Shown here: in pieces, positions 1 through 32,000 of the stretch
Layout of the letters: each line of letters starts with the position of its first letter
Position numbering within the stretch: the stretch's first letter is position 1
Source of the DNA: Caldimicrobium thiodismutans
Lineage (GTDB): Bacteria > Desulfobacterota > Thermodesulfobacteria > Thermodesulfobacteriales > Thermodesulfobacteriaceae
Assembly (NCBI RefSeq): GCF_001548275.1
Contig: NZ_AP014945.1
Coordinates: forward strand, 210,001 to 242,000
Length of the DNA stretch: 32,000 bases
Direction of reading: 5' to 3'
The notes under the pieces: model-generated
Databases searched by the model: none
What the model saw: the letters and a program-made list of their open reading frames with translations, nothing else
Told to the model about the DNA's origin: nothing
Translations under genes and position numbers: made by a program

Positions 1-662
1 AGGAAATAGTAAAAAAGGTAGCCAAGACGGGCTTTTCTGATCTGACCGAAGAGGAGAAAAAATATCTTCCTGAAATGGATCTTTATAATCCTGCTTATAA
101 AGATTTTTTGAAGGGTATTTTTGAATCACACAGATTTGATAATTCGACTAATTTTGAATCCTTTTATCAGGCACAACTTTTAAGAGATGAGGCGATGGCA
201 GAAAGAATCTTTGAATATCTCAAAAAAAATCCGGAGAGAAAGATAATTGTAATTACTGGGAAGGGACATCTTCAGTATTATTACGGTATCCCCCATGCCC
301 TAAAAAGGAGAAATTTTACCAATTTTAAAACTATTATTCTTGGGGAGACAGAGGACTTTAAACCCTCCTTAGGGGATTACTGGTTTAATCCAGCCCCTGT
401 TGAATATGAAAAGACCCTTCAGCTGGGTGTAATTCTTGATGAAACCTCTGAGGGGCTTAAAATCAAGGAGGTCTTAAAAGATAGCTTAGCTGAAAGGAGT
501 GGACTTAGGGCTGGAGATATTCTTTTAAAAGCAGATGAAAGAACTTTAAAGAGGATTAGCGATCTTAAGATAGTTCTTACCTTTAAGGAAAAAGGTTCTG
601 AATTAGCTTTGACCTTCAAGCGGGAAAATGAAAATAAAAGAATACAAATTTTATTAAAGTAA
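1..662 (+). CDS. ChaN-like (haem-binding/Tiki-type) protein with C-terminal PDZ domain; 5' end lies outside the window
   Basis: The frame is open from base 3, so the M at 75 is internal. GKGHLQYYYGIP and RDEAMAE resemble ChaN/Cofac_haem_bdg proteins. The C-terminal LGVILDE..GLKIKEV..SGLRAGDILLKADE is PDZ-like. Confidence 0.55.
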   Translation, partial: EIVKKVAKTGFSDLTEEEKKYLPEMDLYNPAYKDFLKGIFESHRFDNSTNFESFYQAQLLRDEAMAERIFEYLKKNPERKIIVITGKGHLQYYYGIPHALKRRNFTNFKTIILGETEDFKPSLGDYWFNPAPVEYEKTLQLGVILDETSEGLKIKEVLKDSLAERSGLRAGDILLKADERTLKRISDLKIVLTFKEKGSELALTFKRENENKRIQILLK

Positions 663-673
663 AAGATTTAAAT

Positions 674-703
674 AAAAAAGGGCCCAAAGGGCCCTTTAAA
701 AAA
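674..703. terminator. Bidirectional intrinsic terminator between convergent genes
   Basis: AAAAAA-GGGCCC-AAA-GGGCCC-TTTAAAAAA: a GC stem (680-694) flanked by an A-run and a T-run, so it can act on both strands. Confidence 0.6.
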
Positions 704-717
704 GCCTATAGTTTATT

Positions 718-990
718 TTACTTAGCTGCGTCTTCTAATTTTTTCCCAGGTGCAAACTTAACAACCTTTTTAGCTGGAATTTTAAGAGGCTCACCTGTTC
801 TGGGATTTCTACCGCTTCTGGCTGCTCTTTTGACAACCTGAAAGGTTCCAAAACCAACAAGGACCACCTTGTCACCTTTGGAAATAGCTTCTTCTACCGC
901 CTGCATGAAGGCATCTAATAACTTTTCAGCATTGGCCTTGGTGGTTCCAGAGATTTCGGCCATTCTCTTAACTAAATCTGCCTTGTTCAT
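718..990 (-). CDS. hup: HU family DNA-binding protein
   Basis: 90 aa with MNKADLV...GFGTF.V..RAAR.GRNPRTGE.L.IPA, the canonical HU/IHF signature. Confidence 0.95.
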   Translation of the reverse strand: MNKADLVKRMAEISGTTKANAEKLLDAFMQAVEEAISKGDKVVLVGFGTFQVVKRAARSGRNPRTGEPLKIPAKKVVKFAPGKKLEDAAK

Positions 991-1022
991 AGCTCCCTCC
1001 TTCCGTAAAGATTTTTAAATTT

Positions 1023-1050
1023 TTTATACTAAGGTTTAAAATTTTGTCAA
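1023..1050 (-). promoter_or_regulatory. Sigma70-like promoter candidate for the HU gene
   Basis: On the minus strand: TTGACA (1045-1050), 16 nt spacer, TATAAA (1023-1028), about 30 nt upstream of the GGAGG RBS. Confidence 0.3.
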
Positions 1051-1084
1051 GGGTAAATTTTACTTTTTTTAGGATTTTTTTCTC

Positions 1085-2179
1085 TCAAGCATCAAAAAAA
1101 TGAGGGAAGGGGAGCCTTTTTCTAAAAGCAAGGACAGCAAGTTGACGCAGGAGGTGATCTGCAAGGACAATTCTCGTCATAGCAGATAGCACAGGAACAA
1201 TTCTTGGAATAGCAGATATATCATGTCTTCCCCCAATCTGAATCTCTATTTCCTCTTTTAGAAGATTAATTGTCCTCTGTGTTTTTCTGTGACTTGGAAT
1301 AGGTTTTACCGCAACTTTTAAAATGAGGTCTTGTCCGGAGGAAATTCCACCTAAGAGTCCTCCGGCATCATTTTTAAGAAAACCCTGTGAAGAGATTGGA
1401 TCGTTATTTAGGGAACCTTTCATCTCTGCAACCTTAAAGCCTGCTCCTATTTCAAAGCCCTTGACTGCTCCTACAGAACAAATGGCCTTAGCAAGCTCAG
1501 CTGATAACTTATCAAAAACTGGTTCACCAAGACCTGCGGGGACATTTTTAGCCAGGATTTCAACGATACCACCTAAGGTGTCTCCTTCTTTTGAAGTCTT
1601 TTCAATTTTTTCTATCATCTTTTCATAAGCAAAAGGGTCAGGACAGAAGAGGCGATTTTGGTAAATAAAATTAAGATCTCGTGCATGGGCGGAAATGCCT
1701 CCAAGATTTATTGTATAGGCGTGCACCTCAATATTATATTCTTCAAGTATCCGTTTGGCAACAGCTCCAGCTGCAACCCTGGCCACAGTTTCTCTTCCAC
1801 TTGCTCTTCCACCACCCCTGTGATCTCTTATTCCATATTTCATGAAGTAGGTAAAGTCTGCATGTCCTGGACGAAAGACCTCTTTGAGAGGTTCGTAAGC
1901 TGAACTCTGAGGGTCCTCATTGTAGATAATAAGGGCAATGGGGGTCCCGGTAGTTAGTCCTTCAAAGACTCCTGAAAGAAGGTGAACTTTGTCTTTTTCC
2001 TTGCGAGGTGTTTCACCTTTTCCCTTTCCCGGCCTTCTCTTTTCTAATTCTTCCTGAATATATTCTTCTGATAGGCTTAAACCCGGAGGGCAACCATCTA
2101 CTATTGCCCCAAGGGCAGGCCCATGCGATTCACCAAAAGTTGTAACCCTGAAAAGGGTTCCAATTGTATTCCCTGCCAT
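1085..2179 (-). CDS. aroC: Chorismate synthase
   Basis: 364 aa. N-terminal GNT.G.LFRVTTFGESHG and later RPGHAD, typical of AroC. The gene stops with TGA. Confidence 0.95.
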   Translation of the reverse strand: MAGNTIGTLFRVTTFGESHGPALGAIVDGCPPGLSLSEEYIQEELEKRRPGKGKGETPRKEKDKVHLLSGVFEGLTTGTPIALIIYNEDPQSSAYEPLKEVFRPGHADFTYFMKYGIRDHRGGGRASGRETVARVAAGAVAKRILEEYNIEVHAYTINLGGISAHARDLNFIYQNRLFCPDPFAYEKMIEKIEKTSKEGDTLGGIVEILAKNVPAGLGEPVFDKLSAELAKAICSVGAVKGFEIGAGFKVAEMKGSLNNDPISSQGFLKNDAGGLLGGISSGQDLILKVAVKPIPSHRKTQRTINLLKEEIEIQIGGRHDISAIPRIVPVLSAMTRIVLADHLLRQLAVLAFRKRLPFPHFFDA

Positions 2180-2205
2180 GGGAGTTAATTTACGCTAAAA
2201 AAGAA

Positions 2206-2432
2206 CTTTGTCAATCTCTTGTGTCCGTCCGTATCCTTTGAGATTTAAGAGGATTTTTCTGTTATTTCGATTGTAGGAAAATGGACCTGTATTTTGTAGG
2301 GGCAAACCTATGTGTTTGCCTGTTATGTGTTCCTTTGCATTATTGGGCAGACACACAGGTCTGCCCTTACTTTTACCTCTCACCTTTTCCCACCCTTTCT
2401 TTTACTTTCAAAGATCTGAACCTCTGTAGTTG
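2206..2432 (-). repeat. Composite dispersed intergenic element (head, two hairpins, tail) upstream of aroC
   Basis: The head at 2383-2425 is related to 23058-23110 and 28531-28590. Hairpins are GGCAAAC/GTTTGCC (2301-2320) and GGGCAGAC/GTCTGCCC (2345-2366). The tail at 2206-2246 is related to 28632-28674 and contains a TTGACA. Confidence 0.6.
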
Positions 2433-2509
2433 GAGAGGGGTTAACTTGAATTTTGAGATTAGGGATGTATTTTATCTTTATAAATATCTTACTATTCTTG
2501 GAGGGCGAT

Positions 2510-3331
2510 ATGGACACCACAGCGATGACCTTTGATCCAGAAAAGGAAACTATGTCTGAAGAGGCCAAACTCATACAGGACATGGAAAAATATGAAATTA
2601 GAACTTTTGGAGATTTTATAAGAGTACTTTTATTTAAACCGGAATGGTTGGAATTTTTAAGGAGCATCATTCTGACCCATGAACTTATTGAGCTTCCACG
2701 AGTTTTTCAAGGATTTCTGGAAAAGGAATTTAGACCTCTCAAAGAAGATGTAAGTAGTTTAAAAAATGATGTAAGCGTGCTTAAAGAAGATGTGAGAGAG
2801 CTCAAAGTGAGAGTGGATAAGCTTGAAAAGGATGTGGATAAATTAAAACAAGATGTAAATATTTTAAAACAAGATGTAGAGATTCTCAAAAAGGATATGG
2901 CCTATATTAAAGGAGAATTTGGGCGCTTTAAAGGAAGTGATTTTGAACGAAAAATTTGTGAGAGATATTATGCCTATTTTGGAAGAGCCCTTAAAAAACT
3001 TAAAAGAATTCAAATGGAAGAGATTTTACCTCTTCTTGATAAGGCAGAAGAGGCAGGCTTAATAACTGAAGATGAGGCAGATGAAATTAGAAGGCTTGAT
3101 CTTATCCTTCAGGGAGTGATAAAAAGCACAGGAAAAAGGGTTGTTCTTGCAGTAGAGGTTTCTTACAGCCTTTATGGAGATGATTTAGAGCGAGCTTTAA
3201 GAAGGGCTGATATTCTTTCAACTCTTTTGAAAGAAGAGGTGATTCCTACTCTTGTTTGCGTTGAAGCTCAAGAGGAGCTCATTAAAGAGGCTGATGAAAA
3301 GGGTATCTATCTTTTAAAAACCTCTTATTAA
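2510..3331 (+). CDS. Coiled-coil protein with heptad array and a possible PD-(D/E)xK-like C-terminal domain; hypothetical
   Basis: GGAGGG RBS 5 nt before the ATG at 2510 (the track start at 2453 is less likely). Eight LK.DV..-type heptads at 2741-2908. The C-terminal LDLILQG...VVLAVEVSYSL..DDLERALRRA pattern resembles restriction-endonuclease-fold proteins. Confidence 0.55.
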   Translation: MDTTAMTFDPEKETMSEEAKLIQDMEKYEIRTFGDFIRVLLFKPEWLEFLRSIILTHELIELPRVFQGFLEKEFRPLKEDVSSLKNDVSVLKEDVRELKVRVDKLEKDVDKLKQDVNILKQDVEILKKDMAYIKGEFGRFKGSDFERKICERYYAYFGRALKKLKRIQMEEILPLLDKAEEAGLITEDEADEIRRLDLILQGVIKSTGKRVVLAVEVSYSLYGDDLERALRRADILSTLLKEEVIPTLVCVEAQEELIKEADEKGIYLLKTSY

Positions 3332-3332
3332 A

Positions 3333-4100
3333 ATGAAACCTGAGGAATCCCTTAAGCCTTCTTGGGTATATTCAGAAATTCCCTATTATCGAGTAAAGGT
3401 TAGTTCCTCACTTTTTAGGTTTCGGGTAGTTTATAAGCAGACAGATCTCTTTGTTCTTGCGGAGAAAGATCTTACTGAAGAGACTTTAAGGCTTGTTATG
3501 GAGATAAGAAGGCCTCTTGAGGCCTATATTTTGAAAAATCCCCTTTTTTTAAAAAGTTTGGTGCCTTTGCCTGAGGATCCCTTAGCTCCTCAGATTGTGA
3601 AAAAAATGCTTTTGGCAGGAAAAGTGGCTGGAGTTGGTCCTATGGCTGGAGTTGCAGGAGCCATTGCAGAGGAGGTTGGAAGAGCCCTTCTTGAAAGGGG
3701 GTTAACAGGGGAGGTAGCGGTTGAAAATGGAGGTGATATCTTTCTTTCCCTCAAAAAAGAAGCAAGAGTTTCCCTTTTTGCAGGAGATTCCCCCTTTTCA
3801 GGGAAAATTGCCCTTCTTATTCCCCAGGAACTTCAGCCCTGTGGATTATGCACAAGTTCTGGAAAGGTGGGACATAGTTTGAGTTTTGGTAAGGCAGATG
3901 CCATTACAGTGGTGCATAAAAACACAGCCATTGCCGATGCTTTAGCCACAGCTTTTGGAAATATGCTAAAAGAGGGCAAAGATTTCAAAAAGGTTTCAGC
4001 CAAAGCAGAAAAAATTGATGGCTTACTTGGTGTCTTTGCCATACTCAAAGACAGATTTTACGCCCTTTCCCAAAAAATTCGCATAGAACCCCTCTCTTAA
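3333..4100 (+). CDS. UPF0280 / ApbE-like family protein
   Basis: 255 aa. YR...ETDL-like N-terminus (YKQTDLFV), GVGPMAGVAGAIAE and ADALATA motifs as recalled for UPF0280. The start follows the upstream stop by 1 nt. Confidence 0.65.
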   Translation: MKPEESLKPSWVYSEIPYYRVKVSSSLFRFRVVYKQTDLFVLAEKDLTEETLRLVMEIRRPLEAYILKNPLFLKSLVPLPEDPLAPQIVKKMLLAGKVAGVGPMAGVAGAIAEEVGRALLERGLTGEVAVENGGDIFLSLKKEARVSLFAGDSPFSGKIALLIPQELQPCGLCTSSGKVGHSLSFGKADAITVVHKNTAIADALATAFGNMLKEGKDFKKVSAKAEKIDGLLGVFAILKDRFYALSQKIRIEPLS

Positions 4101-5236
4101 TAAACAGGAAAATCTGGATTTACCTCCTTTGCATAGGCATTAAGGCCACCTTTAAGGTGTCTTACTCTAAACCCTGCAGAAAGTAACAATTCTAAAGCCT
4201 GATAGCTTCGCTTTCCTTCCTTACAAATAACTACATATTCTTTGGTGGGATCAAGCTCTCCTATCCTTTGAGGAAGTTCATCAAGGGGAATAAAAATACT
4301 TTTAGGAAGACTACAAATTTCCCATTCATGGGGATTTCTTATATCAAGAATAGTTATTGGAGAGTCCCTCTTTAAAAGTTCTTCAAGTTCTTTTGGAGAA
4401 AGATCATATTCGGCAAGTTCTGGCTTAAATTCCCTTCCACAGAAATCTTCGTAATCAATAAGTTCATGAATACTTGGATTTTCACCACAGAGCGGACAGG
4501 CTGGATCCTTTCTGATTTTTAAAGTATGAAATTCCATCCTCAGAGCATCATAAAGAAGAAGCTTTCCAATTAGTGGTTCACCAATTCCAAGAAGAAGCTT
4601 TATAGCCTCAGTTGCCTGTAGAGCTCCTATAACTCCTGGAAGAACTCCAAAAACTCCTCCTTCTGCACAGCTTGGAACTGTCCCTGGTGGTGGAGGAACT
4701 GGATAGAGACATCTATAACAGGGTCCTTTTTTACCATCAAAAACCGTTACCTGGCCGTCAAAGCGAAAAATACTTCCATATATAAGAGGCTTCCCTGAAA
4801 AATAAGCAGCATCATTAAGTAAATAACGGGTGTGAAAATTATCTGTTCCATCCACAATAAGATCATAATCTTTGATAATCTCCATCACATTCTCCCTGTT
4901 CAAAAGGAGATTATAAGTCTCTACTTCAATGTAGGGGTTTATCTCAAGGAGCCTTTCCTTTGCTGATTCAACCTTTGGAACTCCGATCGTGGATGTGGAA
5001 TGAACAATCTGGCGTTGAAGGTTACTTTCATCCACAAGATCGTAATCTACAAGACCAATCCTTCCAACTCCTGCTGCAGCAAGATAGAGAGAAACAGGAG
5101 AGCCAAGCCCACCAGTTCCCACAATGAGAACTTTTGCCCCTTTAAGTCTTTTCTGCCCTCTTATTCCCACCTCAGGTATAAGAAGATGCCTGCTATAGCG
5201 ATAGATCTCCTCCTTGGTCAGCTCCTTTTTTCTCAT
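4097..5236 (-). CDS. Sulfur-carrier adenylyltransferase (MoeB/ThiF/MoeZ type) with C-terminal rhodanese domain
   Basis: GTGGLGSP nucleotide loop, CxxC pairs (CYRC, CPLC), and a C-terminal rhodanese with a CKEGKRS active-site loop. Confidence 0.9.
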   Translation of the reverse strand: MRKKELTKEEIYRYSRHLLIPEVGIRGQKRLKGAKVLIVGTGGLGSPVSLYLAAAGVGRIGLVDYDLVDESNLQRQIVHSTSTIGVPKVESAKERLLEINPYIEVETYNLLLNRENVMEIIKDYDLIVDGTDNFHTRYLLNDAAYFSGKPLIYGSIFRFDGQVTVFDGKKGPCYRCLYPVPPPPGTVPSCAEGGVFGVLPGVIGALQATEAIKLLLGIGEPLIGKLLLYDALRMEFHTLKIRKDPACPLCGENPSIHELIDYEDFCGREFKPELAEYDLSPKELEELLKRDSPITILDIRNPHEWEICSLPKSIFIPLDELPQRIGELDPTKEYVVICKEGKRSYQALELLLSAGFRVRHLKGGLNAYAKEVNPDFPVY

Positions 5237-5249
5237 TTACCTTCCCCCT

Positions 5250-5489
5250 TCATTCTACAATATCCCCGGTTACAGGTTCAACCTTTATCTTCAATCTTTT
5301 CAAGTATTTTATAGCCTTCTCAAGATTTTCCTTTTTTCCGCTAAGTTCTAAAACCATCTCCCCTACCTTTTCAGTAACATTAGCTCTGCGAATATTTGGA
5401 ACCACATTGTATCTCACAGCCATTCTGTAAATTACAGGTTTTTTAATTTGTTCTTCGGGAAATATTAAATGAAGCCACATCTTAGGCAT
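5250..5489 (-). CDS. NIL-domain protein
   Basis: 79 aa. PVIYRM...YNV.PNI..A.V......M.LEL.G pattern as in the MetN C-terminal NIL domain. Confidence 0.65.
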   Translation of the reverse strand: MPKMWLHLIFPEEQIKKPVIYRMAVRYNVVPNIRRANVTEKVGEMVLELSGKKENLEKAIKYLKRLKIKVEPVTGDIVE

Positions 5490-5506
5490 AGGCCACCTCC
5501 ATTTTT

Positions 5507-5782
5507 TTATCCACCTGCTATTGCTGGCACAATGGAGACCACATCTCCATCCTTTATAGGGGTCTCCTCACCCTGTAAAAACCGAATATCTTCATCATTT
5601 ACAAAGAAATTAATGAATCTCCGAAGATTTCCCTCTTCATCACAAAGTCTCTCCTTAAGCCCTGGATACCTTCTCTCAAGATCTTCAATTAGTTCCTTAA
5701 TCGTTGCCCCTTCAGCTTCAACTTCCTTTTTACCACCAGTTAAGGATAAAAGAGGAGTTGGGATTCTAACCTTTACAGCCAT
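5507..5782 (-). CDS. MoaD/ThiS/CysO-type sulfur carrier protein
   Basis: 91 aa beta-grasp-like protein ending in AIAGG (C-terminal Gly-Gly). Confidence 0.85.
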   Translation of the reverse strand: MAVKVRIPTPLLSLTGGKKEVEAEGATIKELIEDLERRYPGLKERLCDEEGNLRRFINFFVNDEDIRFLQGEETPIKDGDVVSIVPAIAGG

Positions 5783-5784
5783 GG

Positions 5785-7014
5785 CTACTCACCTCCCTTT
5801 ATGTGTTTTTTGAAATCTTCAAGATTGGGTTTAATTCTGATTAGAGGTTTCAAATGATTAACTACTACTTCCTGGGTTTTAAGGCCATTTCCAGTAATAC
5901 AGATAACTACCTCTTCATCCCGTGGAAGGATTTCCTTTTCAATAAGCTTTTTGGTAACAGCCACCGTTACTCCCCCTGCAGTTTCTGTGAAGACCCCTTC
6001 AGTTTCTGCAAGAAGTTTTATTCCCTCAATAACCTCCTCATCACTTACCGCCTCTGCATAGCCACCAGTTTTTCTAACTATCTCCAAGGCATAGACCCCA
6101 TCTGCAGGATTTCCAATAGCAATGGATTTGGCAATGGTTTTGGGTTTCACAGGCTTAATAATATTGGCTCCTTCTTTAAAGGCATTTACAATAGGAGCAC
6201 AACCCTCTGCCTGAGCTATAAAAAATCTTGTTTTGAATTCCGGAATAAGCCCGAGCTGGTAAAACTCAGCTAAACCTTTGTAGATTTTAGTAACAAGTGA
6301 TCCTGAGGCAGCAGGAATAACTATATTCTGAGGAGCTCTGAAGCCAAGCTGGTCAGCTATTTCAAATCCATAAGTTTTTGACCCCTCTGCATAGTAGGGT
6401 CTTAAATTGACATTTACAAAAGCCCAGCGAAAGGTCATAGCAATCTCTGCACAAAGCCTGTTTACCTCATCATAATTTCCATAAACTGCAACAAGATTTA
6501 CTCCATAAATCAAGGAAGAAAGAATTTTTGAGGTCTCAAGATCATAGGGCACAAAAACATAACAATCAAACCCACTTGCCCTTGATTGTGATGCCACAGA
6601 ATTGGCAAGATTTCCCGTTGATGCACAGGCAACAGTTTTAAAACCAAATTCCCGTGCCTTTGAAAGTGCCACAGCAACCACACGGTCTTTAAAAGAAAGA
6701 GTAGGATGGTTCACTGAATCATCCTTTATATAGCATTTTTTTATCCCTAAGGCCTGTGCCAGATTTTGGGCAGAAAAAAGAGGGGTAAAGCCAGTATTCA
6801 AACCGCAAACAGGCTCCCCATCAATAGGGAGAAGTTCCCGATATCTCCAGATATTTGGTGGTCTTTTTTCAAGTTCTTTTTGAGAAAATACCTTTTTTAT
6901 GGCAGAATAATCATATTCCACCTCAAGAGGTCCAAAACACCATTCGCAAACAAAAATGGGCTCTTTGGGATATTTTCTTCCACATTCTCTACATTTAAGC
7001 CCTTTAACAAACAT
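5785..7014 (-). CDS. Threonine-synthase-like PLP enzyme with N-terminal zinc ribbon
   Basis: CRECG...CEWC ribbon, SFKDR PLP-lysine motif, 409 aa. Confidence 0.85.
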   Translation of the reverse strand: MFVKGLKCRECGRKYPKEPIFVCEWCFGPLEVEYDYSAIKKVFSQKELEKRPPNIWRYRELLPIDGEPVCGLNTGFTPLFSAQNLAQALGIKKCYIKDDSVNHPTLSFKDRVVAVALSKAREFGFKTVACASTGNLANSVASQSRASGFDCYVFVPYDLETSKILSSLIYGVNLVAVYGNYDEVNRLCAEIAMTFRWAFVNVNLRPYYAEGSKTYGFEIADQLGFRAPQNIVIPAASGSLVTKIYKGLAEFYQLGLIPEFKTRFFIAQAEGCAPIVNAFKEGANIIKPVKPKTIAKSIAIGNPADGVYALEIVRKTGGYAEAVSDEEVIEGIKLLAETEGVFTETAGGVTVAVTKKLIEKEILPRDEEVVICITGNGLKTQEVVVNHLKPLIRIKPNLEDFKKHIKGGE

Positions 7015-7024
7015 TTTTCACCTC

Positions 7025-7462
7025 CTAAGGAACAATTTCAAGGATTTCTTCTTTAAATTTTCCTTCTTCAAAAAAGAAAACCCTGAGGTCCTTCAATCCT
7101 TCTTTTTCAATCCGCCCTATGAGATAAAGATATCCTTCCCAAGCCACTTCCTCATCAAAGGAAGAGGGTAAGGCTGGATAATGGGGATGAGAATGAAAGA
7201 TTCCTAAGACTTCAAATCCAGAGGCCTCAGCTTCTCTTTCCGTAATTAGAAAATCCTTGGGATCAATTTGATATCTTCTTTTTCTTTCTTCTTTAACTGG
7301 CCAAACATTTTCTACAGGTTTTATTTTTACTATTTTAAAGGTATGGTCTTCCCTTTTCCCGATGAGGAGAGCACAGGCCTCTTCTGGATAACAAGTCCTT
7401 CCCCATCTTTCAATTGCACCTTTAAGTTCCTCAGGTAAAATTACCCTTTTTTTAAAGTTCAT
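7025..7462 (-). CDS. JAMM/MPN+ metalloprotease (Mec+/CysO-hydrolase type)
   Basis: EACALL ... HSHPHYPALPSSFD is the JAMM motif E..HxH..S..D. The start at M6 (7462) is preferred, and it overlaps the cysM stop. Confidence 0.85.
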   Translation of the reverse strand: MNFKKRVILPEELKGAIERWGRTCYPEEACALLIGKREDHTFKIVKIKPVENVWPVKEERKRRYQIDPKDFLITEREAEASGFEVLGIFHSHPHYPALPSSFDEEVAWEGYLYLIGRIEKEGLKDLRVFFFEEGKFKEEILEIVP

Positions 7463-8387
7463 GCCAGAACCTCTCACTTAGATACTTATGTCCGCTATCT
7501 GGGAAGAGGGTAACAATTACTCCTTCCTTAAGGCTTGAAGCTATTTTAAGAGCTCCTGCAAGAGCTGCCCCAGAGGAGATCCCAACAAAAAGGGAAAGCC
7601 TTTCAAGTAAAGCCTTCACAAAGAAATAAGCCTCTTCAGTTTTAACAAAAATTACCTCATCAAGAATACTTTCATCGTAGATAGCAGGCTTTAAGGCACT
7701 GGGCATATGTTTCAGTCCTTCAATTCCATGAAGGGGACTATCTGGCTGAATCCCAACAAGCTTAATCTCAGGATTTTTCTCCTTTAGATACCTTCCCACT
7801 CCCATCATGGTGCCTCCTGTTCCAAGCCCTGCCACAAAGTGGGTTATTCTCCCTGAGGTGCCCTCCCAAATCTCAGGACCTGTGGTTTTATAATGAGCTA
7901 AATAATTGGCAGGATTACTATATTGATCTGCATAATAATAGAGTTCTGCCTCTCTTTCATAAAGTTCCCTTGCCTTGAGTATAGCCCCATCAATTCCCTC
8001 AAGGGGATCGGTAAGAATGAGTTCTGCCCCGAAGATCTTAAGAAGCTTGATTCTTTCAGGGCTTGCATTGGATGGAAGACACAGAGTTACCCCATAACCC
8101 CTCTGTCTGGCAAGAAGAGTATAGGCAATTCCCATGTTGCCAGATGTGGCATCAAGAAGTCTCTTTCCTGGTTTTAAAAGCTCCTCTCTTTCTGCAGATA
8201 AAATAATTTCCCTTGCAGGACGGTCTTTTACTGAGCCCCCAGGATTATACCACTCCGCCTTCGCATAAAGCTTAACCCCTTTATTACCTTTTAAGAAAAT
8301 TCCCAGATCAATAAGAGGAGTATTCCCAATCATGTTATATATATCTTTAAATATAAATAAATTTTTAAAACTTTGATCTTCTCTCAT
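7452..8387 (-). CDS. cysM: Cysteine synthase family PLP enzyme (CysM-like, probably thiocarboxylate-dependent)
   Basis: NPGGSVKDRPA PLP-lysine motif and a G.GTGGT loop. GGAG RBS before the ATG at 8387. Confidence 0.9.
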   Translation of the reverse strand: MREDQSFKNLFIFKDIYNMIGNTPLIDLGIFLKGNKGVKLYAKAEWYNPGGSVKDRPAREIILSAEREELLKPGKRLLDATSGNMGIAYTLLARQRGYGVTLCLPSNASPERIKLLKIFGAELILTDPLEGIDGAILKARELYEREAELYYYADQYSNPANYLAHYKTTGPEIWEGTSGRITHFVAGLGTGGTMMGVGRYLKEKNPEIKLVGIQPDSPLHGIEGLKHMPSALKPAIYDESILDEVIFVKTEEAYFFVKALLERLSLFVGISSGAALAGALKIASSLKEGVIVTLFPDSGHKYLSERFWHEL

Positions 8388-8571
8388 CTTTTTCTCCTTG
8401 TTTAAAGTTTTTTAAAGAGAAAAAAACGAGAAAATCTTATTAGAAGGTACAGGGACACTCCGGGCACATTCGCCCGGAACAACGGCAGAAAATATTGATA
8501 ATAATTTCAAAATTAAAATTTACCTTCATACTAATTTTAGTTTATAACTTAATTTTTAAATTTGTCAAGAG
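8388..8571 (-). promoter_or_regulatory. Promoter candidate plus structured leader of about 130 nt for the cysM operon
   Basis: On the minus strand: TTGACA (8563-8568), 16 nt spacer, TATAAA (8541-8546). The leader has a long-range GAAGGUA/UACCUUC pairing enclosing a CCGGGC-GAAUGU-GCCCGG hairpin. Confidence 0.3.
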
Positions 8572-9006
8572 CTAAAATATCAAAATCTTTTGAGAAGATT
8601 TTATAGCTCCAATAAGGTCTTTAAGAACACTTGTATTCCCAAGACTTGGGGACTGCCTGTCCCTCATTTTAAGACAGGTCAGTCAGGAAAAAAATTCTCC
8701 CCCATTTTGAAGGATTTTATAAAAAAGCTCTTTAAGATTAAATTGCGTGGTTTCTAATTCAAGAGCCTCAACACCCTCTCCTGTAAAGAAAATTTTTACT
8801 TTTTCTCCAGAGGATAACAAACCCTCTGCAATTCTCATGGCATTCCAGAGTCTCTCTAAATCTTTGGTAAGAATGATAAAGAGATAAAAACTTGAGGAGC
8901 TTCCAGCCCCACCTTCAGGAGGTCAACAAGCTGTCTGAGCCTGCCCTCCCCCAAATGGTGACGTAGGTCAAGCAAATCCAAAAGTATGCATGTTTTCCAT
9001 CTTCAT
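8572..9006 (-). CDS. DsrE/DsrF-like protein, candidate selenoprotein (or decaying paralogue) with three in-frame TGA codons
   Basis: AGGAGGTAAAAG-ATG at 9006. A single frame runs to the TAG at 8572 with TGA codons at 8968-8970, 8923-8925 and 8683-8685. Residues 40-144 align with the neighbouring DsrE-like gene, including U-x-x-C at the same position. The gene is absent from the ORF track. Confidence 0.4.
8653..8682 (-). promoter_or_regulatory. SECIS-like hairpin directly after the TGA at 8683-8685
   Basis: RNA CUG-A-CCUGUC-UUAAAAUGAGG-GACAGG-CAG begins at the first base after the UGA. Confidence 0.35.
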
Positions 9007-9032
9007 CTTTTACCTCCTGCAATAAGTTTTTA

Positions 9033-9344
9033 TTAAAAAAACACTAATTTATCGGAATTCATAACCAATTCATAAAAATCAATCATGCTTCCTTCTTCTC
9101 CCTGAGGCGAGAAACCTCTCGCCCTGGCACAGGCGCCTCAAGCAACAATCTTCCCATTTTTTTCAATAACCTCCCTCATAAGAGTAAGAATTTTTTCCTC
9201 ACTTAGGGTTAAAACCTCAACGCCTTTTCCCATGGCAAAGATTTTAACCTCATGGCCCTCTTCAAGGGCAACCAGTGAAAACCTCAAGGCATTGTAAAAA
9301 TTTTCAGCTTCAGAGGTGTTAATCACTACCCCAATTTTCCCCAT
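9033..9344 (-). CDS. DsrE/DsrF-like selenoprotein candidate (Sec at the TGA 9138-9140)
   Basis: The track ORF stops at TGA 9138-9140, but the same frame continues for 34 codons (GACARARGFSPQ...DKLVFF) to a TAA at 9033-9035. Read together this gives VA-U-GAC-ARARG, matching the C-x-x-C...RG active-site region of DsrE-like proteins. The start MGKIGVV at 9344 has a G-rich RBS. Confidence 0.65.
9101..9133 (-). promoter_or_regulatory. Bacterial SECIS-like stem-loop
   Basis: RNA CCUG-UGCCAG-GGCGAGA-GGUU-UCUCGCC-U-CAGG. The GGUU apical loop lies 22-25 nt after the UGA, as in known bacterial SECIS elements. Confidence 0.55.
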
Positions 9345-9472
9345 CTTCCCCCCCTTTATATTCAAATATCTAAATATTAGATTATATAAAACTATCAAAA
9401 AGTCAAGAGGGAAAAATTCTTTTCAAGAAGTTCCTTTTAAAAATTAGAGAAATTTAATTTCCCCAGACTTAA

Positions 9473-11023
9473 CTATGACATCTTTTCCCAGGAAAAATCT
9501 TTGATATTTCTCTCCCCTGAAGAAAACTCAATCCCAATAAGATAAATCTCCTTAGACTTCCCCTCATACTTCTTATGATAACCCTTCTCCTTAAGTTGAG
9601 CTAAGGCTTTAGCTTCTCCCTCCTCTCCCTCAAACACCTTGAACTCAAAAAGATAAACTCTTTCCCTATAGATCACTGTCAAATCTATCTGCCCCTTATT
9701 CGTTATATCCTCAGGTATCACCTCAAGCCCGGACCCACATAAAAAGGCATAAAAACAACTTACATAATACCCCTCATAACGGGAAAGCTCATTTTTCCTG
9801 AACCAATCATGGGGTATCCCTGCGTAAAGACCCTCAAGAACCCTCTTCATCTTCTCAAAATCCCTCTCCCTCACTGCCTCAATCATCTTAAGAGATAGCC
9901 TTGGTCTTTCTGAACTGAGCTGAGTAAAATAAGAAAAAAGAACTCTGTTTAAGCTAATTTTTACCTCTTTATTTGGATAAGAAAGCTTATAGAGAATTAA
10001 CCCTTCCTCTTCAATAGTTTCTTTAATGGTCAAATAACCTACCTGAAAGAGAAGGTTTTCTGGTTCAATATAGTCAAGGTCAAAGGTGCCAATAAGGTCA
10101 TCAGTTGCAGTTAGGTCTTCAAGCTCGGGAAGATAAAAACGCTTCTCCATTAAAAGCTTTACAAGAAAACTGGGAGTCCCAGTTTCAAACCAGTAGGGGT
10201 GAAAGGTTCTTTTCTCAAGATAAAGAAGCACATCAAAGGGGTTGTAAACTGGTTCCCCAAGCCAGGAATAACCATTATACCAGCATCTTATAAGCTCTAA
10301 ATCCTTATCTTGCAATTCTTCTCTGAAAACTTCTTCAAGCTCCTTTTGAGTGAATCCGCAAATAGTTGAATACTTTCTGCTTAAAGTAATATCATTTAAG
10401 AAATTTAAACCTGAGAAAATTGAAGACATATAAAATTTTAAAACCCCTGTTAAAAGAACAAATTTGAGATATCTATCAAGGGGCTTTAGAATAATGTAAA
10501 ATTTTACAAGAATATCTCTTATTCTTTTTGCAGTTTCTCTATCCTCAATGCAATCAAGAATAGGTTTGTCATACTCATCAATAAGAACTACAACTTTTTG
10601 CTTATATTTTTCATAACACTTAAGAATTAATTCCTCAAAACAGCCATCATAAAGGGTTTTTTCTGAACAGGGGACTCCAAGAGTTTCTTGATTTTTCTCA
10701 AGTTGTTCAAGAATATAAGTTATTAGATGTTCCTCTCCTTTGAAGGTTCTTCCCCCAAAACTTATATGAATAACAGGATACCTGACACTCCAGTCCCAGT
10801 TTTTCTCAAGATAAAGCCCCTGGAAAAACTCCTTTCTTCCAAGGAAGGCCTGTTTCAGGGTGTCCACAAAAAGGGATTTTCCAAATCTCCTTGGGCGAGA
10901 GAGAAAATAATAAGTTCCCTCTTCAACAAGTTTTGCAACAAATGGAGTTTTATCCACATAATAATAGGGCTCACTTCTAATCTTTTCAAAGCTTGAAATT
11001 CCAATGGGAAGTTTTTTCTGCAT
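9473..11023 (-). CDS. AAA-ATPase-like (PF09820-type) protein with C-terminal PD-(D/E)xK nuclease domain (PDDEXK_9/DUF1703-type)
   Basis: N-terminal LPIGISSFEKIR...YYYVDKT..I..L......YFLSRPRRFGKSL is the hallmark of this family. The C-terminal G.IDL.V......YLFEFK is the nuclease-fold motif. Confidence 0.8.
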   Translation of the reverse strand: MQKKLPIGISSFEKIRSEPYYYVDKTPFVAKLVEEGTYYFLSRPRRFGKSLFVDTLKQAFLGRKEFFQGLYLEKNWDWSVRYPVIHISFGGRTFKGEEHLITYILEQLEKNQETLGVPCSEKTLYDGCFEELILKCYEKYKQKVVVLIDEYDKPILDCIEDRETAKRIRDILVKFYIILKPLDRYLKFVLLTGVLKFYMSSIFSGLNFLNDITLSRKYSTICGFTQKELEEVFREELQDKDLELIRCWYNGYSWLGEPVYNPFDVLLYLEKRTFHPYWFETGTPSFLVKLLMEKRFYLPELEDLTATDDLIGTFDLDYIEPENLLFQVGYLTIKETIEEEGLILYKLSYPNKEVKISLNRVLFSYFTQLSSERPRLSLKMIEAVRERDFEKMKRVLEGLYAGIPHDWFRKNELSRYEGYYVSCFYAFLCGSGLEVIPEDITNKGQIDLTVIYRERVYLFEFKVFEGEEGEAKALAQLKEKGYHKKYEGKSKEIYLIGIEFSSGERNIKDFSWEKMS

Positions 11024-11112
11024 AACTTTATTTTAAGGCCTCTTTTTTCAAAAATCAATGTTAGCTCTTTCTTTATGCAATTCCCTTTTAAACCAGGGCA
11101 TTTTTTTCATTA

Positions 11113-11228
11113 CTGTAGGGGCAGGTCTAAGGTGTCTGCCCCATGTAGAGGTTTAAAATTTTAAACCCCTATAGCCACATTGATGCTAAGAAACACATAA
11201 CAGGCAAACATATAGGTTTGCCAGGGTG
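11113..11228. repeat. Hairpin-repeat cluster (same family as 2296-2370, opposite orientation)
   Basis: GGGGCAG/CTGCCCC (11118-11142), the 18-nt palindrome GGTTTAAAATTTTAAACC (11150-11167), and GGCAAAC/GTTTGCC (11203-11222) with a flanking ACACATAACAGG. Confidence 0.7.
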
Positions 11229-11255
11229 CAACCCCTTTTTAAAGGAGAATCTCAC

Positions 11256-11283
11256 TTGAGAAAAATTTTCAATTATTTATAAT
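11256..11283 (+). promoter_or_regulatory. Sigma70-like promoter candidate for the helicase-MTase operon
   Basis: TTGAGA (11256-11261), 16 nt spacer, TATAAT (11278-11283). Confidence 0.3.
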
Positions 11284-11314
11284 GATTTAAAGCCTTGGAG
11301 GGAAAACAATCTGG

Positions 11315-14300
11315 TTGAGTAATGATCTTATAATAAGGGAGAGCGCTGAGATGAAGGCACACACAGATTTAACTTTCATAGTAAATGAACCAGGGCATAC
11401 TCTTAAAGATAGATTTGAGAAACTGATAAAAGATTGCAAATTTTTTGATTGTTTGGTTGCTTATTTTTATATAAGCGGGTTTCACGCCATATCCAAAGCA
11501 CTTGAAAAAACTGAGAGAATAAGAATTCTTATTGGGCTTGGGATAAATAAAGAAGCCTATGAGTTAGTTAAAAGCGCAAAAGATAGACCTCAAAATTTAT
11601 GTCAACTCTCTCATTCAGAAACAAAAGAAATCATTGAAAAGGCGATAGTAGATGAGTTGGCTGATTCAGAAGATAGTCTTCAAGTTGAAGAGGGAGTTAA
11701 AAAATTTGTTGAATGGATAAGATCAGAGAAATTACAAATAAGGGCTTATCCTTCTCAAACTCTTCATGCGAAATTATATATTATGACTTTTAAAGAAGGT
11801 GATAGAGATATAGGAAGAGTAATTACTGGTTCAAGTAATTTTACCTATTCAGGCCTTGTGGATAATCTTGAATTTAATGTAGAGCTTAAAAACCGAGCAG
11901 ACTATGAATTTGCAAAAAGTAAATTTGAAGAATTATGGAGAGATTCAGTTGATGTAAATGAAAAATTTATTCAAACAATAAATGAAAAAACCTGGCTTAA
12001 TCAAAATATTACCCCTTATGAGCTTTATCTTAAATTTTTATACGAATATTTTAAAGAGGAATTATCAAGAACAGATGAAATATTTACAAAATATTTGCCA
12101 GAAAATTTTAAAAGATTTGAATATCAAGAGCAAGCAATTTTAAATGCTAAAAAGATACTGGAAGAGTATGGAGGTGTTTTTATTTCCGATGTAGTAGGTC
12201 TCGGGAAAACCTATGTTGCCACTATGCTTGCAGCGCAACTTGATGGAAGAACGCTTGTTATAGCACCACCAGCGCTTCTCAATGAAAACAACCCAGGGTC
12301 ATGGATAAATATTATTCGTGACTTTCATATACCTGCTAAATGCTGTTCAATTGGCAAACTTGATGAAGCAAAAGCATTTATAGAAAGATATGAAAATACA
12401 GATCATCCTGTAAAAAACATAATTATAGATGAATCACATCGTTTTAGAAATGAAACTACAATTAGTTATGAAGATATTGCTGAAATTTGTCGAGGAAAAA
12501 GAGTTATATTGGTTTCAGCAACCCCTTATAATAACTCACCAACGGACATTCTTGCCCAGATAAAGCTCTTTCAGAATCCGAGAAAAAGCACTATCCCTGG
12601 TGTCCCAAACCTTGAAGATTTCTTTGGTAAACTTGAGGCAAGATTAAAGAAAGTTGACAGGCAGAAAGATTATAACAAATTTCTTGAGATAACAAAAATT
12701 AATGCAAAAGAAATACGTGATAAAGTTTTGAAATATTTAATGGTTAGAAGAACAAGAAGTGAAATTGAAAAATATTTTGCAGAGGATCTGAATAAAAACA
12801 ATGTTAAATTTCCAGATGTAGAGAACCCAAAGCCCTTTTATTATCAGTTAAATGATGATGAAGATAGAATTTTCATGGAAACAGTTAAACTCATAACACA
12901 AGATTTCAACTATGCTCGTTATAAACCATTACTTTATTTAAAGAAATCAATTTCCCCGCTTGAAGCGCAGTCTCAAAGGAATATGGGGGGTTTCATGAAA
13001 GTGCTTCTTGTAAAGCGTTTGGAGAGTAGTTTCTATGCATTTAGAAAAAGTATTGATAGATTTATCAGGTCATATGAGACGTTTATTAAAGAATATGAAA
13101 AAGGAAATGTATATATAAGCAAAGGATATATAAACAAAATTTTTGAACTTTTAGAACAAGGAGATGATGAAACAATTCAAAGATTAATAGATGAGGGAAA
13201 GGCAGAAAGATATGATAGTGAAGATTTCAGTCCTGATTTTGAAAAAGATTTAAAGAATGACCTTGAAATTTTGAAAAAGATAAAATCAATGTGGGAGAAT
13301 ATAAAAAGAGATCCAAAAATTCAAAAGTTAATCAACGAATTAAAAAATAATTCTATTCTTAAAAATAAAAAAATAATTATCTTTACTGAATCTAAAGAAA
13401 CGGCAGAGTATTTAACTGAGCATATAAACAGCGAAATTGGAGAAATAGCTTTGCTCTTTCATGGTAGCTCTTCTGAAAGTATCCGAGATAAAGTTATAGA
13501 AAATTTTGATGCAAGGGCAAAAAATAAGAGGAGTTATTATAGAATTCTTGTTACAACTGAGGTTCTCTCAGAGGGAGTTAATCTTCATCAGTCAAACATT
13601 GTAATAAATTATGATATACCCTGGAATCCTACAAGGCTGATGCAGAGAGTTGGAAGAATTAACAGGATAGACACTCCGCATGATAGAATTTACATTTTTA
13701 ACTTTTTCCCTACAAGGCAAGCGGATTCTGAAATTGAACTTACAAATATTGCTCGCTCAAAAATAGAGGCATTTTTAACATTACTGGGTGGTGATTCAGC
13801 CATTTTAACAGAGGGAGAACCAGTCTCTTCTCATGAACTCTTTGATAAGCTTCTTTCAAAGAAAACCATCACTGAGGAAGATGAAGAGGAGGAAAGTGAG
13901 CTGAAATACTTAAGAATTATTGAAGATATTCGTGATAAAAATCCAGAACTTTTTGAGAGAATAAAAGGACTTCCAAAGAAAGCTCGCTCTGCAAAGGCAG
14001 GATGTAACACAGGCACTCTTGCCTATGAAAGTAACACAGACAAGAATGTCTGTGCTACCAGTGATGCCTTACTTACATTTTTTAGAAAAGGAAAACTTAT
14101 GAAATTTTTTTTATCCAATAAAGAAAAAACAATTGAGCTTGATTTTATAACTGCTGCAAAAATTCTTGAAAGCACACAGGATGAAAAAAGAGTAAAGCTT
14201 CCCCTTAAAAGTTATTATGAATTGCTTAATAAGAATAAAAATGCTTTCTTTAATGCAACTATGGAAGAGGAAATGATTGAGACGACTGGTAGACGAGGTG

Positions 14301-14617
14301 GTGGAAGTAGTTCTGTTAAACTTCTAAAAATTTTAAAAGCAACACAAAAGAATAGTAAGCAACTGACAGAAGAACAAGAAGACTATCTTAAAAAAGTAAT
14401 AACCCGTTTAGAAGAAGGTTCCTTACCTAAACAGACAGTTAAGAGGATACTCAGTGAACTAAATAAATTAGGAACAGAGATTCAAAATCCCTTAAAGGTT
14501 ATTGGAATTCTTCAGAGAGAAATATCTCCTGCTTTTCTTAAAAGCCATTATGCAGAAACCTCAGCAATAACAGAAGGAAAAAGGGAAGTTATACTATCAC
14601 TTTATTTAGCAAGGTGA
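11315..14617 (+). CDS. PLD-family (single HKD) nuclease domain fused to an SNF2/Rad54-type helicase
   Basis: HKD motif LHAKLYIM (H at 11765) with GSSNFT (11828-11845). Helicase motifs DVVGLGKT (12198-), IIDESHRF (12428-), SATPYNN and QRVGRINRI. The TTG at 11315 is the track start, and the ATG at 11351 with an AAGGGAGAG RBS is more likely. Confidence 0.9.
14004..14058 (+). repeat. Hairpin-repeat element inserted in frame inside the helicase ORF
   Basis: GTAACACAGGCActctTGCCTATG followed by CACAGACA-AGAA-TGTCTGTG (14035-14054). This is the same element as at 22064-22083 and 23207-23226. It translates as [19 protein letters not shown]. Confidence 0.75.
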
Positions 14618-14622
14618 TAAAT

Positions 14623-14916
14623 ATGACAAAAATTGAAGAGATTAAAGAAAAAATAAGAGAACTAAAACCTGTGCTTCAAGAAAAATATAAAGTTAGCGAG
14701 ATAGGCATCTTTGGCTCTTATGTGAGAGGAGAGCAGAAAAAGAAAAGCGACCTTGATATCCTTGTTGATTTTTATGAAGTTCCTGACCTGTGGTCATTCA
14801 TTGAACTTCAAGATTTTCTATCAAAAGAATTAAAAGTTAAAGTTGACCTTGTTATGAAATCCGCCCTTAAGCCATATATAGGAAAAATTATCTTACAAGA
14901 GGTAATTTATATATGA
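14623..14916 (+). CDS. Minimal nucleotidyltransferase (MNT, MntA-type antitoxin)
   Basis: [10 protein letters not shown]...SDLDILV (GS...DxD). AAGGTGA RBS before the ATG at 14623 (the track gives a GTG at 14614). Confidence 0.85.
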
Positions 14917-15260
14917 GAGAAATAAGAGACTATCTGATAGACATAAAAACTGAATGTGAATATTTAATGAGCAAAAGTAAAAATTTAGACTATGAAAGTT
15001 TTATCGTAAATGAGGAACTGAAAAGAGCATTTGTAAGAAGCCTTGAAATCATTGGAGAAGCCAGTAAGCACATTCCAAAAGAGTTGAGAAGAAAATACTC
15101 TCAAATCAGATGGAAAAGTGTTATAGGAATGAGAAACATTTTGATTCATGAATATTTTGAAGTTGATTACATGGTTTTGTGGAAAGTCATTAAAGAAAAA
15201 ATACCAGAGTTGTATGAAGTGATAAAAAATATGCTTGAAGAGGTAAACAAAAATGAATAG
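14913..15260 (+). CDS. HEPN domain (DUF86, HepT-type) toxin
   Basis: Rx4H motif in [13 protein letters not shown] overlap with the MNT stop. Confidence 0.85.
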
Positions 15261-18200
15261 AGAACAAGCAAAAAACTTGATAATTGAAACATTTGAAAAT
15301 TCTTTTGATAAAGATAAATTTATTAAATTTAACACTAATTTACTAAAAACTTATGATAGAAATAAAGCTCTTGAACCAAGAAGCGGAATTCAAGGGATAA
15401 CTGAAAGATATCTTGATTTTATTGCATCCTGGGAAAGAATTGGTAGATATGTAGATAAAGATGGCAAAAAGATTGATATATTGGTTGTGAAATTAAAGAG
15501 GGAAACATCCCTTTTCAGAGCAAGAACTGCTCAGAGAAATTTCGTTGCTGAATATTTAAAAGGAATCCTTGGAACAACTACAGAGAAAGATGCGGCCCTT
15601 GTAGCTTTTATATCACCAGATTTAGAAGACTGGCGATTTTCCCTTGTCAAATTAGATTATCGCTTTGAGGAGACCCCTTCTGGCAGAGTTAAAGCCAAAG
15701 AAGAATTTACACCTGCCAAAAGATGGTCCTTCCTTGTTGGAAAAAATGAAAAAAGCCACACCGCTCAATCAAGATTTTTACCCATACTTGAAAATGATGA
15801 TTTCAAACCAACCCTTGAAGATTTAGAAAAAGCCTTTGATGTTGAGGTTGTAACAAAAGAATTTTTTGAAAAATATAGAAACCTCTTCATAAGAACAAAA
15901 CTTGAACTTGATGAAATTGTTAAGAAAGATAAAAAAGTGAGAAAAGAATTTGAAAGAAAGAATATCAATACTATTGATTTTGCCAAAAAACTACTTGGTC
16001 AAATTGTATTTCTCTATTTCCTACAAAAGAAGGGTTGGTTTGGTGTTGAAAAAGGAAAACCTTGGGGAACAGGTCCAAAAGACTTTATAAGGAGATTGTT
16101 TAACAAAGAATTTGGAGATTATGAAAACTTTTACAACGATATACTTGAACCACTTTTTTATGAAGCATTAAGAACAGATAGAAGCGTGGATGACCATTAT
16201 TACAGTAGATTTAATTGCAAAATTCCTTTCTTAAATGGTGGTCTTTTTGACCCTATTAATGATTTTGACTGGGTAAATGTTGATATTCTTTTACCTAATG
16301 AGCTTTTCTCAAATAAAAATAGAACAAAAGAAGGTGATATTGGAGATGGTATTCTTGATGTCTTTGATAGATTTAATTTCACTGTAAATGAAGAAGAGCC
16401 ACTTGAAAAAGAAGTAGCCCTTGATCCTGAGCTTCTTGGAAAAATTTATGAAAAACTAAATGCCATAAGACCGGATAACTTTGATGAATATGTAAGAGTT
16501 CTAAAATCTGGTAAAAAAGGTGAAGAAACAAAGTTTAATAAAGAATATGGAGTTTATTACACGCCAAGAGAAATTGTCCATTATATGTGCCAGGAAAGTT
16601 TGATAAATTATCTTGAAATAGAACTTCAAGGGAAGGTCAAAAAAGAAGATATTGAAGAATTTGTAAGATATGCTGATTTAATTTTAGAGAATGAAAGAAC
16701 AGTTATAAATAAAAGAAAAGAAACAAAGACATATAAGCATAAAATGCCAGAAAGTATAATTGAAAATGCACAACTTATTGATGAACTTCTTGCTAATATT
16801 AAAATTTGCGACCCAGCTGTTGGTTCTGGTGCTTTTCCTATTGGAATGATGCATGAGATAGTAAAATTAAGACAATTGCTATCAGTATATCTTAATAAAC
16901 CGATAAACAATTATGACTTAAAGCGCCATTGTATAGAAAATTCTCTTTACGGAGTAGATATTGACCCAGGAGCAGTTGAGACTTGTAAGTTAAGATTCTG
17001 GCTTTCAATGATTGTGGATGAAGAAGATTTTAACAACATAAAACCCCTTCCTAACCTTGATTATAAGGTTGTCTGTGGGGATTCACTTTTAGGATTTCCT
17101 GAAAATTGGGGTTCAAATATTGAAAAGGAAATTGAAGATTTAATGGATAGATACTTTGAAGAAGCTCATCCTAAAACCAAATCAGAATTAAAACAGTTAA
17201 TTGATGGGAAAATAAAATGGCGGTTAGAAAATTCAGAAAAAAATTTTGGATACAAAATTAATTTTGATTTTAGATTATTCTTCCCAAAGGTATTTAAAGA
17301 AAAAGGTGGTTTTGATATAGTGATTGCAAATCCGCCGTATGTGAGGCAGGAAAGGATAAAACATTTAAAACCTAATCTTCAAAAATTTTATAGGGACTTC
17401 TTTAACTCCACTTCTGACCTTTACACTTACTTTTACAAAGAATCATACGATATTTTACGAAATGATGGGATACTTTGTTTTATATCAAGCAACAAATGGT
17501 TGAGGGCAAAGTATGGTAAGAATTTAAGAAAACTTTTGAAAGAAAACACAAAAATAATAGAACTTATAGATTTTTCTGGCTATTCAGTCTTTGAACAAAC
17601 TGTTGATACGAATATAATTCTCTTTCAAAAGAGAAGACCAGAGAAACACCATGCTTTAAACTTTGTGAATGTAAAAAGTGATGTTGATGATGTAATAAAC
17701 TACATTCAAGATAATAAACAATCCATTTTACAAGAAAAACTCTCTGATAATGCTTGGACACTGGCGGAAGATAAAGTCCTTACATTGAAAGAAAAGATAG
17801 AAAAGATTGGAAAACCACTTAAAGAGTGGGATGTGAAAATTTATTTTGGAATTAAGACAGGCTTTAATGAGGCATTCATTATTGATACAGAGACAAGAAA
17901 CAAGATTTTAGCAAACTGCAAAACAGAAGAAGAAAGAAAAAGGACAGAAGAGATAATAAAACCGGTTTTGAGAGGAAGGGATATTGAAAGATGGAGGTAT
18001 AAGTGGGCAGGATTGTGGTTGATAGGAACATTTCCAGCTTTAAATCTTAACATTGATAACTATCCAGCGTTAAAAGAATATCTAAAATCATTTGGAGATA
18101 GATTAAATCAGGATGGAAAGCCAGGGCATCGTAAGAAAACTAATAATAAATGGTTTGAGACACAGGATAATATTGCATACTACCCAGAATTTGAAAAGGA

Positions 18201-18630
18201 AAAGATTGTGTGGAATAGGATTACAGAAGAAATTGTATTTTCTTATGTAGAGGCTAACTATTATGTTTTAGATAGTACTTTTATGCTTACAGGAGAAAAT
18301 TTAAAGTTTTTGATATCTATATTAAATTCTAATGTTATTAGTTTTTGGATAAAACTTTCCGCAGCCACATTGGGGAAAGGTAATTATGGTGCCAAAATTT
18401 ATATTGAAAATTCTCCCATTCCACCCATCACACCACAAAACCAACCCATTGTCAAGCAACTAGAAAAACTTGTAGATAAAATCCTAACCCTAACCCAAGA
18501 CCCAACCTACGCCACAGACCCACAAAAACAGGAAGAAGTTAAAAAGCTTGAAAAACAAATAGACCACCTTGTGTATAAGCTTTATAATTTAACAGAGGAG
18601 GAGATTAAAATAATTGAAGGAGAAAAATAA
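15253..18630 (+). CDS. Large gamma-class N6-adenine DNA methyltransferase (Eco57I/PglX/YeeA-like) with a TaqI_C-like target-recognition domain
   Basis: Motif [11 protein letters not shown] (about 16809-16838). Motif IV NPPY (17329-17340). [16 protein letters not shown]...[12 protein letters not shown]-terminal [17 protein letters not shown] tail. No convincing D...ExK nuclease triad was seen by eye in the N-terminal 450 aa. Confidence 0.9.
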
Positions 18631-20387
18631 TGGCAGATAAACAAGATTTATGGAATTTAAGTAATAGACTTTCAACGAAAACGAAACTTGAAATTTTAGA
18701 AAAGATTTTTGATGTATGGCTGACCATTTGGAACAATCAAAAATGGGTATCAAATGAATGGTATATCATAGATTTATTTGCTGGTAGAGGTAAGTATAAT
18801 GATGGAACTTATGGTTCACCACTTATTTTTCTTGATAAAATTTTAAAAAAAAGAATAGACAAAAAATTGAGAGAAAATATCAAAATTAAATGCTTTTTTA
18901 TAGAACTGAATAAAGATAACTTTGCTTGTCTAAAAGAAAACATTGAAGAATTTCTTAATAAAAATCCCGAGACAAATAAAGTAGTTGAATCTCAAGTCTA
19001 TATTGGAGATTGTAATGAAAAAATACCTGAAATAATAAGACAGATTAATAACACTCCAAAAAATCCTCTTTTTGTTTTAATAGACCCAACGGGTTTACAA
19101 ATTAAGAGAAAGACTGTTGATTTAATGGTTAAATTAAATAACCCGAAAGATATCATGTTCAATTATATTTTGGAAGGTGTTCGTCGCACCAGTGGTGTAG
19201 CAAAAAAGAGAAGATCAGGAACCGAATTAACAGAAAAAGAGATTAAGACTATAAATACTCTAAAAGAATTTATTGGGGATGATATTAATTTAATAGGAAA
19301 TGACCAAAAAATGTTAGAAGATTTTGTTGGCTCTGTTTTTACCTCCAAAGGGCTTCATGTTGTGGGGTATGATATCAAATATCCAGACCGCAATGATACT
19401 TTGTATTATCTTCTTTATGCATGCAAAAAACCCAATATAGCTGAAATTGTTAAAGATGTTTATGCACGACAGAAAGAAAAGATTTTAGGGAGAACATTGT
19501 TTGGTGGTAAAGATTTCTATAAAGAAAAGATTTTTGAAGCTTCACCCACAGTTATTAATAGAAAAACTCTCTTATATCAAACAAAAGTTGAATATGGAGA
19601 TTGGACGATAAATCACATTGTTGGTTGTAAACATGGTTGTAAGTTTCCTTGTTATGCGATGATGATGGCAAAAAAATTTGGTTGGGTTAAAGATTATGAA
19701 GATTGGAGAAATCCAAAGATTGTAGCGAATGCTTTAGAACTTCTTGAGAAAGAGATACCGAAATATAAAAATTACATTGATTTTGTTCATTTATGTTTTA
19801 TGACTGACCCTTTTATGTATGATTATAAAACAAAAATGATAATACCAGAAATAAAAGAGTTAACATTAAATATTATTGAAAGATTAAATAAAGAAGGTAT
19901 AAGAGTAACAACTTTAACGAAAGGAATTTATCCTGAAGACTTGTTAAATAAAAGAAAATTTCTGGAAACTAATGAATATGGGATAACACTTGTTTCCTTA
20001 AATGATGATTTTAAAAATAAATTTGAACCTTATTCTGCACCATATGAGGAAAGGATAGCAGCTTTAAAAAAACTTGCTGATAATGGATTAAAAACATGGG
20101 TAAGTATTGAGCCTTATCCAGTTCCTGCTTTAGATCCTCAATCTGCAGATATTGAGAGAATCTTAAATAAAGTTAGTTTTGTAAAAAAAATAATCTTTGG
20201 AAAACTAAATTATAGAAGGTTGGCAGAATATAATAATTCTTATTGTGCCTGGAAAAATAATGAAGAATTCTATAGAGAAATGGCTCAAAAAGTAATTGAG
20301 TTTTGCAAAAAGAATGATATAAAATATCATATAAAATTTGGGACCCCCTTGAGTAAAAATGAAAGTGTAAATATTTTTAAAGAATGA
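18630..20387 (+). CDS. Fusion of a TcmP-like (three-Cys-motif partner, Rossmann/MTase-like) N-domain with a radical-SAM-like (COG1533/SplB-like) C-domain
   Basis: N-domain: KTKLEILEKIFDVWL, IIDLFAGRG and VLIDPTG. C-domain: W.IN..VGC333KHGC337KFPC341YA, then TTLTKG, ITLVSLND..FEPY.APYEERI.ALKKL...G and SIEPYP. The start overlaps the MTase stop (TAATG). Confidence 0.7.
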   Translation: MADKQDLWNLSNRLSTKTKLEILEKIFDVWLTIWNNQKWVSNEWYIIDLFAGRGKYNDGTYGSPLIFLDKILKKRIDKKLRENIKIKCFFIELNKDNFACLKENIEEFLNKNPETNKVVESQVYIGDCNEKIPEIIRQINNTPKNPLFVLIDPTGLQIKRKTVDLMVKLNNPKDIMFNYILEGVRRTSGVAKKRRSGTELTEKEIKTINTLKEFIGDDINLIGNDQKMLEDFVGSVFTSKGLHVVGYDIKYPDRNDTLYYLLYACKKPNIAEIVKDVYARQKEKILGRTLFGGKDFYKEKIFEASPTVINRKTLLYQTKVEYGDWTINHIVGCKHGCKFPCYAMMMAKKFGWVKDYEDWRNPKIVANALELLEKEIPKYKNYIDFVHLCFMTDPFMYDYKTKMIIPEIKELTLNIIERLNKEGIRVTTLTKGIYPEDLLNKRKFLETNEYGITLVSLNDDFKNKFEPYSAPYEERIAALKKLADNGLKTWVSIEPYPVPALDPQSADIERILNKVSFVKKIIFGKLNYRRLAEYNNSYCAWKNNEEFYREMAQKVIEFCKKNDIKYHIKFGTPLSKNESVNIFKE

Positions 20388-20394
20388 ATACAAT

Positions 20395-20479
20395 GAATTT
20401 ATTCGAAATCTATCCTCAAAACCAACCTATTGTCCAGCAAATAGAAAAACTTGTAAATCAAATCCTCTCTCTTGCCCAA
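20395..20479 (+). pseudogene. Displaced MTase 3'-end fragment, part 1
   Basis: Nucleotide-level similarity to 18404-18490. The peptide YPQNQPIVQQIEKLVNQILSLAQ compares with [23 protein letters not shown]. Confidence 0.7.
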
Positions 20480-20480
20480 T

Positions 20481-20564
20481 GTAACACAGGCATTTCTGCC
20501 TGTGGAAGTAATACATATTCATGTATGAAAGTAACACAGGCAATCTTGCCTGTGGAGTCAACTA
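20481..20564 (+). repeat. Cluster of three hairpin repeats
   Basis: CACAGGCA-tttc-TGCCTGTG (20485-20504), ATACAT-attc-ATGTAT (20511-20526), CACAGGCA-atct-TGCCTGTG (20535-20554). Confidence 0.8.
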
Positions 20565-21785
20565 TGAAAAATTATAAGCATAGTAAAAACCTCCTTGAGA
20601 AGGAATATTATGATAAGTAGAAGGATCAAAATATTTTTTATATTTGAGAAGTGCATAAATAATTCTCAAAAGTTTATGAGCGGTGGCCAAAACCGCTTTT
20701 TTATAAGGCAATCCTTGTCTTTTTCTCCTCTCAAAATAGCTCCAGAATATAGGATTGTGTCTGATTACATTAATACTCATAAGCCATACAACCCTTCTCA
20801 AATGCCTATTTCCTCGTTTAGAAATCTTGCTCTTTCCTTTAAAATTTCCAGATTCATAAACAGCAGGATCAAGTCCTGCATAGGCAATCAATTGTTTGTA
20901 CGATTGAAATCTCTTTATATCCTGAATTTCAGCAAGAAAATGAAGCGCTGTAATTTCTCCAATTCCCTCAATAGAAAGGAGGATATCAAGGTCCTGGCAA
21001 GCGGAAATCTCTTTACAAGCGGATTTAAGAAGTTTTTCAATTTCTTTAAGGGTTTCCTGAAGGAAGAAGAGTTCTTGAATGGTTCTGGAAAGAATATATT
21101 CTTTTGCGGGCCAATTTTGAGCTATAGAATATTCAGCAAGGGCTTTTATTTCTTTAGCAGAAATGGCGGGTTTTTTACCTTTTTGAGAGGAGAGTATATT
21201 TTCAATTTCCTCAAGAGAGGCTTTTTTAATAGCTTTAGCAGAGGGGAATTTTTCAAGAAGTTTAAGAATGGAGGTATTGTAGATATTGACGGTTCTTTCA
21301 AGTTCAGGGAAGGTAACGACCACAAGTTTTTCGAGGTTATTTTTTCTTTTAGCGATTTCTTGAGAAATTCTTTCTCTTTCTCTGGCAAGGTCTTTAAATT
21401 CTTCAGAAGTAAAGGCCTGGGGAGGTAGTTTTTGATGGAATTGAGAAAGGAAGATGGCGATAGTTTTAGCGTCTATGGCATCGGTTTTGGTTTTTCTAAG
21501 AGAGAGTTTAGCAAAATTTTTAATGAGAATTGGATTAAGGATGACGCAAGTGAAGTTATGATTAACGAGGTAGGTGATGAGATTAAGATGATAACAACCA
21601 GAGGATTCAATACCGATAAGGATGGATTTTTTTAAGCCTTGAGGGAGAGCTTTTGTAAAGGATTTGATGCCCTGGTAGTCAAGAGGGTAGGACTGGTTAA
21701 AGAGGACATTTTGAGAGGAATCAATGAGGCAGGCATGAAAGAAGTTTTTGGAGACATCAAGGCCTACAAAGTAGGTGTAGTGCAT
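20562..21785 (-). CDS. IS110-family (DEDD/RuvC-like) transposase
   Basis: N-terminal VGLDVSK. C-terminal SI.GIG..TA..FLAEI.D..RF....QL.AYAGL.P....SG. GGAGG RBS. The TAG stop at 20562-20564 sits at the IS/flank junction. Confidence 0.9.
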   Translation of the reverse strand: MHYTYFVGLDVSKNFFHACLIDSSQNVLFNQSYPLDYQGIKSFTKALPQGLKKSILIGIESSGCYHLNLITYLVNHNFTCVILNPILIKNFAKLSLRKTKTDAIDAKTIAIFLSQFHQKLPPQAFTSEEFKDLARERERISQEIAKRKNNLEKLVVVTFPELERTVNIYNTSILKLLEKFPSAKAIKKASLEEIENILSSQKGKKPAISAKEIKALAEYSIAQNWPAKEYILSRTIQELFFLQETLKEIEKLLKSACKEISACQDLDILLSIEGIGEITALHFLAEIQDIKRFQSYKQLIAYAGLDPAVYESGNFKGKSKISKRGNRHLRRVVWLMSINVIRHNPIFWSYFERRKRQGLPYKKAVLATAHKLLRIIYALLKYKKYFDPSTYHNIPSQGGFYYAYNFS

Positions 21786-22037
21786 AGGTGGACCTCCTTT
21801 TATTTTGTTTTAGTAAGGCAGGGGACCTGCTCACCAATCCTCCAACTTGACGAGGGTTTACAAACCCAACCAACTTATAATGGTTTAAGCAGGCAGGCAA
21901 CAAACTCCACTGAGGGCTTAAAAGCCCAGGTAAAATGGAGTTGCCCTGCCTTACTCTCTTTTCCATGTTTCAATTATAACCCCTATATATGCAAAAACTT
22001 AGGTAATAACATAACAAATTTTTCGTAGGAGGTAAAA
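20565..22037 (-). mobile_element. IS110-family insertion sequence (boundaries approximate)
   Basis: It interrupts a hairpin-repeat unit that is intact at 23141-23226. Flank homology ends near 20564 and resumes near 22038-22041. It carries one DEDD-type transposase and a structured non-coding end of about 250 nt upstream of that gene. Confidence 0.8.
21813..21954 (-). ncRNA. Candidate IS110 bridge RNA
   Basis: The closing stem GTAAGGCAGGG (21813-21823) / CCCTGCCTTAC (21944-21954) encloses two stem-internal-loop-hairpin modules. These are AACTCC/GGAGTT around GGGCTT-AA-AAGCCC, and CCTGCT/AGCAGG around GGGTTT-ACA-AACCC. The loop segment AGGTAAAATG (21928-21937) is identical to the IS terminus at 22030-22039. 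Confidence 0.5.
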
Positions 22038-22040
22038 TGC

Positions 22041-22085
22041 ACTCCTATGTGTGAAAGTGAAAACACAGACAAGAATGTCTGTGCT
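22041..22085 (+). repeat. Hairpin repeat (right half of the unit split by the IS)
   Basis: ACTCCTATGTGTGAAAG...CACAGACA-AGAA-TGTCTGTG (22064-22083), nearly identical to 23183-23226. Confidence 0.8.
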
Positions 22086-22211
22086 ACAACAGACCCACTA
22101 AAACAAGCCTAAGTAAGAGACCTTGAAAAACAAATAGACCACCTTGTTTATGAGCTTTATAATTTAACAGAGGAAGAGATTAAAATAGTTGAAGGAGGTA
22201 AAATAGAATGA
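22086..22211 (+). pseudogene. Displaced MTase 3'-end fragment, part 2 (contains an in-frame stop)
   Basis: [38 protein letters not shown] compares with [39 protein letters not shown] at 18506-18630. It ends in an ATGA overlap with the next gene, as an intact MTase would. Confidence 0.75.
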
Positions 22212-22705
22212 GTTATCTAATTTATGCGGCGTATGGTTCAAACCTTTTAAAAGAGAGGTTTATGGTTTATATAAAAGGTGGAATGTATCGTGGCTGGGAA
22301 TACTCGGGAAGCAAAGACAAAACTGAACCTCAAGATTTAGGGTGGATGTATGTTCCGCATAGATTATATTTTGCTAAAAGCTCTTCAAAATGGGCCAACA
22401 AAGGAGTAGCATTTTTAAGTTGTGAAAAGGAAAAAGATAGTAGTTTTCATGCGGTTGTCAGGCTTTGGAAGGTATCGCAGCAACAGTTTGAAGACATTAA
22501 GAAACAAGAAGGACGATGGTATGATGTAGAATTAGAATTGGGAGAAAAGGACGGTTTTATAATAAAAACTATCACTGGTTGTTGGAAAACTGAAATCAAT
22601 AAACCTTCAGAAGAATATCTTAATATAATTAGGCAGGGTCTAAAGGAAACAACAAAGGGATGGTCCGAGGATAAAATTGAGGAATATCTCAGGAAATTTT
22701 TGTAA
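22208..22705 (+). CDS. GGCT/AIG2-like (gamma-glutamylcyclotransferase fold) protein
   Basis: N-terminal YAAYGSNL (compare YFAYGSNL) and a downstream ...KKQEGRWY... (compare LD..EG..Y). 165 aa. Confidence 0.5.
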   Translation: MSYLIYAAYGSNLLKERFMVYIKGGMYRGWEYSGSKDKTEPQDLGWMYVPHRLYFAKSSSKWANKGVAFLSCEKEKDSSFHAVVRLWKVSQQQFEDIKKQEGRWYDVELELGEKDGFIIKTITGCWKTEINKPSEEYLNIIRQGLKETTKGWSEDKIEEYLRKFL

Positions 22706-22987
22706 TTATAGCGCTTATATATCAACTCTTTCTTTCCTACGAAGGGATGCTTTCATGCAAAGGGTTAATTCCTTGATTTTTCAACAAAAGGATATTTTAT
22801 AAGAAAGCCTTTTGTCTTTTGCCTCTTACTTCTACTTCAACTTCCAGATCTTCCTTTCGTAAGCTTACATCTATGACGCACAGGGCTATGCCTTTGCCAT
22901 GGTTGGAGAAAAGGTAACAAGCCCAAGGAGTTTGCACTCAAGCTTATGGCTATGTAAGGCCTCTTTTGTTACATACTCCTTTTTAAG

Positions 22988-23057
22988 CTTCACACCCTGA
23001 CCCAGGACCAAGACACAGCCCCACAAAAAGCCTTAAGTTAAGGAACTTGAAAACAAA
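22988..23057 (+). pseudogene. Third, truncated and degenerate copy of the MTase 3' end
   Basis: CTGACCCAGGACC...CCCACAAAAAGCC..AAGTTAAGGAACTTGAAAACAAA parallels 18478-18560. It contains stops and is cut off by the repeat head at 23058. Confidence 0.5.
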
Positions 23058-23226
23058 ATGCATAAATTCATATCCTTACAAGAAAAAAGTAAGGGTGGTA
23101 AAAGAGGAATTAGATATCTATACAAAAGAGGTTTTACAAGTCTGAAAGTAACACAGGCATTCCTGCCTGTGAAAGTAAACTACACTCCTATGAGTGAAAG
23201 CAAAAACACAGACAAGAATGTCTGTG
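23058..23226 (+). repeat. Repeat head element plus an intact hairpin-repeat unit
   Basis: The head ATGCATAAATTCATATCC..AAGGGTGGTAAAAG is related to 28531- and 2383-2425 (reverse complement). Hairpins: CACAGGCA-ttcc-TGCCTGTG (23152-23171) and CACAGACA-AGAA-TGTCTGTG (23207-23226). Confidence 0.75.
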
Positions 23227-23297
23227 CTACAACAGACCCACAAAAACAAGCCCAAGTTAAAGAGCTTGAAAAACAAATCGACCAGCTTGTGGTTTAG
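23227..23297 (+). pseudogene. Fourth copy of the MTase 3' end (fragment)
   Basis: TTDPQKQAQVKELEKQIDQLVV* with nucleotide similarity to 18506-18580. Confidence 0.65.
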
Positions 23298-23474
23298 CTT
23301 TATAAGTTAATGATTTTTTTGCCTTTACAAATAATATTTTGTAGAAAAATGAAAAAACATGGAGGCTGTGAAGGTTAAAATTTGCTCCTAATAAATATTA
23401 TCAGTGTTCAATCGCCCTTGATGAAAAGGGGATGATTAGTCCTTCTGCTTTTGGAAAATAACAAGCCTCGGGGC

Positions 23475-23502
23475 TTGAAAACTTATAAAGAATCTTTATA
23501 AT
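23475..23502 (+). promoter_or_regulatory. Promoter candidate with an overlapping palindromic operator for the ArsR-family gene
   Basis: TTGAAA (23475-23480), 16 nt spacer, TATAAT (23497-23502). Perfect inverted repeat ATAAAGA-A-TCTTTAT at 23485-23499. The ATG lies only 12 nt after the -10 element. Confidence 0.4.
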
Positions 23503-23514
23503 CAATTCTTTAAG

Positions 23515-23838
23515 ATGAAAAATTTCAAAAAAAAGATTGAAATTCTTAAATTGATTGCTCATCCTGTAAGAATAAGGCTTCTTCAAGAATTGAAGAAAAA
23601 TATTCACTGTGTAAGTGATCTTGTTAAAATTTTAAAACTCAGACAGTCAACCATTTCCCAGCACTTAGCCCTCCTTCGCAAGGGAGATCTTGTAGATTAT
23701 TATGTGGAAGGAAAAGAAAGATGTTATTTTATCAAAGACCCCTTTGTTTCGGAATTGCTTGAATTTTTAGAGAGAGAACACTATAAAGCCCTTGAAGTCC
23801 CGAAATGTTGTCCCATAACTAAAAAAAGGTTAAAGTAA
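23515..23838 (+). CDS. ArsR/SmtB-family HTH transcriptional regulator
   Basis: LKLIAHPVRIRLLQEL......V.DL...L.L.QSTISQHLALLRK..LV. Confidence 0.85.
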   Translation: MKNFKKKIEILKLIAHPVRIRLLQELKKNIHCVSDLVKILKLRQSTISQHLALLRKGDLVDYYVEGKERCYFIKDPFVSELLEFLEREHYKALEVPKCCPITKKRLK

Positions 23839-25159
<1,321 letters not shown>

Positions 25160-25601
25160 TTTTCTTTTCTATTTTAGAGGCCTATTCTCAGGAAGTAAAA
25201 ATAAAGGGCCTTACTTATCAGCGATATGAAGGGGAAACCCTGGTCTGGAAACTGATTTCTCAAGAATTCTCTAAGGAGGGTGAGGAGCGTTTCTGGGCTC
25301 AAAAGGTTTATCTTGAAAATCTTCCCAAGGGAATAAAAATTTTTGCGGACTCAGCCCTCTATCTGGCTAAGGAGGAGAAATTTTTGTTAAAGGGCAAGGT
25401 AAAGCTTATAACTGAAAAGGAGGGTGAGGTTTACACTGAGGAGCTAATCTTTTATCCTAAGAGAGATTTTTTACAGGCTCCAGGCCAGGTTTTGATAAAA
25501 AAAGATAAATTTGAGGTTTCAGGAGAAGGTTTAAGTTATGATATTTCTCAGGGGGGCTTTAAGCTTCACAAAAAGGCCAGGGCTCAATTTAAGCTTTAAA
25601 G

Positions 25602-26354
25602 ATGGAAAAGAACCTGGAAAAGACATTAAAAAAATTTACTGCCTTTCAGGAGAAGACTAAGGGGCACAGGGCCCGAGTTAAAGAAAGATTTTGGAAAGAA
25701 GGGCCTGAGAGTTTTACAGATGAAGATCTCCTTGAACTTCTTCTCTTCTTCGGAATACCGAGAAGAGATACTCGTGGGCTTGCAAGGGCTTTACTGAAAA
25801 GATTTGACGGGAGATTGGATAAAATCCTTGATGCGGAAAAAGAGGAACTAATAAAGATTCCCCAGCTTGGGCTCAATGCTATTTTGCCCTTAAGGGTTAT
25901 GCACGAAGTTGCCAGAAGGTATCTCAGGGCTCGGATTGAAAACTCTCCTTCTCTGAAATCCCCTAAGGAGGTCTTTGAGTATCTGCTTTATGAGCTAAAA
26001 GGGGAGAAAAAAGAGGTCTTCATGGTGCTTTATTTAGCTACAGATAATCGGGTTCTTGGGATTGAGAGAATCTCCGAGGGGACTATTGTAGAGAGTGCTG
26101 TCTATCCCCGTGAAGTCTTTGCCAGAGCCTATCAGTTTGGGGCAAGTAAACTTGTCCTTGCCCATAATCATCCTTCAGGTAATCTGAAGCCTTCGGTTGA
26201 GGATAAAAAGATTACCAGGATCTTTATCCTTGGGGGATTTCTTCTCCAGTTAAAGATCCTTGACCATTTGATTATTGGAAAGGATTCTTATTACAGTTTT
26301 GCCGAAGAAGGGTTGATTGAAGAGCTTGAGAGAGAGGTAAGAAAGGTCCTATGA
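25602..26354 (+). CDS. radC: RadC-like JAB-domain protein (UPF0758)
   Basis: HhH-like N-terminal part and LAHNHPSG...PS.ED. Confidence 0.9.
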   Translation: MEKNLEKTLKKFTAFQEKTKGHRARVKERFWKEGPESFTDEDLLELLLFFGIPRRDTRGLARALLKRFDGRLDKILDAEKEELIKIPQLGLNAILPLRVMHEVARRYLRARIENSPSLKSPKEVFEYLLYELKGEKKEVFMVLYLATDNRVLGIERISEGTIVESAVYPREVFARAYQFGASKLVLAHNHPSGNLKPSVEDKKITRIFILGGFLLQLKILDHLIIGKDSYYSFAEEGLIEELEREVRKVL

Positions 26355-28003
26355 AGATTAAAATAGCCCGAAGGGCAGGTTTTTGCATGGGAGTGAGACG
26401 AGCGGTAAATCTCGTTTTAAAAGCCTTAAATTCAGGGCAAACTCCTCTTTATACTTACGGGCCCTTGATTCACAATCCCCAAACCCTTGAATTGCTTTCC
26501 AATCTGGGAGTAAGACCCCTCAAAAGTGTATCTGAAGCAGTCCCAGAAGGCTATTGTGTCATAAGGGCCCATGGTGTCCCACCCACTGAAAAGTCAGATT
26601 TAGAAAGAAAACATAAAGTTATTGATGGAACTTGCCCAAGGGTGCTAAAAGTTCAGGCCTTAGCCAGCCAGGCGGTTGCCTCTGGAAAAGATGTAGTTAT
26701 CATCGGAGATAAAGATCATGCTGAGGTAAGGGGGATTCTTGGTTATTGCGGAAACAGGGGATATGTGGTGAGTTCCTTTCAGGACATAGAGACCTTGCCT
26801 CCTTTAACAAATTATCTCATTCTCTCTCAGACCACACAGGATGAAGAGGTTTTTGAGGTCCTATCTCAGGAGATACTTTTGCGTTTTCCAGGTGGAGAGG
26901 TTATAAATACAATATGTAATGCCACAGAAGTTCGTCAGGAAGAGGTAAAAAGGCTTTGTAAGGAATGTTCAGCCATTGTTGTAATAGGGGGAAAATTTAG
27001 TGCTAATACTAATAGGTTGGCTCAGATTGCTGAAGCAGAAGGTAAAAAGGTCTTTCTTGTTGAAAGGGCTGAGGAGCTACCAGTTGATGAATTGAAGAAG
27101 TTTTCAGTGGTAGGGATTACAGCTGGAGCCTCAACCCCTAACTGGCTTATTAACGAAGTGGTTGATTATTTAAAAGGTGCAGGAAATCCCTTGTATTTAC
27201 TCTTTAGATCCTTTATTCTCCTTAATCTCCACGAGGTTTTAAGTTTCTTTTTATTATTGCTTGGTCTTCTTTTAATCCAACCAGCCTCTATCCCAAAGAT
27301 AGAATTTCTCCTCCTTTTTACCCTCTGTTTTCAATTCTTTAGGAAAAATCTCACAGATTTTCTTCAAAAAGAGACCTTTTCCTCCTATTATCCACTAAAA
27401 GAAAGTTTTATTACTCAAAATCAAGGTAAAATCTTTTTTCTTCTTGGAATTACTCTTATAGGTGCTCTTCTATCTGCCTTTTTGTATCATCCCCGCCTGA
27501 TCTCTTTGATTATAATTTTTACCCTTTTAAATCTTCTATTGCTCAAGTCCTCTTTTTTAGCCTTTCTGGACCTTCTTTTTTATATCAGTCTTCTCTCTTA
27601 TCTTTATCCTTACTGGAATGAACTTTTTCTATGGGTGAGTTTGCATGTTTTACCCTCACTCTTTTTTATTCAGCTTTATAAGGAACTTCTCTATCTCCAG
27701 AGTGATGGATTTCTCCCCAGGAATTTCATAATTTTATCTTTCCTGAGAAAGGGAGAGACCTTTTGGTATAAAGTTTTAAAATTACTTCTTCTTTTCCTTT
27801 TTTTGCCCTTTTTTATTATCCTTTACAAGTTTAAGCTTTATGCCTTTTTATTCTATTTCTTGCTTCTTCCCTTATATATGGCAATGATATATCTTTTGAA
27901 AAAGAGACCCTTAGGACAGATTATCTATCTTGAAAGTTTAGGTCTTTTACCACCCCTTGTTTTTGTCCTTCTATCCTTCTTAATCTCAAAATTAATCTGG
28001 TAA
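26351..28003 (+). CDS. ispH: IspH/LytB (HMBPP reductase) fused to a polytopic membrane domain of about 270 aa
   Basis: AGFCMGV.RAV, GTCP.V.KV and ITAGASTP up to about residue 277. After that come multiple long hydrophobic segments (about 27185-28000) with no motif I recognise. Confidence 0.85.
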   Translation: MKIKIARRAGFCMGVRRAVNLVLKALNSGQTPLYTYGPLIHNPQTLELLSNLGVRPLKSVSEAVPEGYCVIRAHGVPPTEKSDLERKHKVIDGTCPRVLKVQALASQAVASGKDVVIIGDKDHAEVRGILGYCGNRGYVVSSFQDIETLPPLTNYLILSQTTQDEEVFEVLSQEILLRFPGGEVINTICNATEVRQEEVKRLCKECSAIVVIGGKFSANTNRLAQIAEAEGKKVFLVERAEELPVDELKKFSVVGITAGASTPNWLINEVVDYLKGAGNPLYLLFRSFILLNLHEVLSFFLLLLGLLLIQPASIPKIEFLLLFTLCFQFFRKNLTDFLQKETFSSYYPLKESFITQNQGKIFFLLGITLIGALLSAFLYHPRLISLIIIFTLLNLLLLKSSFLAFLDLLFYISLLSYLYPYWNELFLWVSLHVLPSLFFIQLYKELLYLQSDGFLPRNFIILSFLRKGETFWYKVLKLLLLFLFLPFFIILYKFKLYAFLFYFLLLPLYMAMIYLLKKRPLGQIIYLESLGLLPPLVFVLLSFLISKLIW

Positions 28004-28471
28004 ATGCATAAAGAATTTACCTCTAAGGATTATTATTTTATGGAGCTTGCTCTTAAACAGGCAGAGCTTGCTTTTGAAGAGGATGAAGTGCCAGTTGGAG
28101 CGGTTCTTGTATCCCCGGAAGGTGAGGTTATTGCGGAAAAGAGAAATCAAATGCTCAGGCTTTGTGATCCCACAGCCCATGCAGAAATTCTTGCTTTAAG
28201 GGAGGGGGCTAAAAAATTAGGAAATTATAGACTCCTTGGATGCAAGCTCTATGTAACTCTTGAGCCCTGTGCCATGTGTGCCTATGCCATGGTCCTTGCA
28301 CGAATTGAGGAGCTCATTTATGCTACTTCTGATCCTAAAACCGGGGCTTGTGGAAGTCTTTATAATCTCTTACAGGATTCAAGGCTAAATCATCAGGTAA
28401 TGATCAGGAAAAATTTATGTGCAGATAAGTCTCAGGCTATCTTAAAGAAATTTTTTCAACAAAAAAGATAG
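28004..28471 (+). CDS. tadA: tRNA-specific adenosine deaminase
   Basis: HAEILALREG and TLEPCAMCAYAM (the CDA zinc motifs HAE...PCxxC). Confidence 0.95.
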   Translation: MHKEFTSKDYYFMELALKQAELAFEEDEVPVGAVLVSPEGEVIAEKRNQMLRLCDPTAHAEILALREGAKKLGNYRLLGCKLYVTLEPCAMCAYAMVLARIEELIYATSDPKTGACGSLYNLLQDSRLNHQVMIRKNLCADKSQAILKKFFQQKR

Positions 28472-28530
28472 ATTTCTTTAAGCATTAAACTTATCCATTT
28501 TCTTAGAAAATAGTTAGGAAAAGAAGGCTA

Positions 28531-28674
28531 ATGCATAAGTTCAGATCATTAAAAGAGAAAGGAAGGGTGGTAAAAGGGGAAAAAGGGGAGAGGGTGAGAA
28601 ATGGAAAGAGCTGGAAGAAAAGATTCTCATTAAGTCTCAAAAGATATGGATGCCTATACAGAGACCTTGATTTT
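28531..28674 (+). repeat. Composite dispersed element (head plus tail) upstream of rtcB
   Basis: The head ATGCATAAGTTCAGATCATTAAAAGAGAAAGGAAGGGTGGTAAAAGG is related to 23058- and 2383-2425 (reverse complement). The tail AAGTCTCAAAAGATATGGATGCC.ACAGAGACCTTGA is related to 2206-2246 (reverse complement). Confidence 0.6.
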
Positions 28675-28715
28675 ATGCTAAACATAAATAAAATAAATTT
28701 TGGGGTGATTCAATT

Positions 28716-30146
28716 ATGGAGCTTAAAAAACTTATTAAGATTAGTGATTACGAATGGGAAATTCCTCAGACCGGGGAGATGAAGGTTCCAGGTCGTATCT
28801 TTGGCAGTCAAAAGCTCATAGAGGAGATGGATGAAAAAGTGTATGAGCAGGTCTCTAATGTGGCTACTCTTCCTGGTATTGTTAAGGCCTCCTTAGCTAT
28901 GCCAGATGCTCATTGGGGATATGGATTTCCAATAGGAGGTGTGGCTGCTTTTGACCCTGAAGAGGGAGGAATTATCTCGGTGGGAGGTGTAGGTTATGAT
29001 ATCTCCTGTGGAGTCAGGACCTTGCTTTCCCCTCTCACTAAAAACGAAGTTGAGCCCTACCTTGAGAAACTTGTGAAGGCCCTCTTTGAAACTATCCCCA
29101 GCGGAGTTGGTTCTGAAGGGGAAATTAAACTCTCTCCAGCTCAATTAGATGAGGTTCTAATAGGAGGAGCCAGATGGGCAGTAAAAAAAGGATATGGCCT
29201 GCCTGAGGATTTAGAATTTATTGAGGAAAAGGGCTGTATGGATGGGGCAGACCCTGACTTTGTCTCCATGGAAGCCAAAAAACGGCAGCACCGTCAGGTT
29301 GGAACCTTAGGTTCCGGAAATCATTATCTTGAGATTCAATATGTAGCGGAGATCTATGACCAGAGCGTAGCCAGTGCCTTTGGCCTCTTTCAAAATCAAG
29401 TTGTAGTTACTATCCACTGTGGATCTCGTGCCCTTGGCCATCAAATAGCTACTGATTACTTACCCCTTTTAGCTAAGGCCTCCCGAAAATATGGCATTCC
29501 CATAAAGGAAAAGGAACTTGTTTGTGCCCCTATTAATTCTGAGGAAGGCCTCCAATACTTTAAGGCCATGTGCTGTGGAATTAATTGCGCTCTTGCCAAT
29601 AGACAAGTTATTGCTCACCTCGTAAGAGGTGTCTTTAAAGACTTTTTCCCTCAGGTGCATCTTAAACTTCTCTATGATGTAAGTCATAATACCTGCAAGG
29701 TGGAAATTCATGAGATAGGGGGTAAGAAAAAGAGGCTTTATGTCCATCGGAAAGGGGCAACCAGAGCTTGGGGGCCAGGAAGACCAGAACTTCCCGAAAG
29801 TTATCGCGAGGCGGGACAGCCAGTTATCATTGGGGGTTCCATGGGAACCGCTTCCTATATTCTTACTGGCACGAAAGAGGGTGAAGAAAAGGCCTTTGGC
29901 TCAGCCTGCCATGGCGCAGGTAGAACCATGAGTAGAAATCAGGCGATAAGATCCTTCCGTGCAGAAGAGATTGTTGAAAGACTTAAGAAAAGGGGTATTA
30001 TCATTATGGGTAAATCTAAGAAAGGATTAGCCGAAGAGGCCCCTGAGGCATATAAAGATGTATCCTTAGTAATAGAGGCAACCTGTAAGGCAGGGCTTAC
30101 CAAGAGAGTGGCTAAACTTTTACCTATGGGCTGTATTAAAGGTTAA
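28716..30146 (+). CDS. rtcB: RtcB RNA 3'-phosphate ligase
   Basis: PDAHWGYGFPIGG, GGVGYDI.CG, GSGNHY.E.Q and HRKGATRA. Confidence 0.95.
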   Translation: MELKKLIKISDYEWEIPQTGEMKVPGRIFGSQKLIEEMDEKVYEQVSNVATLPGIVKASLAMPDAHWGYGFPIGGVAAFDPEEGGIISVGGVGYDISCGVRTLLSPLTKNEVEPYLEKLVKALFETIPSGVGSEGEIKLSPAQLDEVLIGGARWAVKKGYGLPEDLEFIEEKGCMDGADPDFVSMEAKKRQHRQVGTLGSGNHYLEIQYVAEIYDQSVASAFGLFQNQVVVTIHCGSRALGHQIATDYLPLLAKASRKYGIPIKEKELVCAPINSEEGLQYFKAMCCGINCALANRQVIAHLVRGVFKDFFPQVHLKLLYDVSHNTCKVEIHEIGGKKKRLYVHRKGATRAWGPGRPELPESYREAGQPVIIGGSMGTASYILTGTKEGEEKAFGSACHGAGRTMSRNQAIRSFRAEEIVERLKKRGIIIMGKSKKGLAEEAPEAYKDVSLVIEATCKAGLTKRVAKLLPMGCIKG

Positions 30147-30169
30147 AAATACATCAAGGAGGTGGAGGT

Positions 30170-30535
30170 ATGAAAGGACTGGTTTTAAAGCTAAGTGGAG
30201 TAGTTGCTGCATCTGCCCTTTTATTTGCCTGTAGTTGTCAGACACCCCCTCAAATAGCGGAAAAAGCTCAGGCTGCACCTCAGGCCACTGAACCTGAATG
30301 CTGTAAGAAACTTGAAAATGAGCTTAATGCCTTAAAACTTCAGGTTGAGAGCTTAAAGTCTCAGCTTGAGAATGTAAAGGTGCAGGCCAGTGAGGCTCAA
30401 GCAGCTTCTCAAAAGGCTATAGAGGCAGCTAATAAAGCGCAGGAGGCAGCTAATAAAGCGCAGGAGGCAGCTCAAAAGGCTGAAACTGCTGCATCAAAGG
30501 CTGAAAGAATCTTTGAAAAGGGACTTAAGAAGTAA
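30170..30535 (+). CDS. Lpp-like alanine-zipper lipoprotein
   Basis: Signal peptide with an LLFAC lipobox, followed by a coiled-coil Ala/Gln/Lys-rich repeat (EAANKAQEAANKAQEAAQKAE). Confidence 0.7.
   Translation: MKGLVLKLSGVVAASALLFACSCQTPPQIAEKAQAAPQATEPECCKKLENELNALKLQVESLKSQLENVKVQASEAQAASQKAIEAANKAQEAANKAQEAAQKAETAASKAERIFEKGLKK
30422..30463 (+). repeat. Perfect 21-bp tandem duplication inside the lipoprotein gene
   Basis: GAGGCAGCTAATAAAGCGCAG occurs twice (30422-30442 and 30443-30463), followed by a partial third unit. Confidence 0.9.
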
Positions 30536-31125
30536 TGCCCAAACCCTTTAAAAAACTGGGAGATCTTTTTGGCATCTCCCCTTCTAAGAATCTTTTGAAG
30601 GATGAGCCTCCTCCTTTCAAGGTAAAGTCTTGGGAGGAGGTTCTCTCTATGGTTAAACCCTTTCGGGAAAAAAATTTCTACTATTCTATTTCTCCTAAGG
30701 AGCCCTTTAAAATTCGGGAGAAAGAATGGCCCCCTCACAAAATTGAGATAAAACTTCCCCTTACCTCTGAATACATGGAAGGAAAACGCAAAAGTGTTAA
30801 CCCTGAGACCTTGTGGAAACTAAAGGAGGGTTATTTTTCCATTCAGGCCACCCTTAATCTTAGAGGTCTTTTCCTGGAAGAAGCACGCCTTCTTTTTGAG
30901 GATTTTATGGAAAATGCCCTCAAAAAGGGATTAAGTTGTGTTCTCATCATTCACGGAAGAGGTCTTTCCTCGAGGGGAGAACCTGTTTTAAAGAAAAAGG
31001 TAAGAGAGTGGCTGGAGAGAGGGCCCTTTCGGAAATTTGTCCTGGCTTATGCCTCAGCCAGACCCTGTGATGGAGGTCTTGGGGCAACTTATGTGCTTTT
31101 GAGCTCCCGACCTCTCAAAAGATAA
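30535..31125 (+). CDS. Smr-domain protein
   Basis: LNLRG...EEA...L..F......G...V.IIHGRG......VLK..V..WL. Confidence 0.85.
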   Translation: MPKPFKKLGDLFGISPSKNLLKDEPPPFKVKSWEEVLSMVKPFREKNFYYSISPKEPFKIREKEWPPHKIEIKLPLTSEYMEGKRKSVNPETLWKLKEGYFSIQATLNLRGLFLEEARLLFEDFMENALKKGLSCVLIIHGRGLSSRGEPVLKKKVREWLERGPFRKFVLAYASARPCDGGLGATYVLLSSRPLKR

Positions 31126-32000
31126 ATGTTCCTCCACTCTCCAAGAAAATTACTTCTTCTCCATGGAAAACCTCGTTCAGGTAAAACTACACTTCTTGAA
31201 TACCTTTTTCAGTGGATCCTTAGCCTTAATCTTCCCTATTACTTTACCGGCTTTATAACCAGAGAGGTCAAAGAAGCAGGAGAAAGAATAGGGTTTAATT
31301 TGGTTTATCTTAGAGATCCTGATCTCACCCTTCCTTTAGCCCAACTTAGATCTTTAACCCCTTCTAAAAAATATCCTGTCCTGGGAAAATATTCGGTTTT
31401 TCCTCAAAATCTGGATAAAATTCTTGAGATCATTCAGAATGACCTTACTGAGGCTAACCGTCCACCCCTTCTTTTCATTGATGAGATTGGAAAGATGGAG
31501 GTTATGTCAGAAAAATTCATCCAATTTTTAGAACACCTGAGAGAGGAAGTGATTGTAGTTGCTACTTTGGGAACGGGAGAGCATCCCTTGCTTAAAGCCT
31601 GGAGAGAAATAAAATCAGCCCTTTATTGCGAGGTAACTCCTGAAAACAGAGATTTCTTACAGGAGCGTTTAAAGGTTGAATTTCAGAGGAAGGGAAAACT
31701 CTTTGTGCTTGAAGGGATTGATGGAGTAGGAAAAAGCACAATTTTTCAGATGCTAAAGGAAGATCTAAGCTTCTCAGATCTTATTTTTTCTTTTGAACCA
31801 ACCACAGGACCATATGGACAGAAGCTAAGAAGACTTCTTTCTGAAAAAAAAGCAGATCCCCGGGAATTATTAAATTTATTTATTTCAGATAGAAAAGAGC
31901 ATGTGGAAAAACTTATCCTTCCTGCTTTGAAAAAGGGAAAACCTATTCTTCTTGATCGCTACTACCTTTCAACAGTTGCTTATCAGGGAGTGGAATTTTC
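31126..32000 (+). CDS. Fusion of a THEP1-like P-loop NTPase with thymidylate kinase; 3' end lies outside the window
   Basis: Not in the ORF track because there is no stop before the window end. My translation from the ATG at 31126 gives LLLHGKPRSGKTTLL ... LLFIDEIGKME (NTPase), then FVLEGIDGVGKST ... DRYYLSTVAYQG (Tmk). Confidence 0.8.
   Translation, partial: MFLHSPRKLLLLHGKPRSGKTTLLEYLFQWILSLNLPYYFTGFITREVKEAGERIGFNLVYLRDPDLTLPLAQLRSLTPSKKYPVLGKYSVFPQNLDKILEIIQNDLTEANRPPLLFIDEIGKMEVMSEKFIQFLEHLREEVIVVATLGTGEHPLLKAWREIKSALYCEVTPENRDFLQERLKVEFQRKGKLFVLEGIDGVGKSTIFQMLKEDLSFSDLIFSFEPTTGPYGQKLRRLLSEKKADPRELLNLFISDRKEHVEKLILPALKKGKPILLDRYYLSTVAYQGVEF

Follow-up and report, generated by a model that had tools for sequence, protein, structure and literature searches.

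A composite locus in Caldimicrobium thiodismutans that probably joins a two-gene restriction-modification-like core, a toxin-antitoxin pair and a mobile TcmP-radical-SAM gene

Composition of the locus

Five coupled genes of Caldimicrobium thiodismutans, located in the 32,000-nt stretch of DNA that we analysed (the window), probably make up a composite locus: a two-gene core resembling a restriction-modification (RM) system, a toxin-antitoxin pair and a mobile gene encoding a TcmP-radical-SAM fusion (TcmP-rSAM). We place the probability of this interpretation at roughly 0.68. A previous analysis from the bare sequence (the sequence-only reading) had taken the five genes to be one system; this did not hold up, as TcmP-rSAM is not a conserved partner of the core pair and the MNT/HEPN pair is lineage-specific. 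The operon and the features upstream of and within it are as follows.

9473-11023, minus strand: AAA-ATPase_like + PDDEXK_9 gene (Pfam 1.5e-66 and 2.7e-21), divergent from the operon
11256-11283, plus strand: promoter-like TTGAGA-16-TATAAT, 11/12 match, top-scoring in the region, within the 290-nt intergenic gap before gene 1
11315-14617, plus strand: gene 1, PLD(HKD)-SNF2 nuclease-helicase, predicted restriction subunit (Pfam PLDc_2, ResIII, SNF2-rel_dom, Helicase_C)
14008-14054, plus strand: two hairpin repeats CACAGRCA-N4-TGYCTGTG, an in-frame insertion within gene 1 encoding ...NTDKNVCAT...
14614-14916, plus strand: gene 2, MNT, MntA-like nucleotidyltransferase antitoxin (NTP_transf_2; PF01909 7.6e-18; PADLOC PDC-S09)
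14913-15260, plus strand: gene 3, HEPN, HepT-like RNase toxin (PF01934 1.5e-26; R74-x4-H79)
15253-18630, plus strand: gene 4, 1125-aa gamma-class N6-adenine methyltransferase (MTase), predicted modification/recognition subunit (Pfam Eco57I 2.9e-44, TaqI_C 6.5e-12)
18427-18627, plus strand: live MTase C-terminal tail (aa 1059-1125), its sequence repeated downstream
18630-20387, plus strand: gene 5, fusion of TcmP (RlmJ-like SAM-MTase fold) and an SPL-like radical SAM domain, passenger or accessory gene

Read base by base, the junctions consist of GTGA at 14614-14617 between genes 1 and 2 (alternative ATG at 14623), ATGA at 14913 between genes 2 and 3, ATG 15253 with TAG 15258-15260 between genes 3 and 4, and TAATG at 18628-18632 between genes 4 and 5. 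Together with the ORF calls, this bears out the earlier description of five co-oriented ORFs whose stop and start codons overlap or abut, and the domains predicted for all five genes were recovered by Pfam, NCBIfam and PADLOC profiles and by their motifs. The GC content of the operon is 0.309, versus 0.39-0.41 in the flanks. The promoter-like site that had been proposed is present and has the best score of the region, but the number of such sites between 10900 and 23600 is at chance level (49 observed versus a shuffle expectation of 50 +/- 6.6), so we regard it as suggestive. Similarly, the proposed defence-island setting was borne out in part: the ATPase-nuclease gene and an IS110 element are present, but since the flanks past them consist of housekeeping genes the label is generous. 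The ATPase-nuclease gene, for which PADLOC and NCBIfam gave no match, also accompanies the operon on L091, the sister contig, and does not adjoin the other MTase homologues.

Searches with Pfam, NCBIfam and PADLOC profiles found no signature genes of DISARM, BREX or MANTIS at the locus, in agreement with the sequence-only reading for the first two. Its description of the system as undescribed was overstated: the MTase matches the PADLOC Type IIG model over its full length, and a PLD+SNF gene beside a Type IIG-like gene has already been tabulated (Milman et al. 2023, PMC9881135). The same applies to gene 5, as NCBIfam includes TcmP with a three-Cys partner as a family, one that relates to the PADLOC candidates PDC-M30/M41.

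The helicase-methyltransferase pair

In gene 1, Pfam places PLDc_2 at residues 46-208, followed by ResIII/SNF2 and Helicase_C, and PADLOC matches it to 'HKD+Snf2' (C3a139, 1.3e-46). It has one HKD motif (H151-x-K153...GSSN172) as well as GLGKT295, DESH372 and QRVGRINR777, and across 8 homologues the motifs HxK...GSSN, GLGKT, DExH and QRxGRxxR are kept. Homologues begin near residue 13, so translation may actually begin at ATG 11351. The MTase carries YYTP435, DPAVGSGAF520 and NPPY693 in gamma order, with motifs X, I and IV invariant among 14-19 homologues. It contains a TaqI_C TRD of its own, and its N-terminal region (1-459) is specific to the family.

All relatives inspected carry the PLD-SNF2 gene and the MTase in one operon, usually with an 8-nt overlap. 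The helicase lies directly upstream of the MTase with this overlap in L086, L087, L088/89 and L092, DUF559 sits between the two in L090, and in L091 (96-100% identity) the arrangement is identical to that of the window, with the whole set kept. More distant pairs were found in L011, L022, L030, L045 and L099, and starting from the helicase confirmed the pairing on Parabacteroides and Synechocystis plasmids. In Thermocrinis the pair forms a self-contained two-gene island, alone between Methyltrans_RNA and hisG. The gene downstream of the MTase varies (KAP NTPase, hisG, DUF3800, an AAA_15 fragment or DarT), and among MTase-seeded loci TcmP-rSAM lies 3' of the MTase solely in L091. Thus this MTase family keeps the helicase as its neighbour, whereas the radical-SAM gene that had been grouped with it is not conserved there.

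The same-operon pairing and the conserved catalytic motifs fit the self/non-self logic proposed earlier, in which an adenine MTase marks DNA and a translocating PLD-SNF2 protein cuts it. We suggest that the core is a two-gene, ATP-dependent RM-like system. The MTase, with its TaqI_C-type TRD, would recognise a short sequence and methylate host DNA, and the PLD-SNF2 protein would be the restriction subunit. Because a single HKD must pair with a second copy, this protein should act as a dimer, by analogy with Nuc, BfiI and MANTIS MtsD. The last, a PLD-helicase effector whose dimer shares a single active site (bioRxiv 10.64898/2026.09.23.753747), serves as a precedent. ATP hydrolysis by the SNF2 motor would drive DNA translocation or remodelling and, in a putative physical complex of the two proteins, ATP-driven cleavage would occur where the MTase reports unmethylated sites. 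We infer the restriction activity of the pair, as no published experiment on the PLD-SNF2 plus MTase two-gene architecture was found within the literature searched.

Alternatively, the MTase could be a self-sufficient Type IIG enzyme with a divergent N-terminal nuclease, and the PLD-SNF2 protein, instead of being the restriction subunit, a distinct or accessory defence protein with a role like that of BrxHII or DrmD. We consider this quite unlikely. The PADLOC Type IIG model REase_MTase_IIG (PDLC03596) does cover the full-length MTase, residues 1-459 included, with 1328 bits; the first ~170 residues, predicted to be alpha-beta-beta-beta-alpha-beta with invariant E15, D75 and K133, may be a divergent nuclease; and Cj0031-like Type IIG genes have been catalogued with and without a PLD-SNF partner (Milman et al. 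2023, PMC9881135). However, no canonical PD-(D/E)XK motif is conserved, and no conserved (D/E)xK follows the invariant D75 in the homologues. The model of the N-terminus gave no PDB fold match (best E 0.086), and none to any nuclease, solved Type IIG/IIL enzymes included. The search of the N-terminus for a nuclease motif or fold was thus negative. In addition, this N-terminal family was always accompanied by the helicase across about 10 loci, the 8-nt overlap ties the two genes together, and the helicase has a conserved nuclease motif of its own. We therefore favour the two-gene core, with PLD-SNF2 as the candidate restriction subunit.

The MNT/HEPN pair

Genes 2 and 3 are likely to be a type VII-like toxin-antitoxin pair. 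MNT has the motifs GSYVRG34 and SDLDILV45 and scores 44.5 bits against NF047752, under the cut-off of 60. Only in the Caldimicrobium lineage does the pair separate the core genes: in other lineages VapBC or DUF559 is found at the helicase/MTase junction, and in L022 MNT/HEPN is downstream of TcmP-rSAM instead.

The TcmP-radical-SAM gene

Gene 5 scores 119.7 bits against TIGR04474 TcmP (cut-off 53) and 49.6 bits against PF04055 Radical_SAM (cut-off 29.5). C333, C337 and C341, invariant in 15 homologues, form a CX3CX3C motif, which differs from the canonical CX3CX2C. The AF2 model (pLDDT 82) gave Foldseek matches to RlmJ (1e-7) and spore photoproduct lyase (1e-4). The combination of an RlmJ-like Rossmann MTase with a spore-photoproduct-lyase-like radical SAM barrel predicts a nucleic-acid base-modifying or base-repairing enzyme.

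The family shows 56-82% identity across bacteria and archaea; 2.9 million viral contigs yielded a single relative, the genome collection 102. In a census of some 40 loci, many of which lie on short MAG contigs, TcmP-rSAM adjoins at least four different RM types, the Eco57I type included. It was seen beside Type I HsdR (L032, L042), Type III-like Mod/Res (L016, L019, L020, L021), a Type ISP-like MTase (L018) and GmrSD (L003-5), and also in non-defence settings (L001, L008, L023, L098, L100). Domains of restriction genes were enriched close to the gene relative to distal ORFs. Among the 129 nearest ORFs we counted ResIII 7 times and N6_N4_Mtase, Eco57I and SWI2_SNF2 4 times each; among 140 distal ORFs no RM family reached 2. 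A census by BLASTP gave 12/129 near versus 3/166 (Fisher p = 0.006), a value biased by a reference set picked from near neighbours. About a quarter of close relatives immediately follow an Eco57I-type MTase and are translationally coupled to it, and the same placement is seen again in Type III-like loci. This position could reflect a functional link to adenine methylation, more than hitch-hiking.

Duplicated methyltransferase tails

Downstream of gene 5 the window contains the following.

20408-20554, plus strand: decayed MTase tail copy A (aa 1059-1085; 20408-20488), then two hairpin repeats, ended by IS110
20562-21785, minus strand: IS110-family transposase gene (PF01548, PF02371), inside an old MTase tail among hairpin repeats
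22047-22202, plus strand: decayed MTase tail copy B, a hairpin and then aa 1087-1125 (22086-22202) with an internal stop, abutting the next ORF
22208-22705, plus strand: 165-aa ORF, directly after tail copy B as gene 5 is after the live tail
23152-23309, plus strand: decayed MTase tail copy C, two hairpins and then aa 1087-1113 (23229-23309) and a stop

The MTase-tail remnants noted earlier at 20408-20488, 22086-22202 and 23229-23309 are real; copy B matches at 77% over 39 aa (E 1e-11). The ORF at 22208, for which Pfam, NCBIfam and PADLOC gave no match, is probably an earlier passenger. TcmP-rSAM is repeatedly bracketed by duplicated MTase C-terminal tails (window, L007, L010/11, L022), and no flanking duplication was found in the Type I and Type III contexts.

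These duplications imply that TcmP-rSAM was inserted secondarily, which counts against one integrated modification-based defence system of five genes, with TcmP-rSAM adding, by radical-SAM chemistry, a second host-DNA mark that PLD-SNF2 would need to tell self from non-self. In favour of such a system are the tight coupling of the genes and their joint retention in L091, the two intact SAM-dependent domains of nucleic-acid-acting types, and the position of TcmP-rSAM directly after helicase-MTase pairs in L007, L011, L022, L045 and L099. However, of the six non-redundant MTase-seeded loci only the sister contig contains TcmP-rSAM and the other five do not; one helicase-MTase pair stands alone between housekeeping genes; TcmP-rSAM is found with unrelated RM types and without any RM; and MNT/HEPN is missing or placed elsewhere in other lineages. 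Taken with the tail duplications, this makes an integrated system very improbable.

TcmP-rSAM might also be a selfish single-gene cassette with no defence role, spreading in a RecA-dependent (Campbell-type) manner via the MTase tail or similar conserved 3' ends, which we think unlikely. The identity of 56-82% extends across bacterial and archaeal phyla, direct tail repeats bracket the gene in the four settings named above, and additional passenger genes have piled up at this site (ORF 22208 in the window, several genes in L090). Yet both catalytic domains are strongly conserved (150+ invariant columns, SAM motif I and Cys triad intact), the Type I/Type III contexts are without flanking duplication, and split-form relatives are PADLOC defence-island candidates. 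Moreover, Gordonia phage Jablanski has a TcmP-like gene between integrase and immunity repressor, and prophage-encoded defence genes are known from regions of this type. RM operons are often transferred and tolerate insertions, which for a selfish cassette would be why it is found there.

Under the composite interpretation, TcmP-rSAM would be an autonomous, highly mobile, cell-encoded gene that repeatedly inserts into several types of RM operon, mostly directly after the methyltransferase gene and, at Eco57I-type genes, flanked by a duplicate of the MTase C-terminal tail. RM loci would carry it as an optional extra, without requiring it. Finally, the hairpin repeat CACAGRCA-N4-TGYCTGTG occurs in 7 copies in the window versus 0 expected, and the insertion that it forms in gene 1 is absent from the homologues (alignment gap at aa 897-917).

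The operon and its helicase-methyltransferase core

ORF calling and a base-level check recovered five plus-strand ORFs and their junctions exactly as the sequence-only reading had given them, profile searches (Pfam, NCBIfam, PADLOC) bore out all of the domains that it predicted, and its residue numbers proved right on re-check. Its proposal that the five genes make up one undescribed defence system did not stand: the locus is a predicted two-gene restriction-like core, PLD-SNF2 plus methyltransferase (MTase), and as an architecture this core is known already. The genes are:

11315-14617 (+), gene 1, PLD-SNF2 nuclease-helicase
14614-14916 and 14913-15260 (+), genes 2 and 3, MNT/HEPN pair
15253-18630 (+), gene 4, 1125-aa gamma-class N6-adenine MTase
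18630-20387 (+), gene 5, TcmP-radical-SAM protein (TcmP-rSAM)

The GC content of the operon is 0.309, against 0.39-0.41 for its flanks. A promoter-like site (TTGAGA-16-TATAAT, 11256-11283) lies within the sole sizeable gap upstream; promoter-like matches in the operon region are as frequent in shuffled sequence as in the real one. A scan of the region gave no convincing plus-strand terminator-like site between the five genes. Since gene 1 homologues start near residue 13, the ATG at 11351 is an alternative start for this gene.

All six MTase homologues that we looked up (57-98% identity) have a 1064-1110-aa PLDc_2+SNF2+Helicase_C gene upstream. Among the loci collected through relatives of gene 5, the MTase or the helicase (L numbers), the helicase overlaps the MTase start by 8 nt in L086, L087, L088/89 and L092, the two are separated by a DUF559 gene in L090, and the arrangement in L091, a sister contig from the Caldimicrobium lineage, is the same as in the window. 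In Thermocrinis minervae the pair is enclosed by hisG and a gene for an RNA methyltransferase, with no further genes between; L011, L022, L030, L045 and L099 hold more distant pairs. Searches seeded with the helicase found SNF2 followed by an N6 methylase on a Parabacteroides plasmid, and helicase, VapBC pair and MTase, in that order, on a Synechocystis plasmid. Gene 1 joins a PLD nuclease and an SF2 helicase-like ATPase in one protein; HxK...GSSN and SNF2 motifs I, II, III and VI are all conserved in the eight helicases compared, and a PDB sequence search with gene 1 returned generic helicase domains only. MTase motifs X, I and IV are invariant among the homologues. Our literature search found no experiments on the bare two-gene form.

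Because the PADLOC model REase_MTase_IIG (PDLC03596) spans the whole of gene 4 (1328 bits), a standard pipeline would label the locus a single-gene Type IIG system. Gene 4 does combine, as the Type IIG definition asks, a gamma N6-adenine MTase and a target-recognition domain (TRD) within one polypeptide (Eco57I plus TaqI_C). However, the PLD-SNF2 gene shares an operon with the MTase in every relative inspected, and the label "single-gene Type IIG" is probably a mislabelling of this locus. Residues 1-459 of gene 4 match PDLC03596 only, and the invariant residues of the N-terminus (E15, R62, Y66, D75, R91, R95, N96 and K133) make up no PD-(D/E)XK motif. We saw no conserved PD-(D/E)XK, HNH or GIY motif in the homologue alignment; an AlphaFold model of residues 1-470 (pLDDT 74) matched no PDB fold (best E 0.086), and a PDB sequence search with the MTase returned CamA/BseCI only, over the C-half only. 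The want of a nuclease motif or PDB match in the MTase, the obligate pairing and the helicase's own conserved nuclease motif together favour the PLD-SNF2 protein, rather than the MTase, as the predicted restriction subunit; a divergent nuclease within the MTase itself is a possible, if less favoured, alternative. With the PLD-SNF2 protein as restriction subunit, the evidence favours a restriction system of two proteins, widespread and ATP-dependent, in which PLD-SNF2 is the nuclease motor.

Many MTase homologues share 67-79% identity with the query over 70-78% of its length, counted from the N-terminus, and diverge beyond that point, a pattern consistent with a swapped C-terminal TRD. Some homologues of ~1180-1460 aa (P0144, P0166, P0197, P0207, P0213) contain a PF01797 domain (Y1 transposase, IS200-like), which is of note because hairpin repeats occur in the MTase tails of the window.

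The MNT and HEPN genes carry the motifs GSx(n)DxD and Rx4-6H (PF01909, 65 bits; PF01934, 93 bits) and, with scores of 44.5 and 42.2, fall short of the NCBIfam equivalog cut-offs (60). In their overlap and intact catalytic motifs they resemble MntA/HepT type VII toxin-antitoxin (TA) pairs, while differing in that the pair sits inside a restriction-modification (RM) operon at a lineage-specific position. MNT/HEPN lies between helicase and MTase in two sequences only, the window and L091 (96-98% identical); in L022 such a pair is located downstream of gene 5, and other lineages carry VapBC or DUF559 at the junction. MNT/HEPN is a lineage-specific toxin-antitoxin pair carried by the core locus. 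Small TA or nuclease genes at the helicase-MTase junction, namely MNT/HEPN (window 14614-15260), VapBC (L097 8499-9129, the Synechocystis plasmid) and DUF559 (L090 7012-7395, Stygiobacter), arose there by independent insertions.

Comparison with named systems

Milman et al. 2023 (PMC9881135) tabulated a Cj0031-like, Type IIG-like MTase gene with a PLD+SNF gene beside it. As here, the PLD+SNF2 coding sequence is directly upstream of a large Eco57I/TaqI_C MTase-TRD fusion; the architecture is tabulated there, however, solely as a setting for programmed inversions. We found no inverted TRD cassettes at the window locus, which differs from the Cj0031-like contexts in having direct tail repeats and extra inserted genes.

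BREX-related type 2, or MANTIS (Gao_RL), is covered by a 2026 survey and a 2026 preprint (bioRxiv 10.64898/2026.09.23.753747). Its dimeric PLD-helicase MtsD restricts DNA unmarked by the methyltransferase (same preprint), the loading of which requires MtsA, a DUF499 AAA+ ATPase, and the small MtsB (both sources). The likeness to the window is one of architecture: a self-marking MTase together with a fusion of PLD nuclease and SF2 helicase-like ATPase. In contrast, the window MTase has its own TRD, and MtsA and MtsB are missing; neither turned up in the window in Pfam and PADLOC searches or among the remaining ORFs.

In DISARM class 1, too, SNF2 helicase, PLD and N6-adenine MTase functions come together, in DrmD, DrmC and DrmMI respectively, whereas PLD and SNF2 are one fused protein in the window. 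Genes 1 and 4 match the DrmD and DrmMI models partially: the equivalogs score below cut-off (NF038317 DrmD, 156 versus 610; NF038319 DrmC, 17 versus 133), and the PADLOC DrmMI match is limited to residues 634-1113 of gene 4. The MTase also recalls BREX PglX, as a large Eco57I-type adenine MTase with a C-terminal tail akin to 'LYGLTEEEI', with PglX equivalogs again below cut-off (NF033452, 92.5 versus 500; NF033451, 63.8 versus 400) and residues 1-435 left uncovered. No window ORF has a DrmA or DrmB (DUF1998) domain, and PglZ, BrxC, BrxA/B and BrxL were not found in the window, in agreement with the earlier statement that the DISARM and BREX signature genes are missing. We reject membership of DISARM, BREX or MANTIS because their signature genes are absent.

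Type ISP, III and I ATP-dependent enzymes also combine four functions, those of SF2 motor, nuclease, gamma N6-adenine MTase and TRD. The window, by contrast, splits these functions between two proteins, its motor is of SNF2 type and its nuclease is PLD and not Mrr/PD-(D/E)XK. Helicase-like motors driving PLD nucleases are established (PMC5861437), SauUSI and CglI/NgoAVII being of this kind; both MANTIS sources cite SauUSI. SauUSI differs in that its target is modified DNA. The two-protein system would be less elaborate than its relatives DISARM and MANTIS and should be easy to reconstitute, in this case from a thermophile.

The TcmP-radical-SAM protein

The N-half of gene 5 is a bona fide TcmP (TIGR04474, 119.7 bits, cut-off 53) fused to a three-Cys domain in which C333, C337 and C341 are invariant. 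PF04055 matches at 49.6 bits versus a cut-off of 29.5, with the predicted cluster-binding Cys triad spaced CX3CX3C and not CX3CX2C, and a 100% identical NCBI entry is named radical SAM protein. TIGR04474 proteins also come with three-Cys partners, as pairs; gene 5 differs in being one polypeptide and in having an SPL-like Radical_SAM partner rather than DUF5131 (PF07505, 19.3 bits over no more than the first 90 residues, below the cut-off of 28.9). Similarly, A (TcmP) and B (DUF5131) are separate proteins in the PADLOC candidates PDC-M30/PDC-M41, the A models of which match residues 5-177 only and the B models weakly (2e-5) over 90 residues. The literature that could be searched held no functional study of TcmP, DUF5131 or PDC-M30/M41. 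The AlphaFold model of gene 5 has two domains (pLDDT 82). Its N-half is modelled as a class I SAM methyltransferase fold, nearest to the 23S rRNA m6A methyltransferase RlmJ (E 1e-7), and its C-half resembles spore photoproduct lyase (E 1e-4). Invariant residues comprise DLFAGxG (motif I), E92, D127, the CX3CX3C triad and DPxG in place of (D/N)PP(Y/F). This fold and these residues predict that gene 5 acts on nucleic-acid bases.

The family is large, with more than 120 full-length matches (56-82% identity) from Thermotogota, Atribacterota, Aquificota, CPR, Nanoarchaeota and other groups, and its conservation is unusually high. Split forms are suggested because many CPR and archaeal loci match strongly in the radical SAM half only. 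Gene 5 matches among 50,697 phage and 72,556 plasmid records were partial and distant only, and 2.9 million viral contigs (IMG/VR) yielded one relative; we reject a phage or plasmid origin on these grounds, and the family appears to be cellular, not viral.

TcmP-rSAM is not a fixed partner of the MTase, as the gene following MTase homologues varies: KAP NTPase, hisG, DUF3800, an AAA_15 fragment or DarT. Conversely, ~8 of 85 loci seeded with gene 5 have a helicase and/or an Eco57I-type MTase upstream. Other restriction genes are found beside it: a Type III-like Mod that stops 10 nt before TcmP-rSAM (L019), Res-like helicases (L016, L020, L021), Type I HsdR on its upstream side in L032 and L042, a nearby Type ISP-like methyltransferase in L018, and GmrSD (L003-5). 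It is also found in non-defence settings, with sugar transporters, a C25 peptidase gene or alaS as neighbours. A census of the two nearest ORFs per side at 41 loci (129 proteins) gave as commonest Pfam families ResIII (7), SWI2_SNF2, N6_N4_Mtase, Eco57I and N6_Mtase (4 each). Among 140 distal ORFs more than 5 kb away at the same loci, every RM family was below 2, and ABC transporters, glycosyltransferases and HSP20 were the most frequent. A BLASTP census gave 12/129 versus 3/166 (Fisher p = 0.006) and is biased because its reference set came from near neighbours. TcmP-rSAM is a mobile SAM/radical-SAM enzyme whose preference for restriction operons is real, though not exclusive. This statistically supported home, usually just after the MTase, offers a handle for finding its chemistry.

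A more specific proposal seems to us rather unlikely: that TcmP-rSAM is a portable RM-operon accessory, placed right after the adenine MTase gene of Type I, III, IIG-like or ISP-like systems, that would add a second DNA chemistry (further modification, reversal of the methyl mark or SAM-depletion sensing) and would move between hosts as a cassette with the conserved MTase tail as attachment site.

Over its first 210 residues, TcmP-rSAM is 100% identical in L091 (12378-13007) and the window (18630-19259), against 96-98% for the four proteins encoded upstream; the higher identity fits a later arrival or stronger constraint, the sample being small. A conserved 43-aa ORF overlaps the TcmP-rSAM start directly after GmrSD (Type IV restriction) at L003 3365-3496, L004 7880-8011 and L005 8771-8902; these contigs encode the TcmP-rSAM protein that NCBI names from Defluviitoga tunisiensis. 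Gordonia phage Jablanski (L093 2474-3598) has a distant TcmP homologue, gene 43 'methyltransferase', between integrase and immunity repressor. Prophage-encoded defence genes often occupy such regions.

Repeats at the 3' end of the methyltransferase gene

The last 67 MTase residues recur, decayed, downstream of gene 5 in the window. The features are:

18427-18627 (+), live tail, aa 1059-1125
20408-20488, decayed tail copy A
20562-21785 (-), IS110, separating copies A and B
22086-22202, decayed tail copy B (22047-22202 including the upstream hairpin stretch)
22208-22705, 165-aa orphan ORF
23229-23309, decayed tail copy C (broader span 23190-23309), following the orphan ORF
14008, 14035, 20485, 20535, 22064, 23152 and 23207, copies of a 20-nt hairpin

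The 165-aa ORF starts 6 nt past copy B, mirroring the position of gene 5 at the live tail, and has no Pfam, NCBIfam or PADLOC match; we regard it as a probable earlier passenger at the 3' end of the MTase gene. Tail copies also bracket gene 5 in L007 (3111-3230/5094-5213, 90% aa identity between copies), L010/L011 (81%; L011 8082-8300/10283-10501) and L022 (9837-9992/11837-11992, 71%), and a tail remnant immediately follows gene 5 in L009, L026 and L033. The repeat in L011 extends ~35 nt into gene 5. Tails are more alike within one locus than between loci, and we found no convincing flank duplications around TcmP-rSAM in non-Eco57I contexts. From these repeats we infer that the MTase 3' end is a recurrent insertion site at which passengers have been stacked. 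Campbell-type recombination through the conserved tail would be one possible mechanism. The stacked, duplicated tails suggest that defence loci may gain passenger genes at one fixed site. In L090, a tail-like motif ends a 176-aa ORF that is located 6.6 kb downstream from the live tail.

The hairpin, CACAGRCA-N4-TGYCTGTG, is present in 7 copies in the window versus 0 expected, all within the island. The copies at 14008 and 14035 are in-frame insertions in the helicase gene; the remaining ones occupy the linkers of the decayed tails, with IS110 inserted among them. The hairpin peptide signature TDKNVCAT also occurs in the L009 tail remnant (uncultured archaeon).

Flanking genes

Two groups of genes lie upstream of the operon:

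4097-8387 (-), ThiF-rhodanese, JAB and two PALP genes, with generic PADLOC E1-E2/JAB matches
9138-9398, DsrE, accompanying them
9473-11023 (-), AAA-ATPase_like + PDDEXK_9 gene

A CBASS-like reading of the ThiF/JAB genes was rejected in view of their neighbours, PALP enzymes and DsrE. We read the ThiF/JAB/PALP/DsrE genes as a housekeeping sulfur-carrier cluster (CysO/MoaD-type), not as defence. The AAA-ATPase_like + PDDEXK_9 gene adjoins the operon in both Caldimicrobium-lineage sequences (L091 3191-4741), and the genes next upstream of it differ, DsrE/PALP in the window versus TP_methylase/GcpE in L091; it may be a co-traveller of the island.

Follow-up and report, generated by a model that had tools for sequence, protein, structure and literature searches.

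Introduction

The closest described relatives of the protein reported here are pairs of genes encoding a TcmP protein (TIGR04474) and a three-cysteine, radical-SAM-like partner, DUF5131 (PF07505). In their split form, TcmP and DUF5131 were listed as the candidate defence systems PDC-M30 and PDC-M41 on the basis of "guilt-by-embedding" (bioRxiv 10.1101/2024.01.29.577857). RadicalSAM.org places DUF5131 (5-2) beside spore photoproduct lyase (SPL; 5-3) and the MJ0683-like proteins (5-1) (PMC9477430). In Sinorhizobium, TcmP is encoded near the gene of the Hna defence helicase (SMa2243, SMa2245), with co-upregulation in the same strain (PMC12445080). Another candidate of the PDC list, PDC-M63AB, was inactive when assayed in its native host (PMC12409345). 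We found no anti-phage assay of PDC-M30 or PDC-M41 in the papers searched, and the literature searched held no biochemical or genetic data on any TcmP, DUF5131 or Cx3Cx3C protein, including those filed under TIGR04474 and PF07505. Both curated models and a catalogue of defence candidates have singled out the pair.

Here, we describe a one-gene version of this pair in a 32,000-nucleotide stretch of the Caldimicrobium thiodismutans genome (the window), which had been the subject of an earlier note.

Results

The gene occupies positions 18630..20387 of the plus strand as a single uninterrupted open reading frame, and its 585-aa product matches, at 100% identity, a C. thiodismutans entry at NCBI annotated as "radical SAM protein". 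All motifs quoted in the earlier note were located in this one reading frame, as claimed: DLFAGRG (residues 48-54), LIDPTG (150-155), GCKHGCKFPCYA (332-343), TTLTKG, ITLVSL, and SIEPYP. Residues 1-295 (18630..19514, plus strand) form a TcmP domain according to TIGR04474, PADLOC PDC-M30A, the AF2 model, and Foldseek. The TIGR04474 profile of NCBIfam scored 119.7 bits against a curated cutoff of 53, with residues 16-281 covering profile positions 3-262 of 263, and PDC-M30A matched residues 6-177 only, with 98 bits. Residues 315-585 (19572..20384, plus strand) form an SPL/COG1533-type radical SAM domain, as indicated by Pfam PF04055 (49.6 bits, above the gathering threshold of 29.5, residues 327-493), AF2, Foldseek, and phrog_13321 (1e-21). 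The two domains are connected by a linker (residues 296-314; 19515..19571, plus strand) of low conservation with indels at alignment columns ~320-340, and in split loci the boundary between the two genes coincides with this linker region. The fused C-half supplies the three-cysteine, radical-SAM-like partner that characterizes TcmP. We conclude that the gene product is a single-chain form of the two-component TcmP and three-Cys radical SAM module.

The earlier note had assigned the N-half to TcmP and the C-half to a radical SAM/SplB-like family, and it had named as refuting outcomes a failure of profile or fold searches to place the halves in this way, or cysteines that vary among homologues. 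HMM, AlphaFold, and Foldseek analyses placed both halves as predicted, with SPL as the nearest solved fold of the C-half, and the cysteines are conserved (see below). Hence, neither of these outcomes was observed.

For the N-half, the AF2 model (pLDDT 92.7) predicts the class I SAM-methyltransferase fold, with seven strands, a helix at the N-terminus, and a helical insert that follows beta5 and precedes beta6. Motif I, DLFAGRG, the SAM-binding glycine loop (18771..18791, plus strand), is followed by GSPLIFL at 18813-18833. In an alignment of 27 sequences, D48, L49, F50, G52, and G54 of motif I are invariant, and D48, A51, and G52 remain so out to distant TcmPs. The motif IV variant DPTG (D152-P153-x-G155; 19083..19094, plus strand) has an invariant D152 and P153 among 21 diverse TcmPs, and G155 is at least 90% conserved. 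With motif I, E92, D127, and D152 conserved, SAM binding and catalysis are predicted. The model and the alignment thus describe the N-half as a putative class I SAM-binding methyltransferase fold with the cofactor motifs I-III intact and an unusual DPxG in place of motif IV. DPTG lacks the aromatic residue found in the DPPY of amino-methyltransferases; the N-domain may therefore transfer no methyl group at all. An idea that two strands at the end of the N-half form a winged-helix DNA-binding subdomain was rejected, as these strands belong to the methyltransferase core, where they are beta6 and beta7. Only some stand-alone TcmPs have a GMT-like wHTH, as a C-terminal extension.

The nearest solved structure of the N-half is RlmJ, the 23S rRNA A2030 N6-methyltransferase (COG2961), which was the top PDB match in Foldseek with E 3e-6 and a weak TM of 0.42-0.46. 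By eye, both proteins share the motif I pattern D-x-x-AG-x-G-x-Y, GSPLI, and LIDP at motif IV. However, the verified RlmJ sequence has DPPY where the N-half has DPTG, and a sequence comparison showed that the helical subdomain of RlmJ between motif I and GSPLI is absent from the N-half. An hhalign comparison of TcmP with verified E. coli RlmJ gave a probability of 3.5% and aligned motif I alone. Thus, the N-half shows neither the significant profile similarity nor the DPPY that mark the RlmJ family, and we do not class TcmP under RlmJ.

The C-half was modelled by AF2 with a pLDDT of 89.8. Its best Foldseek match was SPL (4fhf; E 1e-6, TMq 0.66, 14% identity), and the model also matched the partial TIM barrels of PFL-AE, MqnE, SuiB, and BlsE, all of these including SPL at E ≤1e-3. 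As judged from these models, the likeness to SPL is one of fold only, and that of the N-half to RlmJ is weak. The predicted [4Fe-4S] loop (19623..19658, plus strand) carries the cysteines as C333-x3-C337-x3-C341, the non-canonical spacing that the earlier note had pointed out, and all three are invariant in the 27 aligned sequences (57-82% identity). The loop reads GCxHGCx[FY]PCYA in 78 of the 80 genome loci surveyed and C.HGC.[YF]PCY in 48 of 50 viral loci. It therefore departs from the canonical Cx3Cx2C of the radical SAM superfamily. Canonical GCxHGCxYCYA is retained by 15 of the best 150 representatives, and the Halopiger radical SAM protein that adjoins TcmP has GCRHGCKFCY. Since sister clades possess the canonical spacing, Cx3Cx3C can be read as a radical SAM loop with one inserted proline. 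Taken together, alignment and model point to an SPL-like radical SAM core with three predicted cluster cysteines in a conserved Cx3Cx(F/Y)PC loop.

Cluster loops other than Cx3Cx2C are known in radical SAM enzymes, e.g. ThiC, HmdB, and QueE variants, which, like the C-half, combine three conserved cysteines with a core that is otherwise radical-SAM-like. In the literature searched, Cx3Cx3C was not described as a radical SAM loop, and a PDB sequence search with the family profile gave chance matches only. Two radical-SAM-related literature matches to the string Cx3Cx3C concerned a thuricin peptide motif and an apparent misprint for NifB. The GCxHGC...CYA context of the loop is that of the SPL/COG1533 type (PA0069, Rv2578c, MJ0683-like; RadicalSAM.org Megacluster 5), from which the C-half differs by the one extra residue, a proline, ahead of the third cysteine. 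The C-half also contains TDP, TK, and EP..P..R, which we take to be motifs of this clade. Its scores of 46.8 for PA0069 (cutoff 360) and 42.5 for Rv2578c (cutoff 430) exclude it from both NCBIfam equivalogs, and the SPL Pfam model PF20903 did not match the 585-aa protein. Unlike SPL and PA0069, for which we know of no pairing with TcmP, the C-half family is nearly always paired with it. In one relative, a sigma-70 region 4-like HTH, compatible with DNA binding, is fused to the radical SAM domain; the other domain fusions (P0131, P0137, and others), inspected as Rosetta-stone clues, yielded nothing beyond this HTH.

A three-cysteine partner is indeed present, as the earlier note had stated, but it is not DUF5131. 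PF07505 scored 19.3 bits against a threshold of 28.9 and covered profile positions 1-90 of 243 only, and PDC-M30B/M41B reached 22-25 bits over residues 317-404 only. A true DUF5131 member, gp42 of a Gordonia phage, scored 340 bits and has a Cx6Cx2C loop in contrast to the Cx3Cx3C of the C-half. Being below the DUF5131 threshold, the C-half represents a distinct partner subfamily, which no curated model covers; the stand-alone Cx3Cx3C partner had no PADLOC match at all. PDC-M30/M41 are defined by separate, adjacent A and B genes, whereas here the A part is matched, the B part is unconvincing, and the two are fused. Apart from the fusion into one chain, the protein resembles the described pair in its true TcmP half and in its mobile, phage-associated, and restriction-embedded context. 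By its sequence, we place it among the TcmP/three-Cys pairs, as a member with a putative new partner subfamily.

The fusion, which the earlier note had contrasted with the usual two adjacent genes, is common and not particular to this genome. Full-length fused homologues form at least 120 clusters at 90% identity. Among the 80 loci from species-representative genomes, 19 are fused and 36 are split but adjacent, and 10 of the remainder are cut at a contig edge. In nearly all of the 50 viral loci, TcmP adjoins the radical SAM gene. The two modules are thus nearly always adjacent or fused, and these counts agree with the earlier note, by which TcmP and its partner usually form two neighbouring genes in a mobile or phage setting. 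Identity across the fused family is 62-87% in the C-half and 49-78% in the N-half, and tblastn gave 55-78% and 22-64%, respectively; conservation is thus far stronger in the radical SAM half than in the TcmP half. The module is mobile, with a patchy distribution that includes bacteria, archaea, and (pro)viruses, and identity between members from different phyla is 56-82%. Record titles point to mostly anaerobic hosts.

In the window, the fused gene is part of an operon of five overlapping genes, all on the plus strand. The first gene (11315..14617) encodes a PLD(HKD)-SNF2 helicase of 1100 aa (PLDc_2, ResIII, SNF2-rel_dom, Helicase_C) that matched PADLOC "HKD+Snf2" with 157 bits and is DrmD-like, yet under the NCBIfam cutoffs. 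Between helicase and methyltransferase lies a toxin-antitoxin pair of MntA nucleotidyltransferase and HepT RNase (14614..15260; PF01909, PF01934), whose genes overlap their neighbours by 4-8 nt; MntA matched PADLOC PDC-S09 with 98.6 bits. The fourth gene (15253..18630) encodes an Eco57I-type (type IIG-like) N6-adenine DNA methyltransferase/restriction protein of 1125 aa (PF07669 with 151.6 bits, TaqI_C, N6_Mtase; PADLOC REase_MTase_IIG with 1328 bits). A Shine-Dalgarno sequence, AAGGAG, read directly from the DNA, precedes the start of the fused gene by 9 nt, and this start overlaps the methyltransferase stop in TAATG (both within 18614..18632, plus strand). An assignment to DISARM or Hma was rejected because the matches to DrmD, DrmMI, and HmaA are partial and far below the cutoffs; DrmA and DrmB are absent from the operon according to NCBIfam and PADLOC profiles. 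The operon is better described as a PLD-SNF2 helicase with a type IIG-like methyltransferase.

The coupling to a methyltransferase gene, which the earlier note had stressed, recurs in some loci elsewhere. The start of the TcmP or fused gene lies -40 to +10 nt from the stop codon of an adenine methyltransferase gene in 12 loci in addition to the window, and the methyltransferases that precede the module are of three classes, type IIG-like, type III-like, and type ISP. In two loci (L011 and L014), type III mod and res enclose the module. Further neighbours are integrase genes and those for type I HsdR/HsdS, YhcG nuclease, and PIN. Of the viral loci, 14 read TcmP-TcmP'-rSAM-type III Mod, with the Res helicase next in ~10 of them, and in others the pair adjoins a serine integrase. 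In Gordonia phage Jablanski, TcmP and DUF5131 are encoded between integrase and immunity repressor. Some viral copies neighbour the replication module, a region that also houses phage DNA-modification genes; a role in counter-defence or self-modification is equally compatible with that context. A survey for methyltransferase or helicase neighbours, as suggested earlier, found an Eco57I-like methyltransferase within 7 kb in 16 of the 80 loci, but most loci have no methyltransferase nearby. The copy in the Atrimonas genome and others are solitary, many copies lie among housekeeping genes with no defence genes near, and in one prophage family the pair occurs both with and without Mod-Res. The surveyed loci suggest two preferred sites for the module, directly behind an adenine methyltransferase gene of a restriction system and next to a prophage integrase.

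Repeat analysis revealed how the module may have reached its present position. The methyltransferase gene ends in an intact 3' "tail" (repeat copy 1; 18427..18627, plus strand). Directly 3' of the fused gene, the first part of a second tail remnant (20408..20479, plus strand) was detected by tblastn, with 83% DNA identity to 18433-18498 (repeat family D4). The second part of this remnant, with an in-frame stop, follows at 22089..22202 (plus strand; repeat family D1). The two parts are separated by hairpin repeats and an IS110 element, whose transposase gene (20562..21785, minus strand; PF01548, PF02371, NF033542 with 242.7 bits) thus lies inside the remnant. Duplicated methyltransferase tails flank the fused gene in the window and in three other independent loci, and the copies are more alike within one locus than between loci. 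With these flanks, the fused gene looks like a cassette that was inserted where the type IIG methyltransferase gene has its 3' end; judging by the overlap, the two are co-translated. The cassette flanks and the solitary copies in many genomes together make it look not obligate to a methyltransferase system. The TAATG overlap proposed as translational coupling is itself real.

Discussion

Our preferred reading, to which we give a probability of roughly 45%, is that the protein is a TcmP and three-Cys radical SAM module that travels as a mobile cassette and acts as a DNA-directed, defence-type enzyme. The adjacency to TcmP and the defence and restriction neighbours, the asymmetric conservation of the two halves, and the tail repeats count in its favour. 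Against it count the likeness to SPL in fold only and the weak one to RlmJ, the missing aromatic residue of DPxG, the inactivity of PDC-M63AB, the viral copies near replication modules, and the many copies among housekeeping genes. The function would most likely be defence by radical chemistry that uses SAM and acts on DNA, and the nucleic-acid modification or repair in a restriction-like context proposed by the earlier note is, given the genomic context, a reasonable inference. The C-domain would bind a [4Fe-4S] cluster and reductively cleave SAM to a 5'-deoxyadenosyl radical. By analogy with SPL, this radical might act on a flipped-out DNA nucleotide by hydrogen-atom abstraction, and the TcmP domain could employ a second SAM to recognize and/or methylate the same site. 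The resulting covalent change would serve self/non-self discrimination, and the module would be an autonomous defence-type accessory and not a housekeeping repair enzyme.

The module might instead be an integral accessory subunit of the adjoining methyltransferase/helicase restriction system, on which it would depend, processing m6A further or adding a radical-based "restriction". The overlap with the methyltransferase stop in a five-gene operon, the recurrence of this position in 12 other loci with three methyltransferase classes, the placement between mod and res in L011 and L014, and the conserved TcmP-TcmP'-rSAM-Mod-Res order in a set of viral contigs all fit such a role. We nevertheless consider it unlikely, as most loci lack a methyltransferase nearby, Atrimonas and other genomes carry solitary copies, the duplicated tails indicate a secondary insertion, and one prophage family has the pair with or without Mod-Res; moreover, the viral Mod-Res loci are syntenic and possibly of one lineage. 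An oxygen-independent DNA repair enzyme, in which SPL-like radical chemistry reverses a base lesion and TcmP serves as a lesion-recognition or regulatory domain, would agree with SPL as the nearest solved fold, with the weak profile matches to the PA0069/Rv2578c "DNA repair photolyase"-type families, and with the mostly anaerobic hosts named in the record titles. The scores are, however, far below the thresholds of these families (46.8 vs 360; 42.5 vs 430), the neighbours are restriction genes and integrases instead of repair operons, and the patchy, mobile, and viral distribution is what one expects of selfish or defence cargo, not of a core repair function, so that we regard this as very improbable.

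The protein might also modify rRNA or tRNA, its RlmJ-like domain working together with a radical step of the Cfr/RlmN kind, which could alter translation during infection or give toxin resistance; this reading appears just as doubtful. It draws on RlmJ, a 23S rRNA m6A methyltransferase, as the best structural neighbour of the N-half, on the common order of D-x-x-A-G-x-G-x-Y, GSPLI, and LIDP seen by eye, and on the RNA-targeting HepT/MntA pair in the same operon. Yet the likeness to RlmJ is non-significant by profile and low by TM, the C-half is closer to the DNA enzyme SPL than to RNA-modifying radical SAM enzymes, and the recurrent neighbours are DNA methyltransferases and helicases. Radical SAM defence enzymes with small-molecule products, the prokaryotic viperins, do exist. 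The production of an antiviral small molecule such as a modified nucleotide, with TcmP methylating or binding the nucleotide, is nonetheless the least probable of the readings weighed here: viperins do occur among the C-half fold matches (Foldseek ranks 43 and 49) and the module is able to stand alone as a single gene, but the viperin matches are far weaker than that of SPL, the loci surveyed have no recurrent nucleotide kinase or transporter neighbours, and the DNA methyltransferases and helicases associated with the module speak for DNA.

A bolder version of the DNA-directed defence reading, which we hold to be quite unlikely, is an immune enzyme that resembles a restriction-modification system, is self-contained, and is sensitive to oxygen. 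The SPL-like domain would attack DNA through hydrogen-atom abstraction, leaving a lesion, strand break, or new adduct, and TcmP would mark or select the target; this would amount to a new chemical class of DNA-directed immunity in anaerobic bacteria, archaea, and their viruses, built on the hitherto undescribed Cx3Cx3C loop.

The compact single-polypeptide form from a thermophile should suit anaerobic biochemistry, and the sisters with canonical spacing are natural controls for the strictly conserved one-residue expansion of the cluster loop. How genes come to be "embedded" in restriction loci was left open by the paper that defined embedding, and the duplicated tails suggest a concrete route through recombination. 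That the module is so strongly conserved in bacteria, archaea, and viruses alike implies a universal target. If the module does act on DNA, radical chemistry would join the restriction and defence repertoire, or a new DNA modification would be added.

Domain composition and the cysteine loop

The fused gene (18630..20387, + strand) is a single frame of 585 codons, and the identical NCBI protein of Caldimicrobium thiodismutans is annotated only as 'radical SAM protein'. [quoted passage not shown] The protein passed the threshold of the TcmP family (TIGR04474), and Pfam Radical_SAM (PF04055) matched residues 327-493 with 49.6 bits, above the gathering score of 29.5. Both this score and the predicted fold place it in the rSAM superfamily, although its cysteine spacing is not canonical. 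It remained below the family thresholds of DUF5131, the usual TcmP partner (19.3 bits against 28.9, profile positions 1-90 only), of PA0069 and Rv2578c (sub-threshold matches), and of spore photoproduct lyase (SPL) and the 23S rRNA methyltransferase RlmJ; 'radical SAM mobile pair protein B' was also a sub-threshold match. The PADLOC candidate models PDC-M30A/M41A matched the N-half, while the PDC-M30B/M41B match in the C-half was confined to the cysteine-loop region. A PHROG of unknown function covered residues 317-548. A sequence search of the PDB detected no solved structure.

A homologue search in a 5.8-billion-protein collection returned 320 matches, the best 120 of which were all full-length fused proteins (513-613 aa, 56-82% identity). 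These proteins stem from widely separated lineages, such as Atrimonas, Defluviitoga, Desulfurobacterium, Stahlbacteria and Endomicrobia. When 27 sequences were aligned, the three cysteines highlighted previously (C333, C337, C341) proved invariant within N-H-x-x-G-C-x-H-G-C-x-F-P-C-Y, and the invariant N-half residues included D48, L49, F50, G52, G54, G62, S63, E92, N129, P146, D152, P153 and G155. Identity to the window protein was 62-87% in the C-half versus 49-78% in the N-half. When one genome of each GTDB species was scanned, at least 595 loci emerged, of which 80 were kept; GCxHGCx[FY]PCYA was present in 78 of them. Scoring all cluster representatives of a 1.84-billion-protein library gave 2327 matches at E ≤1e-3 and 140 at ≤1e-30. 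Among the top 150 representatives, Cx3Cx3C (70) and the canonical GCxHGCxYC(Y/F)A (15) coexist. Therefore, on sequence grounds, Cx3Cx3C is an ordinary rSAM loop expanded by one proline, and it is fixed across a large clade. Loop conservation and the canonical-spacing relatives rule out a chance arrangement of cysteines. The literature searched contained no description of a Cx3Cx3C rSAM loop.

A third subfamily of TcmP partners

TcmP and rSAM were fused in 19 of the 80 genome loci, whereas in 36 a separate TcmP gene immediately adjoined an rSAM gene of ~275 aa. The remainder comprised fragmentary arrangements (2), rSAM genes without a detected TcmP (13) and loci cut by a contig end (10). The fused form does not owe its interest to rarity.

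Other rSAM-like proteins also partner TcmP. Gordonia phage Jablanski has a true DUF5131 protein (340 bits) next to TcmP, with the loop GCDRVSAGCDHCYA, i.e., Cx6Cx2C, and on a Halopiger plasmid the neighbour carries the canonical GCRHGCKFCY. The PADLOC B components are DUF5131 (Gordonia phage gp42 scores 353-367 bits), and a stand-alone Cx3Cx3C partner gave no PADLOC match. The window protein is thus a TcmP module with a third partner subfamily, outside all curated models. Fused architecture, distinct partner and Cx3Cx3C loop set it apart from the known TcmP/partner kind.

The TcmP-rSAM pair also occurred on 50 IMG/VR viral contigs, 48 of them with the Cx3Cx3C loop, and TcmP was often doubled as two paralogues. 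On 14 contigs the order was TcmP-TcmP'-rSAM-type III Mod, followed in ~10 by a Res helicase; elsewhere, some pairs adjoined a serine integrase or a replication module. On the proviral contigs L089, L092, L099, L100, L107, L108, L116, L121, L129, L130 and L132 (~6800-9600), the paralogues measure ~379 and ~289 aa, with a 292-bit PDC-M41A match for the latter, and precede the Cx3Cx3C rSAM, type III Mod and mostly a Res helicase. Gordonia phages carry the TcmP/DUF5131 pair between integrase and immunity repressor. An extra TcmP precedes a fused gene at locus L024. Given the proviral paralogues and this extra copy, the module may act with two TcmP subunits.

Probable insertion at the 3' end of a methyltransferase gene

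Further copies of the 3'-terminal ~150-200 nt of the Eco57I-type methyltransferase gene (15253..18630, +) occur downstream, so that these tails enclose the TcmP-rSAM gene and, at some loci, additional cassettes. In the window, tail copy 1 lies at 18427-18627 and copy 3 at 23232-23309. The decayed copy 2 (20408-20479 and 22089-22202), directly downstream of the fused gene, is split by hairpin repeats and an IS110 element. Two copies likewise flank the fused gene at the related loci L003 (3084-3233, 5094-5213), L006/L007 (L007: 8103-8279, 10313-10480) and L015 (9822-10001, 11837-11992); at L005 and L020 the downstream copy is at the contig edge. L023 (7798-7989, 9798-9914) and L080 (9664-9852, 12670-12792, 13513-13596) have multiple tails between successive cassettes. 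The two copies of one locus are ~75-90% similar, more than to the tails of other loci, which supports the view that the fused gene is mobile cargo that entered at the 3' end of the methyltransferase gene. The pattern looks like that expected from single-crossover (Campbell-type) integration of a circle with one tail. Such an insertion would leave the methyltransferase ORF intact and let the fused gene borrow its translation. The translational coupling noted earlier was borne out, as the methyltransferase stop overlaps the fused-gene start in TAATG, with AAGGAG upstream. The paper defining the 'embedding' of accessory defence genes gives no explanation of its mechanism; Campbell-type integration is a possible one.

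A short hairpin element, CACAGGCAnnnnTGCCTGTG or CACAGACAAGAATGTCTGTG, occurs in seven copies (14008-14054, 20485-20554, 22064-22083, 23152-23226) versus 0 expected from shuffling. One pair lies in frame within the PLD-SNF2 helicase ORF, the others in decayed methyltransferase tails at an equal relative position. An IS110-family transposase gene (20562-21785, -; NF033542, 242.7 bits; non-coding ends to ~22030) interrupts the second remnant between its hairpin repeats. IS110-type elements target short palindromic repeats, and the insertion site is consistent with this. The start of a 165-aa ORF (22208-22705, +) abuts the stop of this remnant, just as the fused gene is placed behind tail 1, and this ORF may be a second cassette. 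It matched nothing in Pfam, NCBIfam or PADLOC, and its N-terminal IYAAYGSNLL may resemble a gamma-glutamylcyclotransferase/AIG2-like motif.

Genomic surroundings

Non-housekeeping genes occupy about 9.5-23.4 kb between housekeeping flanks, and GC is ~0.30-0.33 from ~11 kb to ~21 kb versus ~0.35-0.43 over most flanks. This low-GC stretch holds five genes overlapping by 1-8 nt: PLD-SNF2 helicase, MntA, HepT, methyltransferase (PADLOC type IIG model, 1328 bits) and the fused gene. DISARM, BREX and Hma models matched the operon partly and far below their cutoffs; a DISARM or Hma identity was rejected. The MntA-HepT toxin-antitoxin pair (14614-15260, +) lies between the helicase and methyltransferase genes and overlaps both, and its MntA is a match to PADLOC's single-gene candidate PDC-S09; at L015 the pair (12082-12715) is instead found downstream of the fused gene. 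Accessory genes are thus shuffled around one helicase-methyltransferase core. Some 300 nt ahead of the helicase gene, the opposite strand encodes a 516-aa protein (9473-11023, -) with domain matches to a predicted AAA-ATPase (PF09820) and a PD-(D/E)XK nuclease (PDDEXK_9); it had no PADLOC match. By eye, the methyltransferase N-terminus (15253-15600) reads DILVVKLK in the window, and the PD-(D/E)xK-like FLEVKK at L080 and YIEAKE at L027. The window's type IIG-like protein, which is paired with the PLD-helicase, may carry another residue in place of the nuclease glutamate.

Possible function and alternatives

AlphaFold2 gave confident models of the N-half (pLDDT 92.7, pTM 0.91) and the C-half (pLDDT 89.8, pTM 0.89). 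The closest PDB fold to the C-half was SPL with bound dinucleoside photoproduct (4fhf, E 1e-6, TMq 0.66), followed by PFL-activating enzyme, MqnE, SuiB, BlsE and others; one rival explanation makes the fused protein a DNA repair enzyme. The N-half model shows the seven-stranded class I SAM methyltransferase fold and was closest to E. coli RlmJ (E 3e-6, TM only 0.42-0.46), ahead of generic small-molecule and RNA methyltransferases; a viral structure library yielded nothing beyond generic methyltransferases. Two further rivals are an RNA modification enzyme and an enzyme making a small-molecule product. Compared by eye with the verified RlmJ sequence, TcmP shares three motifs in the same order (motif I D-x-x-A-G-x-G-x-Y, GSPLI, and LIDP at motif IV). 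Because profile comparison aligned motif I alone (probability 3.5%), RlmJ is the nearest known fold and was set aside as the family. Throughout the TcmPs, motif IV is D-P-x-G; the absence of the DPPY aromatic residue speaks against ordinary N6-adenine methylation.

The fused protein could also be an obligate accessory of the methyltransferase system. The TcmP or fused gene starts -40 to +10 nt from the stop of an adenine methyltransferase gene at 12 loci (Eco57I-like 9, type III-like N6_N4 2, type ISP 1) as well as in the window, and at L011 and L014 it is placed between type III mod and res. Within 7 kb, an Eco57I-like methyltransferase occurred in 16 of 80 loci and a PLD-SNF2 helicase in 4. 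Further recurrent neighbours were type I HsdR/HsdS, YhcG-type nuclease, PIN, ParB-methyltransferase and tyrosine integrase. Many copies are single-gene insertions beside housekeeping genes, including those for sugar transporters, NrdR, the CODH/ACS operon, SMC, PolD, LeuRS and ribosomal proteins.

We demonstrate here the domain identities and the conservation of cofactor and cluster motifs, and that the two modules are obligate partners, mobile and set in a restriction/defence neighbourhood. Our general reading, radical SAM chemistry on DNA with a second-SAM TcmP in self/non-self discrimination, is given slightly less than an even chance (about 0.45). The C-domain would bind a [4Fe-4S] cluster via C333, C337 and C341 and cleave SAM to a 5'-deoxyadenosyl radical, acting on a nucleotide in DNA, as SPL does. 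The TcmP domain would bind a second SAM and aid target recognition or methylation, and the resulting covalent mark or lesion would serve the discrimination. The protein is of moderate to high interest, as the TcmP/partner kind is functionally uncharacterised throughout and this fused form is experimentally convenient.
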